Shown here: positions 1 to 64,000 of the stretch, in pieces
Position numbering within the stretch: position 1 is the first letter of the stretch
How the letters are laid out: each line of letters starts with the position of its first letter
DNA from: Acidobacteriota bacterium
Lineage (GTDB): Bacteria; Acidobacteriota; UBA6911; RPQK01; CBDDCF01
Assembly (NCBI GenBank): GCA_965225995.1
Contig: CBDDCF010000028.1
Location: 144,983 to 208,982 of the forward strand
Direction: 5' to 3'
DNA length: 64,000 nt
The notes under the pieces: model-generated
What the model was told of the DNA's origin: nothing
Databases searched by the model: none
What the model saw: the letters and a program-made list of their open reading frames with translations, nothing else
Translations under genes and position numbers: made by a program

Positions 1-1245
1 TGAGATACTCGACATGGCGGCCGCAAAGATGGCCGCAATCATCAGCCCAACCACACCTACCGGGAGGTGGGCGATGATGAAAGAAGGGAAGACGTAGTTC
101 ACGTCCCTGAAGTCTGGTTCCTGCCGGACCTCCTTCACCCGCTCAACGGCGCGGCTCCGCAAGTCTTCCTGCTGCCGCAAACGAATTTCGTATGCGCTCT
201 TTGCCTCTGCTCCGGGCTGGGCGGCGAAGGCTCTCGCGGTACGTGCTAGTTCCAAGGCGCCCGTCTGGTACTGATCCTCGAGACTCCGGAACTGTGGGTC
301 GGCCTGCATCTGTTGGGCTACGCCTGGATTGAAAATCAGAGGCTGTCCCTCAAACTGATAAAAGGCAAAAACCAGGACTCCGATCAACAAGATCACGAAT
401 TGCACCGGAATCTTCAAGAGCGCGCTCATCAACAGCGACGTCCGCCCTTCGTCGATGGAGCGAGCGGTCAGGAAACGTTGTACCTGGCTTTGGTCGCAGC
501 CAAAATAGGCGAGCATTAGAAAGACTCCGCCGATCAAACCAGACCAGAAGGTATATGTCTGATCCAGGTCGAAGGAGAAATCGATCGTATTCAGGTGCCC
601 GCTGATTGAGGTCAACTCGAGAGCCTTGCCCAGGCTCACGTCGGCCGGAAACCGGCTGATGATGACGATGACGACGACCGCCATGCCGATCAAGATCAGC
701 ACCATCTGCTTGACATCGGTCCAGGTCACTGCCTGGACTCCTCCCAGCATGGTGTAGAACACGGTCGGTACCCCAATCGCCAGAACCGTCAGCTGGAGGT
801 TCCACCCCAGAACGATCGAGAGGATCACGGCTGGAGCTGCAATGATCACGCCACAGGAAAGTCCTCGCGACACGAGAAAGAGGAAACTCGTCAAGGTACG
901 CGTCTTGGCATCGAACCGCTGTTCCAGATACTCGTAGGCGGTAAAGACATCGGCCCGGTGGAAGAAAGGGACCACCGTGACGCACAGGATGATCATGGCG
1001 AAAGGGAGCCCGAAGTAGAACTGGATGAAACGCATTCCATCATCGAACGCCTGACCGGTAGTTCCGACCAGCGTGATGGCGCTCATCTGAGTAGCCATGA
1101 TTGAGAGCCCCACGGCCCACCACGGCAGACTCCGGTTGGCCAGGAAGTAGCCTCGGACCTCATCTGTCTCTCGGCTCCGCCGGATGCCGTCAATGATGAC
1201 GTAGCCCAGGTAGCCCAGTACGATCAGCCAATCAATTGAGTGCAT
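1..1245 (-). CDS. Sodium:solute symporter (SSF) family transporter, partial. The ATG is at 1243-1245 and the C-terminus lies beyond the window start
   Basis: Manual minus-strand translation from 1245 gives [16 protein letters not shown]...multi-TM...[16 protein letters not shown], the SSF signature region. It is not in the ORF track because no stop lies in the window. The listed 350..985(-) Arg-rich ORF is an off-frame shadow of this gene. Confidence 0.75.
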
Positions 1246-1441
1246 CAGACGCTAAAATAGCGGGAAAACAACCACAGCAAAAAGATCACGGCAATCGTAT
1301 TGACCACCACAATCCAGTAGATTTGTCGCCAGTTCCGGTAACTCCCGGTTTCGGGAGCAGTTGGTGCGTGCAAGACCCCCCCTCGATGAAAGTCTCTACA
1401 TCATAGACGTTGAGCAGAGCGTTTGCGTTTCTGCGGCCTGG

Positions 1442-1800
1442 AAATGCAATCGCAGAGTCGCTTTGTATGAGATCCGGAATGGGCCAGTATCCAGCTTGCC
1501 AGCTAGCCCGGATAATTCACGCGTTGTCGAAGCGAAGAGTCGGAAGCGCCGCGCTGACAAGGCGTTACGCCCGAGGGCCGCGGAAGCATAGTCGTGCACT
1601 CTGTTGAATAGCCCGAGGGGGGGGCAACGCAGTCAGCGCGGATGATCCCGGCTGTGCAGCCGACAACGCCCAACGACCCCGCTACGAGAAGCAACTCCTC
1701 CTGATGAGGGTTCGATGTCGTCATTACGGCACTGACTCTCGTCTCCCAATAATCCCCTCTCTGCGTAACTCCGCGTTTCGGCGCCTCTGCGCTTGCATTT
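1442..1800. repeat. MITE/REP-like intergenic repeat, copy 1. TIRs are aaatgcaatcgcagag / cctctgcgcttgcattt and the core is gtcgaagcgaagagtcggaagcgccgcgctgacaagg (1523-1562)
   Basis: Terminal inverted repeats and core are shared with loci at 8275-8506, 39102-39236 and 59411-59485. It lies downstream of the ATP-grasp gene. The small ORFs inside it (1361..1591 and others) are judged spurious. Confidence 0.45.
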
Positions 1801-2750
1801 CAGCCCTGGGTCGCCAGCACAAACTCTCCCCAATCGATTTGGGGACGGCCCGACTCATACTCCTTGGCTTTCCGAATCGTGAGGTCCGCCATCGCCTCCA
1901 CGATCCACTCGAAATTCTTCTCCCCCACCGAATGATAGTCGGCATCGGGGGCCGGATTGCAGAAATCAATGGCGTAGGGCTCGCCGTCACGAATTGCCAG
2001 TTCGACGGTGTTCAGGTCGTAGCCTAAACCCTGGTTGAGAGCTAATACCGCGGACTCCATCCTTTTCGCCAGACCGGGGTCGATCTGCCGCGGTTCGAGG
2101 GAATACTGCTCTTCGAAGGGTTTGCGGGGATCGTACTCCATCATCAGGACCTGCTCCCGCCCGACGCAGTAGCAACGGTAGTATTGGGAGAAGACGATCT
2201 CCTCCTGAAGCATCATGACAAGCTGTCCGGTCCGGTTGTAGATCTCGAATAACTCTTCGGGACTTGTCACCCGATAGACACTCTTCCAGCCACCTCCGGA
2301 AAATGGTTTGAAGTAGGCAGGAAACCCGACGTACTCGAATATGGAGTCCCAGTCGAGGGGATAGGCAAGGTTCCGCATCAACATTTCATTGGTATCAGGC
2401 GGATGTTCCTTGGAAGGCAACAGCACCGTCTTAGGTACGTAGACTCCGAGCTTTTCGGCAAGCGCATTATTGAAGAATTTTTCGTCGGCGCTCCACCAAA
2501 AGGGATTGTTGATGACAATGGTCCCGCTCAGGACAGCGTTCTTCAAATAGGCCCGGTAGAACGGAATGTCCTGTGATATGCGATCAACGATCACGGCATA
2601 TCGACAAGGGGCAGCTTGAATCACCTTGTCGATCGAGACGAATTCGGCGGTAATACCCGGTTCCTTTCTTTCGTTGACTCGCTCTACGAAGACGTGCGGG
2701 AAGGTATTTTCCTGACCAAACAGAATCCCAATCTTTCGGGGCTTCGGCAT
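1800..2750 (-). CDS. ATP-grasp domain protein (RimK/glutathione-synthetase-like ligase fold)
   Basis: 316-aa ORF whose sequence resembles ATP-grasp ligases (...FSGGGWKSVYRV..., ...LVMMLQEEIV...). No specific family was recognised. Confidence 0.55.
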   Translation of the reverse strand: MPKPRKIGILFGQENTFPHVFVERVNERKEPGITAEFVSIDKVIQAAPCRYAVIVDRISQDIPFYRAYLKNAVLSGTIVINNPFWWSADEKFFNNALAEKLGVYVPKTVLLPSKEHPPDTNEMLMRNLAYPLDWDSIFEYVGFPAYFKPFSGGGWKSVYRVTSPEELFEIYNRTGQLVMMLQEEIVFSQYYRCYCVGREQVLMMEYDPRKPFEEQYSLEPRQIDPGLAKRMESAVLALNQGLGYDLNTVELAIRDGEPYAIDFCNPAPDADYHSVGEKNFEWIVEAMADLTIRKAKEYESGRPQIDWGEFVLATQG

Positions 2751-2796
2751 TAGAAATTCTCCTGATAACAGGCAGGATGCCTATTTTACTTAACGC

Positions 2797-4848
2797 CTAA
2801 TTCGGTTGCGAACCACCCGTAACTTCATCGGGAGGCAAGTCCGGTTTCGTCATATTGGGTTTGGGGCCGTTGAAGAGATAATGATTGAACCACTCCAGAT
2901 TGTGGGTCATGGCGGCTCTCATCGCCCGGGGCTTGCTGATCCCATGCCCGAACCCCCGATAAACCACCATCTCTACCGGCACCCCCCGATCCTCCAAACC
3001 CTGCCGCAGCTCATAGGCATTGGGAATCGGAACCCGACGATCGAACTCCCCGTGCTGAATCAGGGTGGGGGTTTTGGCCTGCAGAATATAAGACATGGGA
3101 GAGGTCTTGCGATAGATCTCCGGGTCGTCAGCCGGATCGTCTCCCAAGTAATTGATGGTGAACGGGGTAATGTCGGTTTTGTAGTAGTAGGTGGCCCAAT
3201 TCGAGATTCCGGCCCCCACGGAAATGGCAGCAAACCGATCGGAGGAGGTAGTTAGAAAAGCAGAGATATATCCACCCTGGCTCCAGCCCATCGAGCCGAC
3301 TCGCGCGGGATCCACCCAGCCTTTCTCGACCAGATGCTGTACTCCAGAAAGCACATCCCAGGCATCTCCTACTCCCAGATTCCGCATGTTTAGCTTGCGG
3401 AATTTCTCACCGTAGCCGGCACTCCCACGATAGTTCACCCTCAGGATCAGAGCTCCTTGAGCAGCCCACAGATCGACTGGGTAATACCGAGTACCCCGCG
3501 ATAAGAGCGAGGGACGGTCGATCCCGGTGGGGCCGCCGTGGATAACGCAGAGCAGAGGGTAGCGGCGCGAGGGATCGAAATTCTGGGGTTTGATCAGGAT
3601 TCCCTCGATCTCGGTGCCATCTTCACTCTTCCATGAGATCACTTCCCGGGTTCCCAGGACATAGTCTTCTATCGCGAGGCTTGCATTTGTCAATTTGCGG
3701 GGATGGCTGCCGTCCGTCTCTGCCACATAGAGTTCAGGAAGCGCGTCTGTACTCTCCATGGAATAGGCCATCCACTCCCCGTCATGGCTGAAATCGATGG
3801 AGCTGAACATGGCATCATCCGGTCCCGAGATACGGCGAATCCGACCCGTGTCTGGATCGAGCAGAAAGAGGTGGGAGGCAGTCTTTTGGGAAGCCGAGAA
3901 GTAAATGCCGTGATCGTTCCATTCCAGAGCTCTCGGGTTCTCGTCGAAACTTCCTGTGAGTGGCTCCAGCGGGCCACCCTCGATGCTGACCCGTGCCAGC
4001 TGAACATTGCTGGCGTAGTATTTCTCCACGCCCAGATAAGTGCTGATCAGCAGGCTCTTCCCATCTGGTGAGACAAGCACGACGTTGTCGGGTCCAGCCT
4101 GCTGAACAACAGCTCGGATCTTGCCACTCTTCAAGTCGAGCTGGTAGACGTCGGAACTTGCTCGATCCACCAAATCGGGCGTCCTGGCCGCGGTGAAAGC
4201 AATCGCTGAAGAATCGGGAGTCCAGCTGAAGTTCGTGATGTGCCGATCGGTGCCCTGAGTCTGCTGCTTCCCAGGCGTCGCCTTTGCAAACGCTTCAGCC
4301 ACATCCAGAGTCCAGAACTGGCTGAATCGGTAATCTCTCCGAACGACATGGGAGTCCCCCAAGAATTCCTTTCTCTTCTTGCTCGCCGCGTCTTCCGGCT
4401 CCTGAGCGATGAAACCGATCTTCCGACCGTCGGGAGACCATTGGAAGTTCTGCACTCCTGTGGTCAAAGCCGACAACGTCACAGATTCCCCGCCCTGGGG
4501 CCGGAGCGCGAAGATCTGACTCTTCCCATCTACCGACCGCACAAAAGCAATCCATTGACTGTCAGGGGACCAACGAGCCTGGCGAGCGGAGGCTTTTCCC
4601 CGTGTCAACTGGCGTGATTCTCCTCCATCGGCTGGCACGAGATGGAGTTGGCTAATGAAGGAGTCCTCCTCAAAATCGGGCAGAGTGACACTGTAGACAA
4701 CCCACTTCCCGTTGGGAGAGATTACTGGACCCGCCGGCATCGTCACCTGCATCAATTCGTCGACGGTGGGAACATGGGCAGCTCGCCCAGCGACCGATTG
4801 GATCAGGAGAGCGAGCGAGACAACTAACTTATAATTAGGCATGGTCAC
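2797..4848 (-). CDS. S9 family serine peptidase (prolyl oligopeptidase / acylaminoacyl-peptidase-like) with an N-terminal beta-propeller and a signal peptide
   Basis: N-terminal signal peptide. TolB/WD40-like propeller repeats (SPDG.., WSPDG..). C-terminal alpha/beta hydrolase with GWSQGG (GxSxG nucleophile), followed by later Asp/His positions. Confidence 0.8.
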   Translation of the reverse strand: MTMPNYKLVVSLALLIQSVAGRAAHVPTVDELMQVTMPAGPVISPNGKWVVYSVTLPDFEEDSFISQLHLVPADGGESRQLTRGKASARQARWSPDSQWIAFVRSVDGKSQIFALRPQGGESVTLSALTTGVQNFQWSPDGRKIGFIAQEPEDAASKKRKEFLGDSHVVRRDYRFSQFWTLDVAEAFAKATPGKQQTQGTDRHITNFSWTPDSSAIAFTAARTPDLVDRASSDVYQLDLKSGKIRAVVQQAGPDNVVLVSPDGKSLLISTYLGVEKYYASNVQLARVSIEGGPLEPLTGSFDENPRALEWNDHGIYFSASQKTASHLFLLDPDTGRIRRISGPDDAMFSSIDFSHDGEWMAYSMESTDALPELYVAETDGSHPRKLTNASLAIEDYVLGTREVISWKSEDGTEIEGILIKPQNFDPSRRYPLLCVIHGGPTGIDRPSLLSRGTRYYPVDLWAAQGALILRVNYRGSAGYGEKFRKLNMRNLGVGDAWDVLSGVQHLVEKGWVDPARVGSMGWSQGGYISAFLTTSSDRFAAISVGAGISNWATYYYKTDITPFTINYLGDDPADDPEIYRKTSPMSYILQAKTPTLIQHGEFDRRVPIPNAYELRQGLEDRGVPVEMVVYRGFGHGISKPRAMRAAMTHNLEWFNHYLFNGPKPNMTKPDLPPDEVTGGSQPN

Positions 4849-4882
4849 TCCTTAGTCTTAGTCTGCAGGACTAAGTCAGCGA

Positions 4883-6475
4883 CTAGGAGCCCATCCTAGG
4901 CGCTGCTTCGAGGGTTTCTTCGTTGGCAACTGATTCAAAGGCCTTGAAGTTATCGTTGAAGAGTTTCGCCAGCTTCTGTGCCGCCGTGTCATAGGCTTTC
5001 CGATCGGCCCACGTATTCCTGGGAGTCAGAATCTCGGCCAGCACATTCGCACACTCGGAAGGAACCGCCAATCCAAAGACGGGATCTGTTTGGTAGTCGG
5101 CATTTTTCAAACTTCCATCATGGATAGCGTCGATCATGGCCCGCGTGTAGGAGAGGCGGATACGTTTGCCGGCTCCAAAACCGCCCCCTGACCAACCCGT
5201 GTTGACGAGCCAAACCGAGACATCGTGTTGTCGAATCTTCCGGGCCAGCATTTCGGCATACTTGGTGGGATGCCAGACCAGAAAAGGAGCTCCGAAACAG
5301 GCTGAGAAAGTGGCTTCGGGGTCGGTAATTCCGACCTCGGTTCCCGCGACCTTGGCGGTGTAGCCACTGATGAAGTGATACATGGCCTGGCCGGCGGTTA
5401 ACTTGCTCAAAGGGGGCAGCACTCCAAAAGCATCGCAGGTCAGGAAGATCATGTTCAGCGGATGACCCGCCAGGGCCGGGATTTTGGAATTGGGAATGAA
5501 CTCGATCGGGTAGGCCCCGCGTGTATTCTTGGTGACCGAGGTATTCGCGAAGTCCACCTCGCGCGTCTCTTCGTCCAGAATCACATTCTCGAGCACCGAA
5601 CCGAATCGAATAGCCTGGTAGATCTCAGGTTCCGCTTCCGCCGACAGGTTAATCGTCTTGGCATAGCACCCGCCCTCGATGTTGAATACGCCGTTTTCGG
5701 TCCAGCAGTGTTCGTCGTCCCCAATCAAGAAACGATGTGGATCAGCCGAGAGTGTGGTCTTTCCGGTTCCGGACAGGCCAAAGAAGATCGACACGTCTTC
5801 CTCAGCCCCCTGGTTGGCTGAGCAATGCATGGAAAGGACTCCCCGTTTGGGCATCAGGTAGTTCATGAGAGTGAACACACCTTTTTTCATCTCTCCTGCA
5901 TACTCTGTTCCCAGGATGACCGATTCCCGATCCTCGAAGTTGAGTGAGACACTGGTCGCCGAGGTGAGACTTGGCAAGGATACATCGGCCGAATGCCGAC
6001 CGGCATTGATGACGACAAAATCGGGTTCTCCGAAGTCGGCGAGGTGCCGGCGCGGTGGCCGGATCAGCATGTTATGCATGAACAGGGCGTGGTAGGCCCG
6101 CTCACAGATGATTCGAACCTTCAGCTGGTGGAGTGGATCCCAGCCAGCATAGCCGTCAACCACATAAACGCGTTCGGCTCTCTTCAAGTATCCAAGGGCA
6201 CGTTTCCGGTTCTCGGCGAAGATCTCCGAGCTGAGCGGAATGTTGACGTCTCCCCACCAGACATCCGGGCTCGAAGCCGCTCCCTCAACGATTCGCTTGT
6301 CCTTGGGGCTGCGTCCGGTCTTTTCGCCCGAAAATGCTACCAGTGCGCCATTGGCCGCAATGAGTGTCCCCTTCTCCAACGCCAAGGCTTCTTCATAGAG
6401 TTGCGCCGGAGCCGCGTTCCTCAGTACTCGACTCCAGTCGATTCCATAGCGAGACAGATCCAGTTCTTGAGACAT
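4883..6475 (-). CDS. pckA: Phosphoenolpyruvate carboxykinase (ATP)
   Basis: 530 aa. Kinase-1a motif FFGLSGTGKTTLS, ...DDEHCW..., and a conserved PEPCK-ATP C-terminal region. Confidence 0.93.
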   Translation of the reverse strand: MSQELDLSRYGIDWSRVLRNAAPAQLYEEALALEKGTLIAANGALVAFSGEKTGRSPKDKRIVEGAASSPDVWWGDVNIPLSSEIFAENRKRALGYLKRAERVYVVDGYAGWDPLHQLKVRIICERAYHALFMHNMLIRPPRRHLADFGEPDFVVINAGRHSADVSLPSLTSATSVSLNFEDRESVILGTEYAGEMKKGVFTLMNYLMPKRGVLSMHCSANQGAEEDVSIFFGLSGTGKTTLSADPHRFLIGDDEHCWTENGVFNIEGGCYAKTINLSAEAEPEIYQAIRFGSVLENVILDEETREVDFANTSVTKNTRGAYPIEFIPNSKIPALAGHPLNMIFLTCDAFGVLPPLSKLTAGQAMYHFISGYTAKVAGTEVGITDPEATFSACFGAPFLVWHPTKYAEMLARKIRQHDVSVWLVNTGWSGGGFGAGKRIRLSYTRAMIDAIHDGSLKNADYQTDPVFGLAVPSECANVLAEILTPRNTWADRKAYDTAAQKLAKLFNDNFKAFESVANEETLEAAPRMGS

Positions 6476-6553
6476 GAAGATGTAACCCTCAGAGCATTGT
6501 CATAAAAGGCAAAATTGTACGCCTTTTCCGAACCTCGTGCCACTTCCCGGCCT

Positions 6554-7702
6554 TCATATCGCACCCGGATCCCCCTCCACAATGCGTCGGAATCCGGCCG
6601 GATCAGTGTCTCCTTCGGTGTTGATGACCAGGACCTCAGAGTGGTCATTGATCTCCAGGTATTTCAAATCGGCGCCAAGCGCGGGATTCGACAGCAGAGC
6701 CAGTAGTCCGGCGAGGCCAGCAGCGCCTGTTTCGCCGGCCACAATTCGGGCATCACTCCCCCGCGGGCGATAGAGTCGGCGCACGGCATCCTCGGCGTAC
6801 TGATCCTCCACGGCCAGGAACAGATCGATCCCGACTCGCAAAATCGGCCAGGCCTCCAACGAAGGGAACGAACAATTGAGCCCCGCCATGATCGAATGGA
6901 TGGATCCGGACGCTCGTTGGGGTGATCCGTCCCTGGATCGGATCGAACTTAACAGGCAATCAGCTTCCACTGGTTCGACACAAATGAAGTGGGGCTGTGA
7001 AGACCAGGACTTCATGACCCGTAGGGCTGTGGACGCCAGTCCCCCTACACCACCCTGCAGAAAAACGTGGCTGGGGAGCGAAATGCGAGCTTGTTCCAGC
7101 TCTTCTCGGATCTCTTCAAAGAGTGTGCAGTAGCCGGTCGTGATCCAGGTGGATATCCGCTCATAACCCGGATATGCGTTGTCAGAGAGAACTGCCCAGC
7201 CATTCTTGCGGCTGACTTTTTCGGCCTCCGCTACCGCCTGGTCGTAGTGGCCGCTCACGGCCCTGACTTCCGCCCCTTCGTCTGCAATCGCCTGTCGGCG
7301 TGCCGAGACCATGTCATCGGGAACAAAAACTACTGCTCGATGTCCCAGCTGTCGTGTTGCCCAAGCAACTGCCCGGCCGTGATTTCCGTCAGTGGCAGTG
7401 GCAAAGGTAATCGGAGCCGTTCCGGGTGGGTGGGTTTCCAGGAAGCGGGCCAGCCCATAAGCGGCGCCCAGGACCTTGAAGGCTTTTAGACCGAGCCGCT
7501 GGGACTCGTCTTTGACCAGAATCCGTCCCAAACCCAAACCTGCGGCCAACTCAGGAAGATCGTGCAATGGGGTGGGCTTGTACCCCGCCAGAGTCCGATG
7601 AAATCTGCGCACCTCTTGGATCACTTCCTGCGAGAGGGCCGGAACTCGAGCTGGTTCCAGGAATCGATTTTGCGTGGACCGGGCGGTACTGATTTCATCC
7701 AT
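6554..7702 (-). CDS. PLP-dependent fold-type II enzyme, diaminopropionate ammonia-lyase-like
   Basis: KDESQRLGLKAFKVLGA (PLP-lysine region) and the ATDGNHGRAVA glycine-rich loop. Size (382 aa) fits DAPAL/threonine-dehydratase-like enzymes. Confidence 0.55.
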   Translation of the reverse strand: MDEISTARSTQNRFLEPARVPALSQEVIQEVRRFHRTLAGYKPTPLHDLPELAAGLGLGRILVKDESQRLGLKAFKVLGAAYGLARFLETHPPGTAPITFATATDGNHGRAVAWATRQLGHRAVVFVPDDMVSARRQAIADEGAEVRAVSGHYDQAVAEAEKVSRKNGWAVLSDNAYPGYERISTWITTGYCTLFEEIREELEQARISLPSHVFLQGGVGGLASTALRVMKSWSSQPHFICVEPVEADCLLSSIRSRDGSPQRASGSIHSIMAGLNCSFPSLEAWPILRVGIDLFLAVEDQYAEDAVRRLYRPRGSDARIVAGETGAAGLAGLLALLSNPALGADLKYLEINDHSEVLVINTEGDTDPAGFRRIVEGDPGAI

Positions 7703-7748
7703 CTTCCTAATCTACCCTGGAAGGTCCCTCCAAGCTATGATTGGAGCG

Positions 7749-8258
7749 ATGAAGACCCTAATCATATTTAGACACGGCAAATCGGACTGGGGTGCGGATT
7801 ACCCCGGCGATCATTCCCGCCCGATAGCCAAGAGAGGACGACGTGCGGCCTCGGTCATGGGACGCTTTCTGGCTCTCACCGGTCAGCTTCCCGACAGAGT
7901 CATCAGTTCCTCAGCCCGCCGCGCCCACGAAACCGTTGAGCTGGCTCATGCAGCTGGCGGCTGGGAATGCGAAATTGAAATCGACGATTCGTTTTACGAG
8001 GCCAATGTCGGCATCGTGCTCGGGAGAATCCGGCGCGAACCCGATACGACCGAAGTGCTGTTGATCTCGGGACATGAGCCTACTTGGTCGGAACTGGTCT
8101 CAAGCCTCTCGGGAGGCGGCCAGGTGCGCTTTCCCACCGCAGCCATGGCACGCGTCGATCTCGATATTCACCAATGGGGTGCGGTTGCGCCGGGTAGGGG
8201 ACGCTTGATCTGGCTGATTCCCCCCCGCCTGCTGAGTGACGGGGAACTCAAAATCTGA
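7749..8258 (+). CDS. sixA: Histidine phosphatase superfamily protein (SixA-like phosphohistidine phosphatase)
   Basis: RHG motif (MKTLIIFRHGKS) and a later conserved His (ISGHEP). The ORF-track start at 7674 is probably too early; the likely start is ATG at 7749. Confidence 0.65.
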   Translation: MKTLIIFRHGKSDWGADYPGDHSRPIAKRGRRAASVMGRFLALTGQLPDRVISSSARRAHETVELAHAAGGWECEIEIDDSFYEANVGIVLGRIRREPDTTEVLLISGHEPTWSELVSSLSGGGQVRFPTAAMARVDLDIHQWGAVAPGRGRLIWLIPPRLLSDGELKI

Positions 8259-8274
8259 GTTTTGCAGGTGGGGG

Positions 8275-8506
8275 AAATGCAAGCGCAGAGACGCGGAGGC
8301 GCAGAGATTTTCGCAGAGAGGGAATTGGGGAGGAAAATTCAGGCGTGTACGGGAGTGGCGATCCGCAAACCCCATCCCGTCCGGAACCTCAACAGATTTG
8401 CTCTCCGCCTACGCGTCTCTGCGATTGTATTTCGTCTGCTGGCCACGCCACGAAGCCAATCGGTTGCGGCCCCGGCGCTATGTCTCTGCGCTCGCGTTTC
8501 AAGGAC
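8275..8506. repeat. MITE/REP-like intergenic repeat, copy 2. It has a left TIR at 8275-8290 and two right-TIR-like ends at 8415-8433 and 8488-8506
   Basis: Left TIR aaatgcaagcgcagag and right-TIR-like ends gtctctgcgattgtatttc / gtctctgcgctcgcgtttc. It lies between convergent genes (sixA + and 8499..9539 -). Confidence 0.4.
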
Positions 8507-9539
8507 GGGTACTTGGCAGTTTCCTCAGTAGCTCGCCCATCGCGGGATCGTCCGGGTAGCTCCGGTCCAGATCTACTACATCGGATTCGTAACCTGAGAC
8601 CTGGCCCTTTTCGTCCAGTTCGAAAACCAGTCTGCCCAGCTGGCGACCCCGTTCGATACTGGAGAGGATGATGGCGTTGTTGACTTGTACGGGTTCGTAC
8701 AGCCTGTACTGGCGTTCCGTGGTCAGAATCGCGTAAATCTTGTCGTTATCGCTGGCCATCCGATGGAGCAGCGAGCCGGGTTCAGCCGACCCCTTTCGGA
8801 AGTAGTCGGCCAAAACCACTACAAAATCGACCTGGGGCGCCAATTCCGGCATCACCTCGGCAATTGCGGCTACCGGATCTTGCCCACGGAAACCGGAGTT
8901 GGGCTTGACTCGGCCGGGTTCGACAATTCCCATGAATCCGATACGAAGATCTTTCTCCAGGCCGGTCTGACCCGGCTTCAAGGTAAGGATGGCATAGCGG
9001 TCCGGACGCTTTACGGATGCTCTGCGGGGAACCAGATTAGTCGAGATGATGCGAGTGTCCCGCCCTTGTTGCGAGGCCAGTTCGGACCACAGGTACAGAT
9101 CCTCGGCACCCAAATTCATTACTGAAAGCGGCAAGATCTCCATTGCCTTCAGGATGGCTTCGTTGATCGTATTGGCATCCGGTCCCTGGGGCGCGAAGAT
9201 GCTACCGGCATCAACCTGAATCAATGGAGCCCCAAATTCCTCGGCGTATTGGCGGCTGAAAGTGGCTCGGCGGGGGAATCCTCCATTGGGCTCCACTTTG
9301 CAGCCGCAAGTACCGAAGGTTCCAGTGATCCAACCACTGAAAAGGAGGGCAAACTTAGGAGCTTTCGTATCCGATGCCCCCAACAGTTTGGCGCTCAGAC
9401 TCAAACTCGCCAGCAAGACTAGCGCACAGATTCCGAAATCGTGTAACAGCCGTCTCATAGTTCTTCTTTCCTTCCACAGCACCGGTTTAGCTTCGGGAAC
9501 CACATTGTCATTACAGGTCGGCTTATCGTGTAAGTTCAA
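8499..9539 (-). CDS. Hypothetical secreted protein. The likely start is MRRLLHDFGICALVLLASLSLSA near 9458
   Basis: Signal peptide after an internal Met and no recognisable catalytic motif. It overlaps the upstream M28 peptidase gene by 17 bp, which looks operon-like. Confidence 0.4.
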   Translation of the reverse strand: MNLHDKPTCNDNVVPEAKPVLWKERRTMRRLLHDFGICALVLLASLSLSAKLLGASDTKAPKFALLFSGWITGTFGTCGCKVEPNGGFPRRATFSRQYAEEFGAPLIQVDAGSIFAPQGPDANTINEAILKAMEILPLSVMNLGAEDLYLWSELASQQGRDTRIISTNLVPRRASVKRPDRYAILTLKPGQTGLEKDLRIGFMGIVEPGRVKPNSGFRGQDPVAAIAEVMPELAPQVDFVVVLADYFRKGSAEPGSLLHRMASDNDKIYAILTTERQYRLYEPVQVNNAIILSSIERGRQLGRLVFELDEKGQVSGYESDVVDLDRSYPDDPAMGELLRKLPSTRP

Positions 9540-11595
9540 GCTCGACCAATCCGGTACGCGCCAAATCTCGCACCAATCGATCGACAGCGCTCAGTGCAAC
9601 CGGCTCTGTGATGGCGGTCAGATCATTCCTCAGATCCAGAATCGTCCTGACACCGTCGATCAGATTGACGAGCAAATAGATGTCTAGCGAACGTGCCGAC
9701 TCCGTCTCGTACCAGGACTGCTCGGCAAGGGGCAACCTCCGCTGGGGAAGACCATTGGCCAGAGGACCTCGCGTGCGACGCTTGGGAATCCAGCGTGAAG
9801 CTTCTTTCTCAGCGTCGTTCAACCGCTTCGGCGTGGGAAATCGCCCGGCCTGTTGATAGTAGATTGCCTGCAAAGTGAGGCGTTGCAACTCGGCCAGCCC
9901 TTCCAGGTTCTCTCTCCAGGTATCGACTAGACGAGTCGTCGCCTCGAAGCGGGCATAGTCGATCACGTTGTGCAAAGCGGAAAGCTCGCGCTCCCGAGCG
10001 AAATCGACTACCTGCCGGGAGTCATGATACACCCGACTGAGCTGTTCCTGAGGCGCGTCAAGCAGCCACGAAATGGCCTTCTCGGTCTCCTTCACAAGCC
10101 GGACTTGTGCGTTCGTCGCCACCATCCGGGCCAACTTCTGGCCCTGCTCTTCATTGACGTTGGCAAGAAACCAAAAGGTCGAGGCAGCGATGAACTCAGA
10201 CCGCTCCAACTCGACCGGATCTACTTTGTCGGGAGTATCTTCAGTGGTGTGGTGGGTAGGATCGGGCCAGTGGCCCAGCATCATTGCTGGGATTCGGATC
10301 GAACCGTCATTGAAGATTACGTGGTCACTTCCCCCTCTGAATGGCGTAATCCGGTAATTGAAAGCGGTACGGTTGCCCAGAGTCCGAGTGCTCTCCAGCT
10401 CATCGAGATAGCTTGCCATCTGCGCCGTCACGTCGCTCACGACTCCGGCAATCGAGGGAGGTGTCCAGGTGATATTGAGCCGGCTATGCAGGAGTTCTAG
10501 ATGCTCTCCGACCATATCCAGGTTGAGGCTTCCCAGAAAATTCCCTCCCAGCTCCGGCCCGCGAACTTCTGGGTGGGCATCAATATAAGCCATCGTCCCA
10601 TAGTATTCGGGAACCCAGAGAAAGCGCAGACCGCGTTTCGGGCGTGGCAGCTTTCCTTCGGCAATCAGTTTTTTGAAAGTCCGGGCCATGTCGAGCAGTG
10701 CGGCACTGCCGCTGGCGTTGTCATTGGCCGAAGCCTTGGGATGATCCAGATGCGCGGTGTAGATCAGTTCCTGGTCAGTGGTACCCGTGATCCGGGCCAC
10801 AACAACGTCCATCCTCCAGGGCTCCAGACCGATCCCGTCCACCCAGCTCTCCATGACCACCTTCTTGCCGTCGGCGAGAAGTTGCTTGAGACGGCGCCCC
10901 TGACGATTGCTGAGGTTAAACCCAAACCGTACATAAGGCAGTTCCTCGGTGCGAGGCCACATGCCGGTGTACTGGATCATGTCCGGGAAATGGGCCGCCC
11001 GCTCGTCGTCGAGATAACAAATCACGGCCGCAGCCCCATACTTGAGCACGGCCAAGCGATGCACGTCCCCGCCATAGCCCGTCGCTAACACCAGCTGTCC
11101 GCGTACCTCCTTGCCCTCATAATCCTCGTCTCGCGTTCCCGAGCCCACATCCACCAAGGCGGCTCGCACTCGCCCCGCATTCGAATAAGTGATCACACTC
11201 ATCGGTGTCTCGGGATAGCGCACAATCAGTTCTTCGCTGGGCTCAACCATCCGCAACTCTGCACTCTCGATCGACCAGCCAGAGGGAGATTGCCAAGTCT
11301 GATACTGAATGATGCCGTCGGAGCGAAAGCTCTCAATAGTGGCATCGCTCCCTTCGAAGCCAAAACCCCGCAGGGTTTCCAGAACGTACTGAGCTGCATC
11401 GGAGTAACCGCGGGAACCCTGCACGCGGTGATGTCGGGTTATCGCAATCACATGATCCTTGGCCAACACACCCGAAAGCTCGTCTTCGAGCAGGTTCAAA
11501 GTCGCTAGATCGAGCAGCTCGGCCTCTGCCAGTATCCAACTCGCGGGCAGAGAACAAAGAAGTAATACGAATGTCAAAAACGTGGCTCTCGTCAT
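9523..11595 (-). CDS. M28 family zinc peptidase with a PA domain (glutamate carboxypeptidase II / transferrin-receptor-like)
   Basis: Signal peptide. M28 metal-binding region HLDHPKASANDNASGSAALLDMARTF and a C-terminal TfR-like dimerisation region. Confidence 0.8.
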   Translation of the reverse strand: MTRATFLTFVLLLCSLPASWILAEAELLDLATLNLLEDELSGVLAKDHVIAITRHHRVQGSRGYSDAAQYVLETLRGFGFEGSDATIESFRSDGIIQYQTWQSPSGWSIESAELRMVEPSEELIVRYPETPMSVITYSNAGRVRAALVDVGSGTRDEDYEGKEVRGQLVLATGYGGDVHRLAVLKYGAAAVICYLDDERAAHFPDMIQYTGMWPRTEELPYVRFGFNLSNRQGRRLKQLLADGKKVVMESWVDGIGLEPWRMDVVVARITGTTDQELIYTAHLDHPKASANDNASGSAALLDMARTFKKLIAEGKLPRPKRGLRFLWVPEYYGTMAYIDAHPEVRGPELGGNFLGSLNLDMVGEHLELLHSRLNITWTPPSIAGVVSDVTAQMASYLDELESTRTLGNRTAFNYRITPFRGGSDHVIFNDGSIRIPAMMLGHWPDPTHHTTEDTPDKVDPVELERSEFIAASTFWFLANVNEEQGQKLARMVATNAQVRLVKETEKAISWLLDAPQEQLSRVYHDSRQVVDFARERELSALHNVIDYARFEATTRLVDTWRENLEGLAELQRLTLQAIYYQQAGRFPTPKRLNDAEKEASRWIPKRRTRGPLANGLPQRRLPLAEQSWYETESARSLDIYLLVNLIDGVRTILDLRNDLTAITEPVALSAVDRLVRDLARTGLVELELTR

Positions 11596-11950
11596 TTGCG
11601 CAGCGACTTCTTCAGGGTTTTTTGAGGAATCTCAACAAGAGAAGGTTCCCCCGCATCAAGATCGAATGACACCCCCTAAAGATGCACAGGATCCCGGCAA
11701 TGTTGCGGATTAATTATTTCGCGCTTGAGCCGGCTCCAATCTCCTTGCCGGAATAGGCCGGTAGCGCGGATGATTCGTGTGCGCGGCAGAAACGATTGTG
11801 GCGAGAAAGTGGGGAATCGAGGCCAGATTTTCTCGATTTCAAGGCGAATAGTGGTTTTATTTGCAGAGAAATCGGGAGGATATGGGCCGATTCTACCGCT
11901 TTCGCAGTCGTCTAGTTCATCTTAACCCCCCTTGGGCCGGTCCCTGAGTC

Positions 11951-12643
11951 GTGCGATACTACCCGGCCATGACGGCCTCCCCGCTCCCCACGGTTGTTTC
12001 CTGGAGTAGCGGCAAGGACTCTGCCTGGGCCCTATACGAATTGCGCAAAAATCCCAGATATGCGGTTGGCGCACTGTTGACCACTTTCAACCAGGAGTTC
12101 GACCGGGTGGCAATGCATGCTGTGCGAAGAGAACTGGCGGAGCTTCAGGCCTCTTCACTGGGGTTTCCCCTCAGCCATGTCGACTTGCCCTGGCCCTGTT
12201 CGAATGAGGAATACGAGATCATCGTGGGAAAGGAGCTGGACCGTCTCGAGGAGGCCGGCTACCGTGCCATGGCATTTGGAGACCTCTTTCTGCAAGACGT
12301 TCGGGCCTATCGAGAACGCCTTTTTCGAGGCAGAAAGCTGGACACTTTGTTTCCGATCTGGCAGAGGTCCACGCCAGAGCTTGCCCTCGAAATGATTGAA
12401 TCGGGACTGCAAGCAGTTGTCACCTGTTTGGATCCGGAGAAGCTACCGCTCGAGTTTGCCGGTCGAGCCTTCGATATCGAGTTTCTGCATCAGCTTCCAC
12501 CCGATATCGATCCGTGCGGCGAGAATGGTGAGTTCCACACGTTCTGCTGGGATGGACCGATGTTCCGGCAACCCCTGCCCGTGAGGATTGGAGAAGTTGT
12601 CGAGAGGGATGGATTCGTGTTCTGCGATCTGCTGCTTGTGTAG
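11951..12643 (+). CDS. Dph6-related ATP pyrophosphatase (MJ0570/DUF71 family, adenine-nucleotide alpha-hydrolase fold)
   Basis: PP-loop VSWSSGKDS and the family motif ENGEFHTFCWDGPMF. Confidence 0.6.
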   Translation: MRYYPAMTASPLPTVVSWSSGKDSAWALYELRKNPRYAVGALLTTFNQEFDRVAMHAVRRELAELQASSLGFPLSHVDLPWPCSNEEYEIIVGKELDRLEEAGYRAMAFGDLFLQDVRAYRERLFRGRKLDTLFPIWQRSTPELALEMIESGLQAVVTCLDPEKLPLEFAGRAFDIEFLHQLPPDIDPCGENGEFHTFCWDGPMFRQPLPVRIGEVVERDGFVFCDLLLV

Positions 12644-12728
12644 GCACCGACGCGGCTGAAAGGGCAACGCTGTCCCAGGTTCCACCAAACTGGACTTGAC
12701 GGTAAAAGAAGTAGCCCCTGTGAGGTGC

Positions 12729-13295
12729 CTATGAGGTGGGTTCCAGGAAGCGAAGTGAGTTGAGAATGCGGTGCTCCGTTTCACCCAATGGAGGTTCTTC
12801 CGGCCTCACGAGACCAACATCCTCCAACGGCGAGACTCGGCGCGTCCTGAAATCCAAGGCCAACCACTTACCCTGAAAAGGCAGCACAAAGGAATGCGTG
12901 CGGACTCCGGAGAAGGCATCAAAGTGAGTGTAAAGGTAATAACTGGCTCTTCTGCCTCCCAATTCGACACGCCTTAACGGCTCGTGCCTCGCCCAAAGGC
13001 CTCGATCCGCGGCGTGCTGCCGCTCGGACCACATGAGATCGACCTTTGTGGCTCCCTGGTAAAAGACTCGAAAGCCTGTCTCGTCGCGGTCTTCGTCCAC
13101 CTGATACTCATCGGGTACCTGCAACGCAACTCCCAGTGCCTCCGCCCGGACCTCCTTCCAGCCCGCAGGGAGCTCGACCCGAGGCAGCTCCGGGTCCAGA
13201 TAGGGAGAGAGAATAACCAGATAGCCGAATACGCCTCCCCCCAGGAAGAGCAACAAAGCCAGCACAATCAGGCTGTTTCGATCAGGTTTGAACAC
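12729..13295 (-). CDS. Hypothetical membrane-anchored protein
   Basis: 188-aa ORF with one N-terminal TM helix (LIVLALLLFLGGGVFGYLVIL) and no recognisable motifs. Confidence 0.4.
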   Translation of the reverse strand: MFKPDRNSLIVLALLLFLGGGVFGYLVILSPYLDPELPRVELPAGWKEVRAEALGVALQVPDEYQVDEDRDETGFRVFYQGATKVDLMWSERQHAADRGLWARHEPLRRVELGGRRASYYLYTHFDAFSGVRTHSFVLPFQGKWLALDFRTRRVSPLEDVGLVRPEEPPLGETEHRILNSLRFLEPTS

Positions 13296-13425
13296 GTAAA
13301 GTTTCGCCCCACTTTTTAGAGCCCCGAGCCTGCGAGGGGGGAAAGAGTCTCAGGTTGACGCAAACTTTCGGCATGTCTTCTCCGAGCCTCGTCGGTTTGA
13401 AGCGCAGTGAAACTCGGCTGGGAGC

Positions 13426-13858
13426 CTAGCGATGCGGCAAGCCCTTCGCGATTTCCTCGCGCAACGATTTGAGCCACTCCTGATTGTGTTGTTGAAGCGC
13501 TTTCGTTGCTTCGAGTCGTCGCAGGAGCAACCGCTGGGTAAGATCCCGTTGCCGCTCCAGAAGTCGCTGGGGAACGGCCTGAAAGCGGTTCACAATTCGA
13601 TTCGTGATCCGAGGCAACGCAGGTTGATGCAGGAAAATCCCAGGTGCCATCAGGTGCCATGACGAAACCAGGAAAATCAATAATGGGATTCGGCTGCCAC
13701 CGAGCCGAGCCCGGGAAATGACGGTCCAACAAATAGCCCGCAAATCCTACATAGAACATGCAAAGGATCGCGAGCGACAGTACGCGCTTGTGTTTGTCCA
13801 TCGAGTGGCACCTCGTTACCATCCCATACGGAGGAGCGCGGATGAATGTTTCATCCAC
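13426..13858 (-). pseudogene. Membrane-anchored coiled-coil protein gene split into two frames by a 10-bp tandem duplication (caggtgccat x2 at 13637-13656)
   Basis: ORFs 13316..13858(-) and 13426..13743(-) overlap in different frames. Deleting one 10-bp copy fuses MDKHKRVLSLAILCMFYVGFAGYLL...FVMAP to GIFLHQPALPRI...EEIAKGLPHR in frame. Confidence 0.45.
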
Positions 13859-13866
13859 TCTCGTAT

Positions 13867-15113
13867 TTAGTCAGAGCCTTTCCAGGCAGCCAGCATGCGC
13901 GCCACGTCCAGACCCAGTTTTTCCCACTCCTGACCTGAGACTGCATTGGAAACTAGGATCACCAGGTCTTCGCGAATTCGCTCTTCGACGACGACCGCCC
14001 CAGAGCCAAAATCGTTGCCACCGGCTGAGGCCATGAGCCCGTGCACTTGGGGAACCGCACCCGATAAAGCCCCTGCCGAGAGAACCTTACCCCCCGCCAA
14101 TGCCCGATACCAGCGAAAGAGTTCGCGCGATGATGAGACCAAACAGCCCCCTCCCAGGCAGGCCCAGGAAACCTCGGGCCAGTAGGCGGGAGAGTTGACT
14201 TCCCCGAAGTTTATGGCCTCATATGGGCTTGACTGCGGGTGAGCGGTTCGAAGTCGCCGGTCAGGTCGTGGTATTCGCCCAGACCTGACTTCATCCACAG
14301 GAGCTGCTCGATTGTAATCTGACGCTTGTCGCGGGGCGCCTGGGGGAAGAACTTCGAAATCGGATCGCTTATCCCGAGCCTCCCCATTTCTTCGAGCTTG
14401 AAGATTGCCACCCGGGTCAGCAGTTTTGCCAAAGAGCCCACATCAAAGAGAGTCTCGGGTGTGTTAGGAATCCCTTTTTCGCGATTCGCCTTCCCGTAGC
14501 CTTCCGCGACCAGAGTATCGTCACCGCGAGCCACCAGAATAGCCCCCGAGAAGCCTCTTTCAGCTTCCCTTCGGAGACGCTCTTGGAGAGCGGAGATGAG
14601 GTCGTCTCGGCTGGAAATGGTGACGACCGGAGCTGGCCCGTGGTTGGTGTCGGGCTTCGCGCTGGACTGAAGAGGGCTGGCATCAATCTCCACGAACTGG
14701 TGGGGACTCGACTCGGAGAGCCGAAACGATACTTCCTCTTGCCCACCCTCGCGGTTGAAGACGATCTTGGCTGCAAAGGGTCCCACCGGCCTGGCCCCTC
14801 GTGCTTCCAAGTGGGCGAAACGCTTTCTCAAGTCTTCCAGTTTGGCAATCAGAGCTTCCTCGCCCATCGACTCCAGCATGGCAGGAGCGATCCGTTCACG
14901 AATGAACTCGAGCAACGAATCCTTCCCTTCTCCCTGAATCAGTTCCTGGAGAGCAACCACGCCCTGATAGCGTGGAGAATTCGGATCCGGCGAACGTTGG
15001 GCCTCCAGCCGACCGCAACCGCCCCCCAAAAGCAAGATTAAAGATATCGACAAGGTGCCGGTGCCTGACATGTGTTTCATGATTCCTCCACAAGGGCAAA
15101 AAAACGAGCTCAT
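13867..15113 (-). pseudogene. Beta-lactamase-related serine hydrolase (lipoprotein) with a frameshift between 14211 and 14298
   Basis: The N-terminal ORF has a lipobox (LLLGGGC) and the SxxK motif (FDVGSLAKLL). The C-terminal ORF, in another frame, carries the conserved ...GGGCLVSSSRELFRWYRALAGGKVLS region. The two overlap by 88 nt. Confidence 0.6.
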
Positions 15114-15252
15114 TTCGATTTCGAAAGATCTGTTGCAAGTACCGTGCCAGCCACAATCCGTGAGATTGTTGCTTGAAGAAGCCTATTTGGGGAAACGACT
15201 TCTCAAAGGAGGAAAAGGCAACTAAAACATTATCTGGAACGACATCCTTGTC

Positions 15253-16194
15253 TTACCTTGACATGATCCGTTCTGATCTTTCCAAGATCGAAAACCAGAA
15301 TCGGGAGGCCTGAGGCCAGTGTCGAAAAGTAGACGAGATCAAGGGAAGTAGGGTGCGCACGACGGCCGACGACACCCTTAACACGATCCGATGCCACTGA
15401 GTCCAGCGATAGCCGTAAGCTTTGCGGATTGTCGGGGGGAGGAGCCCGATAGCGGGTAAGCCAAGAAGCCAGATCAGGGGACGAACCACCCACAGAGTGG
15501 CAGGCGAAACCACGTCCCGGGCAATGGCCCGTGCCGTTTCGGTCACCACGATCTCGCCACTTGCCAACTGCTGATCTAGATACTCATGCAGTTCCTCGAG
15601 ATTACCTGGCAAAGAGCCGGGGGGGATTCCGAGCAGCGGTTCAATCGACCTGGCTTCTTTGCAGTAGCGATTCTTCTCGGCTGGACTCAGCGGACCGACA
15701 TAAAGCTCATAGGTCAACAATAGAGAATCGAGCAAAGTGGCATGTACCCAGCTCAGGAGCTTGGGGTCGTGAGCACTATACCGGGTCCCCGCCGGGATAT
15801 TCCCGGCCGACTCCTTCAGCTTGCCCTGGACTCGGTCATGGATGGCATTGATGGCCCGAGAGGCCCGATCTACTTCTTCGGGCGTGCCGAACGTGAGAGC
15901 TAGCATCGCCTCAATCGTCTCGCGCAGCCTCCGCAGTCGTACTCGAGGAGCGGCATTGAAAGAGCTGTGGTCGGCCACGCCGCTTGCCACGAGCGGATGG
16001 GCGAGTTGCAGCAGGATGGCTCGACCCCAGCCCAGCAACAAAACAACCTCACTGTTGACCTTCTTGGCCACCTCCTGGGAGGGTGGGTAAGCTGAGGCGC
16101 GGGGATGGAAGCGATCCGACCCCGTCGTCGTTGAGTTTGCGGTGCTGCCTGAGTCCTGATATTCCATTTGCCCTTTATGACGATTGCCTGCCAA
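15253..16194 (-). CDS. DUF2236 (oxygenase MpaB / latex-clearing-protein-like) family protein
   Basis: LLLGWGRAILLQLAHPLVASGV motif typical of DUF2236 proteins. Confidence 0.55.
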   Translation of the reverse strand: MAGNRHKGQMEYQDSGSTANSTTTGSDRFHPRASAYPPSQEVAKKVNSEVVLLLGWGRAILLQLAHPLVASGVADHSSFNAAPRVRLRRLRETIEAMLALTFGTPEEVDRASRAINAIHDRVQGKLKESAGNIPAGTRYSAHDPKLLSWVHATLLDSLLLTYELYVGPLSPAEKNRYCKEARSIEPLLGIPPGSLPGNLEELHEYLDQQLASGEIVVTETARAIARDVVSPATLWVVRPLIWLLGLPAIGLLPPTIRKAYGYRWTQWHRIVLRVSSAVVRTLLPLISSTFRHWPQASRFWFSILERSERIMSR

Positions 16195-16425
16195 ATACCG
16201 CTATGCCGACGCTCCAGCGCAATGAGAGTCCGAAGCTTGATAAAGCGCAGTATATACCGCGACTCGAAGGGACGGGCTGCAGTGTCTCGCCCAGACACCT
16301 GCAGACACACCCCTGGGACAACTTTGAGACACAATAGTGTCTCATCCTCTCGAGCGCGCACCTTCCTTCATTTGCCCAACCAAGAAATCTGAGTCAATGG
16401 AATGAGATAGATAGAAAGAATTCTC

Positions 16426-16469
16426 CCATCTTGGCACCCTATTTGCCTAATGACATCCCGCCAAGATGG
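16426..16469 (+). promoter_or_regulatory. Hairpin (ccatcttggc...gccaagatgg) in the leader of the TonB-dependent receptor gene
   Basis: Perfect 10-bp inverted repeat with a 24-nt loop, about 100 bp upstream of the receptor start. No B12 box or clear Fur palindrome was seen. Confidence 0.25.
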
Positions 16470-16569
16470 CGGGTGGCATCTCAGGGATCCAGGGGCAAGA
16501 AAGAGAACTTTCATTTCGGTTGAGAAGGGGGAAGCGTGGGTACGAGGGTGTGCTGCACGGCCTCTATAG

Positions 16570-18636
16570 GTGCAAGCGATGAGGCATGTGAAGACGACTG
16601 AAATAGTTGGAATCAAGGCCGTCTCGATCAACAAAAACCAGTTGTTGATCTTCATCTATCTTGTTTTCGGCCTTTCTGTTCTTCAGGCGTACGGTCAACC
16701 GGCTCCATCCTCACAGCCAGACTCCTCCAGTCCCGAAACGGTCCTTTTTCTGACGATTCCTTCAGTCTACGGGGCCTCTAAGCACGAGCAAAAAGTGACC
16801 GAAGCTCCGGCGTCGGTCTCCATCGTAACTGCGGATGAGATACGAAAATACGGTTATCGCACGCTGATGGATATTTTGCGCAGTGTTCGGGGGTTCTATA
16901 GCACCTATGATCGCAGCTACACGTACTCCGCCATACGAGGCTTTGGTCGCCCCGGAGACTACAACACTCGGATCCTGGTTTTGATCGACGGGTTTCGAGC
17001 CAATGAGATGGTTTTTGACTACGCAGGTGTGGGCAACGACTTCCTGGTCGACGTGGACACGATTAAGCGAGTCGAGGTCATCCGCGGACCCGCCTCCTCC
17101 CTTTATGGAACCAGTGCCTTCTTTGGGTTGGTCAACATCATCACCAAACGAGGCCGAGACTTGGCGGGATTGGAGGTCTCTTCCGAACGAGCCAGCTTTG
17201 ATACTCACAAAAGCCGAATCGCCTATGGGGATCGATTCCAAAGCGGCGTCGAAATGAGCTTATTCGCCTCCATCATGGACAGTGGAGGTCAAGATCTATT
17301 CTTTCAGGAATTCACCGACATCAACGACGGTATTGTCAAGAATAGTGACTATGCCAGAAGTCGAAGCTTCCTGGGCAGGCTGGCCTTTAAGGATTTCAGC
17401 TTTGATGCCCGCTACAACTCGGCAAAAAAGGGGAATCCCACGGCCTCCTATGAAACGGTTTTTGGGGACTCCCGAAGCAATACGATTGAAGCCTTATGGC
17501 AGGTAGGCATGACCTACAACCACCTCTTCAACAACCACCTCAGCCTGCGCGCCAGGCTGTTCTACGATCACTACGGCTATGAAGGAGAGTATGTCTACGA
17601 CTACTCCGACGAGGGCGACCTGTCCTATTTAGTGATCAATCAGGATGAGGCGCGCGGAAAGCGATGGGGCACGGCGATCGACCTCGTCCACTCCATCGGA
17701 GCCCATCAACTGACTTTCGGTACTGAGTTTCGGGATAACTTTCGGCTGGATCAGTTCAACTTCGATGAGGAGATCTACCTGGATGAAAGGCGGGACTCTC
17801 AGGTTTGGGGAGCGTACATTCAGGATGAATTCAGGCTCCACGAGAAGGTTATGATCAATGCCGGAGTCAGACACGATCACTACCGTTTCGACACATCCAC
17901 TGACTCCACGAATCCTCGTCTTGCTCTGATTTATGACAGTACAGAGCCGACCACGATCAAAGTTCTCTATGGCCGGGCCTTTCGGGCACCTAATGCCTAT
18001 GAGCTTTACTACAACGATGGCGGAGACATCCAAAAACCGAGTCTGAACTTGAAGCCCGAGACCATCAACTCGGCCGAGGTAGTGGTGGAACACTATCTGG
18101 GAAACAACCTCCTGGCCAGTATGTCTCTCTACAGGAATTCAATCAAAAACCTCATCTCCCTGACCACCGATCCGGAAGACGAGGTCCTGGTATTTAGGAA
18201 TGCGGAGTCCATCCACGCCAGGGGAATGGACCTGGAAGTGGAAGGTCAGTGGAGCAATGGACTGAGGGCCAGAGTGAGTTACACCTTCCAGGAAGCCCGG
18301 AACCAGATGACTGGGAACCTTCTCAGCAACTCTCCCAAGCACCTGACTAAATTCAACCTGATTTTGCCCTTCCTGGATCACAGACTTTTCGCGGCGGTGG
18401 AAGGACAGTACACGAGCAACCGGAAGACTCTACTCAGAAACGATTCGGGTGCCTTCTTTGTCGGCAACCTGAGCCTTTCTTATAGGCTGAATCCCACGTG
18501 GTCCGTTTCTGCCAGTGCTTACAACCTGTTTAACAAGAGATATGGGGACCCCGGTTCAGAAGAACGCAGACAAGACCTGATATTCCAGGACGGCCGCAAT
18601 CTTCGTGTGAAGCTGAGCTATCACTTCGGACGCTGA
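16570..18636 (+). CDS. TonB-dependent outer-membrane receptor
   Basis: Signal peptide, plug domain (DEIRKYGYRTLMDILRSVRGFY...), and a long beta-barrel with a C-terminal ...KLSYHFGR. Confidence 0.85.
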   Translation: MQAMRHVKTTEIVGIKAVSINKNQLLIFIYLVFGLSVLQAYGQPAPSSQPDSSSPETVLFLTIPSVYGASKHEQKVTEAPASVSIVTADEIRKYGYRTLMDILRSVRGFYSTYDRSYTYSAIRGFGRPGDYNTRILVLIDGFRANEMVFDYAGVGNDFLVDVDTIKRVEVIRGPASSLYGTSAFFGLVNIITKRGRDLAGLEVSSERASFDTHKSRIAYGDRFQSGVEMSLFASIMDSGGQDLFFQEFTDINDGIVKNSDYARSRSFLGRLAFKDFSFDARYNSAKKGNPTASYETVFGDSRSNTIEALWQVGMTYNHLFNNHLSLRARLFYDHYGYEGEYVYDYSDEGDLSYLVINQDEARGKRWGTAIDLVHSIGAHQLTFGTEFRDNFRLDQFNFDEEIYLDERRDSQVWGAYIQDEFRLHEKVMINAGVRHDHYRFDTSTDSTNPRLALIYDSTEPTTIKVLYGRAFRAPNAYELYYNDGGDIQKPSLNLKPETINSAEVVVEHYLGNNLLASMSLYRNSIKNLISLTTDPEDEVLVFRNAESIHARGMDLEVEGQWSNGLRARVSYTFQEARNQMTGNLLSNSPKHLTKFNLILPFLDHRLFAAVEGQYTSNRKTLLRNDSGAFFVGNLSLSYRLNPTWSVSASAYNLFNKRYGDPGSEERRQDLIFQDGRNLRVKLSYHFGR

Positions 18637-18811
18637 TGGGCCGACACTCCTCACCTAATCGCGGCAACATCCTTCTACCAACACAACATGTCCAATTCAA
18701 GTACCCGTTTGGCATTTGTCAGGGGCCACCCAAAAGCGGCCAGTGAGGGCCACTTCAAAACCGGCCATTCTCAGGAGCCATTGAGAGCTGCATCCCTCGT
18801 AGGATGCGCCG

Positions 18812-20308
18812 ATGGTCAATGTACTGAAAATGGAGAAGAAACAAACGGTTGTGGCGCTATTGAAGCTGGGCTGGTCGTATCGGCGGATCGAGCGAGAAAC
18901 AGGAGTTCGTCGAGAGACTGTAGCCCGACATGATCCGTCCCGAGATTCAAAACCGGCCAAAGTGGCCCCCGGCTCGGGTGAGCAGAAGCGGCCAAAGCGG
19001 CCCCCGGGTCGGCGCAGCTCGTGTGAGCCTTTTCGGGAGGAAATCCAGAAGAAGCTTGAGCTGGGGTTGCATGCCAAGCGGATCTGGCAAGACCTGGTTT
19101 TGGAGCATGGCTTCGATGGAGCGTATAACTCCGTCAAACGGTTTTGCAGAAAGCTCAAAGCCGAGAGTCCACGAGTCTTCGCTCGGGTGGAAACTCCACC
19201 CGGTCGGGACATGCAGGTGGACTTTGGCAAAGCAGCTCTGACACAAACCGAATCGGGCCGGTACCGTCGCCCCCACCTGTTCAAGGCAGTGCTGTGTTAT
19301 TCCCGCCACTCGTATGAGGAGGTCGTCTGGCGGCAGGATCTGGAGACCTTCGTCCGTTGTGTCGAGAATGCCTTCCACTGGTTTGGTGGCTCGGTAGACG
19401 TGGTTCGCTTGGATAACCTGAAGGCCGGAGTCACGCGAGCCTGCTTTGTCGATCCCGAGATCAACGCCGTTTTCAGTGCGCTGGGCCGTCACTATAGTTT
19501 TGCCATCATTCCCATCCATCCTGGCTCTCCAAATGAGAATGGAAAAGTCGAAAGGACGATCGGATATACAAAGTCCAGTGCCCTGAAGGGCAGACGGTTC
19601 GAGAGTCTGGCCGAGCAGAATGAGCATCTACGGAACTGGAACGAGCGGGTCGCCCGACAGCGCATCCACGGCACCACCAAACAGCAGGTCTGGCCCCGAT
19701 TCCTGGAGGAACAGAAGGGTCTTCGACCTCTACCCGACTCCCGCTTCAGTTTCTTCCGTACCGGCCGTCGCACGGTCTCCGTGGATGGCCACATCGAAGT
19801 CGATCGAGCCTTCTACTCGGTACCCAATCATCTGCTTGGCTGTGAAGTGGCTGTGCACTGGGATGACCGGATCGTCCGAGTCTTTTTCCGAGAGCAGCAA
19901 GTCGTCCTGCATCCCAAGCGGAAACCCGGCCAGTTCCAGACCGAACCCACACATCTTCCGGAACGCAAACGCTACGCTCATTATCGAACTGAGAGTCAGC
20001 TGCTCGGGCAAGCCCGCAGGATTGGCTCTGATGCTCACCGCTGGGCAGTGCGAGCCCTGGAGGTGCGCGACGTGTTGGCCTACCGGCTCCTGAGAGGCAT
20101 GATCTCTTTGACCCGACGCTACCCGGCCACGGTCGTCAATGAAGCCTGTGCCAAGGCTCTCTCTCACGATGCCTTCCGCTATCGGACCCTGGTGGCTTTA
20201 TGCAAGCGACTAGACGTGCCGCAACGCTCTCTATTCACCTCCGACCACGAGTTGATTCGGCCGCTGTCTGAGTACCAACTCACTCCCCGCTCAGGAGACC
20301 CGGAATGA
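18812..20308 (+). CDS. istA: IS21-family transposase IstA
   Basis: 498 aa with an N-terminal HTH and a DDE integrase core. It is translationally coupled to istB by a 4-bp overlap. Confidence 0.9.
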   Translation: MVNVLKMEKKQTVVALLKLGWSYRRIERETGVRRETVARHDPSRDSKPAKVAPGSGEQKRPKRPPGRRSSCEPFREEIQKKLELGLHAKRIWQDLVLEHGFDGAYNSVKRFCRKLKAESPRVFARVETPPGRDMQVDFGKAALTQTESGRYRRPHLFKAVLCYSRHSYEEVVWRQDLETFVRCVENAFHWFGGSVDVVRLDNLKAGVTRACFVDPEINAVFSALGRHYSFAIIPIHPGSPNENGKVERTIGYTKSSALKGRRFESLAEQNEHLRNWNERVARQRIHGTTKQQVWPRFLEEQKGLRPLPDSRFSFFRTGRRTVSVDGHIEVDRAFYSVPNHLLGCEVAVHWDDRIVRVFFREQQVVLHPKRKPGQFQTEPTHLPERKRYAHYRTESQLLGQARRIGSDAHRWAVRALEVRDVLAYRLLRGMISLTRRYPATVVNEACAKALSHDAFRYRTLVALCKRLDVPQRSLFTSDHELIRPLSEYQLTPRSGDPE

Positions 20309-21078
20309 TCTCATTGGAAATGGAACGGAAACTTCGCCACCTCAGGCTCTCGGGCCTGGCCCAGGTCTTTGACGTACGGCTGCAACAAGCCATCCAGGGC
20401 CGTCTCTCTCATCAGGAGTTCTTTGAGCTGCTCATCGACGACGAACTCACCCGCCGGCGCGACCGTTTGCTGGAGCGATGTCTCCGCCAGGCCCAGTTCC
20501 CGGAACGCAAACTCTTGGAGGACTTCAGGTTCTCTTTCAACACCTCGATCAATCGGCAGCAGATCTTTGATCTGGCCACTTGCCGATTCATCGAACAGTG
20601 TCGCGGCTGGTTGGTCATCGGTCAGGCGGGAGTCGGCAAAACACATCTGATCATCACGGTGGCAATCAAGGCTGTGGAAGCGGGTCACCGGGTACAGTAC
20701 AAGTCGGCTTTCGATCTGCTCGAGGACATCGCTGAAGCCACTGCCACCGGGATGCGCCGACCCTACATTGCAGAGATGACCCGGATCCCGCTGCTGATCA
20801 TCGAGGATCTGGGACTTCGGAAAGTGCCCGACTCGGCGGCTGAAGATCTGCTGGAGATCCTGCATCGCCGCTACCAGAAGACCTCGACCATTATCAGTTC
20901 GAACCGACCACTCGAGGACTGGGGAGCGATGCTGGGAGGAGACACGGCGGCCACCTCTGCGCTGCTGGATCGTTTTCTACACGTTTCGGAGGTGACCTTC
21001 ATTCGAGGCAAGAGCTATCGCCTCTACGAACGTCAGCAACGGGAGAAGTCGACCAAGAAGCGAGGAGAAAAGAAATGA
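20305..21078 (+). CDS. istB: IS21-family helper ATPase IstB
   Basis: Walker A motif GQAGVGKTHL; AAA+ IstB family. Confidence 0.9.
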   Translation: MISLEMERKLRHLRLSGLAQVFDVRLQQAIQGRLSHQEFFELLIDDELTRRRDRLLERCLRQAQFPERKLLEDFRFSFNTSINRQQIFDLATCRFIEQCRGWLVIGQAGVGKTHLIITVAIKAVEAGHRVQYKSAFDLLEDIAEATATGMRRPYIAEMTRIPLLIIEDLGLRKVPDSAAEDLLEILHRRYQKTSTIISSNRPLEDWGAMLGGDTAATSALLDRFLHVSEVTFIRGKSYRLYERQQREKSTKKRGEKK

Positions 21079-21554
21079 TCCGGAACCGGAAAGCCGTGGA
21101 AACTGCCGGGCTGTCTACAGCAACATTCTGGACTTTCTTGTGCGAGTTCCCGACAACCTCACAATATCGCGTTACTCGATGCGCCAGTCTACAATTAGGT
21201 TGAACTTCTCATCGTGTTCGTCATGATCAGGAGCATGACCGCCACTTCCCGACGACAACGTTGCTACGACCACCGTCTCAAAGAACTCGTCCGAATAACT
21301 GGAGATCTCTCCCCGGCCCTTGAATTAGTTTTTGCGGACCACGCCCGTGCTGGAGCGCATTTTGGAACACATGAGTTTGTCTGGTTTTTCGTGGTATGCG
21401 AACCTCCGGCTTTGTATGTGACTGCTACGGAATTCTCACTGATTCAGGCATGCCACGCGTGGTGTTCAAAACTCAACCGAATCGCAACTGATTGAATTAA
21501 CTCTCCCACGCGCCCAACAACTTGAACATCCCGGTAGAATTGTCAAGCGTTTTT

Positions 21555-22745
21555 TCATGAGCGGATCTCGTAGTCGCGGTCCTCGGTGAGCATTTTCCAT
21601 AACACTCGAACCAGATGACGGGCCAGGGATCGGATAGCTTGGTTGTATCTTTTGCCTTCGGCTCTCTTCTTGGAGTAGTAGGTCTGTGACTGGGGAACCT
21701 CGCGCAGGTGCCGGGCCACAGCCGCCATCATGGCCTGGCGAGTTCGCTGGTTCACATGACGGGTGCGTCGAGCTCCCTCCGTCTGGGAGGAGGAGTTGTC
21801 CAAAGTGGCCATCCCCAGGTACATGGCCAGGCTCGCCTCGCCGGCGAAGCGCTCCAGTGTGCCGATCTCGCCTGCCAACTCTGCGCTGGAAATGATTCCG
21901 AAGCCAGGGATACTTCTGATCCTCTGAGCCATTGCGGAGCGCTGAGTCAGGTCCTCAATGGCATTATTCAACTGGGCGATCTGCTCGAGCAATTCCAGCA
22001 TGCGTCGGGCATCGTGGAGGATCATCTCCCCCACCCATTCGACTTCTGCGGAAAAGTGAGCCTCTTTCTGCCAGCTTTGGATGATGTCAGCATAAAAGGA
22101 ACCGATCCGTTTGATCTGCAATACACTGTGGCGGCGTAGCCGGCTGAGTTGTCGCAGGTCCTTTCGGGCCGTTAGGAAATTTAAAAACCAGCGGTTGTCG
22201 ACCGACCCGGTCAAGGCGCTCAACTCAGGACAGATCGCTTGCAGGTCGGCCAAGAGGCGATTTCCCAGACTTACCTTCTCATCCACCAGCTGCCTGCGCC
22301 TGCGCGTCAATCGTTTCAGTTGTTGGTTTTCTGCCGGAACCGGCTTGACCTCCTGGATCACGTTCTTGGCCCGCTTCAAAGTGTCGCCTAGCTGAAACAA
22401 TTCCAGCATTTTATCGGTGTCAATCTGATCGGTCTTGGCCGGAGCTGGAAAGATCTCTTTGAAGCGAGCCAGTTTCAGGTTGTTGACATTCAACAACTTG
22501 TAGCCGCGTTGCTGAATCTGCTGATCCAAGGGCCGGGCCCAGCCGTTGTAGCCTTCCATGGCCACTTCAACGGGCCGCTCCAAACGCTGGCGGTGGAGCT
22601 CCACGCGGCCAAAGAAATACTCGAAACCTTTCTGGTTGTGGGCAATACTGAACCCTTCCAGAACCTGGCCTTCCGACAAGCCAACTCCCACCCGGTGGCT
22701 CTTGCTGCCCACATCAATCGCCACTCGAATCGTTGGCTTTGTCAT
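21555..22745 (-). CDS. IS110-family transposase/recombinase (DEDD RuvC-like N-terminal domain plus a Transposase_20 C-terminal domain)
   Basis: IRVAIDVGSKSHRV..., AMEGYNGWARPL, and a C-terminal IPGFGIISSAELAGEIG...LGMATLDNSSSQ region. Confidence 0.9.
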   Translation of the reverse strand: MTKPTIRVAIDVGSKSHRVGVGLSEGQVLEGFSIAHNQKGFEYFFGRVELHRQRLERPVEVAMEGYNGWARPLDQQIQQRGYKLLNVNNLKLARFKEIFPAPAKTDQIDTDKMLELFQLGDTLKRAKNVIQEVKPVPAENQQLKRLTRRRRQLVDEKVSLGNRLLADLQAICPELSALTGSVDNRWFLNFLTARKDLRQLSRLRRHSVLQIKRIGSFYADIIQSWQKEAHFSAEVEWVGEMILHDARRMLELLEQIAQLNNAIEDLTQRSAMAQRIRSIPGFGIISSAELAGEIGTLERFAGEASLAMYLGMATLDNSSSQTEGARRTRHVNQRTRQAMMAAVARHLREVPQSQTYYSKKRAEGKRYNQAIRSLARHLVRVLWKMLTEDRDYEIRS

Positions 22746-23003
22746 TTGCCTCCCTTCCTATTTGCTCTTGAAAAATTCGGGCTCATCCAAAACAACACGT
22801 CTACCATTGAAGCCACTTCGGCACCATCCCGGAAGCAATCTTTGGATGAGGAAAAAGGAGGGAACGAGGCGGCAGTTCAAGTTGAGTCACTCCTCACGGA
22901 CTGACAGAGCAAGCCACACCTCATTCCCCGACTCCAGCTTAGTTGTTTTCCAAAGCGGAGCCAATCTTCATGTGGCCTGACACCCAATCCAACCATCCAA
23001 ACT
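22746..23003 (-). ncRNA. Candidate bridge-RNA-encoding non-coding end of the IS110-family element (upstream of the recombinase)
   Basis: 258-bp non-coding region with a perfect 10-bp long-range stem (ctcatccaaa 22777-22786 / tttggatgag 22836-22845) and further local hairpins. IS110/IS621-type elements encode their guide RNA in such a non-coding end. The 440-bp downstream end (21109-21554) is an alternative location. Confidence 0.25.
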
Positions 23004-23160
23004 GTGGAAACCGCCGCGCTGTGCAAAGCTAAGAGAAACCGACATGGCAGCAACTGACCCCCTCGCTCAGGAGTTTTCCCCCTCTTCACACAGCGCTTGG
23101 AAAACGGCTCGCGGGGCTCGCTCGTTTCCCACCGTTCCCACAGTTTCTGCTGCTGGATAT
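23004..23160 (+). repeat. Remnant of the IS21 copy-1 right arm (homologous to 29102-29245 of copy 2) lacking the terminal IR
   Basis: Shared blocks cgctRtg... and cacagcgcttggaaaacggctcgcggNgctcgctcgtttcccac...agtt. Copy 2's terminal IR (ggccggttttga...gtggcccccgaca) is absent here. Confidence 0.45.
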
Positions 23161-23399
23161 ATACTCTCTGAAAATTCCTTTTCTCTCGGAATGCTATGGT
23201 AGACAGTACCCTTGGCGCGCCTCGGCCTTTCTACGGGTCAGTGTTCCGCCAGGCCACGACTGCTTCTTCGTCGAACCAGAAGGTCAGCCGACCCCGGCCG
23301 ATCAGCTTTATTGTAGGCTGGCCAATTGCTGAACTCCATACCGGAAGGCGTGTTCATTCGGCGTGATTCCTCATCGCTGGCACCCTGACGGGTCAGAGA

Positions 23400-23560
23400 C
23401 AAGCCCACACGCCCGAAGCGATTTATTCAGCGCCGCGCTTTTCCTTTTTCAATTTTCGTTTTTCCTTTGGATTGAGCTTCGACTTTTTTTGTTGTTCCCT
23501 TTTTCCTTTGTCTTTTTTCCCCTGATCGCCCATTTCTATTTCTCCTTGCTTGAAAATGAC
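23400..23560. repeat. Polypyrimidine (T/C-rich) low-complexity tract in an otherwise GC-rich context
   Basis: ttttcctttttcaattttcgtttttcctttgg...ctttttttgttgttccctttttcctttgtcttttttcccc. It produces the Lys-rich tail of the dubious ORF 23427..23822(-). Confidence 0.5.
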
Positions 23561-23830
23561 TTGCGCCGGACCGTGGCGGCGAAGCTTTGTCTCCGATCGT
23601 ACACGTTAGCAGATGGAGTTCCCCCGGTGTTGGAATTTTGGGTTGGCCAAGCGAGTGGTTTCCGATCAGCTCGGAACCGAAGAGATAATTCACAAGTCTT
23701 ACCAAAGAGGGCTCCACTGCGGCGACGGCGGTTTGCATGTCTCTAGAGAGGCTGAAGGTAAGCCAGAAGACCGACGTACCGATATGTGGGCAATTTGGGC
23801 AGTGGTTCTGGGAGGTGCTCACGGGCAGTC

Positions 23831-25008
23831 TAGTGCACTGTCCGATAAGTTCCCGATGTTAATATTGGCCGAGCGATTCGCGGGCATTTTGGGCCTTTGC
23901 CAGGATTGAGTCAGCAGTGGCGCGCCACTTGAAGGGCTTGGCCAAGCGTTGATTGTGAACCCGAATATATCTTTTGATTTCCTGTCTCAACTCTTGGACG
24001 CTGCTGAAAGAGTTTCTGTAGATCGAACGGCGCTCCAGCTGTGAGAACCAGCTTTCGACGGCATTGAGCCAGGAGGCGCTAGTGGGCGTAAAGTGGAGGT
24101 GGTATCGGGGCCGCTGGGCCAGCCAGCTTTGAACCTGCTTGGTCTTATGAGTGCTCGAGTTGTCCAGGATTAAGTGGACATCCAGTTCGGGCTCGACCGC
24201 TTGATCAATCTGGCGGAGAAAAGCCAGGAACTCCTTGGCTCGGTGCCTATTGGTGATGCGGCCCATGACCTCACCTGTCACCACATCGAATGCGGCATAC
24301 AGACTGGCTGTACCGTGGCGCTTGTAATCGTGTGTCCGGCGTTGGATCTGTCCAGGTCTGAGCTGGAGCATCGGCTGAGTTCTATCCAGAGCCTGGATCT
24401 CAGTTTTCTCGTCCACGGATAGAACCAGCGCATTGTCGGGCGGATCCATATACAGCCCCACCACATCGATTACCTTTTCGGCGAAGTGAGGATCGTTGCT
24501 GATTTTAAAGTTACGGACTCGATGCAGCTTCAGGTCGGCTGCCTTCCAGATCTGGGCGACTTGATGCTTGCTCACTCCGGAGTGTTCGGCCATCAGTCGC
24601 ACACTCCAGTAGGTCGATTCCCGTGGGATGCGTTCAACGGTGGCTTTGAGAATAGCTCGCACATTGGCATGCGATAGCTTCCGCGGACGGCCCGATCGAG
24701 GTCGATCCTCCAGTCCTGACACTCCCTGCTCAAGATAGCGCCTGCGCCACATTTGCACACTCAGTAGCCGCTTGGAGAGCCTTTCCGCAACTTCAGTCGC
24801 CGTCAGCCCCTGGCCGCAAGCCAGAATTATTTGAGCCCGTTCGGCCAAGACTCGATCGGTCTTGGAAGCCCGCAACCAGGACTCCAGTATTCTTCGATCT
24901 TGTTCGGGTAGCTTTAGTCGAATGTGGGGTCTTGCCATGCCCAACAATAGCAAACTACCCCGACAATTAACATCGGAAACTTTCCGGACAGTACACTAGC
25001 TCTTCAAG
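23831..25008 (-). mobile_element. IS630-family element, copy A (about 1178 bp), with TA at both ends and 30+ bp TIRs
   Basis: TIRs TAgtgcactgtccgataagttcccgatgttaat ... attaacatcggaaactttccggacagtacacTA. Near-identical to copies B and C. Confidence 0.85.
23859..24953 (-). CDS. IS630-family DDE transposase
   Basis: 364 aa with N-terminal HTHs and a DDE triad region (LSVDEKTEIQ, ILDNSSTHK, WLNAVE). Confidence 0.9.
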   Translation of the reverse strand: MLLLGMARPHIRLKLPEQDRRILESWLRASKTDRVLAERAQIILACGQGLTATEVAERLSKRLLSVQMWRRRYLEQGVSGLEDRPRSGRPRKLSHANVRAILKATVERIPRESTYWSVRLMAEHSGVSKHQVAQIWKAADLKLHRVRNFKISNDPHFAEKVIDVVGLYMDPPDNALVLSVDEKTEIQALDRTQPMLQLRPGQIQRRTHDYKRHGTASLYAAFDVVTGEVMGRITNRHRAKEFLAFLRQIDQAVEPELDVHLILDNSSTHKTKQVQSWLAQRPRYHLHFTPTSASWLNAVESWFSQLERRSIYRNSFSSVQELRQEIKRYIRVHNQRLAKPFKWRATADSILAKAQNARESLGQY

Positions 25009-25301
25009 GAGAAGGCATCTCGGACATCTGTCTCACCCAATCCATCCGCTCGCTTCTGAGGCGTGTTCTGACCCGAAATCAAATACTGAATAAGAGAAAG
25101 GGACACGGCCTTGCTTTTCCAAGCTCAACCACTAGCTCAATCGGCGCGCGCCTCTCGAGCCGATCTTGCCGACTTAAGGACAGATCTCCGAGGCGACGGG
25201 CGAACTACTTTCGGGCAAGTTCGAGATGCGAACGGCGAAGTGCGAATGCTCATTGAGATTTAGTGCTTGGAGCTTGGGAATTACCAAGCCGAAGGATTGG
25301 T

Positions 25302-25350
25302 TGCGGGGGGGGGGATTTGAACCCCCGACCTTTGGGTTATGAGCCCACTA
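25302..25350 (-). tRNA. 3' fragment of a tRNA-Met-like gene (CAT anticodon arm, T-arm and acceptor 3' strand). No 5' half is present, so it looks like an att-site remnant
   Basis: The minus strand reads ...tgggCTCATAAcccaaaggtcGGGGGTTCAAATCCCCCccccgca. The 5' acceptor strand and D-arm are absent upstream. A G10 homopolymer lies adjacent on the plus strand (25306-25315). Confidence 0.5.
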
Positions 25351-25435
25351 TCGTGATGGCTTGTCTTTTCTATTCAATGACTTACAGTGACCTTGTTTCC
25401 TGGTTTTTCGTGGTATTCGGGAATTTTTGTGGTAA

Positions 25436-25732
25436 ATCTGTGGTAATTCCCTTCCCCAAGCAGCTTCTAGAAGTTCCGGCCTACCATCCGCTTCCGAGTT
25501 CTCACGCTATCCCTCCATTTCACTTGGCGATCGACTCAGGAAGCACCGCATTGAAAATGGTTATAAGCAGGTTGATCTGGCCAAGTTGCTGGGAGTTCAT
25601 GAGATGACCATAGTGAATTGGGAGACTGGAAAGACGAAGCCTTCAGGTAGGCTGGTCGGGCGGGTCACCAGATTCTTGAAGGGTCAGATCAAGACGCGAC
25701 GGGTGTATGGCAGAGAATCGCGGGCGTCTTGA
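25436..25732 (+). pseudogene. XRE-family (Cro/C1-type) HTH gene remnant without an in-frame start codon
   Basis: Frame-2 translation gives ...RLRKHRIENGYKQVDLAKLLGVHEMTIVNWETGKTKPSGRL... (classic HTH_XRE). No ATG/GTG/TTG lies upstream of the HTH in frame. It is followed by a hairpin (caagacgcg...cgcgtcttg) at 25681-25726. Confidence 0.45.
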
Positions 25733-25815
25733 TCTGGGGATTCTCAATTAGATTCTCTGGAGTCGGATTATCGCGGGCACCTAGGTGAAGGCAATGTCAG
25801 TCTGTTCTTCACCAG

Positions 25816-26764
25816 TCACCGAAGGATATTCAGATTGAAAGCGTCAGCGATGATTTCAGGAAATGGCATCTTTCCCAGCCTGATCCAATCGAGCGCAAAG
25901 AATAGGCAGCAGAAAGCCGCACCGAATGCGACCTGGTCAACCCTCTCGACTGCGATCGACCTTGTATGGGACTGGTTGAAGAAAGTGGGCTGGGTCTCTC
26001 CATTTCTGTCAGCACAGGGAAGAACAACGACTCCCTCACCCGCAACTATCAAGTCCGGGAAGAGATGGATCGCAATGTCTGGAAAAGCCAGCTCTCTCAA
26101 GAGATCACTTACTGCGTCCGGTTGAAGCGCGCTACCGTCTTTCGTCTGCTTAACATACCTAGCCAAAATCACTCCATAGACTGGATTCCTAATCTCGTGT
26201 AGAGGAAGCGGAGAATCGGGAGACCGTTGAAGTCCATCACTCACGTAGGGATCGGGGCTGAGTATCTGTCTTGGCTTTCGCTTGCCAACAAGTTCCTTTA
26301 CTTTGGCAACTTGCCTGCACGCCTTTTCCAAGCTTGACTCGCCTGTGCACCCAGCGCCAAGCTGTGCTTGGATTCGATGTAGGCGAAGACTGCTTCAATA
26401 GGTGTGTTCTCTTTTCGTGAGTAGTCATCATTCGGTGTAAGGCGAAGGGTTGGAAACCGGTCCTGTGCAAAAATGATGTGTCGTCGCCAGCCTTGTTTCC
26501 ATCGGCATCAACTACGAAGCCCCTACAGATACCATACTTCTGGGGCAAAGCTTCTCGGAGGATATGACAAATGGCAATTTCAAACTCGGGCCCGTAATCG
26601 AATCCGTACTCAGCTTGAATCTGATCCAACTTCACGCAAAGCGTCGAGACAGGGTGGTCACATAGTCGTTGTACAGATGCTTCTTCGCCCTCACTGACCG
26701 TCTCCTGCTCTAAATCGCCGGCTGTCAGGGGCCACCCAAAAGCGGCCAGTGAGGGCCACTTCAA
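25816..26764 (-). pseudogene. Hypothetical gene disrupted by a frameshift (two ORFs overlap at 26237-26331) and truncated at its 5' end by IS21 copy 2
   Basis: ORFs 25816..26331 and 26237..26764 are in different frames. The N-terminus of the latter (MKWPSLAAFGWPLTAGD) is translated from the IS21 left IR. No family was recognised. Confidence 0.35.
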
Positions 26765-26817
26765 AACCGGCCATTTTCAGGAGCCATTGAGAGCTGCATC
26801 CCTCGTAGGATGCGCCG

Positions 26818-28314
26818 ATGGTCAATGTACTGAAAATGGAGAAGAAACAAACGGTTGTGGCGCTATTGAAGCTGGGCTGGTCGTATCGGCGGATCGAGCG
26901 AGAAACAGGAGTTCGTCGAGAGACTGTAGCCCGACATGATCCGTCCCGAGATTCAAAACCGGCCAAAGTGGCCCCCGGCTCGGGTGAGCAAAAGCGGCCA
27001 AAGCGGCCCCCGGGTCGGCGCAGCTCGTGTGAGCCTTTTCGGGAGGAAATCCAGAAGAAGCTTGAGCTGGGGTTGCATGCCAAGCGGATCTGGCAAGACC
27101 TGGTTTTGGAGCATGGCTTCGATGGAGCGTATAACTCCGTCAAACGGTTTTGCAGAAAGCTCAAAGCCGAGAGTCCACGAGTCTTCGCTCGGGTGGAAAC
27201 TCCACCCGGTCGGGACATGCAGGTGGACTTTGGCAAAGCAGCTCTGACACAAACCGAATCGGGCCGGTACCGTCGCCCCCACCTGTTCAAGGCAGTGCTG
27301 TGTTATTCCCGCCACTCGTATGAGGAGGTCGTCTGGCGGCAGGATCTGGAGACCTTCGTCCGTTGTGTCGAGAATGCCTTCCACTGGTTTGGTGGCTCGG
27401 TAGACGTGGTTCGCTTGGATAACCTGAAGGCCGGAGTCACGCGAGCCTGCTTTGTCGATCCCGAGATCAACGCCGTTTTCAGTGCGCTGGGCCGTCACTA
27501 TAGTTTTGCCATCATTCCCATCCATCCTGGCTCTCCAAATGAGAATGGAAAAGTCGAAAGGACGATCGGATATACAAAGTCCAGTGCCCTGAAGGGCAGA
27601 CGGTTCGAGAGTCTGGCCGAGCAGAATGAGCATCTACGGAACTGGAACGAGCGGGTCGCCCGACAGCGCATCCACGGCACCACCAAACAGCAGGTCTGGC
27701 CCCGATTCCTGGAGGAACAGAAGGGTCTTCGACCTCTACCCGACTCCCGCTTCAGTTTCTTCCGTACCGGCCGTCGCACGGTCTCCGTGGATGGCCACAT
27801 CGAAGTCGATCGAGCCTTCTACTCGGTACCCAATCATCTGCTTGGCTGTGAAGTGGCTGTGCACTGGGATGACCGGATCGTCCGAGTCTTTTTCCGAGAG
27901 CAGCAAGTCGTCCTGCATCCCAAGCGGAAACCCGGCCAGTTCCAGACCGAACCCACACATCTTCCGGAACGCAAACGCTACGCTCATTATCGAACTGAGA
28001 GTCAGCTGCTCGGGCAAGCCCGCAGGATTGGCTCTGATGCTCACCGCTGGGCAGTGCGAGCCCTGGAGGTGCGCGACGTGTTGGCCTACCGGCTCCTGAG
28101 AGGCATGATCTCTTTGACCCGACGCTACCCGGCCACGGTCGTCAATGAAGCCTGTGCCAAGGCTCTCTCTCACGATGCCTTCCGCTATCGGACCCTGGTG
28201 GCTTTATGCAAGCGACTAGACGTGCCGCAACGCTCTCTATTCACCTCCGACCACGAGTTGATTCGGCCGCTGTCTGAGTACCAACTCACTCCCAGCTCAG
28301 GAGACCCGGAATGA
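26818..28314 (+). CDS. istA: IS21-family transposase IstA (copy 2)
   Basis: Identical to the copy 1 protein except for R->S near the C-terminus. Confidence 0.9.
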   Translation: MVNVLKMEKKQTVVALLKLGWSYRRIERETGVRRETVARHDPSRDSKPAKVAPGSGEQKRPKRPPGRRSSCEPFREEIQKKLELGLHAKRIWQDLVLEHGFDGAYNSVKRFCRKLKAESPRVFARVETPPGRDMQVDFGKAALTQTESGRYRRPHLFKAVLCYSRHSYEEVVWRQDLETFVRCVENAFHWFGGSVDVVRLDNLKAGVTRACFVDPEINAVFSALGRHYSFAIIPIHPGSPNENGKVERTIGYTKSSALKGRRFESLAEQNEHLRNWNERVARQRIHGTTKQQVWPRFLEEQKGLRPLPDSRFSFFRTGRRTVSVDGHIEVDRAFYSVPNHLLGCEVAVHWDDRIVRVFFREQQVVLHPKRKPGQFQTEPTHLPERKRYAHYRTESQLLGQARRIGSDAHRWAVRALEVRDVLAYRLLRGMISLTRRYPATVVNEACAKALSHDAFRYRTLVALCKRLDVPQRSLFTSDHELIRPLSEYQLTPSSGDPE

Positions 28315-29084
28315 TCTCATTGGAACTGGAACGGAAACTTCGCCACCTCAGGCTCTCGGGCCTGGCCCAGGTCTTTGACGTACGGCTGCAACAAGCCATC
28401 CAGGGCCGTCTCTCTCATCAGGAGTTCTTTGAGCTGCTCATCGACGACGAACTCACCCGCCAGCGCGACCGTTTGCTGGAGCGATGTCTCCGCCAGGCCC
28501 AGTTCCCGGAACGCAAACTCTTGGAGGACTTCAGGTTCTCTTTCAACACCTCGATCAATCGGCAGCAGATCTTTGATCTGGCCACTTGCCGATTCATCGA
28601 ACAGTGTCGCGGCTGGTTGGTCATCGGTCAGGCGGGAGTCGGCAAAACACATCTGATCATCACGGTGGCAATCAAGGCTGTGGAAGCGGGTCACCGGGTA
28701 CAGTACAAGTCGGCTTTCGATCTGCTCGAGGACATCGCTGAAGCCACTGCCACCGGGATGTGCCGACCCTACATTGCAGAGATGACCCGGATCCCGCTGC
28801 TGATCATCGAGGATCTGGGACTTCGGAGAGTGCCCGACTCGGCGGCTGAAGATCTGCTGGAGATCCTGCATCGCCGCTACCAGAAGACCTCGACCATTAT
28901 CAGTTCGAACCGACCACTCGAGGACTGGGGAGCGATGCTGGGAGGAGACACGGCGGCCACCTCTGCGCTGCTGGATCGTTTTCTACACGTTTCGGAGGTG
29001 ACCTTCATTCGAGGCAAGAGCTATCGCCTCTACGAACGTCAGCAACGGGAGAAGTCGACCAAGAAGCGAGGAGAAAAGAAATGA
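28311..29084 (+). CDS. istB: IS21-family helper ATPase IstB (copy 2)
   Basis: Walker A motif GQAGVGKTHL. Four substitutions relative to copy 1. Confidence 0.9.
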   Translation: MISLELERKLRHLRLSGLAQVFDVRLQQAIQGRLSHQEFFELLIDDELTRQRDRLLERCLRQAQFPERKLLEDFRFSFNTSINRQQIFDLATCRFIEQCRGWLVIGQAGVGKTHLIITVAIKAVEAGHRVQYKSAFDLLEDIAEATATGMCRPYIAEMTRIPLLIIEDLGLRRVPDSAAEDLLEILHRRYQKTSTIISSNRPLEDWGAMLGGDTAATSALLDRFLHVSEVTFIRGKSYRLYERQQREKSTKKRGEKK

Positions 29085-29513
29085 TCCGGAACCGGAAAGC
29101 CGTGGAAACTGCCGCGCTATGGAAACCGTGGAGAACGGTCACATCGAGAAGCCGGCCCATGCATCGGTTCTTCCACCGTTCCCACAGCGCTTGGAAAACG
29201 GCTCGCGGTGCTCGCTCGTTTCCCACAGTTACGCACCGCTTCTGCTACTGGACATACCAACAAGAAAGAAGATTCCGGATCGACCAGCTTCGCGGTCCAA
29301 GAACCGGCCGAACCGGTCAACGAACGCCCTGCTCACGGGCTCACAGCAAACCCGCCCCGACCAGCAGGCCGTACAGCCTCCTCACGGAGGCCTTCACAAG
29401 GATTGAAATGTGTTCAAGGCGAGGATATAACTACTAGATCACTGGCCGGTTTTGACCCGGCCCTGAGTGGCCGCTTTTGATGTGGCCCCCGACACCGGAT
29501 CCAAAAATATCCT

Positions 29514-31393
29514 CCTAGTCCCAAAGCAAGTACATCAGTGTTGATTCCAAGGGCCTGAAAAGGCCCGAAATGCCAGTCCTGACGGGTATTCTAGGGTTGC
29601 AAAAAACTCTGGAAAACACCGAAAAGAAAGGCATTTCAGGTGAACCCAAAAGATATCGAAATCCTGCGCAAACGGCAATCGGAAAGTGAAGATCGATTAG
29701 ATCGGAGTTGGATGCCGGAGAAGGGCCAAAGGGTGCTGCGCGGGGGCAACATCCAGTATGAGATTTCGGATCGAGTCCGAGCCGTGGATTGCGGGGGGCT
29801 GGGTGTGATCCAGCTGCTGGTCAAGCAGCTGGAACTGGCCGAAACCATCGACCAACGGGTGAAGGTGCTGGAGCGGCATCTGCCGTACCGGGAATCGGAT
29901 CATGTGCTCAATCTGATTTACAACGTCATGACGGGCGGTAGCTGCCTGCAGGACGTGGAGGCTCGACGCCGGGACCCGGTGTATCTGGACACGCTGGGGG
30001 CCCGCAAGGTGCCGGCGCCGTCCACGGAGGGGGACTTCCTGCGGCGCTTCGACAGGAATTCGATCGGGGATCTGATGGAAGCGGTCAATGAGGCGCGACG
30101 GAAAGTGTGGTCGAACCAAGACAAGGAGTTTCACCGTCAGGCCACGATTGATGTGGACGGGACGATCGCCCCGACGGATGGACAGTGTAAGAGCGGAATC
30201 GGAATGAGCTACACCGGCCACTGGAGCTATCATCCGCTGGTAGTGTCTGTGGCTGAGACCAACGAGGTGCTCTATTTGGTGAATCGGGCGGGCAACCGAC
30301 CCTCCCATGAAGGCGCGGCCGAGGTGCTGGATCGGGCCATCGAGTTGGTGCGCGGTGGTGGTTTCCAGAAGGTGTTGCTGCGGGGCGACACGGATTTTAC
30401 GCAGACGCGTCATCTGGACCGCTGGGATCAGGAGGGCGTAGAGTTTCTCTTTGGGGCGGATTCCAGCCAGGGGTTGGTTGGTCGGGCCGAAGGACTGGAG
30501 CCCAGCGCCTGGAGTCGGCTGGATCGGGCAAAGAAGAAGAAACTGCGAAGACGGCGGCGCAAGAATATCCGCCAGGCCCTGGTCAAAAAGAATGGCTATC
30601 GCAATCTGCAACTGGAGCGGGAAGATGTGGCCGAGCTGGCCTAGCGACCGGCGGCCTGCAAGCAGAACTATCGGCTGGTGGTGGTGCGAAAGCAAATTAC
30701 GGTCACCCAAGGACAGGGACGGCTCTTTGACGAGACCCGCTATCTGTTCTATCTGACCAACCTGCGAAAGGAGTCGGCCAGGGAAGTGGTTTTCTCAGCC
30801 AATCGTCGCTGCCATCAGGAGAATGTGGTGGAGCAGCTCAAGAACGGGGTTCAGGCGATGCGGATGCCCTCGGACAGCCTCGAGTCCAACTGGGCGTACC
30901 TGGTGATTGCTGCCCAGGCCTGGAACTTGAAAGCCTGGCTGGGCCTGGTGCAATCCGACAAGACGATGGGGCAGCGGATTCTGAAGATGGAGTATCGCCG
31001 GTTCCTGCGCTGGCTGGTTCAGATTCCTTGCCAGATCCTGCAGCGGGGGCGACGTCTTCTTTACCGGCTGCTGAACGTCAACGACTGGACCGAAACGCTG
31101 CTGAGCGGAGTGCCGTCGCCCAAGCGGGTCCGCTACGGCTAACCCGCCACAGGACAAAGCAAAGAAAATCCACGGAGGTTCAAGGGCTGAGGTCGAAGGC
31201 TGTTCGAAAACGGCCGAAAATTCCGATTCTTGCCTCTCGATCCCACTCCGAAGGCCCTCCAGCAGGAGATCACCGTCGGATGCGCCCGACTCGCGCAGCC
31301 TTCAGTCCGAAAGTCGACCACAGAGGGCTAAATGACCCTCAAAAAGAGTCAATCGAGCGGCCCAGAAGCTGATACGCTTATTTTGGGCCTAGT
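29514..31393 (+). mobile_element. IS1380-family element (approximate ends) immediately adjacent to IS21 copy 2
   Basis: Candidate imperfect IRs cctagtcccaaagcaagtacatcag (29514-29538) and ctgatacgcttattttgggcctagt (31369-31393). They enclose the IS1380-type transposase. Confidence 0.5.
29640..31142 (+). pseudogene. IS1380-family DDE transposase with an in-frame TAG at 30642-30644
   Basis: ORFs 29640..30644 and 30678..31142 are in the same frame. Translation continues ...ELA*RPAACKQNYRLVVVRKQITV...TRYLFYLTNL...NWAYLVIAAQAWNLKAW, typical of the IS1380/IS4 C-terminus. Confidence 0.75.
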
Positions 31394-31775
31394 CTGCCTC
31401 GAGGCGCCCCTTCATGTCAGTGTATGCAGCATCGACTAAATTGATTAGCGCCGTAGCGTCGACGTCGCTTTCGGGCCTGAGCTTCACATGGCGCAGGTAC
31501 TTGCCGGTGCCTTCCAGCAGCTGCGCCGGATCCGCAAGCTCGGCACCACGGAAAAACCCCACGTTGACGTAGGCAAATGCCGCGTCCACTACGCAAGCGG
31601 TCGGATGGCCGTCCTGCAATAGTTCTCGAACATCATCTCCACGCTCGCGGATGACGTCAAACAAATGCCCCGCGATAACCCCCAACTCACCCGAATGCTC
31701 CTTCATCCAGGCATCGATGGCTGGATCCCGCTTGAGCGAAGTGGAGAACCGAAAGAGTTGATTCATAGCTATCAT
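31389..31775 (-). CDS. Small conserved hypothetical protein (DUF1801-like)
   Basis: 128-aa ORF with weak similarity to DUF1801/YdhG-like proteins. Confidence 0.35.
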   Translation of the reverse strand: MIAMNQLFRFSTSLKRDPAIDAWMKEHSGELGVIAGHLFDVIRERGDDVRELLQDGHPTACVVDAAFAYVNVGFFRGAELADPAQLLEGTGKYLRHVKLRPESDVDATALINLVDAAYTDMKGRLEAD

Positions 31776-32001
31776 GCTCGGAAGCGGCCCACTACGCCGG
31801 GAATCCTGCGCCCGCCGTCGCCAGCGCCCTAACTATTGATTGCCCGGTTTCCAGATAATTCCGTCAGCGCTTTTGATCCAGATCATACGCTAACCAAAGC
31901 TACCACACTCGCTCGGATCGCCGGATTTGACCACATTCTCTGAGCCAGTTCGAGGCGATGGTAACTGTGGCCGCTCTTAGCAAACGTGTTAAAAAAGGGG
32001 C

Positions 32002-32406
32002 ATGAGTGCGCCGATTGAAATCATGATGCGTTGGGTGGAAGACGAAGCCTTCGAAATTCTGGAACCGAGTCACGGGGGAAAGCTGCTGGATGGAAACCGT
32101 CAAGCCGGCCTCTCCCCGATGGAAAGTCTGCTGGCTTCCCTGGGCGGTTGTATGGGAATCGATGTAGTCATGATTCTGAGGAAGATGCGCTGTGAATTAG
32201 AGTCCATGCAGATCCGGGTTTTGGGTCAGCGTAACGACCACCCCCCTCGATATTTCAATCAACTCGAGCTGGAGTTTGTGATTCGGGGTCAGTTGACAGA
32301 AAAACAGGCGAACCGCGCCATCGACCTGTCGTTCGAGAAATACTGCAGCGTCTTCCATAGCCTGCGCTCTGATATTCAGATCGGGCGCCGAGTGATTCTG
32401 GATTGA
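32002..32406 (+). CDS. OsmC/Ohr family peroxiredoxin-like protein
   Basis: SPMESLLASLGGCMGIDV matches the OsmC signature around the catalytic Cys. Confidence 0.75.
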   Translation: MSAPIEIMMRWVEDEAFEILEPSHGGKLLDGNRQAGLSPMESLLASLGGCMGIDVVMILRKMRCELESMQIRVLGQRNDHPPRYFNQLELEFVIRGQLTEKQANRAIDLSFEKYCSVFHSLRSDIQIGRRVILD

Positions 32407-32410
32407 TCCC

Positions 32411-32710
32411 ATGCTCTTATTGCGAGTGAGTTATCGGGTACGAGCCCATCACATGGCGCCATTCGAAAAGATCTTCGCTGAGCGCGTGCGGCCCCTGATC
32501 GATCTCCACCAACTCGATTTTCGGGGCATTTGGAGAACCCTGGTAGGGGATGTCGGGGAATACATGGAACTCTGGGAATTCCGGGACATGCAAGACTATG
32601 AGGCGCGCTGGTACTCTCTCTTGAACGACCCCCAGCTATTGGAGATCTTCGAAATCACCGGGCCGATGGTGGAAGGGGAGCGTTTTACTCTGCTCATACC
32701 AGTAGAGTAA
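32411..32710 (+). CDS. Small alpha+beta-barrel protein (NIPSNAP/Dabb-like)
   Basis: 99 aa with a 4-bp gap to the OsmC gene. Weak NIPSNAP-like pattern (...YMELWEFRDMQDYEARW...). Confidence 0.4.
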   Translation: MLLLRVSYRVRAHHMAPFEKIFAERVRPLIDLHQLDFRGIWRTLVGDVGEYMELWEFRDMQDYEARWYSLLNDPQLLEIFEITGPMVEGERFTLLIPVE

Positions 32711-32866
32711 CTCCCAAGTTATTCAAAGGCTGCGTCCAGCACTTCTTCGACAGATTCCACCAACACGAAACTCATCTGTTCAACGACAATTATTTTTGAT
32801 CACCGCGACTACGATTCTTGCCCGCTGAAGTGGGTGTTTGTTTGACTTGTTTTTCTTCCTTCTTCT

Positions 32867-32893
32867 GAGGGCTGAAAGCCCTCTTTTCTTCTC
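32867..32893 (+). terminator. Rho-independent terminator-like hairpin (gagggc-tgaaa-gccctc followed by ttttcttctc) inside the right end of IS21 #2
   Basis: Perfect 6-bp GC-rich stem with a 5-nt loop and a T-rich tail on the plus strand. An A-rich tract on the other side could allow bidirectional function. Confidence 0.45.
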
Positions 32894-33063
32894 CGGTTTT
32901 CTTGAGCGTGGGGATGGAGTGAGGGCTTGCCAGAACGGAGTTCCCACGCTTCGCGAGGCTCGGGATTGCCCTTCGAATGCTCCGCTGATTGAGCTGTATA
33001 CCCTCTGGGCTTGAGCCGTTTTCTGTGTGGCCAGCAGAAGGCCTTTCGAGCGGCACCTCAGAG

Positions 33064-33828
33064 TCACTTCGTCTCCTTTTGGGTTCTCTGCTTGGCGGCT
33101 TCCATCCGGTAGCTGGTCACGTTCAACTCCAGGATCACGCTATGGTGAACCAGGCGGTCGATTGCCGCGGCCGTGGTCAGGGGATCCTTGAAGATCCTCT
33201 CCCAGTCCGAGAAGACCAGGTTGCTGGTCAGCAGAATCGAGCGACGCTCGTAGCGATGGGAGAGCAACGTGAAGAGAATCTCCATCTCGTCGCGATTCTG
33301 CTGTACATACCCGATGTCGTCGATGATCAGGGCCTCGAACCGATCCAGCTTCTTGAGTTCCCTCTCCAGAGTTAGCTCGAGCTTGGCTCTCAGTAACCGC
33401 TGCACCAGCAGCGCACAGGTCGAGAACAGCACCCGCCGGTCTCGCAGGATCAACTCCTGCCCCAAAGCACAAACAAGATGCGTTTTCCCGCTTCCTGGAT
33501 TACCGAACACAAGTAGATTTTCGGCTCGGTCCAGGAAGTCTCCCTCCACCAATCCTGACAACTGCCGGTCCACACTCTGCGGGAGTCGTGAGCGATCCAA
33601 TGAAGTCAGGCTCTTGTCCCAGGGAAGTTTCGAGGTCCGTCGTAGTTTCTGGATCCGTCGTTCCCGTCGATCCGCGACTTCCAGCTCCGACAGAGCCAGC
33701 AGGTACTGCGGATAAGACCAGCTCTCTGTGGTCGCCAAAGCGGCCTGCGAGCCGTGATGCTCGCGGAAGGTCGGCAGGCGAAGTTCGACCAAACACTCTT
33801 TGAGTCTTTGCAGGTTGCCTCCGCTCAT
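33064..33828 (-). CDS. istB: IS21-family IstB-like ATPase (element #2)
   Basis: Walker A motif VFGNPGSGKTHLVCALG. A different sequence from copies 1 and 2. Confidence 0.85.
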   Translation of the reverse strand: MSGGNLQRLKECLVELRLPTFREHHGSQAALATTESWSYPQYLLALSELEVADRRERRIQKLRRTSKLPWDKSLTSLDRSRLPQSVDRQLSGLVEGDFLDRAENLLVFGNPGSGKTHLVCALGQELILRDRRVLFSTCALLVQRLLRAKLELTLERELKKLDRFEALIIDDIGYVQQNRDEMEILFTLLSHRYERRSILLTSNLVFSDWERIFKDPLTTAAAIDRLVHHSVILELNVTSYRMEAAKQRTQKETK

Positions 33829-33937
33829 GGCCTCACCTCCTGCTTGTGCGTGCCGAGCAATCGGTCATAGATCTGGATGTTGATTGGTGGAACCTGGACC
33901 TGCCACCTCGGCAGAACCGACTCTATCAGATCCTACT

Positions 33938-35312
33938 TCAGGTCCTGGAACCGGGTTCGGCGGCCGCTTTCAATCCGGTTCTTCAGAGCTTGTTCGACTT
34001 TCCTTTCCCCTTCTTGGGCCGCCAGCTCCAGGATCCCCAGATACTGTCGGTCCGCCGTCTGTGGACAATCCTCTCTCAGCTCGTCGGAGGCGACTCGGAA
34101 CAGGACTCCGGGAAAGCGATCTTCCCGCTAGCGATAGCGGGCAAAGGCTCCCGGCTTTCGCACCAGCGAGTGGATCACGTGCCGGTAATCGATCCGGTGC
34201 TTTCCTTCCCCCCGCAGTCGAGGCATCTCGGCTACTCGCTGCCCGCCATAACGAACTTCCACATGATCGGCATACAGTCGCGCCTCCACCTGTTCGCGGA
34301 TCAAGCGGCTGTCCACCGAGTAGGTGTTGTTGCGCACTCGGATCGTGGAACTGGTTGCGACCTTCACTCGGAATCGGATGAAGTCCTCCAGGCGACGATC
34401 CGGTAGCGGCCTCATCACTTCCAGTTCTTCTCGCAGGCGTCTTTGCCGGCCAGCATTGCGTCGCTCGATGATTCTCTGGACGAACTGCTCGTAGTCCTTG
34501 CGCTCTGAGAAATCGCGACTGCCTCTGAGCAGCAGTTCCTGTTGGATGGCTCGCTTGAGCCGGTGATGCGATTGCTCGACGTCTCCGTTCTCATGAGCCT
34601 TTCCGGCTTGGGTTCGGCGGCGCTTCATTCCGTAATGATCGAGCAATGTCTGGTAGCGTTCGGTGAAGGCGCCCTTCTTGAGATTGTTGACCACAGCCGA
34701 TAGACGGTCTGTTCGGTGCTCGGATGGTATCGCCCCCAGTTCCCAGATCGCGTTCTGTAGTCCCAGCGTCAAACTCTCGAAAGATTCACCGAAGCACAGG
34801 GTCGTCGTCTCCCAGTTCGAGTAGGTCAAGACGAAGTGATACAGCATATGAGGAAAGGGTTGCCCGGCAATCGTCACTCCCCAGCTGTTCATGAAAGTGA
34901 AGTCGGACTGGGCTTGATGTCCGGGCTCATGATTCTGGGGAAACATCACCTCTTTCAGCTCACCGTAGTGGGCTCTCCACTGCTTGCGCCTTCGTTGGAG
35001 CGTCCTCAGTTGTCCTTCCTCGAACTTCCCCTCGTAGATCCGATTCAGGTGGTCAAAAATAGTTGTCGCCTCCACGGTTGGAGACTGTTTCAGGATCCCT
35101 TCTATTTCGGGCCAAACGGATTCATAGGGATTCGGGCGGGTGCGCCAGGTCCGCTCTGACCGGCTTTCACTCGGCAGCTTGCCCGACTTCAAATACTTCC
35201 GTGCCGGGTTCCGCGACATGCCCGCTTTGGCCGCCGCCATCGTCAACGTCTTTTCCTTTTTCCGCAATTTCATCAGTCTCCTGATCTGCTGGTCTGTAAC
35301 CATGCTTGCCAT
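33938..35312 (-). pseudogene. istA: IS21-family IstA-like transposase (element #2) with an in-frame TAG at 34128-34130
   Basis: The listed ORF 34128..35312 ends ...GAFARYR*. The same frame continues REDRFPGVLFRVASDELREDCPQTADRQYLGILELAAQEGERKVEQALKNRIESGRPEPGSRT* to 33938. Confidence 0.7.
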
Positions 35313-35344
35313 GATCCAAATCAGCTCTGAAAAAGCGGGCAGTT

Positions 35345-37714
35345 CTAATTGTCGTCCGGGTCCAATTCTACGTGTCGTTGATCACTCATCTGCTCAGCGA
35401 CATCTTCGGGAAGATCGTTGAGATCCTTCTCGTTTTGTTTGGGCAGGATCACACGGGAGATGCCGGCTCGGCGAGCCGCCAGTACTTTCTCCTTGAGGCC
35501 CCCGATCGGAAGTACGAGACCAGTTAAGGTAACTTCACCCGTCATCGCGGTATCGCTGCATAGACGGCGATTCGCACACAGTGAAGCCAACGCCGCCGTC
35601 ATGGTGATTCCTGCTGAGGGTCCATCCTTGGGGATGGCACCGGCAGGAACATGAACGTGCACTCCCATGCGGGCAAATTTCTTGGCTTCATCTCCCAATC
35701 CGTTGGCCTGAGAGAGAACATATCCCCAAGCCGTCTTGGCCGATTCTTGCATGACATCTCCCAGCTGGCCGGTCAGAGTGAGCCCTTTCGAGGCCGGAAG
35801 AATCACGGCTTCAACGTACAGGACCTCGCCGCCGGTGGGAGTCCAGGCCAGGCCGGAAGCAACTCCGGGAGGGAGCTGGCGCCGGGCTTCTTCCCGAACG
35901 AAGCGCTCGGGACCCAGAAGTTCGGACAGATCGGGGGCATCGACCACCACGTCTTCGTTCTCTCCTTCGGCGATGCGAAGAGCTACCTTTCGAGCCACCT
36001 GACCGATAGTTCTCTCTAGTTGGCGCACGCCAGCTTCCCGCGTATAGCGAGAGATGATCAAGCGCAAAGCGTCGTCGGTGATGCGGCAGCGATCGTCGCC
36101 CAGTCCCGCTTCTTTCAGGCGACGGTCTAGTAGGTACCGGAGCGCAATCTCCATCTTCTCTTCATCGCTATAGCCCGAAAGCTGGAGCACCTCGAAACGG
36201 TCCAGCAAGGAACCTGGAACGGTATCGAGCGAATTTGCCGTAGTGATGAAGAAGACCTTGGATAGATCGAATGGCAGGTCTAGGTAATTGTCACGAAAAC
36301 CTTTGTTTTGTTCAGGATCCAGAATCTCGAGCAGAGCGAAAGCCGGATCCCCTCGAAAATCGCGTCCCAGCTTATCCACCTCATCGAGCATGAGCACCGG
36401 ATTATTCACTCCGGCTCGGCGAATGGCCTGGATGATACGCCCCGGCATGGCACCGATGTAGGTTCGGCGATGGCCCCGCAATTCGGCTTCATCGTGCAAT
36501 CCACCTAAACTCATGCGCTCGAACCCGCGCTTCAAGGCTCGTGCAATCGACTGGCCCAACGATGTCTTCCCCACTCCTGGAGGTCCGGAGAAGCAGAGGA
36601 TTGGGGCTTTGGCGTCCGGGTTCAACTTGAGCACTGCCAGGTGCTCGAGAATCCGCGTTTTGATCTTGGTCAGGTCGTAATGATCCTCGTCCAGGACGCG
36701 GCGCGCCCGGGCCATTTCCAGCACATCCTCGGAACCTTTTGTCCAGGGCAGCTCTAAGATCAGTTCCAGGTAGGTTCGGATTACATTGTTTTCCGGTGCT
36801 CCGGGGGGGAGTCGCTGCAAGCGGTTCAGTTCGCGTTCTGCCTCCTTCCTCACAACCTCAGGAAGGTCGATCTCTTGCAACTGCTCTCGCAGATTGTCGG
36901 ATTCCAAATCGTCGCCACCAGCATCTCCCAGCTCTTCTTTGATGGCGCGCAACTGCTGCCGAAGCATGTACTCCCGTTGCTCCTTCCCCATTTCGGTGCG
37001 GGCGGCATTAGCAATCTTCTCCCGCAGCTCGAGAACCTGCACTTCGTGAGTCAAGTAGCTGTGAACCAACCGCAAGGCTTCGAGGACGCTTTCTGCCTCC
37101 AGCAACTGCTGCTCTTTCCGCGAATCGAGATTCAGCATGGTCGACATCATGTAGGCGAGTCGAAGCGGCTCTTCAGAGGTGGCCACCAGATGAGTCGGAT
37201 CGATGTCCGAGTCCGGTTTGGCGAGACTAATCGCCTTTGTCAGGAGAGCAATTATCTCTCGTTTGAGAGCCTCGATTTCGGGACCCCGGCCCTCCGGAAA
37301 TGGCAGCGGATTGACTCTGGCCTGAGGATAGTCGCCAGTCCTGTCGAGCTTGACCAACGCGGCGCGATCCACCCCATGGACAATCAGATCCATCAGGTTA
37401 TTATCTCGTCGCGCCATCTTCTTGATTACTGCCCGGGTGCCAATTGGGTAGAGATCTCCCTGTTCGGGAGATTCCCTTTCCGGATTTCGCTGCGTGATCA
37501 CGAAGATTTCTTTACCTTCGCTCTCGAGGGCAGCTTCGACTGCTGCCAGAGAAGCCGGGCGACCCACCGCTACCGGCATCATGAGGTAAGGAAAGAGAAC
37601 ATCGTTCTTCAAGACCAGAACAGGCAGTGCAATGAGGGGACGGGAACTCTCCATGTTTGGTTTCCTTTTCGAAGCCGGTCGATCCGGTTGTGTCCAGAGC
37701 CAGCGTCCACTCAC
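35345..37714 (-). CDS. lon: ATP-dependent Lon protease. The last 12 residues are encoded by the left end of IS21 #2, and the true start is probably MESSRP near 37657
   Basis: LON N-terminal domain, AAA+ motif GPPGVGKTSLGQSIA, and the S16 catalytic PKDGPSAGITM. The ORF ends ...QMSDQRHVELDPDDN*, whereas the displaced native end ...QMSFVLVESVEEVLDAAFE* is encoded at 32776->32719. Confidence 0.9.
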   Translation of the reverse strand: MSGRWLWTQPDRPASKRKPNMESSRPLIALPVLVLKNDVLFPYLMMPVAVGRPASLAAVEAALESEGKEIFVITQRNPERESPEQGDLYPIGTRAVIKKMARRDNNLMDLIVHGVDRAALVKLDRTGDYPQARVNPLPFPEGRGPEIEALKREIIALLTKAISLAKPDSDIDPTHLVATSEEPLRLAYMMSTMLNLDSRKEQQLLEAESVLEALRLVHSYLTHEVQVLELREKIANAARTEMGKEQREYMLRQQLRAIKEELGDAGGDDLESDNLREQLQEIDLPEVVRKEAERELNRLQRLPPGAPENNVIRTYLELILELPWTKGSEDVLEMARARRVLDEDHYDLTKIKTRILEHLAVLKLNPDAKAPILCFSGPPGVGKTSLGQSIARALKRGFERMSLGGLHDEAELRGHRRTYIGAMPGRIIQAIRRAGVNNPVLMLDEVDKLGRDFRGDPAFALLEILDPEQNKGFRDNYLDLPFDLSKVFFITTANSLDTVPGSLLDRFEVLQLSGYSDEEKMEIALRYLLDRRLKEAGLGDDRCRITDDALRLIISRYTREAGVRQLERTIGQVARKVALRIAEGENEDVVVDAPDLSELLGPERFVREEARRQLPPGVASGLAWTPTGGEVLYVEAVILPASKGLTLTGQLGDVMQESAKTAWGYVLSQANGLGDEAKKFARMGVHVHVPAGAIPKDGPSAGITMTAALASLCANRRLCSDTAMTGEVTLTGLVLPIGGLKEKVLAARRAGISRVILPKQNEKDLNDLPEDVAEQMSDQRHVELDPDDN

Positions 37715-39078
37715 AGGTTACCATTCCTGTGACCGTAATCATCTCCAGCAATGGGACTCTCCCTGATAATAGTTCTGTGGCTACTGTCCTTGAACTCAAC
37801 CCCATCGAGCACCTGAACCTGTGGCTCGAGAGCCTGGTGGTCTACCACCGGGAGAGCGGGTTGTATCTGTCCTCCCGGCAAGCCTTGCCCGAGGACTATA
37901 ACTTCCGCGAGGACTTGCAGGGCACCTCGGTGCTGATCCAGGACATCATCCAGGCCATGCCGTCGGTCGTCGCAAGCAGCCTCCAGGAACTGCCCGGGTC
38001 GTTTTCTGACCTGGCTGACCGTTCCGACGCGGAGATTCGAAATCTGGTCCGAACTCACCCGGTGTTGAGGAAGGAGCTCTGCCAACTGCTGGAGTTCTGG
38101 GAATTCCTGATTCGCTACCAGGTCATCGGAAATTGCCTGAGCAAGAACGCCAGACTCACCCGATCTGAGTTCAAGGCCTTTACTTCTCTCCTGGCCCGGG
38201 AAATCAGCCGCTATTGCAGTTCCCCTTGTCACCAGACCCTGCTCGGCCGGTTCCACCGAAGCAAAATTCAATACACAATCCTTCGAGATATCCTGCTCGA
38301 GATTGACCTGGACGGCATCCGTGAAGAACTGGAACGACTATTCACCCAGTTTTTCTCACTGTTGGGGGGCGTTGGTTTCTTTCAGAGAGCCATGTCGAGC
38401 GGCTTTCAAGTCCACAAGTTTAATATCCTGCTGGTGTACAGTAATTACTGCTGCGACCGCTTGCTTCAATGTCTGGACCGGGCCTTCGAGTATCTCGACT
38501 ATTGTCAACCAGATCTGGCCCAAGGTTTAGCCCCCGTCAAGTTCGGGCTACGGGTCGAATTTCGCCGGATCTTCAAGAGAGAGCTAAGGCAGGTAGAGAC
38601 CGAGAGCCGGCTCGAGGAACGATTCTCTCAGATTGAGAACGCCATCGGCCTTCTTAAACAGACGGCAGAAGAAGCCTTCATCTCTCTGGTCCACCACTTC
38701 AATCCTGACTTCATTGCTGAGGATCTGTTTCTAGACATGCGGCAACGGGCCAGCGACTCGGCTCGACTGCGGAGCGATCTCAGGCTCATTTATAGAAAGA
38801 TTGTCGAGCTGACGACGGCCCCGCAAGATCCTGATAGTGCCGGGTTGGCCCAGATGCTGACAGAGTTTCGAACCGGCAGCATGCGGGCTCTCTTCTATAA
38901 GGATTGGCAGCCGTTCGAGAAATTCGGCCGGGATATGGAGACGACTGAACCGGCTGAGATTCCCTTCCTACTGCACCGTTTCGAGGTCTACGTCTCCACC
39001 CTGCTGGGAGAGGTTTCGAAGCGCTCGGTGCTCACCAAGGCCATCACTTATCCCAACACGGGAACCCTCGATCGGTGA
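37657..39078 (+). CDS. Hypothetical protein. The start is uncertain and likely lies downstream of 37714, since the ORF overlaps the divergent lon 5' end
   Basis: Long ORF with plausible composition and no recognisable motifs. A candidate start is MPSVVASS near 37957. Confidence 0.4.
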   Translation: MVSFSKPVDPVVSRASVHSQVTIPVTVIISSNGTLPDNSSVATVLELNPIEHLNLWLESLVVYHRESGLYLSSRQALPEDYNFREDLQGTSVLIQDIIQAMPSVVASSLQELPGSFSDLADRSDAEIRNLVRTHPVLRKELCQLLEFWEFLIRYQVIGNCLSKNARLTRSEFKAFTSLLAREISRYCSSPCHQTLLGRFHRSKIQYTILRDILLEIDLDGIREELERLFTQFFSLLGGVGFFQRAMSSGFQVHKFNILLVYSNYCCDRLLQCLDRAFEYLDYCQPDLAQGLAPVKFGLRVEFRRIFKRELRQVETESRLEERFSQIENAIGLLKQTAEEAFISLVHHFNPDFIAEDLFLDMRQRASDSARLRSDLRLIYRKIVELTTAPQDPDSAGLAQMLTEFRTGSMRALFYKDWQPFEKFGRDMETTEPAEIPFLLHRFEVYVSTLLGEVSKRSVLTKAITYPNTGTLDR

Positions 39079-39101
39079 TCCTTCTTGGCGAGCGGGGTGG
39101 C

Positions 39102-39236
39102 ATGCAAGCGCAGAGAGGCGAAGGGTCGGAAGCGCTGCGCTGACAAAACTATGCAACACATCCCTTTTCGGATCCCCACAAACAAAACCGCTCCGCGAAG
39201 ATCTCTGCGCCTCCCCGTCTCTGCGCTTGCATTCTC
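39102..39236. repeat. MITE/REP-like intergenic repeat, copy 3 (135 bp), between convergent genes
   Basis: TIRs gcatgcaagcgcagag (39102-39117) and gtctctgcgcttgcattctc (39217-39236). Core gaggcgaagggtcggaagcgctgcgctgacaaaac. Confidence 0.5.
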
Positions 39237-40035
39237 AGACCTGGAGCGAGAAGCCTCCGTCGACGGCCAGGACTTGCCCCGTGACATAGTTCTCGGGTTC
39301 CAGGAAGAGGCGAACTGCCCGGGCCACATCTTCAGCCCGGCCAAAGCGGGGGATGATCCCCTCTTCCACAAAGCGATCGTACTTTCCTGACTGAATCGAT
39401 GCCAGGGCCATCCCGGCTCGGTTGACTCCGGGAGCGACGACATTCACACGAATCCCACTCGGTCCCGCATTCTCTTTGGCCATAACTCGGGCCGCCTGAA
39501 TCAACGCATTCTTGGGTCCGGCATAGTTGATACTTCCGGGGAAGAGAGCCAGCGCCTGCATGGTCGAAAAGAGGACGATCGCACCGGGCATGGAATTCTC
39601 CTGGAACGACTTGACTGTATCGCGCGCAAGCAGGATCGGTCCAGTGTAGTTGAGTTCGAACGAAGCCGCCAGATCGGCGACCCTGGCATTCGCCCATTTT
39701 ACCCGGGCCGGGTCACCGACCAGACAGACCATCCCATACAGGGGATTTCCGCAGGTGGCGACCTCCTGAAAGAGCCGCTGCCTTCCCGATTCATCGGCGA
39801 TATCGGCGGCCACGGCCACCTCCTCCCCATGATAGGTATCTCGCAAATAGCCTGCCAGTGCTTCGGCTCGCTCCCGATTCTGATGGTCGCCGAGAATCAG
39901 CCGGGCACCCTCCCGCGCCAGGAGGTTGGCACAAGCCGCTCCCAGTCCCCCGCTCCCGCCCGCCAGTAGGATCAACCGACCGCGAAGCGTACCTCGAGGG
40001 AAATCGAACTCAAATGAACCTGCATCGTCAGCCAT
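39235..40035 (-). CDS. SDR-family oxidoreductase (short-chain dehydrogenase/reductase)
   Basis: Rossmann motif LAGGSGGLGAA and the classical SDR length (266 aa). Confidence 0.75.
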   Translation of the reverse strand: MADDAGSFEFDFPRGTLRGRLILLAGGSGGLGAACANLLAREGARLILGDHQNRERAEALAGYLRDTYHGEEVAVAADIADESGRQRLFQEVATCGNPLYGMVCLVGDPARVKWANARVADLAASFELNYTGPILLARDTVKSFQENSMPGAIVLFSTMQALALFPGSINYAGPKNALIQAARVMAKENAGPSGIRVNVVAPGVNRAGMALASIQSGKYDRFVEEGIIPRFGRAEDVARAVRLFLEPENYVTGQVLAVDGGFSLQV

Positions 40036-40038
40036 GGA

Positions 40039-40965
40039 TCAGTGCTCCTGCAGTTCCAGCCAGCGTTCACAATCAATAGCCGCCCGACAGCCGGCACCTG
40101 CCGCCGTAACCGCCTGGCGATAGACATGATCGTGCACATCTCCCGCTGCAAAGACTCCGTCCACCGAGGTTCGGGAGCCTTCGTGGACCTTCAGGTATCC
40201 GGTTTTGTTGGTTTCCAGCTGACCCGAAAAGATCGCGGTATTGGGCTGGTGTCCGATGGCAACGAAAACCCCATCTACAGGCACCACGGCTTCGCCACCG
40301 TCGACTGTGTTGCGGGTGCGAACCGCCTCGACCTTACCCTTCTCCGGATCGAGAACTTCAATGATCGTGGTATTCCAGAGGAACTCGATCTTGGGATTGG
40401 CGTGCGCCCTTTCGGCCATGATCTTGGAGGCTCTCAGCTCGTCCCGACGATGCACAACCGTTACCTTGCCGGCAAATTTCGTAAGAAAAAGAGCCTCTTC
40501 CATTGCGGTGTCGCCGCCTCCCACGATCATCACCTGCCGGCCACGAAAAAAGAAGCCATCGCAGGTCGCGCAAGTCGAAACCCCATGGCCGATGAGCCGG
40601 CGTTCGGAGTCGAGCCCGATGAGCTTGGCCGAAGCGCCGGCGGCTACGATGAGCGACTTGGCCTGGTACTCTCCAGCGTTGGTGCGAACACTGAAAGGAC
40701 GGCTTGAGACGTCGGCCGCTTGCACCGTCTCCATCAGGTATTCGGCACCGAACCGCTCGGCCTGCTGTTTCATCCGGAGCACCAGCTCGGGACCCTGGAT
40801 TCCTTCCGGAAAACCGGGATAGTTCTCAACATCTGTGGTCAGAGAAAGCTGGCCGCCGGGCTCGTGCCCCTCGAACACCAGAGGCTCCAAATTGGCACGG
40901 GCGCAGTAAATAGCAGAGGTCGAGCCAGCACAACCGGAGCCCAGGATGATCACGTTTCGCAGCAT
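40039..40965 (-). CDS. trxB: Thioredoxin-disulfide reductase
   Basis: FAD motif ILGSGCAGSTSAIY, redox-active CATCDG, and NADPH motif MIVGGGDTAMEEA. Confidence 0.9.
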   Translation of the reverse strand: MLRNVIILGSGCAGSTSAIYCARANLEPLVFEGHEPGGQLSLTTDVENYPGFPEGIQGPELVLRMKQQAERFGAEYLMETVQAADVSSRPFSVRTNAGEYQAKSLIVAAGASAKLIGLDSERRLIGHGVSTCATCDGFFFRGRQVMIVGGGDTAMEEALFLTKFAGKVTVVHRRDELRASKIMAERAHANPKIEFLWNTTIIEVLDPEKGKVEAVRTRNTVDGGEAVVPVDGVFVAIGHQPNTAIFSGQLETNKTGYLKVHEGSRTSVDGVFAAGDVHDHVYRQAVTAAGAGCRAAIDCERWLELQEH

Positions 40966-41139
40966 AGTCTTTTCCTCTCAACAGTTTGATCAGGAAAAAT
41001 CAGGATAGCACGTCCACCAGCTGGCCAGACCGGCTTGCGTCCGGCCTCAGTCGATGATAATCCTCTCTCTCGAACTTGAATGACTCCTGGGGAAATCGAC
41101 CGTGTCCGCAAGACTTAGACTCGAACAGGGAGGCTCGCT

Positions 41140-42264
41140 TTGATGCAGACAATCCGTGACTATCTGACGATTTTTGGAAACAATCCCCATCTTCAGGCAT
41201 TGCTGGTGATTGTGGGCTCTCTCGTACTGGCCAAGATAACGGACATCGTCGTAGGTCGGCTCCTTCTCTCACTCACCAGCCGCACAAAAACCGACCTGGA
41301 TGACGAGATCATAAAGCTGCTCCACCGGCCTCTCTTCTCAACGGTCGCTCTTCTCGGTCTGACAATTGCGTTGCAAATTGAGTTGACTGGGCAGTGGGAA
41401 GCCTTTGCTAAGCCCATCATGACCTGCCTGATCGTGCTGGTCTGGATGATCTTCGCGTTGCGTCTGAGCACATTGGTGCTGGGCCGCATGAGCCGCGACC
41501 AGGTTAGCTTCAGCCTGATTCAGCCAGCAACGCTTCCTCTCTTTGATATCGGCCTCAAGTTGGTCTTCATAGCGCTAGGCTCGTATTCCATCCTGCTGGC
41601 CTGGAACATCAATATCGGGGCCTGGCTGGCTTCGGCGGGCATCTTTGGACTGGCCATCGGCCTGGCTGCCCAGGAAACGCTATCCAACCTCTTCGCCGGC
41701 GTCTCGATCCTGGCGGATTCCCCCTACAAGATCGGCGACTACATCATTCTCGACAATGCGGAACGGGGAGAAGTCACCAAAATCGGTCTGCGCAGCTCTC
41801 GCATTCTGACCCGCGACAACATTGCGGTCACCGTACCGAACTCGGCTATCGCCAACAGCACGATTGTCAACGAAAGCGGCGGCCCTTCACTGCGAAGGCG
41901 TCTCAAGGTTCCGGTCGGAGTAGCCTACGGGACCGATGCCAAACGAATTGAGGAGATTCTGCTCCAAGTTGCTGCTCAGGAAAAGGGAGTTTGCTCAACC
42001 CCGGCCCCAAACGTCAGGTTCGTCACTTTCGGAGCCTCCTCACTCGACTTCGAGTTGCGCTGCTGGATTCCCGAACCTGCGTTGCGGGGCTCGATCCTGA
42101 GCAGCCTCAACCACGCTACGTATGAGGCGTTGAACCAGGCGGGTGTGGAGATCCCCTTCCCTCAACAGGACATTTACCTCAAGCAGGTGCCACCCTCTCT
42201 CCTGGAGGCGCTTCAGGCGCTGGGGGTAGGCCAATCCGACAAGACTCCGGGGAGTGAAAGTTAG
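41140..42264 (+). CDS. Mechanosensitive ion channel (MscS family)
   Basis: TM helices followed by the MscS beta-domain motif ...LFAGVSILADSPYKIGDYI... Confidence 0.8.
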   Translation: MMQTIRDYLTIFGNNPHLQALLVIVGSLVLAKITDIVVGRLLLSLTSRTKTDLDDEIIKLLHRPLFSTVALLGLTIALQIELTGQWEAFAKPIMTCLIVLVWMIFALRLSTLVLGRMSRDQVSFSLIQPATLPLFDIGLKLVFIALGSYSILLAWNINIGAWLASAGIFGLAIGLAAQETLSNLFAGVSILADSPYKIGDYIILDNAERGEVTKIGLRSSRILTRDNIAVTVPNSAIANSTIVNESGGPSLRRRLKVPVGVAYGTDAKRIEEILLQVAAQEKGVCSTPAPNVRFVTFGASSLDFELRCWIPEPALRGSILSSLNHATYEALNQAGVEIPFPQQDIYLKQVPPSLLEALQALGVGQSDKTPGSES

Positions 42265-43032
42265 ATGGAAGCCCTTTTCACAGCCGAGAATCTGGTAGCC
42301 CTTGCCACTTTGACAGTTCTCGAGATCGTTCTCGGGATCGACAATGTCATCTTTGTCTCTATACTGGCCAACAAACTTCCTTCGAGTCAGCGAGCCTCAG
42401 CCCGACAGTTGGGGATCGGCCTTGCGGTGGTCAGCAGGATCCTCCTCTTATTGATGATCAACTGGGTGGTAGGACTGACTCAACCTTTGTTTGCCATCCT
42501 GGAACACGGCTTTTCGGGTCGTGACTTGATCCTGCTGGTAGGAGGGCTCTTTCTGATAGGCAAGAGCACTTTTGAAATTCATGACAAACTCGAAGCTGCA
42601 GAGCACGGTCCTTCCGCGACTCAGGCCGCCGCTACCCTGGTCTCGGTGATCCTTCAGGTAATCGTGATCGACATGGTTTTCTCACTCGATTCTGTGATCA
42701 CAGCAGTCGGGATTTCGGGCAAATTGGTGGTTATGGTACCGGCCATTTTGGTTGCGGCGGGTGTCATGATGGCATTTGCCGGGGCGGTCTCACGCTTCGT
42801 TGAGCAGCACCCCACCATGAAAGTCCTGGCCTTGGCTTTTCTGATCCTGATCGGTGCCCTGCTCGTGATTGAGGGTTGGGACGCCGCAGTAGTCCACGAC
42901 CACCACTTGAAGAACTACGTCTACTTTGCCATGGCGTTCAGCTTCTTTCTCGAGCTGGTGAGTATGCGCTTGCGCCGGGGAGGTCAACCGGTCGAACTGC
43001 ACAACCGCCCGCACTTGGATAAGGCTGACTGA
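42265..43032 (+). CDS. TerC/Alx family integral membrane protein
   Basis: LEIVLGIDNVIFVSIL and LDSVITAVGIS motifs. Its start abuts the mscS stop. Confidence 0.75.
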   Translation: MEALFTAENLVALATLTVLEIVLGIDNVIFVSILANKLPSSQRASARQLGIGLAVVSRILLLLMINWVVGLTQPLFAILEHGFSGRDLILLVGGLFLIGKSTFEIHDKLEAAEHGPSATQAAATLVSVILQVIVIDMVFSLDSVITAVGISGKLVVMVPAILVAAGVMMAFAGAVSRFVEQHPTMKVLALAFLILIGALLVIEGWDAAVVHDHHLKNYVYFAMAFSFFLELVSMRLRRGGQPVELHNRPHLDKAD

Positions 43033-43907
43033 TGGAGGAAGAAACCGGGAACGAAACACCATTCCAGCCAGATGAGCGAGTCATTGTTGTGGATGACAAG
43101 GGTAGAACTCACCTGCTTCGCCTGCAGCCTGGCCTGGTAACGCACCAAGGCAGGGCTGGTTGGATCGCTCACGATCGGGTGATCGGTCGCCCACCCGGGT
43201 TGGTGATCATGAGTAGTACCGGCTTGCGCTACTTGGTCATGCGACCTTCATTGGACGACTACCTCTTGCGCATTCTGCGGCGCCACACTCAGATAGTGTA
43301 TCCCAAGGATTTGGGAACAATGTTAGTCGAGGGAAATCTCTTTCCTGGGGCACGTGTCTTGGAGTGCGGCATGGGGTCAGCTGCCTGTTCGCTGGGCTTC
43401 CTTCGGTTTCTCGGTGTGGAAGGTGAGCTAATCTCTTATGAGAGGAGAGAGGACTGCGCCCGGCTTGCCCAGAAGAACATAGATGAATTCCGCCGGGAGC
43501 ACGGTCGGTTATCGGCTTCTCACCGAGTCGAGATTCGGGACATTTACGAGACCGGAATAGACGAACGGGGGCTGGACCTGGTCCTGCTCGACCTCCCTGA
43601 GCCGCAGCGGGCAGTGGAAGCCGCCGCTCATGCGCTCAAGATCAATGGCGTCCTGCTCTGCTGGCTCCCCACGGTCTTGCAGGTCTTCGAGTTAGTTCGG
43701 GGGTTGCAAGAGTCGCCAGACTGGGCTCGCATCCGGACTACCGAAACCCTGGTCCGCTCCTGGCACGTAGCCGAGACATCGATTCGCCCCGCCCAGCGCA
43801 TGGTCGGTCATACCGGTTTCCTGATCAGCGCCCGCCACGTAGTTTCCGTCGATCTCGAAATGCCGGCCCAAGGTGGGAAGGCGAAAAGGGAAGATGCGTC
43901 AGGTTAG
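43032..43907 (+). CDS. trmI: tRNA (adenine58-N1)-methyltransferase TrmI/GCD14 family
   Basis: N-terminal beta-domain followed by a SAM-binding region (VLECGMGSAACSL, LLDLPEP...). Confidence 0.75.
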   Translation: MEEETGNETPFQPDERVIVVDDKGRTHLLRLQPGLVTHQGRAGWIAHDRVIGRPPGLVIMSSTGLRYLVMRPSLDDYLLRILRRHTQIVYPKDLGTMLVEGNLFPGARVLECGMGSAACSLGFLRFLGVEGELISYERREDCARLAQKNIDEFRREHGRLSASHRVEIRDIYETGIDERGLDLVLLDLPEPQRAVEAAAHALKINGVLLCWLPTVLQVFELVRGLQESPDWARIRTTETLVRSWHVAETSIRPAQRMVGHTGFLISARHVVSVDLEMPAQGGKAKREDASG

Positions 43908-43957
43908 TGGTGCCTCCGGCTGCGCCGGATCATTCAGGAAAAGCAACCTGGCGAAGC

Positions 43958-44020
43958 CCTTGGAGTGCGGAGTGCAGCTCCGCCGTGTGCACAAGGCGCC
44001 GATTCTCGGCGCACTCCAGG
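43958..44020. repeat. REP-like palindromic element (cttggagtgcg...gcgccgattctcggcgc...cgcactccagg). It is related to the sequence into which IS630 copy C is inserted
   Basis: Its ends are reverse complements (ttggagtgcg / cgcactccag), with an internal hairpin ggcgccgattctcggcgc (43995-44012). Similar blocks flank IS630 C at 60972-61006 and 62176-62245. Confidence 0.5.
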
Positions 44021-44039
44021 GCTCAATGAAACTGGAAGA

Positions 44040-44136
44040 GCTCCCTCGCTAACGCTTCGGGCTCCGTAGGAATGCCTCGAAGTTAATCAGGCGCTCGGCC
44101 AAGATCTTTCGGAGCCCGAAGCGTCAGCGAGGGAGC
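44040..44136. other. Long hairpin with a 27-bp stem (one mismatch) and a 43-nt loop
   Basis: gctccctcgctaacgcttcgggctccg (44040-44066) pairs with cggagcccgaagcgtcagcgagggagc (44110-44136). Confidence 0.5.
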
Positions 44137-44984
44137 GGTTCCCACGATCAAGTTTCATCTGAGTCCCAGCTCCGAAGTGTGCTCCGATCATTCAAGAAAG
44201 GAACTTGGGATCCCCACCTGATGCTGAAGACAGGGAGTAGAACGAATAGAATGTGGGAGCTGGCTCGGCCCGGCGAACTCCGGTACCGGCCGGAATCCGT
44301 TTCCTGACTGGATTGCAAGCCCGCTCTGGAGAGCGGGGGTTCGCCAGACGGAGCAGGCTCCTACGGTCCGTTGCTTATTCTGGAGAGTTGCCAGGTAGGA
44401 TCCCTGATGTCCGAAGGAAGAGAACTATGAAATCATCAATGGTTTACGCCACTTTATAAATTGAGCATATGGCATCAGGTTCATATTAGCGAGGGCGCCC
44501 GTCAGACCGACAACCCATGCCCTTGCCTTGCCCTTCCGAATCAGCCCAGGGCGAGCTGGACTTGGGAGAGAAAGCATTAGCAATTCGTCTCTCTGGAGCC
44601 AAGGGAGCCGGAATGACTGGTGCCAACGAGGCTGGCTTTCCCGCCCCCCTTCGCCAAGGCTTCGGAGGGTAGACGCTCGCACTGCCGCTTGGCGCTCTGA
44701 GAGCCGGCATTCCAACGCGATGGCCCGGTTATCGACTCCCTGTGAACTCGGGGCACGATTATCAGAGCTGCAAGCGGGAGCGCAGCGTTCGGCCGATCCA
44801 GGCTTTGCCCGATAGCAAGAAACCCCGCCACCGAACTTGACTCAATCGTCAACATGAATCCCAGACAAACTTTCCAAGCCCACCCCCCGGCCGGGTAGCC
44901 TGATCATTCGCCACCTTGCGTCGTTCGTCCACGCGAGCTATCTTGTGATCAAATTCAAAACTCGTTGTCTGGGAGCCGTCGAAC

Positions 44985-46709
44985 ATGAGAATTCCATGCA
45001 CTGCGAAGAGGCTTTCGAGCCTTATTGGATTACTTGGCCTTTCCGCGCTACTGAGTCCGGTCGAATCGGCTGCCCCTCATCCCATAGCGGGCCGCCACGG
45101 CATGGTAGTTTCTTCTCAGGCCTTGTCCTCTCTCGTAGGGATCGAGATTCTGCGTCGCGGAGGAAACGCTATTGATGCCGCCATAGCTGTCGGGTACTCA
45201 CTGGCAGTCACTCACCCCACGGCAGGAAATATCGGAGGTGGAGGGTTCATGGTCGTTCGTTTGGCCGACGGGCGGAGCATGGCTTTCGACTTCCGAGAAA
45301 GGGCTCCGGCAGCAGCCCACGATGAAATGTACCTGAATGCGGCTGGGATCTACAAGGAGCCCACCAATCACGTGGGCTACTTGTCGGTGGGAGTTCCAGG
45401 GACGGTGGCGGGATTCTTTCTTGCCCACGAAGAACTGGGAAAACTTCCCATGTCCCGGCTTCTACAGCTGGCCATCCGACAAGCGGAACGAGGGTTTCCG
45501 CTCTCCTGGTCGATGGCCAGGTCGTTCAAGAATCTGGCTCCCCGGCTGAAGGCCTATCCTGGTTCAGCCAAGAAATTTCTCAAGCCTGATCAGACGCCTT
45601 ACGAACCGGGCGAGATTTGGCGTCAGCCGGATCTGGCTCGCTCCCTGCGCCGCATCCAAAAGAAAGGTCGAGACGGATTCTACCGCGGCGAAACAGCGCG
45701 CCTGCTGGCGCAGGACATGAAGCGCAACGGGGGCATCATTACGGAACAGGATCTTGCGGATTACCAGGCTCACAAGCGGGATCCAGTTCGGGGCACTTAC
45801 CGCGGACTCGAGATTATCTCCATGCCTCCTCCCAGTTCAGGAGGAGTCGCGCTGATCGAGATGTTAAACGTCCTGGAAGGCTTTGACTTGGCCGGCTACG
45901 GGCATAGCTCAGCTCTACACATTCATTTGATGGCAGAGTCGATGCGGCGAGCCTTCGCCGATCGGGCTCAGTATCTGGGTGATCCCGACTTCAATCCAGA
46001 CATGCCGATCCAACAGCTCATGTCTAAAGCCTATGCCGCTGGTTTGCGAAAAGAGATCAGTTTGAATCGTGCCGGAATGAGCGATCCAGCCTCCTTCGAT
46101 ATTCCCCCCGAATCGGAGGAGACTACCCACTACTCAGTGATCGACTCGGCCGGAAACTCGGTCGTCGTGACTTACACGCTGGAGCAAGGTTACGGCTCGA
46201 AGATCGTTGCTCCCGGCACCGGATTCCTGCTCAACAACGAAATGGGGGACTTCAACCCACAACCCGGACTGACCAACGACAAAGGGCTGATCGGCACGCC
46301 GCCCAATCTGGTCGCCCCCGGCAAGAGGATGCTCTCTTCAATGACTCCGACCCTGGTCATCAAGGACGATCGCCCCCTGCTTCTGATCGGGTCACCCGGA
46401 GGGCGTACGATTATTAATACGGTGCTGCAAGTCGTGTTGAACGTCGCCGATTTCGAGATGGATATCGGGGAAGCAATCGCGGCTCCACGGATCCACCACC
46501 AATGGCTTCCGAACGTTCTCAACCTGGAAAAATTTGGGACAACTCGCGATACTGTCCGTCTCCTCGAGATGTTCGGACATGAAGTCAAGATTGCCACCTC
46601 CTCTCGCCGGCAGGGAAGCGCGATGGGCATCTGGGTCGATCAGGAAAACAACATCTACTACGGCTCAGCAGATCCCCGCGCCAGCGATGGCGCCGCGCGA
46701 GGTTACTGA
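44985..46709 (+). CDS. ggt: Gamma-glutamyltransferase
   Basis: Signal peptide. The Thr nucleophile sits in TTHYSVIDSAGNSV, with the conserved GGGFMVV and GSPGGRTIINTV regions. Confidence 0.9.
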   Translation: MRIPCTAKRLSSLIGLLGLSALLSPVESAAPHPIAGRHGMVVSSQALSSLVGIEILRRGGNAIDAAIAVGYSLAVTHPTAGNIGGGGFMVVRLADGRSMAFDFRERAPAAAHDEMYLNAAGIYKEPTNHVGYLSVGVPGTVAGFFLAHEELGKLPMSRLLQLAIRQAERGFPLSWSMARSFKNLAPRLKAYPGSAKKFLKPDQTPYEPGEIWRQPDLARSLRRIQKKGRDGFYRGETARLLAQDMKRNGGIITEQDLADYQAHKRDPVRGTYRGLEIISMPPPSSGGVALIEMLNVLEGFDLAGYGHSSALHIHLMAESMRRAFADRAQYLGDPDFNPDMPIQQLMSKAYAAGLRKEISLNRAGMSDPASFDIPPESEETTHYSVIDSAGNSVVVTYTLEQGYGSKIVAPGTGFLLNNEMGDFNPQPGLTNDKGLIGTPPNLVAPGKRMLSSMTPTLVIKDDRPLLLIGSPGGRTIINTVLQVVLNVADFEMDIGEAIAAPRIHHQWLPNVLNLEKFGTTRDTVRLLEMFGHEVKIATSSRRQGSAMGIWVDQENNIYYGSADPRASDGAARGY

Positions 46710-46897
46710 GGTGAAAAGTAGCCCGCGGATCTTCAAGCTGACTCATTTTCCCCAGCTTCAACCGGAGTGATTTAAAAAGCGTGGGAGGCGCCTTCCTAGG
46801 CGGCGATCCTATCGGCGATAGGATCTTCGTAGTCGGACCTGACGGTCCATTCGCAGCCTGGAGGCCCCTACACTACTGAAATCACTTCTTTTTCAGC

Positions 46898-48379
46898 TTG
46901 CAGCAAAGGTCGAGAAACACGAGTGACAGATTCATGAAAAAGACCAACCAGGACCCCTCCCCCCACCACATGACCCCCGATGAGTTCCGGGAAGCCGGCT
47001 ATCGGGTGATCGACTGGATTGCCGATTACCTGGACGAGGTCGAAGAGTATCCGGTGCTTTCCCAGGTGAAACCGGGCCAGATCCGGGAACAGCTTCCGGC
47101 TCAGGCGCCTTCCCAGGGCGAATCTCTAGATGCCATGCTCCGGGATCTGGAAAAGACCCTTCTGCCCGGAATCACACACTGGCAGTCCCCCAACTTCTTT
47201 GCCTTCTTTCCGGCCAACAGCTCAGGTCCCTCAATTCTCGGCGAATTGCTGTCCGCCGGCCTGGGAGTCCAAGGAATGCTGTGGGCAACCAGCCCGGCCT
47301 GCACCGAATTGGAGGCTCATGTCCTGGACTGGTTGGTGGAAATGCTGGACCTTCCTCCGCACTTCACCTCCAGCAACACGGGCGGCGGAGTCATTCAAGA
47401 CACCGCCTCGAGCGCCTCTCTGTGCGCCCTGTTGGCTGCTCGCGAAACCATCACGGAGTTCGAATCCAACCGGAGCGGCACCCCGGTAAACCTGGTCGCC
47501 TATACCTCAAACCAGGCCCACTCCTCTGTCGAGAAAGCGGCCCGGATCGCTGGCATCGGCTCCGACCACCTGCACTTGATCGAGGTCGACGAAAAATTCG
47601 CAATGAGTGCTCCGGCGCTGGCGAAGGCCATCAAGAAAGATCGGGAACGAGGGCTGCTTCCCTTCTTCGTTTCCACCACTTCCGGCACCACCTCTTCAAA
47701 TGCCTTCGATCCCCTGGACGAAATCGGACCCATCTGCCGGGAAAATGACTGCTGGCTACATGTAGACGCCGCCATGAGCGGCACCGCGGCCCTCTGTCCC
47801 CAGTTCCGGCATTTATTTCAAGGGCTGGAATGGGCAGACAGCTACTGCTTCAACCCCCACAAATGGATGTTCGTCAATTTCGATTGCGACTGTTTCTATG
47901 TGAAAGACCGAAGTCGACTGATAAAGACATTGAGCATCCTTCCCGAGTATCTACGGAATGCCGCCACCCAGAGTGGTGCGGTGATCGACTATCGAGATTG
48001 GCAGGTGCCTCTAGGACGGAGGTTCAGAGCCCTCAAACTCTGGATGGTGATCCGGCACTATGGAATCGAGGGACTCCAGCATCACGTCCAGGAGCATGTT
48101 CGCCTGGCCGGGCTTTTCCAGGACTGGGTCGAGGCCCATCCTGACCTGGAACTAGCGGCTCCAGCGCCACTGAACCTGGTCTGCTTTCGACATCGCGGAG
48201 GGGATGAGATTACCCAAAACATTCTTAACACCGTCAATGCCACGGGGCGCCTTTATCTCACCCATACCAAACTGAACGATCGACTCGCGATTCGCATCAG
48301 CATTGGCCAGACCCATACCGAGGAGCGACACGTGCGGGGAGCCTGGAAGGCGATTCTCGACGCTTGTCCCGGAGCGTGA
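46898..48379 (+). CDS. Group II PLP-dependent decarboxylase (aromatic-L-amino-acid / tyrosine decarboxylase family)
   Basis: PLP-lysine motif CFNPHKWMFVNFDC plus the conserved N-terminal and substrate loop regions. Confidence 0.8.
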   Translation: MQQRSRNTSDRFMKKTNQDPSPHHMTPDEFREAGYRVIDWIADYLDEVEEYPVLSQVKPGQIREQLPAQAPSQGESLDAMLRDLEKTLLPGITHWQSPNFFAFFPANSSGPSILGELLSAGLGVQGMLWATSPACTELEAHVLDWLVEMLDLPPHFTSSNTGGGVIQDTASSASLCALLAARETITEFESNRSGTPVNLVAYTSNQAHSSVEKAARIAGIGSDHLHLIEVDEKFAMSAPALAKAIKKDRERGLLPFFVSTTSGTTSSNAFDPLDEIGPICRENDCWLHVDAAMSGTAALCPQFRHLFQGLEWADSYCFNPHKWMFVNFDCDCFYVKDRSRLIKTLSILPEYLRNAATQSGAVIDYRDWQVPLGRRFRALKLWMVIRHYGIEGLQHHVQEHVRLAGLFQDWVEAHPDLELAAPAPLNLVCFRHRGGDEITQNILNTVNATGRLYLTHTKLNDRLAIRISIGQTHTEERHVRGAWKAILDACPGA

Positions 48380-48544
48380 AGCGGCTCCGAAGAGGCAAAG
48401 TAGACAAGAGAGGCCTCAGCGACTACCGGGTGGAGCAAGACATCTACGATGCGATTTCCGTCGGCGTTGGCGAATGAAGCCGCGGCGCTATGACTCGTGG
48501 GTTACCATATTGAGCTATGGTATGAGGACTGGTACACTCGCCCA

Positions 48545-48751
48545 ATGGCGACCGACGAGACGAAGATTACGGTTCAAGTCCCCCGAGAGCTACTCAAGGA
48601 GGCACAAGCCTCTAGTGGAAAAGGGATCACCGCTACTGTACGGCATGGGCTCCGTCTACTGGCAGCTCAGCACACATATCAGAAACTGCGGCGTTTGAAG
48701 GGCAAGGTGCATTTCTCCGTTTCGGTCTCGGAACTCAGAGAAGATCGATAG
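48545..48751 (+). CDS. vapB: VapB-like antitoxin (RHH/AbrB-type). The likely start is MATDETKIT, and its stop overlaps the vapC start (ATAGTG)
   Basis: Small ORF immediately upstream of, and translationally coupled to, a PIN-domain gene. Confidence 0.55.
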   Translation: MATDETKITVQVPRELLKEAQASSGKGITATVRHGLRLLAAQHTYQKLRRLKGKVHFSVSVSELREDR

Positions 48752-49128
48752 TGGTAGCTCTTGATACCAGTTCGGTCATCGCCTTTCTCCAAGGGGAAAC
48801 TGGTCCCGACGTTGCTGCAGTGGACTGGGCGCTGGAGCATTCCCAGGCCGTACTTCCGCCGGTCGTGCTGTGTGAACTCTTGAGCGATCCAAGATTGAGC
48901 GAAGAGCTCAGTGAGCTTTTCAAAAACCTACCTCAGCTGGAAATCTCGAGAGGCTTTTGGGAGCGCACTGGCCGGCTTCGCGCTCGGGTGCTCAGTCGAC
49001 GGAAGCGGGCCCACCTGGCCGACAGTCTGATTGCTCAATCTTGTCTTGATCACTCTGTACCCCTTGTGACGCGCGACAGCGATTTTCAGAACTTTGCAGA
49101 ATCATCTAGGCTGGAATTGCTGGTCTGA
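48751..49128 (+). CDS. vapC: PIN-domain toxin VapC
   Basis: Acidic PIN residues in ALDTSSVIAFL... and ...LVTRDSDF. 125 aa. Confidence 0.75.
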   Translation: MVALDTSSVIAFLQGETGPDVAAVDWALEHSQAVLPPVVLCELLSDPRLSEELSELFKNLPQLEISRGFWERTGRLRARVLSRRKRAHLADSLIAQSCLDHSVPLVTRDSDFQNFAESSRLELLV

Positions 49129-49132
49129 CCTC

Positions 49133-52100
49133 CTACTGCGTGAGGTTGGATGCTTGAGGCATGGCTACGGCGCTGTGGCTCAGCGATTGTATTACTCCGG
49201 CTTTGAACTCCAACAGCTCCTCCGGATTCGGCCGAATCCTACTCCCTGGCAGCACCAGACCAATTAAGTTGAGCGGATCGGCTGCAGAGAAGCGAATGAC
49301 CTGACCCGAATCGGGTTGTCGCCGTACGGCGCGCAGGGCCGCCACTGCTTCGGGGAGGGCGAACTGTTCCCCGGCCACACCCGCCACAAAGCGGCCGCCA
49401 CGGATCTTGCCGATCGCCTCCAGCCGACGCAGCACACGCAGGAGATCACCCCAACGTACGGAAAGCGTCTCGCGCTGAATGATGTCGCGGAACACGACAC
49501 CCCACCGGCGCAGGAGAATGCGGGCAAACTCTTCCAAATCAGGGCGCTGACTGAAAGGATCACCGGCTTGTTGGGGTGGCGTCCGCAGCAACGTCCAACG
49601 GCCGACCGACAGGTTTTGGCGACGTGCTCACTGTTCCTTCGGGAACCTCCGGCCCCGCAGCCGCTGCTTGGCGTCAAAGAGAGCTCGCAGACAGGCAAAA
49701 CCGTCAGCGGTGACCAGGCCTGCCGAGGCCAGCTCCCAGAGCGCCGTCTCGACCTCGATCGGGAGCCGTCCGGATAGTCGAACCAGATCCTGGAAAAACG
49801 ATGCTCCCCACTGCTTGAGTAGCTCTCTCATCTGTTCGGCATTGGGGGTGAGCTGGACTCCCTCCGCGTGCTCACTATTCCCATGCGACAGGCGCATCAA
49901 AAGGGCCATGTTCTGGCGGCGGAAAAACGAGACCGGCGCCAGTCGAGTGGGGCGGATCCATCGCTTGCTGAGGTCTGCCTCGACCTTAGACACCTGCGCC
50001 GGTGGTGTGAGCCGAGCCCAGGCGAACTGACCGGAGAGACAAAGTTGGTCCAGGAACTCGCTCTGATAGTCGCTGACTCGAGCCGGGAGGATGAATTTCT
50101 CCCAGGCGGCAGCCGGGATCTCCAAACCCTGGAGCTGATCGAGTGCCCAGGAGATCCCTTTGATTCCCGAGGGGGCACGATCCGAACCTACAGCTTGCCA
50201 TTCGAACAGAAAACGCACGAAATCAGCCGTCGAGACAGGTTGAATCTCTTTCCTCAGGCGACCCAGGGTTCGGCGGTGGATTCGGGCCAGCAGGCGCCGA
50301 TCACACCATTCGAGCTCGGAACTGCCCGGAGTGAACTGCCCGCGCAGGATCGCCCCCTGCGCTTCTAGAGCGTGCAGCCCTTGCTCGATGTCGAGGGGAG
50401 TAAGCCCGAGCAACCCGCACAGGGACGGGGCCGATGTGGGGCCGCACGAGGAAAGTCGGGCCTGGAGCAATTCGGCAATCGCGGCATTGCGATCCAGCTC
50501 GGAATCTCTCACCCATTGCGCTTTATCCAATTCAGCACCGGCGGCAGGGAGATTTGCCGGTTCCATCTCAGGATAGATTCTCTGCACCAGACGGAAGCGT
50601 TCCGCCGCACTCCAAAAAATAGACTCCGAGGCAGATCGGTGCTTGAAGCCGACGGCCCGACCCTGAGCAACCAGGGCTTTCAATTCCTCGTCATGAAATA
50701 CGACTTCCGAACCCGGCATGACGAGTAGGGTGAGCAGAGCATCATGGACTTCTTCCCGGTCGCGCATCGTGGGAGACGATTCTTCGGTAACCTGCCGGAT
50801 CGCTTCCGAATCCAGTTGGGCGAGGTCCTCTTCGCCCTCCGGCAAGCTACGCCGGCTTTGCACGGCCCGCGTCCGGCGCTCCTCCAACGGAGCATCATCC
50901 AGATAGGCATAGGGATTAGCGTTCAGGATCTCCTGGCTGAAGGGAGAAGGCTCGCGTGTGTCGCTGGCATGGCACTCGATCTCTCCGGGCCTCCAGTGCA
51001 CGAATGGTGGCCTCCAACCCCTCAATGTCCATCGCATCGGTCTGGCATTCCCGGAGCGTTTCCCGGATCAATGGATGGTCGGGAATCTCAATATCTCCAA
51101 CGATATGCTCGAGACAGGCCGCCTGTTCCGGGAAGATCGACGCCAGTAGATCATCCGAGCGAATACGCTGCAGCGGAGAGGGTACCTTGCGTCCCCCCTG
51201 GAAACGCAGGATGGCGAGTGAGCGGTTGGCTACCCAACGCCAGCGGGTTCCAAATAACGGAACCGCCAGCAAAGCTTGGACCAAGAGTTCGCGAGCATTG
51301 TGGGAGCGAATGTACCCGAAGACGGTCGAGAGAGGAAAGCTGTGCTGATCACTGAGAGAGAGTACGATTCCGTTCTCAGTCGCCGCGGCTTGGAGCTCGA
51401 AATTGAAAGAGCGGCAGAAACGCTTGCGCAGCGCATACCCCCAGGCCTTGTTGATACGGCTGCCAAACGGAGCGTGGAGCACCAACTGCATTCCTCCCGC
51501 TTCATCGAAGAAACGCTCCGCCACGACCCGCTTCTTGGTTGGGAGCGCTCCTAGTGCACTGTCCGGAAAGTTCCCGATGTTAATTGTCAGGGTAGTTTGC
51601 TATTGTTGGGCATGGCAAGACCCCACATTCGACTAAAGCTACCCGAACAAGATCGAAGAATACTGGAGTCCTGGTTGCGGGCTTCCAAGACCGATCGAGT
51701 CTTGGCCGAACGGGCTCAAATAATTCTGGCTTGCGGCCAGGGGCTGACGGCGACTGAAGTTGCGGAAAGGCTCTCCAAGCGGCTAATGAGTGTGCAAATG
51801 TGGCGCAGGCGCTATCTTGAGCAGGGAGTGTCAGGACTGGAGGATCGACCTCGATCGGGCCGTCCGCGGAAGCTATCGCATGCCAATGTGCGAGCTATTC
51901 TCAAAGCCACCGTTGAACGCATCCCACGGGAATCGACCTACTGGAGTGTGCGACTGATGGCCGAACACTCCGGAGTGAGCAAACATCAAGTCGCCCAGAT
52001 CTGGAAGGCAGCCGACCTGAAGCCGCATCGAGTCCGTAACTTTAAAATCAGCAACGATCCTCACTTCGCCGAAAAGGTAATCGATGTGGTGGGTCTGTAT

Positions 52101-54598
52101 ATGGATCCGCCCGACAATGCGCTGGTTCTATCCGTGGACGAGAAAACTGAGATCCAGGCTCTGGATAGAACTCAGCCGATGCTCCAGCTCAGACCGGGAC
52201 AGATCCAACGCCGGACACACGATTACAAGCGCCACGGTACAGCCAGTCTGTATGCCGCATTCGATGTGGTGACAGGTGAGGTCATGGGCCGCATCACCAA
52301 TAGGCACCGAGCCAAGGAGTTCCTGGCTTTTCTCCGCCAGATTGATCAAGCGGTCGAGCCCGAACTGGATGTCCACTTAATCCTGGACAACTCGAGCACT
52401 CATAAGACCAAGCAGGTTCAAAGCTGGCTGGCCCAGCGGCCCCGATACCACCTCCACTTTACGCCCACTAGCGCCTCCTGGCTCAATGCCGTCGAAAACT
52501 GGTTCTCACAGCTGGAGCGCCGTTCGATCTACAGAAACTCTTTCAGCAGCGTCCAAGAGTTGAGACAGGAAATCAAAAGATATATTCGGGTTCACAATCA
52601 ACGCTTGGCCAAGCCCTTCAAGTGGCGCGCCACTGCTGACTCAATCCTGGCAAAGGTCCAAAATGCTCGCGAATCGCTCGGCCACTATTAACATCGGGAA
52701 CTTATCGGACAGTGCACTAGTGCCTGGGCACCCTTGCGAATGTAGAGTGCGGCCTGCTCCGCGCCCGGGCGGCTATGCTGGCATTGCTTTTCCAGCCAGC
52801 CGACCGCCTCAGCGGGCGTTCCTCCATTCACGGCTTCCCGCACTTCGCATAAGGCATCCGAGAGCTCATCAGTGCGGCCGGGCGCTTCGCCCCTCCAGAA
52901 AGGGATCGTGGGAGGAGCTCCCTGAGCATCCTCGACCCGGACCACGGCCGATTCTACTCGTCGGATGCGCCACGAAGTGTTGCCGAGTAGAAAGATGTCA
53001 CCCCGTGAGCTTTCCACGGCGAAGTCCTCATCCAGGTTACCGACCACCTTGTCCTCGGGGTCAGTCCGGACCTGAAAGTTCGCGATGTCGGGGATGGCTC
53101 CCCCCGAGGTGAGAGCGGCCAGGCGGGCGCTTCGGCGAGCGCGTACGATTCCGTTGATACGATCCCAATGGAGATGGGCTCCGCGGCGGCCGTGGCGAGT
53201 GCTGATCCCCTCGGAAAGTACCGCCAAAATCTCCCGAAAATCGGATTCTTCCAGATCGCGATAAGGGTAGGCCCGGCGAACGCTCCGGAGTAACTCCGCC
53301 GTCTTCAAGTCTCGTTGCGAACATTCCGCCACAATCTGTTGAGCCAACACATCGAGCGGAGTAGAGGGGATCCGGATACGGTCCAGATGGCCCTGACGAA
53401 TGGCCCGAACAAGAGCGGCACACTCGACCAATTCGTCGATCGTTGTCGCGAACAATCGCCCTTTGGGAATGGCTCCCTTCCAGTGGCCGGCTCGTCCCAC
53501 CCGTTGCAATGTCAGCGCAATGGGGGGGGGTGATCCAATCTGGCAAACCAGATCAATTGTTCCCACGTCAATCCCCAACTCCAAAGAGGCCGTGGCTACG
53601 GCCACTTTCAGTTCGCCGTTCTTGAGTCGACGTTCCGCTTGCAGGCGATGCTCACGCGAGAGGCTCCCATGGTGGGCCGCAACCGCATCTTCTCCCAGGA
53701 TCTCGCTCAGCTGATGAGCCAAACGCTCGGTCAGTCGCCGGGTATTGACGAAGACCAGAGTGGTGCGGTGCCCCTCGATCAACTGGACGATTCGCGAGCA
53801 CACGTCTTCCCAAACGGTATGGCTGGCTACCGCGCTCAGTTCGCTCCCGGGAACCTCAACCGCCAGATCCATTTTTCGGCGATGCCCGACATCAACAACT
53901 TCAGCCGAGCCGGCACTTCCGGTGAGAAAACTGCTGATCGTTTCAATCGGGCGCTGTGTAGCGGAAAGTCCGATCCGTTGAAAGTCGCATCCCGTCAAGT
54001 CTCTCAGACGTTCCAGCGAGAGTGCTAGATGTGAACCCCGCTTGCTCTGAGCCACAGAGTGAATCTCGTCGACGATGACATGTCGGACAGACTCCAGCAT
54101 CTGCCGACCTGAAGCGCTGGTCAATAAAATGTAGAAAGACTCCGGGGTGGTCACCAGGATGTGGGGCGGAGTCCGAATCGCTTTTTGGCGCTCCGAGGCT
54201 TTGGTATCACCTGTTCTGACCCAGGCCCGGATCTCAGGGCAGTCCCAGCCCAGGAGCCGGGCTTCGGCACGGATTCCTTCCAGCGGCTCCAGCAGGTTCT
54301 TTTGAATGTCATTGGCCAGCGCCTTGAGAGGAGAAATATAGAGGACGCTGGTAGTGTTGGACAGGGTCTCCGATGCTGCTTCCCGAACCAGCCCGTCGAT
54401 GGCACAGAGGAACGCCGAGAGCGTCTTTCCGGAGCCGGTAGGAGCCGCAATCAGAACGTTTTTGCCCTGCTGAATCAGCGGCCATCCATCGCGCTGGGGT
54501 GCACTCGGAGTTTGAAAGGTCTTTTCGAACCAACTTGCTACCGCTGGATGAAACTGCATGAGTGACCATTGTAGATCAACGGCTCTCCAGCGGGACAT
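49133..54598 (-). pseudogene. lhr: Lhr-like large ATP-dependent DEAD/DEAH-box helicase. It is interrupted by IS630 copy B and also carries a frameshift and an in-frame TGA
   Basis: N-terminus (52720-54598): AAPTGSGKT, DEIH, helicase C. After the IS: [39 protein letters not shown] (the Lhr DEAD/H-associated domain). Pieces 50916..51524 and 49628..51037 are in different frames. The TGA at 49628 is in frame with 49133..49591. Confidence 0.8.
51552..52719 (+). mobile_element. IS630-family element, copy B, inserted at a TA inside the lhr-like gene
   Basis: TAgtgcactgtccggaaagttcccgatgttaat ... attaacatcgggaacttatcggacagtgcacTA. Transposase 51597..52691 (+). Confidence 0.85.
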
Positions 54599-55084
54599 TT
54601 GCGCCTGCCCCTCAATGCGAGAGGCCGAGATTGAGTCGTTCTAGCAGCCCGTCCCAGAAGGGTTGAGTCCGGAGGGGCTCGAAGGCAGGATCGACCCCGA
54701 TGAAGGGGAACCAGCTGGCTTTTCGCAAGTAGCCGCTCTCGAGCCACTTCCTGGCTTTTTCAAACTCACCCGCTCGAGTCCAATTCACCGCTAACAGTTA
54801 GTCTGATGAGTTCCCTTTCTGTGCCCGGTCTTCCTGGCTCGCAGCCAGAGCTCGCCAGACCGCGCGTGGTCCTTTTGCGGCTTGCTGTTCTTGAAACGAA
54901 GCGATCAGGTGGGAAGGAGCTCTCAAGAGCCGCAACTGTTCCAGGAATTGACCCTGGTTATGGCAACGCTCTCATTCTAACCCGGAAGAGCTTCTGAATT
55001 CACTCTTCATCCCGACTAAGGATTGCCGATAAACCTTTTGTTATCAACGAACTGGTAGAGCATCAAGAAACAAGACGAAAAGCA

Positions 55085-56089
55085 CTAGCGACCTTCGGTT
55101 CGGTTCTTCACAAACTCGAGAATCAACTCTAGATAGCGATCTGGATCGGTTCTCCAGGCGGCCCCGTGCCTGGCTTCTGGAAAGAAAGAGATTTCCTTGT
55201 TCGAGTGAGGAATCGCCTCCAAGACCGCCTCTGCGGTTGCTCTCGGCATGCGCTGGTCTGCTTCGCCATAGACCAGTAGGATCGGCACCGCTGCTGCTGA
55301 TTCGAAACCGAGGCGGCAATCGAGCTGGTCGCCGTCATAGCCGTTGAGCCGGGTCAGTTCCCACCGGAAGAAGTTCGAAAAAGGAAAAGCAGGAATTCCC
55401 AGGAGCAATCTCGCATGCTGGTCGACTGTTTCCTTCAGGCTCAGAAATGGACTATCAGCCACCGCCCCAATCAGATCAGGCCCAGCTTCAGGCAATGCCA
55501 GAATGCAGGCGGTGGCCCCCATCGAGACTCCCATCAGGATGACCCCCACCGAGGAATCTGCGCGTATGAAGTCGTAGGCCCCGAGCACGTCCATCCGCTC
55601 CATATACCCGAGAGAGGTCTTGTTCCCTTCGCTCCTTCCGTGCTGGCGCAGATCGAAGACGAGAGTGCCAAAACCCTCCTGATTCAAGCGACATCCTCGT
55701 TCGCTTACCTCCTTACGATCTCGGAAGAGGCCGTGGGTAATGACAAAGATCGGCCGATCTTCCCTCCCCGGCATCCACCAACCAGACAGGTGAAGTCCGT
55801 CGCGACTGAAGAACGAGACATCCTCGAAGGCACAACCATAGCTTTCCGGCGTGTCGGTCAGTTCGAGGTCGAAGCCGCGGGTCCCGAAGCCCGTAACCTG
55901 ATTGGCCATCAGGATCGGGAATCCGAAGAAGATAATAGTGGGGGCTACCAGCACGTAGGTCAAGGCACACCACTTGAAGACCTTCTTGGTGCGCCCCCGT
56001 CGCCCTGTCAGACGGATCACAAGCCCGATCAGGCCCGCCACAATCAAGAAAACGACAGCGATGACGGTGAAAGCGACGAGTAGAAACAC
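55085..56089 (-). CDS. Alpha/beta-hydrolase family protein with an N-terminal membrane anchor
   Basis: Two N-terminal TM helices, GVSMGA (GxSxG) and HGxxxxR. Esterase/lipase-like. Confidence 0.65.
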   Translation of the reverse strand: MFLLVAFTVIAVVFLIVAGLIGLVIRLTGRRGRTKKVFKWCALTYVLVAPTIIFFGFPILMANQVTGFGTRGFDLELTDTPESYGCAFEDVSFFSRDGLHLSGWWMPGREDRPIFVITHGLFRDRKEVSERGCRLNQEGFGTLVFDLRQHGRSEGNKTSLGYMERMDVLGAYDFIRADSSVGVILMGVSMGATACILALPEAGPDLIGAVADSPFLSLKETVDQHARLLLGIPAFPFSNFFRWELTRLNGYDGDQLDCRLGFESAAAVPILLVYGEADQRMPRATAEAVLEAIPHSNKEISFFPEARHGAAWRTDPDRYLELILEFVKNRTEGR

Positions 56090-56397
56090 CCGCGCATTCT
56101 TTCAGATTCGGGGTGCAATGAGAAGGTCACTATTCGACATTGTTGAGATCCTTTGCCTGCGAGTACAGGAGCCGAGCCGTTTGCTGCCCAGCCTTGAACG
56201 CCAAATTGCCGATTTGGTAGGATCCCCTTGTACATCTGGAGGCAGGGAGGATTTCGGCCCACTTGCGTAGGCCGGAATGGATGCCCGGTTGATCCAGCGA
56301 GGCCGCCAGCAGGAAGGGCAGCGGCCGGCAAACCAACGAGAGCTCGACAGAAACGGCCCCAATCGTCACCGCAACTCGGATCCGTCAACCACACGCC

Positions 56398-58200
56398 ATG
56401 GACCACTCGCTGATTCGTAATTTCTGCATTATTGCCCATATCGATCATGGCAAATCGACCCTTGCCGATCGCCTTCTGGAAAGTACCGGAGCGATCGAAG
56501 AAAGGGCAATGAAAGCTCAGGTGCTGGACAAGATGGACCTGGAACGGGAGCGTGGCATCACGATCAAAATGGCAGCCGTGCGCATCTTCTACGACGCTCA
56601 CGATGGAGTCACCTACCAGCTCAACCTGATCGATACTCCCGGACATGTGGACTTCACCTACGAAGTGTCCCGAAGTCTGGCCGCCTGCGAAGCTGCAATC
56701 GTTGTAGTCGATGCTGCCCAGGGAGTAGAAGCGCAAACCCTGGCCAACGTCAACCTGGCTATGAGCCATGATCTGGCCCTCCTCCCGGTCATCAACAAGA
56801 TCGATTTGCCAGCGGCCGATCCGGAACGGGTCGCCAGGGAGATCGAAGAGACTCTGGCCATAGACTCCAAGGAATGCCTTCATGCCAGCGCCAAACAGGG
56901 CATCGGGATCGAGGAAATCCTGGAAGCCATAGTGGCTCGGACTCCGCCCCCCGAAGGCAACCCATCCGGTCCGTTGCGCGCCCTGGTCTTCGATTCCCAC
57001 TTTGATCCCTATCTCGGGATCATCGCCTACGTTCGAGTCGTGGATGGTGAACTCCGTGAAGGCCTCAAGATCAAGATGATGGCTTCGGGTCACGTAGCGG
57101 AGGTAGCTGGTGTCGGCGTCTTTGCTCCCGATATGCGGCACACCAAGTCGCTGCGAAGCGGCGAAGTCGGATTCGTGCACGCTGCGATCAAATCGATCGG
57201 GCAGTGCCAGGTGGGCGAAACCATGACCGAAGCGCGACGCCCGGCTTCCCTGCCTTTGCCTGGCTATCGGGCAGTGAAACCGATGGTCTTTTGTGGCTTG
57301 CACCCGGTCGACGGCGAGCAGTTCCCGGAACTGAGAGAAGCGCTCCACCGCCTGCAACTGAACGATGCCGCTCTCTCCTTTGAGCCTGAAACCTCGGCGG
57401 CTCTTGGATTTGGCTTCCGCTGCGGTTTCTTGGGGCTGCTCCACAGCGAGATCATTCAGGAGCGGCTGGAGCGGGAGTTCGGATTACGCCTCGTCGCCAC
57501 CTCTCCCTCAGTCATCTACCGCCTGACCTTGAACGACGGTGCGGTTCACCTGCTCGAGAATCCATCGGATTGGCCCGAGCGGAACCAGATCCAAAAGGTG
57601 GAGGAGCCCTTCGTCAGCTCCACCATCATCACCCCTAGCGACTACGTTGGGGCCTGCATGGAGCTGTGCAATGACAGGCGGGGAACCTTCAAACACATGG
57701 AGTACTCGGGCCCGGAACGAGCCATCCTCCACTACGAACTTCCGCTGGCCGAGATCCTGCTCGATTTCTTTGACACGTTGAAAAGCCGGACCCGTGGCTA
57801 CGCCTCCTTCGACTACGAGTGGGAGGGATACAAAAAGGGTGATCTGATTCGGCTGGATATTCGGATCAATGGCGAGCCCCTCGACGCTCTCTCCTTCATC
57901 AGCCATCGCGACCGCTCTTTCTCTCGCGGGAAAGCGCTAGTCAAACGGTTGCAGGAAATCCTCCCCCGCCAACTCTTTGAAATCCGCATCCAAGCTGCCC
58001 TCGGACAAAAAGTGATCGCCGCCGAGACTGTCCGGGCATTGCGCAAGAACGTCATTGCCAAATGCTACGGCGGCGACATCAGCCGAAAACGCAAGCTACT
58101 CGAGAAACAGAAGGAAGGAAAAAGGAGAATGAAATCTGTCGGGCGGATCGAAATCCCTCAAGAGGCCTTCCTGAGTGTCCTGCGCGTGGGCAATGACTGA
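56398..58200 (+). CDS. lepA: Elongation factor 4 (LepA)
   Basis: GTPase G1 motif AHIDHGKST, the LepA-specific C-terminal domain, and 600 aa. Confidence 0.93.
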
Positions 58201-59373
58201 ATCGGGTTCCTTTCCGCTACCTCAACCGACCAGGGCTCTAATCAACAGTCTGCAGGGCCTTTACGTCCATATCCCCTTTTGCGTCCACAAATGCCCGTAC
58301 TGCGACTTTGCCTCAGGTCCTGCGGAAGGGCCGCGACGAAAGCAGTACCTGGACGCTCTGGTTCACGAGATTGAGACCACTGCCTGGAAGAGGGCCGCTC
58401 CCGAAACGGTGTATTTCGGAGGAGGAACTCCTTCTGAGCTCAACACCCAGGAATGGACGGCGATCTTCCATGCACTGCGATCCAGCTTTGATCTGCGCGA
58501 CCTCGTCGAATTCACCGTGGAATGCAATCCCGGAACCCTCAGTGCAAGCAAACTTGCCGCCCTCCGAAATAGCGGGGTCAACCGTCTTAGCCTCGGTGTG
58601 CAATCCTTCAATAACCGCACCTGGCTGAGCTGGGGCGCATCCATGATTCCGGTTGCGCGCGGGATTCGATCCGGCTGGCACTGGAAAAGGGCTTCTCCAA
58701 TCTCAGCCTGGATTTGATGTACGGTTTGCCCGGACAGACGTTGGCCGAATGGAAGGCCGACCTGCAAGAAGCCATCCAGCTAAACCCTCGCCACCTCTCG
58801 CTCTACGCATTAACCCTGGAACCTGGGACGCCTTTCTTTGATCTAAAAGAGCAAAGCAGACTCGCTTCCATGGATCCGGATCTGGCCGCAGACATGTTCG
58901 AGTACTGTATGGACTATTGCTCGTTAAATGACTACCAAAAATATGAATTATCGAGTTATTGCCGAGAGGACTTCCGCTCACGGCACAATCTGCACTATTG
59001 GACCAACTCCAATTACCTGGGGCTTGGGATGAGTGCCGCGTCGCACGTCAACGGTTACCGCTGGGCCAATGCTAGAGACCAGGATCGATACACACATGGC
59101 TGTCTGTCCGGCCAGCCCAGGCTAGAGTACTCGGAATATCTGAGTCCCCGGAAGCGAGCTTCGGAAGAGATCATCCTACGCTTGCGGCTGGATCAGGGAG
59201 CGGATCTGGTGGCCCTGTCCGATTCCTACCATCTTCCGTTGGCGCGAGAATACCGCGCCCAGATCGAAGAGCTCCAACGCCTGGGTCTGATTGAAGCCGA
59301 GGATCGGCGTCTGGTGATGACGCGACGAGGTCGCTTATTGGCTTCCGAAGTGGCTTGTCATTTCTTGGTTTAG
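58175..59373 (+). pseudogene. hemW: Radical-SAM HemW (HemN-like, heme chaperone) with a -1 frameshift near 58612-58616 (a CC/CCC run)
   Basis: CxxxCxxC motif (FCVHKCPYCDF). ORFs 58175..58717 and 58714..59373 are in different frames. Shifting frame at ..aaccgcacctgg.. gives the expected ...NNRHLAELGRIHDSGCARDSIRLALEKGFSNLSLDLMYGLPGQT. It sits in the conserved lepA-hemW arrangement. Confidence 0.8.
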
Positions 59374-59410
59374 GGTTGGGCCGGATGGGCTCGACCGCCG
59401 GTCCAGCCCG

Positions 59411-59485
59411 CATAATTCATAAGGTGTCGAAGCGAAGGGACGCAAGCGCCGTGCTGACAAGGTTTCATTCACTCCCGAGGGCCAG
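59411..59485. repeat. MITE/REP-like repeat core, copy 4, between convergent genes
   Basis: ataattcataaggtgtcgaagcgaagggacgcaagcgccgtgctgacaaggtttcattcactcccgagggcc is about 80% identical to the 1510-1580 core. Confidence 0.45.
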
Positions 59486-59493
59486 CGAGGCTG

Positions 59494-60757
59494 TTATTCT
59501 TGATTAGTAATCTTATAAAGCTGAGTCTGGGTGCGCAGATAAAGCGCCCCCTGAACAAAGGCGGGAGACGCCAGCGTCATTTCATCCAGCCGGTTCACCG
59601 CCAATTCGCGATACTCGGAAGCGCCGGCATCCAACAGGTAAGTATTCCCATCTTCACTGAGCAGGAAGACCTTACCGTCGTAGGCCCAGGGCGAAGAAGA
59701 AAGAGTAATCCCTTCACCCACCCGGGCGCGGTAGAGTTGTTCGCCACTCGCGTTATCAAGGACGGTAAGAAAACCCCGGTCATCGATCGAGAAAACCCGA
59801 TCCTGATAGACCACGGGTGATGGAGTGTAGCCGCTAGCCCGCTTCTGAAACCAATGAATTTCCCTCTTGATCATAACTGATCGCGTGGCCGACACCGATT
59901 GCCACAATCTCGGTTCGCAGGTCATTCCTCCAAACATAGGGAGAAGACCACCCGGAGGTGAAACCGCGCCGCTCTTCGCCTGCCTTGCAACGGATGACCT
60001 CCCACACTTGTTCGCCGGTGCTTTTGTCGAGAGCCTTCAGGTAACACTCTTCATCGTTGTCATTCTGAACATAGAGATGTTCATCGTCCTGGGCGGGAGA
60101 ACTGGCGGTGCCGAAATTCAGGTAGATCTGGCGCGGTTCCAGGGGATGTTCCCAAAGCTGCTCTCCGTCCATGGAGAAGGCGTAGACGCCTACATTGCCC
60201 ACCAGCACATAGACTCTCTCTCCGTCGGTGATCGGAGTCTCCGAGGCAAAGGTATTCTTGCGGTGCCTTCCCCCGGGTACGGGGCCCCGATGAACTTGCT
60301 TCTGCCACACAGTCTCACCATTGCTGGTGTCGAAAGCGGTCAGGAGCCGGGTGACGGGAGCGGAATCGTCTCCGGTTGGTTCCAGGTCACGCTCGAACGT
60401 CTTTTTAGCCGCTTCTTCCATCGACAAGCCTTGGGATTGCAATTCGGCGATGTAATCGTTGCCGAAAATCCCTTTCGACGGTTCCTTGAATTCGCCCTCG
60501 CTGACGGCTGAAGTCACGAAGACGCGGCTGCCCCATACAATCGGAGAAGACCAGCCCCGGCCTGGGACCTCATTCACCCAACCGATGTTCTCGTCTTTGG
60601 ACCAGCTGTTGGGCAAACCGGAAGCCGCGGGAAGACCGCTCCCATCACTGCCTCGAAAGGAAGGCCAGGTTTCCTCCGCCGTGATCGGGCCATCATTGCA
60701 ATTGACTGCGGCAAATGCCGCCAAGAGAGTGAGTATCAGGGCTCGTTTGGAATTCAT
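59494..60757 (-). pseudogene. PQQ-repeat / BamB-like beta-propeller lipoprotein with a frameshift (two ORFs overlap at 59834-59937)
   Basis: N-terminal signal peptide. Repeated ...G.VY..DA.TG..LW... propeller motifs occur in both ORFs (59834..60757 and 59494..59937), which are in different frames. Confidence 0.6.
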
Positions 60758-60775
60758 TCGGGATCTCCGGAGAAG

Positions 60776-60903
60776 CAGGCAAGATACCTGCGCTACTTGG
60801 CAGGCAAGATGCCTGTGCTACTTGGGCAGGCAAGATGCCTGCGCTACTTGGACAGGCAAGATGCCTGCGCTACTTGGCAGGCAAAATGCCTGCGTTACTT
60901 GGT
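60776..60903. repeat. Tandem array of about 5 x 25-26-bp units (caggcaagatgcctgcgctacttgg), each containing a 5-bp-stem hairpin, 19 bp upstream of the beta-propeller gene start
   Basis: Five head-to-tail copies with 1-3 substitutions each and no spacers. Each unit carries caggc-aagat-gcctg. Confidence 0.7.
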
Positions 60904-61006
60904 GGTTCCTCTTTTCAGGCGAACCGCTCCTCCATCTGTTCCAAATTGACGGATGAAACTCTTGCCGAAGGCCTTGGAGTGCGGAGTGCAGCTCCGCCTT
61001 GTGCAC

Positions 61007-62175
61007 TAGCGCACTGTCCGGAAAGTTCCAGATGTTAATTGTCAGGGTAGTTTGCTATTGTTGGGTATGGCAAGACCCCACATTCGACTAAAGCTGCCCG
61101 AACAAGATCGAAGAATACTGGAGTCCTGGTTGCGGGCTTCCAAGACCGATCGAGTCTTGGCCGAACGGGCTCAAATAATTCTGGCTTGCGGCCAGGGGCT
61201 GATGGCGACTGAAGTTGCGGAAAGGCTCTCCAAGCGGCTACTGAGTGTGCAAATGTGGCGCAGGCGCTATCTTGAGCAGGGAGTGTCAGGACTGGAGGAT
61301 CGACCTCGATCGGGCCGTCCGCGGAAGCTATCGCATGCCAATGTGCGAGCTATTCTCAAAGCCACCGTTGAACGCATCCCACGGGAATCGACCTACTGGA
61401 GTGTGCGACTGATGGCCGAACACTCCGGAGTGAGCAAACATCAAGTCGCCCAGATCTGGAAGGCAGCCGACCTGAAGCCGCATCGAGTCCGTAACTTTAA
61501 AATCAGCAACGATCCTCACTTCGCCGAAAAGGTAATCGATGTGGTGGGGCTGTATATGGATCCGCCCGACAATGCGCTGGTTCTATCCGTGGACGAGAAA
61601 ACTGAGATCCAGGCTCTGGATAGAACTCAGCCGATGCTCCAGCTCAGACCTGGACAGATCCAACGCCGGACACACGATTACAAGCGCCACGGTACAGCCA
61701 GTCTGTATGCCGCATTCGATGTGGTGACAGGTGAGGTCATGGGCCGCATCACCAATAGGCACCGAGCCAAGGAGTTCCTGGCTTTTCTCCGCCAGATTGA
61801 TCAAGCGGTCGAGCCCGAACTGGATGTCCACTTAATCCTGGACAACTCGAGCACTCATAAGACCAAGCAGGTTCAAAGCTGGCTGGCCCAGCGGCCCCGA
61901 TACCACCTCCACTTTACGCCCACTAGCGCCTCCTGGCTCAATGCCGTCGAAAGCTGGTTCTCACAGCTGGAGCGCCGTTCGATCTACAGAAACTCTTTCA
62001 GCAGCGTCCAAGAGTTGAGACAGGAAATCAAAAGATATATTCGGGTTCACAATCAACGCTTGGCCAAGCCCTTCAAGTGGCGCGCCACTGCTGACTCAAT
62101 CCTGGCAAAGGCCCAAAATGCTCGCGAATCGCTCGGCCACTATTAACATCGGGAACTTATCGGACAGTGCACTAG
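61007..62175 (+). mobile_element. IS630-family element, copy C, inserted at a TA within a REP-like palindromic repeat
   Basis: TAgcgcactgtccggaaagttccagatgttaat ... attaacatcgggaacttatcggacagtgcacTA. Transposase 61052..62146 (+). Its flanks resemble 43958-44020. Confidence 0.85.
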
Positions 62176-62316
62176 GCGCCTGTCCGAGTAATGGGGCGGA
62201 TTGCGTTATGGGCGCCGATTCTCGGCGCACTCCAAGGCGCCTTCGGCTCAAACCGAATCAAGTTACCTCTTATTACCTCTCTTGGGAATTGGACCCTTGG
62301 CCCCTGGAGATTCCCC

Positions 62317-62748
62317 TCAGACGTCCAAACGCTCGGAATACTCCACTTCTTCCCCGAACTCGATGAACCGCCTCAGTACCCTCAGGTACATCGCCCAACA
62401 ATAGCAGGACGTCTTGTAGTGCTGATTCGCTTCCTGCCATCCTGTGTGCCGGAAGTGCAGCTGAGTGCCATTCTTGATGGCATCCAGGCGAAAACCGATC
62501 CGAGTCGCGAGCCAATCCGAATCGGAATCAGTCATCTCGATCTCGAATACCTGGCCGGGAGCCGCCCGCGTGACCTGTCCCTTCCACAGATAACCCGGGC
62601 CGAAGTCGAGTTCATAGATCTCGTCAGGCTGAGCCACTCCAGAGGAGTTCAGCGTCCACCAACGATCCAGGCCAGTGGGCTGCGAAACTCCGGCGTAGAC
62701 GACTTCTGGAGTGGCCTGGATGGGAAAAGAGTGAAAGATATCTGCCAT
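62317..62748 (-). CDS. SRPBCC superfamily protein (AHSA1/START-like)
   Basis: 143 aa with an N-terminus (DIFHSFPIQATPEVVYAGVSQP) typical of the Aha1-like SRPBCC domain. Confidence 0.6.
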   Translation of the reverse strand: MADIFHSFPIQATPEVVYAGVSQPTGLDRWWTLNSSGVAQPDEIYELDFGPGYLWKGQVTRAAPGQVFEIEMTDSDSDWLATRIGFRLDAIKNGTQLHFRHTGWQEANQHYKTSCYCWAMYLRVLRRFIEFGEEVEYSERLDV

Positions 62749-62953
62749 ATTTTATTCTCCGTGCTGAGTCCTGCAAACCATGCTTAACCCATAGTACTGC
62801 AGTAGGTGGCACCCGGTTGGTACGATCATCTCATCGTCATGAATATGGGTACTGCTCTCTCATGTCCCGTGCCGTGCTCCCAGTACCCGGCCTTGTCCAT
62901 ACCTCGGCTCACGGGCTATCCTTCTTTCGACAGAAGTGAACTACACGGGGAGA

Positions 62954-64000
62954 ATGAGAAGAATTCAATTTGCAGTGGTGCTACTGGCTACTTTCATGGG
63001 CGTTTTGGGAACGGCCGCCGACCCGAATGACGGACCCTATTTGTTCCAGGATCCCACGATCAGTCAAACAGAACTCGTTTTTGCCTTTGCCGGCAACCTG
63101 TGGCGTGTTCCGAGAAGCGGTGGAGACGCCGGGCTGCTGACCACGTCCGCGGGAAATGAACGCCACCCCAAGTTCTCACCCGATGGTCAATGGGTGGCCT
63201 TTACCGGCGATTATGACGGCAATACCGATGTTTATCTGATTCCGCGCCAAGGTGGGATTCCACGACGGCTCACCCACCATCCGGTGCCCGATGAGGTGGT
63301 GGGGTGGAGCCCTGATGGTCGTATTCTCTTTCGCTCCAGTCGCACCAGTTCGAGTCCGATTCCGAAACTGTTTGCGGTGGGGGCGGATGGCGGATTCCCG
63401 GAAGAACTCCCCCTACCCGGCGGAGTCGATATTACGTTCGCCGGCGACGGAAAACGCTTTGCCTACGTGCCGACTGTCCAGTGGCAACCCGGCTGGAAGC
63501 GATACCGGGGGGGACAGACCTCACCGATCTGGATCAGTGACCTGGAAAGCCTGAAAGTGGAAGAGATTCCGCGCCAGAACAGCAACGAATCAGCTCCCAT
63601 GTGGGTGGGTGAATCGATTTATTTCCTCTCAGATCGGAATGGTCCTAAAACGCTGTTTCGCTACGATATTCGTCGCCGGCGGATCGACCAGGTGTTCAAG
63701 AATGACGGTCTCGACCTCAAGGCCGCTTCGGTTGGACCCGGAGCGATCGCCTACGAGCAGTTCGGAAGCCTGTTCCTGTACGACTTGAAGAGGCGCAAGA
63801 GCCAGCCCGTCGACATTCGGTTGGCGGGAGATCTCCCGGAGGTCCGCCCGCACTGGGTGAACGTCAATCGCAGGATCGCAAATGCCGACATCTCCCCCAG
63901 CGGCATGCGAGCTGTCTTCGAGGCGCGCGGTGAGATTCTTACCGTACCGGCCAGCAAAGGAGATATTCGTAATCTGACGAAAACACCTGGCATCAGGGAG
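62954..64000 (+). CDS. Tricorn-protease-like peptidase (N-terminal beta-propeller region), partial, running off the window end
   Basis: Manual translation from ATG 62954 gives MRRIQFAVVLLATFMGVLGTAADPNDGPYLFQDPTISQTELVFAFAGNLWRVPRSGGDAGLLTTSAGNERHPKFSPDGQWVAFTGDYDGNTDVYLIP..., the canonical tricorn N-terminus. It is not in the ORF track because no stop lies in the window. Confidence 0.7.
   Translation, partial: MRRIQFAVVLLATFMGVLGTAADPNDGPYLFQDPTISQTELVFAFAGNLWRVPRSGGDAGLLTTSAGNERHPKFSPDGQWVAFTGDYDGNTDVYLIPRQGGIPRRLTHHPVPDEVVGWSPDGRILFRSSRTSSSPIPKLFAVGADGGFPEELPLPGGVDITFAGDGKRFAYVPTVQWQPGWKRYRGGQTSPIWISDLESLKVEEIPRQNSNESAPMWVGESIYFLSDRNGPKTLFRYDIRRRRIDQVFKNDGLDLKAASVGPGAIAYEQFGSLFLYDLKRRKSQPVDIRLAGDLPEVRPHWVNVNRRIANADISPSGMRAVFEARGEILTVPASKGDIRNLTKTPGIRE

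What the first reader, a model, noticed from the sequence alone, without database searches (positions are those of the whole stretch)
21096..23160. IS110-family element nested precisely in the right arm of an IS21 copy, with a 13-bp junction repeat and a candidate bridge-RNA end
IS21 copy 1 is co-linear with intact copy 2 up to ...gccgtggaaactgccg (21108), then breaks. The copy-2-like sequence resumes at 23004 with gtggaaaccgccgcgctgtg (copy 2 reads gtggaaactgccgcgctatgg). The intervening 1.9 kb encodes an IS110-family DEDD/serine recombinase, has no terminal inverted repeats, and has long non-coding ends of 258 bp upstream and 440 bp downstream. IS110-family elements are known to target other IS ends or REP sequences and to encode a structured guide (bridge) RNA in a non-coding end. 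The 13-bp direct repeat at both junctions (one mismatch) is unusually long for this family and may reflect the donor/target core. The upstream end contains a perfect 10-bp long-range stem (22777-22786 / 22836-22845).
Basis: partly seen in the sequence, partly recalled or inferred. Interest (0 to 1): 0.75.

Follow-up and report, generated by a model that had tools for sequence, protein, structure and literature searches.

The report
Bridge-RNA IS110 element beside broken IS21
This is an ordinary-type IS110 insertion sequence with a well-supported bridge (guide) RNA, but it is not nested inside the IS21 copy: the "junction repeat" is part of a folded 150-base module that this IS110 lineage and IS21 elements both carry.

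Summary
An intact IS110-group element lies on the minus strand. Its true limits are 21526-23201 (1,676 bp), not 21109-23003. Fourteen related copies with unrelated flanks fix these limits: two same-species copies, four in an Acidobacteriota genome bin (MAG), and eight at 66-73% protein identity. A 2-bp core (TC) flanks both ends. The left end (LE) is 456 bp and the right end (RE) 29 bp.

A two-loop bridge RNA lies at 22773-22942(-). A covariance model built only from distant relatives finds it (E~4e-11), and it is the only hit in the window. Its stems covary. Its loop guides match the element's own ends and covary with the flanks across lineages.

It belongs to a ~150-nt Y-shaped hairpin module (22999-23146). 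Every IS110 relative at ≥66% identity has the module; relatives at ≤59% lack it. The module is homologous to a piece of the right arm of IS21-family elements.

IS21 copy 1 simply stops at ~21112, inside its own copy of the module. It never resumes and has no right inverted repeat. The 411 bp at 21113-21523 do not belong to the IS110 element.

Verdict: a known kind of element with a conserved extra LE module. The nesting and junction-repeat claims are wrong.

The parts
21526..23201 (-). Complete IS110-group insertion sequence (1,676 bp): LE 456 bp, transposase gene, RE 29 bp
   Evidence: Homology to same-species copy L045 spans exactly 23206-21518. The same limits hold for L034, four MAG copies, and the 73% and 66-68% relatives. 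Flanks are unrelated in every case.
23202..23203 (-). Core dinucleotide TC (GA on + strand) at the LE junction
   Evidence: The left junction reads LT-TC-TACCAT in all copies.
21524..21525 (-). Core dinucleotide TC (GA on + strand) at the RE junction
   Evidence: The right junction reads ...CCGGGATG(T)-TC-RT in all copies.
21555..22745 (-). IS110-family recombinase gene, 396 aa
   Evidence: Pfam DEDD_Tnp_IS110 7e-21 and Transposase_20 2e-14. NCBIfam 'IS110 family RNA-guided transposase' 167.8 bits against a cutoff of 140. Distant match to the IS621 transposase structure 8wt6, E 2e-5.
21526..21554 (-). Right end (29 bp) holding a -35 box TTGACA (21541-21546) and the left-donor sequence CCGGGATG (21527-21534)
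   Evidence: On the joined RE-TC-LE circle the sequence reads TTGACA-17 nt-TACCAT. This is a consensus match only.
23196..23201 (-). LE terminus TACCAT: right-donor sequence and candidate -10 box of the circle-junction promoter
   Evidence: Conserved as TACCAT in all relatives.
22773..22942 (-). Bridge RNA core: target-binding domain (stem 22919-22929 / 22860-22869) and donor-binding domain (stem 22841-22850 / 22782-22791)
   Evidence: Model R2, built without this lineage, gives 51.9 bits, E 3.6e-11, and this is the only hit in the window. Stems are 96% paired and 16 pairs show double changes; slid controls give about 40% paired.
22903..22910 (-). Left target guide GCUCUGUC (same sense as left flank plus core)
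   Evidence: It covaries with the flanks: L002 8/8, L003 8/8, L035 9/9, L016 9/9, L018 9/9, L045 7/8. The window copy's own flank GTACTGTC matches 6/8.
22877..22886 (-). Right target guide CUCAACUUGA (antisense to core plus right flank)
   Evidence: Window flank TC-AAGTTG matches 8/8 and L045 TC-AAGTTGAG 10/10. The 73% lineage has GAGCGGAA with flanks TC-CGCTC. L014 has GACTTGA with TC-AAGTC.
22825..22832 (-). Left donor guide CCGGGAUG, identical to the RE terminus
   Evidence: the same 8-mer occurs at 21527-21534. Invariant in all relatives.
22800..22807 (-). Right donor guide AUGGUAGA, reverse complement of TC+TACCAT (core plus LE terminus)
22999..23146 (-). Y-shaped hairpin module inside the LE (outer stem plus two hairpins).
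   Evidence: Present in all copies at ≥66% aa identity and absent at ≤59%. 17-31-nt blocks are invariant between elements whose genes are about 72% identical at the nucleotide level. Fold z-scores are -3.5 to -12.4, and 34 consensus pairs include 6 compensatory ones.
23204..23211 (-). Left target flank (GGGTACTG in element orientation)
21516..21523 (-). Right target flank (AAGTTGTT in element orientation)
18717..21112 (+). IS21-family copy 1, truncated 13-17 nt into its right-arm module. It has no right inverted repeat.
   Evidence: 99.7% identical to copy 2 (26723-29118), then the similarity breaks.
21113..21523 (.). 411 bp of unknown origin between the truncated IS21 and the IS110 right end. 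It belongs to neither element.
   Evidence: No similarity to any IS110 copy, any IS21 arm or any fetched locus. No bridge-RNA motifs or model hit. No Pfam hit for its ORF.
29100..29263 (+). The same module in the right arm of intact IS21 copy 2
   Evidence: Sister-genome IS21 copy L048 lacks exactly these 164 bp, which are bounded by a GAAAG repeat.
33114..33118 (.). Empty insertion site (TGG-TC) that is occupied by a 99%-identical IS110 copy in a sister genome. It lies in the 3' end of istB of a second IS21-family element.
   Evidence: L034 flanks map to 32776-33118 and 33114-35385.

Best explanation
The locus holds a complete, probably active IS110-group insertion sequence on the minus strand (21526-23201).

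Proposed mechanism, by analogy with IS621:
- The element excises as a circle.
- Joining RE to LE through the TC core assembles a promoter (TTGACA in the RE, 17 nt, TACCAT in the LE).
- That promoter transcribes the LE, which encodes a two-loop bridge RNA.
- The donor loop pairs with the element's own RE-TC-LE junction (CCGGGAUG and AUGGUAGA).
- The target loop pairs with a genomic site of the form GCTCTG-TC-AAGTTGAG.
- The DEDD/serine recombinase exchanges strands at TC, which leaves TC on both sides and no inverted repeats.

What is shown: the element ends, the core, the RNA's conserved structure, and the guide/flank and guide/end complementarity with covariation.

What is inferred: transcription, circle formation and catalysis.

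Between the LE terminus and the bridge RNA this lineage carries a ~150-nt Y-shaped hairpin module that is also a standard part of IS21-family right arms. It is seen once in IS21 copy 1, which is broken off at that point, and once inside the IS110 left end. The IS110 is inserted in unrelated DNA 411 bp away from the broken IS21, not in it.
For: Element ends:
- Same-species copy L045 matches window 23206-21518 exactly and nothing beyond.
- L034 shows the same ends, and the window holds its empty site.
- Four MAG copies agree, as do four 73% copies and four 66-68% copies at distinct sites plus two near-duplicate contigs.

Family.

Bridge RNA:
- Independent model R2 hits 22773-22942(-) at E 3.6e-11 and nowhere else in the window.
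- 96% of cells are paired, and 16 pairs have double changes against 1-6 in slid controls.

Guides:
- The table, together, shows three different right-guide/right-flank pairs (AAGTTG, CGCTC, AGGCT/AAGTC).
- Left guide and left flank are identical over 8-9 nt in L002, L003, L016, L018 and L035.
- The strand logic matches Durrant et al. 2024: the left guide has the same sense as the flank and the right guide is antisense (PMC11208160).
- The donor guides match the RE and LE termini.

Promoter: the junction spacing is 17 nt, and no sigma-70-like site was found in the integrated region.

Module:
- It sits inside the LE of every close relative.
- It is present in IS21 relatives L031 and L028 and in sister-genome IS21 copies.
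Against: - There are no expression or activity data.
- The window copy's left flank matches its own left guide at only 6 of 8 positions. It matches the guide of MAG copy L003 8 of 8.
- The left donor guide departs from the RE sequence at the position just before the core (GGUG against GTTC).
- In distant relatives the right donor guide pairs with only 5-6 nt of the LE terminus.
- The nucleotide just 5' of the core at the RE junction is T in most copies but G in L034, so the exact exchange points are not fixed by sequence alone.
- Model E-values are rough by design.
- The promoter is only a consensus match.
- Why IS21 copy 1 breaks inside its module, and where the 411 bp come from, remains unexplained.
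Confidence: 0.9

Rival explanations
1. A 1.9-kb IS110 element (21109-23003) is nested precisely in the right arm of IS21 copy 1. It duplicated or shares a 13-bp junction sequence, has a 258-bp upstream end and a 446-bp downstream end, and its guide RNA recognises the IS21 arm.
For: - The 13-mers are real, at 12/13 identity.
- Sequence after 23004 resembles the IS21 copy 2 arm.
- IS110-family elements are known to target the ends of other mobile elements (references cited in PMC11208160).
- A sister-genome copy does sit in an IS21-family element.
Against: - Every other copy carries 23004-23201 as part of its own left end in non-IS21 contexts, and none carries 21113-21523.
- The 'resumed' IS21 sequence is 85.7% identical against 99.7% for the rest, stops at 23161, and no right inverted repeat follows.
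- The target guides specify GCTCTG-TC-AAGTTGAG, not GTGGAAACYGCCG.
- The real flanks of the window copy fit those guides.
Confidence: 0.02
2. An IS1111-type architecture: the guide RNA is encoded downstream of the gene, in 21109-21554, and the upstream structure is incidental.
Against: - The real RE is 29 bp.
- 21113-21523 is absent from all other copies.
- That stretch has no bridge-RNA motifs and no model hit.
- The LE RNA has covarying stems and guides.
Confidence: 0.01
3. The module in the IS110 left end is a neutral passenger: a scrap of IS21 picked up once and carried along. It has no role in IS110 biology, and its similarity to IS21 arms is plain common descent.
For: - IS110 loci are reported to grow by adding foreign DNA (bioRxiv 10.64898/2026.08.14.744561).
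- Relatives at ≤59% identity work with a ~250-bp LE without the module.
- Copy L034 tolerates a further 597-bp insertion next to it.
- An IS21 copy lacking the module exists.
Against: - Blocks of 17, 19 and 30-31 nt in the module arms are invariant between IS110 elements whose genes are ~72% identical at the nucleotide level, whereas the loops are free to vary.
- The Y-shaped fold is kept through compensatory changes.
- The fold is 9-30 kcal/mol more stable on the IS110-transcript strand in all eight modules tested, because of G-U pairs. This points to selection on an RNA or single strand.
Confidence: 0.3

Closest known systems
IS621 (E. coli) and other IS110-group bridge-RNA elements (Durrant et al. 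2024, PMC11208160; Hiraizumi et al. 2024, PMC11208158)
   Same: - DEDD plus serine-domain recombinase.
- Long LE and short RE, no inverted repeats, and a 2-bp core on both sides.
- An LE-encoded RNA with a target-binding and a donor-binding internal loop.
- The left guides have the same sense as the DNA and the right guides are antisense.
- A -35 box in the RE and a -10 box in the LE across the circle junction.
   Different: - The protein is only distantly related (phmmer E 2e-5 over the C-terminal domain). The best plasmid-borne relatives are <28% identical.
- The core is TC rather than CT.
- The LE is 456 bp, with a conserved ~150-nt Y-shaped module between the junction promoter and the bridge RNA.
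- Nothing has been tested experimentally.
[quoted passage not shown]
   Same: IS110-family elements that insert site-specifically into another mobile element. Here one sister-genome copy lies in an IS21-family istB 3' end, and the 66% relatives all lie beside an IS240/IS6-type transposase fragment.
   Different: - The element here is IS110-group (long LE, 29-bp RE, RNA in the LE).
- It does not target an inverted repeat.
- The window copy is not inside IS21.
REP-targeting IS110 members of Pseudomonas putida: ISPpu9 (PMC12288879) and ISPpu10 (bioRxiv 10.64898/2026.03.19.712850)
   Same: Insertion into repeated, partly palindromic intergenic sequences. The 73% relatives L035-L038 sit in a repeated sequence family, and the window target lies between CGCGCCAA and TTGGGCGCG.
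   Different: No evidence here for an accompanying small RNA gene downstream of the transposase or for segmental amplification.
Expanded, cargo-bearing IS110 loci (Hu et al. 2026 preprint, bioRxiv 10.64898/2026.08.14.744561)
   Same: Foreign DNA becomes part of an IS110 element.
   Different: - The addition here is 150-215 nt and non-coding.
- It lies inside the LE upstream of the bridge RNA.
- It is old (shared by relatives down to 66% identity) and its sequence is constrained. It is not recent plasmid or resistance cargo.

Membership tests
IS110 family (transposase) | N-terminal DEDD (RuvC-like) domain and C-terminal Transposase_20 domain | tested here: met
   PF01548 7e-21 over residues 8-173 and PF02371 2e-14 over residues 273-357. 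NCBIfam NF033542 scores 167.8 bits, above its cutoff of 140.
IS110 family (element) | No terminal inverted repeats, and no target duplication beyond a short core found at both junctions | tested here: met
   The junctions read LT-TC-TACCAT... and ...CCGGGATGT-TC-RT in 15 copies. The ends are not inverted repeats of each other.
IS110 group (as opposed to IS1111 group) | Long LE upstream of the gene, short RE, and the guide RNA in the LE | tested here: met
   The LE is 456 bp and the RE 29 bp. The RNA model hit lies at 22773-22942 in the LE.
IS1111 group | Long RE carrying the guide RNA, and sub-terminal inverted repeats of 7-17 bp | tested here: not met
   The RE is 29 bp. The 411 bp beyond it are absent from all other copies. 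No long sub-terminal inverted repeat was seen at the ends. The published IS1111 RNA models were not available to run.
Bridge RNA | Two stem-enclosed internal loops conserved across relatives, with covariation | tested here: met
   Of 33 pairs, 96% of cells are paired and 16 pairs have changes on both sides; slid controls give 36-49% paired. The independent model gives E 3.6e-11.
Bridge RNA | The target loop holds a left guide equal to left flank plus core and a right guide complementary to core plus right flank, and both change together with the flanks | tested here: met
   Examples: L003 GTACTGTC = flank; L035 GCTGTTGTC = flank; right guide/flank pairs AAGTTG, CGCTC, AGGCT and AAGTC.
Bridge RNA | The donor loop holds guides that match the RE terminus and the LE terminus | tested here: met
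   CCGGGAUG equals RE 21527-21534, and AUGGUAGA is the reverse complement of TC+TACCAT. The match is imperfect next to the core, and there is no covariation because both sides are invariant.
Bridge RNA | The RNA is expressed, binds the recombinase and directs recombination | not testable with these tools
   No transcript or activity data are available.
Rfam families | A match to any curated RNA family in 20500-23800 | tested here: not met
   Only chance-level hits, with E ≥1.3 and scores far below the gathering thresholds.
   Only 23004-23020 and 23073-23161 are similar, at 85.7%. There is no right inverted repeat.
   The copy at 23004-23016 lies 185 bp inside the LE and is invariant in copies located elsewhere.

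The most novel reading that the evidence does not exclude
The ~150-nt Y-shaped module may be a functional RNA domain rather than junk. It would be transcribed as a 5' extension of the bridge-RNA transcript in this IS110 subclade. The same domain is kept in the right arms of IS21-family elements, on the strand antisense to istB.

The two families appear to exchange it by gene conversion. In the window IS110, one hairpin (hairpin a) is identical to the IS21-type sequence and unlike that of other IS110 copies.

Such a shared module could regulate or process the guide RNA. It also gives the two IS families a patch of homology through which they could recombine, which might explain why IS21 copy 1 is broken inside its module, next to an IS110.
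Probability: 0.2. Interest if true: 0.6.

Novelty: new variant of a known kind. Interest (0 to 1): 0.4.

Why it matters
The core result is corrective. Without comparison to other copies, a stretch of homology between two insertion sequences was read as an insertion junction, and that gave wrong ends, a wrong core and a wrong predicted target.

With the right ends, the element becomes a clean natural example of bridge-RNA logic in a little-studied clade. Members occur in Acidobacteriota, Binatia, nitrifier and deltaproteobacterial genome bins. The example offers a TC core, several natural guide/target pairs, one occupied/empty site pair, and one apparent poorly matched insertion.

The part that could matter beyond cataloguing is the conserved structured module between the junction promoter and the bridge RNA, which is shared with IS21 arms. 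If it affects guide-RNA production or stability, it is relevant to engineering bridge recombinases. If the two IS families really exchange it, that is an unusual case of sequence traffic between unrelated transposon families.

Tried and rejected
- **Rfam scan** of 20500-23800 at E≤10 gave only chance hits.
- **Exact-sequence look-ups** of the window's IS110 protein, IstB, the TonB-receptor ORF and P0001 found nothing on record. The homologous locus in the sister genome could therefore not be fetched.
- **The 411-bp stretch (21113-21523)** was tested as several things:
  - an IS110 end: no homology to any copy;
  - a second bridge-RNA gene: no motifs and no model hits;
  - a diverged IS21 arm or IS110 LE: local alignment no better than shuffles;
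  - coding sequence: no ORF spans the junction when the flanks are rejoined, and there are no Pfam hits.
- **Core and RE terminus.** I first took GTTCAAGTT as the RE terminus and TT as the core. The covariation of the right guide with the flanks in other lineages showed that the RE ends at ...GGGATGT and the core is TC.
- **RNAalifold on the first alignment** mispaired the donor domain, so I supplied the structure by hand and checked it by counts and by a model.
- **Unoccupied target sites** in the window: no match at ≤2 mismatches, and matches at 3 mismatches are no more frequent than chance.
- **A sigma-70 promoter** inside the integrated LE or module was not found.
- **The 19-mer metagenome scan** also returned hits that look like chance or coding matches (L025, L027, L032), which I ignored.
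- **A dinucleotide-shuffle script** timed out. The module z-scores use mononucleotide shuffles.
Full report
**What is at the coordinates**

- The minus strand carries a 396-aa ORF at 21555-22745.
- It has both IS110-family domains: DEDD_Tnp_IS110 at 7e-21 and Transposase_20 at 2e-14.
- It passes NCBI's curated model 'IS110 family RNA-guided transposase' at 167.8 bits, above the 140-bit cutoff.
- It is a distant relative of the structurally solved IS621 transposase, with E 2e-5 over the C-terminal domain. Plasmid-borne IS110 genes are <28% identical.
- To its left lies IS21-family copy 1: istA at 18812-20308 and istB at 20305-21078.
- A self-comparison of the window shows copy 1 (18717-21112) to be 99.7% identical to copy 2 (26723-29118).
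- Copy 2 is complete. It spans TGTCAGG...CCGACA at 26723-29494, has 50-bp imperfect inverted repeats and is flanked by a CCGG duplication.
- The 10-bp stem is also real but sits at 22782-22791 / 22841-22850, five bases from the stated positions.

**Why the nested-insertion reading fails**

After 23003, the only stretches that resemble copy 2 are 23004-23020 and 23073-23161. They are 85.7% identical, against 99.7% for the rest of the IS. Similarity ends at 23161, and the window holds no second IS21 right inverted repeat.

The decisive test is comparison with other copies of the IS110 element. Every comparison gives the same limits, at the TC core (see 'Exact ends and core' below):

| Copies | Relation to window copy | Result |
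|---|---|---|
| L001, L002, L015, L003 (one Acidobacteriota MAG) | 86% nt | Share sequence with the window from about 23210 to 21517; flanks differ from each other beyond those points |
| L045 (7.44-Mb assembly of the same or a sister species) | 99% aa | Matches window 23206-21518 and nothing else nearby |
| L034 (same assembly) | 99% aa | Same ends; its two flanks map to window 32776-33118 and 33114-35385, so the window carries that insertion site empty |
| L035-L038 | 73% aa | Same limits |
| L039-L044 (six contigs; L042 and L041 share their left flank with L039) | 66-68% aa | Same limits |

So 23004-23201 belongs to the IS110 left end. 21113-21523 does not belong to the element: no other copy and no fetched locus contains it.

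**Exact ends and core**

Across all lineages:
- the left junction reads [flank]-TC-TACCAT...;
- the right junction reads ...CCGGGATG(T)-TC-[flank].

In window coordinates:
- the element is 21526-23201 (1,676 bp);
- the core TC (GA on the plus strand) is at 21524-21525 and 23202-23203;
- the LE is 456 bp and the RE 29 bp.

This is the IS110-group layout described by Durrant et al. 2024 (PMC11208160), not the IS1111 layout.

One detail is unsettled. The base just before the core at the right junction is T in most copies but G in L034, where the target also has G. Sequence alone therefore does not fix the exact exchange points.

**The bridge RNA**

Relatives at 54-59% protein identity have a ~250-bp LE whose last ~180 nt are strongly conserved.

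- I aligned them and wrote a two-domain structure by hand.
- On a model-based alignment of 19 distinct sequences, 96% of cells are paired and 16 of 33 pairs show changes on both sides. When the 3' partners are slid by 1-3 columns, only 36-49% are paired and 1-6 pairs show such changes.
- A second model, built only from the ≤59% relatives, excludes the window and its close kin. It finds window 22773-22942(-) at 51.9 bits, E about 4e-11. That is the only hit in the 64-kb window, and every module-bearing relative is hit at the equivalent place. E-values from these models are rough by design.
- The single-sequence fold shows the same two domains, but is not significant on its own (z -1.5).

**Guides**

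The strand logic follows the published rule: left guides have the same sense as the DNA, and right guides are antisense.

Target domain:
- The 5' side of the loop carries GCUCUGUC (22903-22910).
- The 3' side carries CUCAACUUGA (22877-22886).
- Together they predict the target GCTCTG-TC-AAGTTGAG.
- L045 sits in GTTCTG-TC-AAGTTGAG. The window copy sits in GTACTG-TC-AAGTTGTT.

Guides and flanks change together in other lineages:

| Copy or lineage | Guide | Flank |
|---|---|---|
| L003 | left guide GTACTGTC | GTACTGTC |
| L002 | left guide GCTTTGTC | GCTTTGTC |
| L035 | left guide GCTGTTGTC | GCTGTTGTC |
| L016, L018 | left guide | 9/9 match |
| 73% lineage (L036-L038) | right guide GAGCGGAA | TC-CGCTC |
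| L014 | right guide GACTTGA | TC-AAGTC |
| L005, L008, L016, L020 | right guide | TC-AGGCT |

Donor domain:
- CCGGGAUG (22825-22832) is identical to the RE terminus (21527-21534).
- AUGGUAGA (22800-22807) is the reverse complement of TC+TACCAT.

Weak points:
- The window copy's own left guide fits its flank at only 6 of 8 positions. That flank fits the L003-type guide perfectly, which suggests either later mutation of the guide or insertion directed by another copy's RNA.
- The left donor guide deviates from the RE next to the core.

None of the guides resembles GTGGAAACYGCCG. The window holds no further good target site.

**Promoter**

- Joining RE to LE through one core gives TTGACA-17 nt-TACCAT.
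- The relatives have the same arrangement, with TTGAAA as the -35 box.
- The scan found no sigma-70-like promoter in the integrated region 21050-23400 on either strand.
- This fits expression from the excised circle, as in IS621. It remains a consensus argument only.

**What the 13-mer really is**

The distance from the LE terminus to the target domain is:
- 61-65 nt in the ≤59% relatives;
- 263-285 nt in the window, MAG and 66-68% lineages. The 73% lineage has an LE of the same overall length, about 450 bp.

The extra DNA centres on a ~150-nt unit at 22999-23146.

- Each version folds into an outer stem plus two hairpins. Eight versions were tested, with z from -3.5 to -12.4 against mononucleotide shuffles.
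- RNAalifold on 11 versions gives 34 consensus pairs. Six are compensatory and many are conserved G-U pairs.
- In all eight versions the fold is 9-30 kcal/mol more stable on the strand transcribed with the IS110 LE than on its complement.
- Blocks of 17, 19 and 30-31 nt in the arms are invariant between IS110 elements whose genes are about 72% identical at the nucleotide level, while the loops vary.

The same unit sits 16-21 nt after the istB stop codon in several IS21-family elements:
- IS21 copy 2 (29100-29263);
- an 80%-identical IS21 relative (L031);
- an IS21 remnant (L028);
- in variant form, L026, L030 and L033;
- full-length IS21 copies of the sister genome.

It also occurs once on a short contig (L029) with no IS21 gene in view.

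One sister-genome IS21 copy (L048) lacks exactly these 164 bp. The gap is bounded by a 5-bp GAAAG repeat, and the simplest reading is a slippage deletion across the hairpin.

In the window IS110, one of the two hairpins, labelled hairpin a (GGAAAACGGCTCGCGGGGCTCGCTCGTTTCCC), is identical to that of IS21 relative L031 and unlike that of other IS110 copies. The neighbouring arms are of the IS110 type. This mosaic suggests gene conversion between IS21 and IS110 modules.

**What remains unexplained**

- IS21 copy 1 stops 13-17 nt into its own module, at 21108-21112.
- The next bases read GGGCTG-TC-TAC. They share the 8-mer CTGTCTAC with the IS110 left junction.
- The following 411 bp match nothing I could fetch. 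They have no bridge-RNA features.
- Possible causes are a hairpin-associated deletion, a recombinase-mediated rearrangement at a half-matching site, or coincidence. I cannot choose between them, and I could not retrieve the syntenic region from a sister genome.

**Comparison with known systems, and verdict**

In mechanism and architecture this is an IS110-group bridge-RNA element of the IS621 kind. All defining features that can be tested by sequence are met.

It differs from IS621 in four ways:
- it belongs to a distant clade;
- its core is TC;
- it has a 456-bp LE;
- it carries a conserved structured module shared with IS21-family arms.

It is not an IS1111-type element, and it is not nested in IS21.

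I rate it a new variant of a known kind, of moderate interest. The interest rests on the module and on the clean natural guide/target series.

Noticed in passing
window 33064-35312 (minus strand); empty site at 33114-33118: A second, different IS21-family element (istB about 33064-33828, istA about 34128-35312). In a sister genome (L034) a 99%-identical IS110 copy is inserted 51 nt before the istB stop. That site (GCTGG-TC-ACGTTC) fits the guides poorly, so it looks like an off-target or half-match insertion.
   Followed up: partly
L034 2207-2803: The sister-genome IS110 copy carries a nested ~597-bp insertion. It encodes a 125-aa Y1_Tnp (IS200/IS605-type) protein and has hairpin ends. It sits between the module and the bridge RNA, at the position of window 22942/22943.
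   Followed up: partly
window 23830-24999, 51551-52720, 61006-62175: Three 99%-identical copies of a 1,170-bp IS630-family element (DDE_3, NCBIfam IS630). The first is inverted relative to the other two. The region 18.7-29.5 kb is an IS graveyard.
   Followed up: partly
L048 7278-7282 (sister genome); L047 about 7511-7521: IS21 copies of the sister genome differ by clean deletions in the right arm. L048 lacks the whole 164-bp module, with a GAAAG repeat at the borders. L047 lacks 38 bp further on.
   Followed up: yes
L039-L042, positions 575-1026: The four places returned for the 66% IS110 relative lie about 50 bp downstream of a 138-150-aa IS240/IS6-type transposase fragment. Two of them (L039, L042) have the same gene on the far side as well and may be one locus assembled from two samples. 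This lineage appears to target another insertion sequence.
   Followed up: no
L035-L038, flanks at about 1550 and 3232: The four 73% relatives are inserted in members of a repeated sequence family. Their right flanks read TCCGCTCTCTCCTCGGAACTTGGCCTCAT..., and their left flanks fall into two similar pairs.
   Followed up: no
window 21109-21122: The first bases after the IS21 copy 1 break read GGCTG-TC-TACAGCA. They share the 8-mer CTGTCTAC with the IS110 left junction (CTG-TC-TACCAT). A second similar motif, CAG-TC-TACAAT, lies at 21185-21195.
   Followed up: partly
window 21381-21397 and 25400-25416: An exact 17-nt repeat (CTGGTTTTTCGTGGTAT) links the unexplained 411-bp stretch with the region between the IS630 copy and IS21 copy 2. 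BLAST gives E 0.005 within the window.
   Followed up: no
window 60775-60902: A short tandem-like repeat (units of about 51 nt, 92% identical) just upstream of the third IS630 copy. It appeared in the self-comparison.
   Followed up: no
L001 and L002, 4260-4778: Two MAG IS110 copies have different left flanks, but their right flanks are similar though diverged for about 500 bp beyond the RE. They may be paralogous targets or a partial duplication.
   Followed up: no
L015 3617-4873: One MAG IS110 copy has a ~1.26-kb insertion inside the transposase gene, presumably another mobile element.
   Followed up: no
window 23204-23240 and 21500-21523: The window IS110 target lies between the inverted sequences CGCGCCAA and TTGGGCGCG. 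The insertion site is therefore in the loop of a small palindrome, as is often seen for REP-targeting IS110 members.
   Followed up: no

Follow-up and report, generated by a model that had tools for sequence, protein, structure and literature searches.

Integrative elements that use tRNA genes have an attachment site that includes a copy of the tRNA's 3′ part; on integration an intact gene is rebuilt, and the original 3′ part is displaced, together with its native flank, to the other junction. Large serine integrases (phiC31, Bxb1 and A118 type) have protein-coding genes as their textbook targets, and their att sites share little identity. In mycobacteriophage immunity the repressor gene carries the att site within its 3′ part, a degradation tag is trimmed off upon integration and tRNA 3′ ends are targeted; this integration-dependent immunity was reportedly set out by Broussard in 2013. 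tRNA genes are the textbook attachment sites of prophages, genomic islands and ICEs, with attL and attR carrying a duplicated tRNA 3′ segment (Reiter 1989, Williams 2002). The organisation of tRNA attachment sites has been described, with attB cores of 25–76 bp, in an account that also mentions the integration-dependent immunity of mycobacteriophages with attP inside the repressor gene (PMC8092301). ICEs, IMEs and prophages are all documented to target tRNA-Met (PMC8627217, PMC3986857).

We analysed a 64-kb stretch of Acidobacteriota DNA (the window) in which half a tRNA gene and a helix-turn-helix frame without a start codon lie among insertion sequences. We conclude, with a probability of about three in four, that the window holds the attR-type junction of a former integrative element at tRNA-fMet, since largely erased by IS elements and now inert. 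An att duplicate left by a tRNA-targeting element had been proposed from the DNA alone (the sequence-only reading). It is the explanation best supported by the exact match from T28 to the 3′ end, the shared boundary, a second copy in sequenced samples and the junctions at which homologues of the XRE frame are found. The features are collected in Table 1. Native DNA is confined to 25000–26722, a relic of about 1.7 kb between an IS630 and an IS21 element. The IS21 element has terminal inverted repeats TGTCAGGGGCC.../...GGCCCCCGACA and is flanked by CCGG(C)/CCGG. Further out are IS110, the other IS21 copy, an IS1380-like element and a second IS21-type element, followed on both sides by ordinary chromosomal genes. 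The sequence-only reading had placed the locus in a 5.6-kb segment between two direct IS21 copies, with IS110, IS630 and a disrupted gene, and all of these were located.

Table 1. Features at and around the junction (positions in the window)
Feature	Position	Strand	Remarks
Second direct IS21 copy	18717–21112		99.7% identical over the shared 2396 nt to the copy at 26723–29494
IS110 transposase	21555–22745		
IS630-family element	23830–24999	−	Left bound of relic; one of three ~99% identical copies; DDE_3 transposase; ends CTAG...CTAG
Flank on the 3′ side of the fragment	25000–25297		Presumed native chromosomal sequence 3′ of the tRNA gene; IS630 cuts its left end
Orphan 3′ portion of initiator tRNA-fMet gene	25298–25347	−	T28 to A76 including encoded CCA; att core copy; from direct reading, Rfam and comparison with intact genes
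G10 run	25305–25314		Spans T-stem 3′ strand and start of acceptor 3′ strand, each with 5 C on the tRNA strand; the latter has 4 C in intact genes
Element-side arm	25348–25457		Single copy; adjoins fragment; phased repeats
XRE-family (HTH_3) pseudogene	25458–25732	+	First gene inside junction; HTH ~25535–25681; stop 25730–25732
Disrupted DUF6602 / PD-(D/E)xK-nuclease-like gene	25816–26722	−	Two overlapping frames; 5′ end cut by IS21
IS21-family element (istA, istB)	26723–29494	+	Right bound of relic; inserted into DUF6602 gene

Read directly on the minus strand from 25347 to 25298, the fragment is T28-GGG-CTCATAA-CCCAA-AGGTC-GGGGG-TTCAAAT-CCCCC-CCCCCGCA-A-CCA. These 50 nt comprise most of the anticodon arm (anticodon CAT at 25341–25339), the variable loop, the T arm, the acceptor 3′ strand, the discriminator A and the encoded CCA. 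The sequence-only reading had a tRNA-Met-like 3′ half at 25302–25350 on the minus strand; the half and its strand are real, the limits shift to those of Table 1 with the end at the encoded CCA, and the identity can be sharpened. Besides CAT there are three G–C pairs at the base of the anticodon stem (29–31:39–41) and an acceptor 3′ strand CCCCGCA, the fragment reading GGG-CTCATAA-CCC and ...CCCCGCA-A-CCA, and it is therefore an initiator tRNA-fMet; the C1:A72 mismatch is unreadable without the 5′ strand. The G10 run, earlier described as adjoining the fragment, is inside it. A 114-aa ORF at 25263–25607 is spurious.

The 5′ half is absent, as the sequence-only reading had it. ARAGORN finds no tRNA gene in the whole 64-kb window. 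Rfam (E-value mode) gives only a partial match to RF00005 at 25310–25357 on the minus strand, with 23.5 bits against a gathering score of 29; the alignment spans model positions 10–63 only, in which the anticodon and T arms are good and the D arm is spurious. With the two programs no relaxed or complete tRNA was found at the locus, and the complete cloverleaf of a functional tRNA gene, with both acceptor strands and a D arm, is not formed. When the 28 nt upstream of T28 were compared by hand with the intact-gene consensus, 6 of 28 positions matched, which is the chance level. The similarity ends sharply at position 27, where the intact gene has T and the window G. Judged from this comparison, the 5′ side is a junction at a point and not the product of decay of the 5′ half.

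The tRNA-like stretch might in principle be a chance resemblance, or a functional tRNA-like RNA module such as a half-tRNA or regulatory mimic, given that the T and anticodon arms can fold alone and reach the Rfam score quoted above. We consider the probability of this to be negligible. A run of 41 consecutive nucleotides is identical to real tRNA-fMet genes, with 0 such matches expected; a 37-nt core of the fragment was located at a single place in the window, where 0 are likewise expected by chance, and never arose in shuffles. Both readings are further opposed by the extra C in the acceptor/T-stem run, by the lack of a promoter-like site near the fragment and by the finding that the fragment with its flanks is conserved as a unit nowhere among the 119 loci described below.

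One genome per species was scanned with a 41-nt stretch of the fragment, and at least 119 loci were listed, the window's own genome not being among them. Almost all are from Acidobacteriota (many of them Vicinamibacterales), with some from Latescibacterota and a few others. Directly upstream of the matched stretch, 113 of the 119 loci listed have the full tRNA-fMet 5′ half, as CGCGGGGTGGAGCAGTCCGGTAGCTCGTT, then the query, then GCAACCA; in five further loci the sequence ends at the contig or locus end, and these cannot be read as orphans. The identical 41 nt belong to genes that begin CGCGGGG and are called tRNA-Met(cat) by ARAGORN. The fragment thus has full-length counterparts in other genomes, as a derivation from a tRNA gene had presupposed: from T28 to CCA it agrees with the intact tRNA-fMet of at least 119 species listed, except for one extra C. 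The window has C10 where 118 of the 119 intact genes listed have C9 followed by GCAACCA, and one locus (L031) alone has C10.

The sharp boundary at T28 recurs in L055, itself an orphan copy (TT/GGG); the sequence downstream of it shares 90% identity with that beyond the intact gene of L014, a related MAG. It also recurs in viral sequences. Eight IMG/VR contigs carry the tRNA-fMet 3′ half alone, and two of them (L232, L233) have the T28 boundary, reading TGTGGG/CTCAT against AGTGGG/CTCAT in the window. Indirect support comes from two Logan contigs (L001 and L002, runs ERR14231557 and ERR14231558), which encode the adjacent 171-aa ORF exactly and are 100% identical to the window over 25318–26752, with the G10 run outside the matched range. 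The XRE region and the frameshifted DUF6602 gene are therefore not errors peculiar to one assembly. Each contig ends exactly 30 nt (k−1 for a k=31 de Bruijn graph) inside the known repeat IS21 on one side and, with T28 as the first base counted, exactly 30 nt inside the tRNA fragment on the other. The samples must therefore hold a second sequence that shares the half from T28 and differs at position 27, and the break places the repeat boundary at the very base given by sequence comparison. This second copy is most likely the intact tRNA-fMet gene, although it could belong to another organism of a possibly mixed sample. The 64-kb window contains no second copy of the fragment.

On the 3′ side of the fragment, the 298 nt from 25000 to 25297 carry no coding signal, have no homology to the flanks of the 119 tRNA-fMet loci listed and, by hmmsearch, none to serine-recombinase C-termini. 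Direct reading reveals a small hairpin, CTTGG-gaatta-CCAAG, at 25273–25288. The absence of element features, and only that, suggests that this stretch is chromosomal. On the 5′ side, the arm has no further copy in the window and is single copy in the Logan graph too, and is therefore not an IS end. It contains two exact TGTGGTAA repeats (25428 and 25439) that are 11 nt, one helical turn, apart, with a related CGTGGTAT at 25409. These are the only exact copies of TGTGGTAA in the 64 kb (direct-repeat family D3). They may be binding sites of a recombinase or directionality factor; phased repeats of other sequence, YYGCAC in L125 and TTGTAACC in L123, are present at other loci. As operators of the XRE protein they are unlikely, since the repeats vary between loci while the XRE recognition helix is invariant. 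The motif GTCTTTTC...(AAT)GACTTAC follows the tRNA or the fragment in the window, in L125 and in L123, where it is on the opposite side of the tRNA. We treat it as generic or coincidental, because its T-rich string is also present after tRNA 3′ ends in unrelated settings (L235 and several flanks).

The first gene beyond the arm had been described as a helix-turn-helix frame at 25436–25732 without a start codon, and this proved accurate. The frame is open over that interval and its first in-frame ATG, GTG or TTG, at 25586, falls in the middle of the HTH. The domain itself is well supported, with Pfam HTH_3 (PF01381) at E=2.3e-10 and 40.8 bits against a cut-off of 23, HTH_31 at E=2.6e-9 and a PHROGs transcriptional repressor at E=8.7e-10. 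Fifteen homologues were found. The longer ones share a leader ..HAVANYKK.EA.LITFRVSRYPARTLGERIRKKRL.MGLKQ.., and across 12 aligned close homologues the helix region ...HEMTIVNWETGKT.P is invariant. In the window the N-terminal leader is shortened and diverged. Relative to L122 and L127 there is an additional T (+1) at 25499/25500, just after the family start position, and the ancestral frame carries a TAG at 25468–25470. The window has CCT at 25480–25482 where close relatives have CTG, CTC or TTG (relatives overall also ATG). Among distant relatives with a placeable frame anchor, about two-thirds have ATG or TTG 40 codons upstream of EMTIVNWE, giving MVITLRLSRYP.... Lack of a start codon is thus in part shared with the close relatives, which have CTG or CTC at the family start position, and in part genuine decay by the +1 frameshift. 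An intact frame with a start upstream of helix 1, as in a functional gene, is lacking, and by its sequence the XRE frame is a pseudogene. Beyond it, the disrupted gene matches Pfam DUF6602 (E=3.2e-7) and PADLOC PD_DExK (E=5.6e-8). Its ORFs, 25816–26331 and 26237–26764, are in different frames and the IS21 boundary is at 26722/26723. It is possible that this gene was cargo of the lost element.

The positions of XRE homologues elsewhere bear on what the window's copy once was. In L125 and L126, long metagenome contigs with complete IS21 copies 84% identical to that of the window, about 330 nt separate the XRE gene from an antisense orphan tRNA-Gly(GCC) 3′ fragment on its outer side, beyond which there are housekeeping genes; no intact tRNA is found by ARAGORN in either contig. 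In L127 the XRE gene follows an antisense tRNA-Arg-like fragment. At 11 of 80 metagenome loci it adjoins a 5′-truncated comM (Mg-chelatase family) at a fixed junction, ...GTAGTAACCGCACGGGCAACC/ATGCGG.... Recombinases are also found nearby. In L205 and L199 an ORF with Resolvase, Recombinase and Zn-ribbon domains reads straight into the XRE in an attP-like order, and in L159 its neighbour is the remnant of a serine recombinase, which runs into an antisense tRNA-Asn; L194 and L169 have tyrosine-integrase sequences near the XRE instead. Orphan T-arm/acceptor motifs in the 900 nt upstream of XRE homologues number 6 where 1.3 are expected, a 4.7-fold enrichment (P=0.002). About 60 of the 80 more distant relatives have no recognisable target fragment nearby, and some of these are followed by ordinary metabolic genes. 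The family thus typically supplies the first gene inside one end of integrative elements of several target specificities.

These observations allow another history to be weighed, in which a once-intact tRNA-fMet lost its 5′ half through an unrelated deletion or IS rearrangement and the XRE frame is a mere neighbour. The surroundings make this conceivable: the adjacent 17 kb are saturated with IS elements (IS21 twice, IS110, IS630, an IS1380-like and a second IS21-like element) and other genes of the window are split by IS, for example Lhr by IS630. We nevertheless regard it as improbable. The break is not at an IS end, and the adjoining 110 nt are the single-copy arm. It falls at an anticodon-stem position common to independent orphan copies and viral attP sites. 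The XRE family recurs at junctions with three different tRNAs and comM, and integration yields 3′ halves of this sort, with CCA and the downstream flank retained.

The tRNA-fMet 3′ half is also met by recombinases of both classes. At 37 of the 119 loci listed, an ORF with serine-recombinase C-terminal homology runs antisense into the intact tRNA-fMet and ends in ...VAGGGFEPPTFGL and a stop; the tRNA half codes for its ~14 C-terminal residues and for the TGA stop, which is the anticodon loop read in antisense. Ten of these ORFs reach at least 480 aa, and in the one full-length ORF checked with Pfam (L082) Resolvase, Recombinase and Zn_ribbon_recom domains are present. Relatives occur in 43 IMG/VR contigs, 23 of which end likewise in the antisense of a CAT tRNA. 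Among the eight viral contigs with the half alone, a Pfam tyrosine integrase lies beside it in all four that were checked. The initiator tRNA 3′ half is a heavily used att site for serine and tyrosine recombinases alike. Our limited literature search found no description of serine recombinases overlapping tRNA-fMet. Within the ≤7.9 kb examined, no second att copy was found for the serine-recombinase elements at tRNA-fMet, of which contigs CAWEUE010000003.1 and OZ253457.1 are examples. In several viral contigs one half-tRNA has both a serine recombinase and a P4-like integrase at its flanks, which suggests tandem arrays.

The sequence-only reading spoke of an integrase. A site-specific recombinase is a sound reading of the locus, but it need not have been a tyrosine integrase, as large serine recombinases use the site just as often. 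Neither a cognate integrase nor the other att copy is present in the 64-kb window. No window ORF of 150 aa or more has a Phage_integrase or Resolvase/Recombinase domain, and tblastn with 7 tyrosine integrases and 9 serine recombinases gave no match. IS21 cuts the element 1.4 kb from the junction. At the fragment itself there is no antisense ORF ending in ...VAGGGFEPPTFGL and a stop, which is expected if the fragment is the distal junction.

The same searches bear on whether the fragment could instead sit at the centre of an intact attP and be flanked by element DNA on either side, having come here through IS-mediated events or as the joint of tandem elements. The order recombinase, att core, XRE in L205 and L199 would fit, as would the viral contigs that carry the same tRNA half as attP, and a left flank of only 298 nt is little informative. 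An 11-nt perfect inverted repeat, GGGAATTACCA/TGGTAATTCCC, also lies on either side of the fragment, at 25276–25286 and 25441–25451. We rate this arrangement as very improbable. An attP of the serine type requires a recombinase ORF that enters the fragment, and a profile of 37 serine-recombinase C-termini finds nothing in 23000–25360 beyond the tRNA-encoded residues; moreover, the recombinase frame meets a TAG 13 codons before it reaches the fragment. The tblastn result speaks against an attP with either class of recombinase. As for the inverted repeat, it is one of 13 pairs of 9–17 nt listed in the 800 nt around the site, is indistinguishable from chance among them and has its left arm in the local hairpin. 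A 50-aa ORF of the left flank (25111–25263, ...EVRMLIEI and a stop) was tried as a decayed serine-recombinase C-terminus and rejected, the profile again finding tRNA-encoded residues only.

We return to the attR-type junction as the preferred reading. This copy of the half probably arose by integration. A displaced 3′ segment keeps its native downstream flank and has the element on its 5′ side, and the element would therefore have lain above 25347. On the inner side are the XRE frame, with its junction-recurrent homologues, and the PD-(D/E)xK-like gene; on the outer side there are only the 298 nt of non-coding DNA before IS630, which match nothing. Against the reading count the lack of an integrase and of a second att copy in the 64-kb window, the many distant XRE relatives without a target fragment, and that no whole element linking this XRE to tRNA-fMet at its two ends was recovered. 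The history would then be as follows. The host initiator tRNA-fMet gene would have served as attachment site of a site-specific integrative element, and the displaced original 3′ part (positions 28–76) would be 25298–25347, still attached to its native downstream flank. The first 110 nt of the element would be the arm with its two phased TGTGGTAA repeats, followed by an XRE-type regulator reading inward and then by a nuclease-like cargo gene. The regulator would later have decayed by frameshift and loss of its start, while IS21 cut the cargo gene and IS630 the chromosomal flank. IS traffic would have removed or separated the integrase, the intact tRNA and the other junction, which would now be elsewhere in the genome or lost.

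Whether the recombinase was a large serine recombinase or a tyrosine integrase we put at roughly even odds. The adjacency seen in the XRE family and the high frequency of serine recombinases at the site argue for the former, as does a geometry in which the tRNA reads forward, the recombinase in reverse, then, at the far end, the XRE in reverse and the fragment forward. In the sense of the tRNA, the window has the XRE frame in reverse, the fragment forward and then the flank, which fits the circular order recombinase, att, XRE of L205 after integration. For a tyrosine integrase speak the phased TGTGGTAA repeats, which look like arm-type or directionality-factor sites and have analogues of other sequence in L125 and L123.

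A more specific proposal is that the relic is the distal end of a widespread and apparently undescribed class of elements, in which a large serine recombinase targets the initiator or another CAT tRNA, the recombinase gene harbours the att site within its 3′ end, antisense to the tRNA, and the XRE gene lies just across that site. We offer this tentatively and think it rather unlikely. The class in which serine recombinases overlap tRNA-fMet is seen outside the window, and it may be linked to the window's XRE relic. If the proposal is true, integration would part recombinase and XRE to opposite ends of the element and amount to a built-in switch that senses integration state. In one version, the start-less XRE would be the C-terminal exon of the recombinase gene, joined to it in the excised element, as in the single 586-aa ORF that spans recombinase and XRE in L205 and L199. 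We have mostly set this aside and keep it only within the proposal just described, because these two contigs are one lineage and the wider family mostly has ATG or TTG at codon −40, and because the recombinase frame of the tRNA-fMet type stops inside the att site.

On its own the scar is of little weight, and its value is mainly for annotation: it accounts for a half-tRNA, a homopolymer run and a start-less HTH frame, and warns against annotating either the 114-aa ORF or the XRE frame as genes. The locus also marks the original position of the 3′ flank of the host tRNA-fMet, and thus a place where IS traffic has rearranged the chromosome. More broadly, integration is crowded at the 3′ half of the initiator tRNA, a hot spot not only in Acidobacteriota but in further phyla, where phages with tyrosine integrases use it as well. 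Serine recombinases that overlap a tRNA in antisense are unexpectedly frequent there, and could interest those who mine genomes for serine integrases and their att sites.

Compared with described systems, the scar is a new instance of a well-known kind, an ordinary attR-type junction. Its regulator frame resembles other XRE/Cro-C1 HTH_3 proteins in its Pfam score, its phage-repressor-like size and its invariant helix, and differs from them in having no usable start, a +1 frameshift and a shortened, diverged leader. The likeness to mycobacteriophage immunity lies in an HTH gene hard against the att core, in integration altering what is upstream of or within the regulator, and in the tRNA 3′ end as target; in the window, however, att is upstream of the 5′ end of the HTH gene and the gene is dead. 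With serine-recombinase elements the window shares XRE relatives directly downstream of a Resolvase/Recombinase/Zn-ribbon protein, a tRNA-fMet that such a recombinase abuts in 37 of the 119 loci listed, and, in comM, an XRE-family target of the usual protein-coding kind. It differs in that the window has no such recombinase, that att would be a tRNA half of ~50 nt overlapped by the recombinase 3′ end, and that the phased repeats of the arm resemble tyrosine-integrase arm sites more. As for tRNA attachment sites, the window retains only one junction, the integrase, second copy and nearly the whole element being gone, and the target is an initiator tRNA in an uncultured host that, by tRNA sequence and gene content, is probably acidobacterial. 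Its orphan 3′ segment nonetheless has the orientation of the tRNA, keeps the 3′ end and downstream flank, and presents a 50-nt identity block that begins in the anticodon stem and is within the 25–76 bp of known cores.

Among the listed matches to a 41-nt stretch of the window's tRNA-fMet fragment (119 loci, one genome per species), 37 of the 119 species carry an ORF with homology to the C-terminal region of large serine recombinases that enters the intact initiator tRNA gene in antisense. The overlap, on the opposite strand, is 44 nt; the ORF ends ...VAGGGFEPPTFGL and its stop codon sits within the antisense of the anticodon loop. Just beyond the tRNA 3′ end, and within the recombinase coding sequence, lies a strong hairpin with a T-rich stretch behind it (AGGTCGCCGGTTTCCGGCGACCT TCTTCGCATTTT), which could serve as a replacement terminator for the tRNA. 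The overlap is seen again in L159, a further locus with an XRE homologue, where the frame of a serine-recombinase remnant extends in antisense into an intact tRNA-Asn gene (...WLPGQDSNLQPSG, then stop) and stops in the anticodon loop. This tRNA-Asn is a second tRNA target showing recombinase/tRNA overlap.

Coordinates of example loci and of the split helicase gene
Feature	Locus	Coordinates	Source or domains
Recombinase/tRNA-fMet	L012	4980-6600	genome_contigs
Recombinase/tRNA-fMet	L082		genome_contigs
Recombinase/tRNA-fMet	L020		genome_contigs
Recombinase/tRNA-fMet	L104		genome_contigs
5′ half of tRNA-Arg(ACG) gene, XRE homologue, serine-recombinase remnant	L159	4700-6700	
XRE family, region with the core	L130	430-770	
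XRE family, region with the core	L171	920-1260	
Lhr-type helicase part	window	49628-51037	WH3_Lhr/AlkZ-like
Lhr-type helicase part	window	52688-54598	DEAD/Helicase_C/WH_Lhr

In the XRE family, as seen among the 80 metagenome loci with more distant relatives, a 30-nt core is conserved just 5′ of the XRE start, AACCGCACGG.CA.CC.TGCGG.T.CAAACTAC; in 11 of these loci it constitutes the boundary to a comM gene that is truncated. Three such units, each roughly 270 bp, are found on one 50-kb contig (Ga0208039_1000221). A degenerate core is retained even beside tRNA fragments, in L125 and L127 (loci of closer homologues) and in the window at about 25455-25475. The stop codon of the window's XRE pseudogene is bracketed by a perfect 13-nt inverted repeat, CAGATCAAGACGC / GCGTCTTGATCTG (25685-25736), with no T tract after it. 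A 114-aa GTG ORF (25263-25607, plus strand) passes through the antisense of the tRNA fragment (GGGDLNPRPLGYEP...); it is spurious and does not merit annotation as a gene.

Six IS elements lie within the 17 kb of the window around this relic. One IS630 copy (51551-52720) splits the gene of an Lhr-type large helicase (49628-54598). A HemN-like radical-SAM gene (58175-59373) and an IS1380-like transposase (DDE_Tnp_1_4; 29640-31142) each appear as a pair of successive ORFs, through frameshifts or through indels in the assembly. The IS density and these two split genes together suggest a genome under IS expansion and gene decay. In the stretch 21113-23161, IS21 copy 1 has lost its identity to copy 2, which ends after 21112, where a 1.96-kb insert with an IS110 transposase follows; the next 89 nt (23073-23161) match the tail of copy 2 (29167-29256) at no more than 86% identity, and copy 1 lacks its right terminal repeat. 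This makes copy 1 either truncated or chimeric. Other repeats in the window are a tandem array of about 5 copies of a 26-nt unit (CAGGCAAGATGCCTGCGCTACTTGG, 60776-60902) and a dispersed intergenic family of 46-59 nt (AATGCAAGCGCAGAGACGCGGAGGCGCAGAG...) in both orientations (1743-1801, 8274-8332 and 39188-39233).

Relatives of the tRNA-fMet recombinase are also encoded on 43 viral contigs (IMG/VR). In 23 of these the C-terminus is the antisense translation of the 3′ half of a CAT-anticodon tRNA, with an initiator-type acceptor in 13 (VAG.GFEP.TF.L, then stop) and another Met-type tRNA in 10 (VAEEGLEPPT.GL, then stop); one further viral recombinase ends in tRNA-Ser. On several contigs the gene of a P4-like tyrosine integrase begins 100-200 nt past the same half-tRNA, which suggests that these are elements in tandem.
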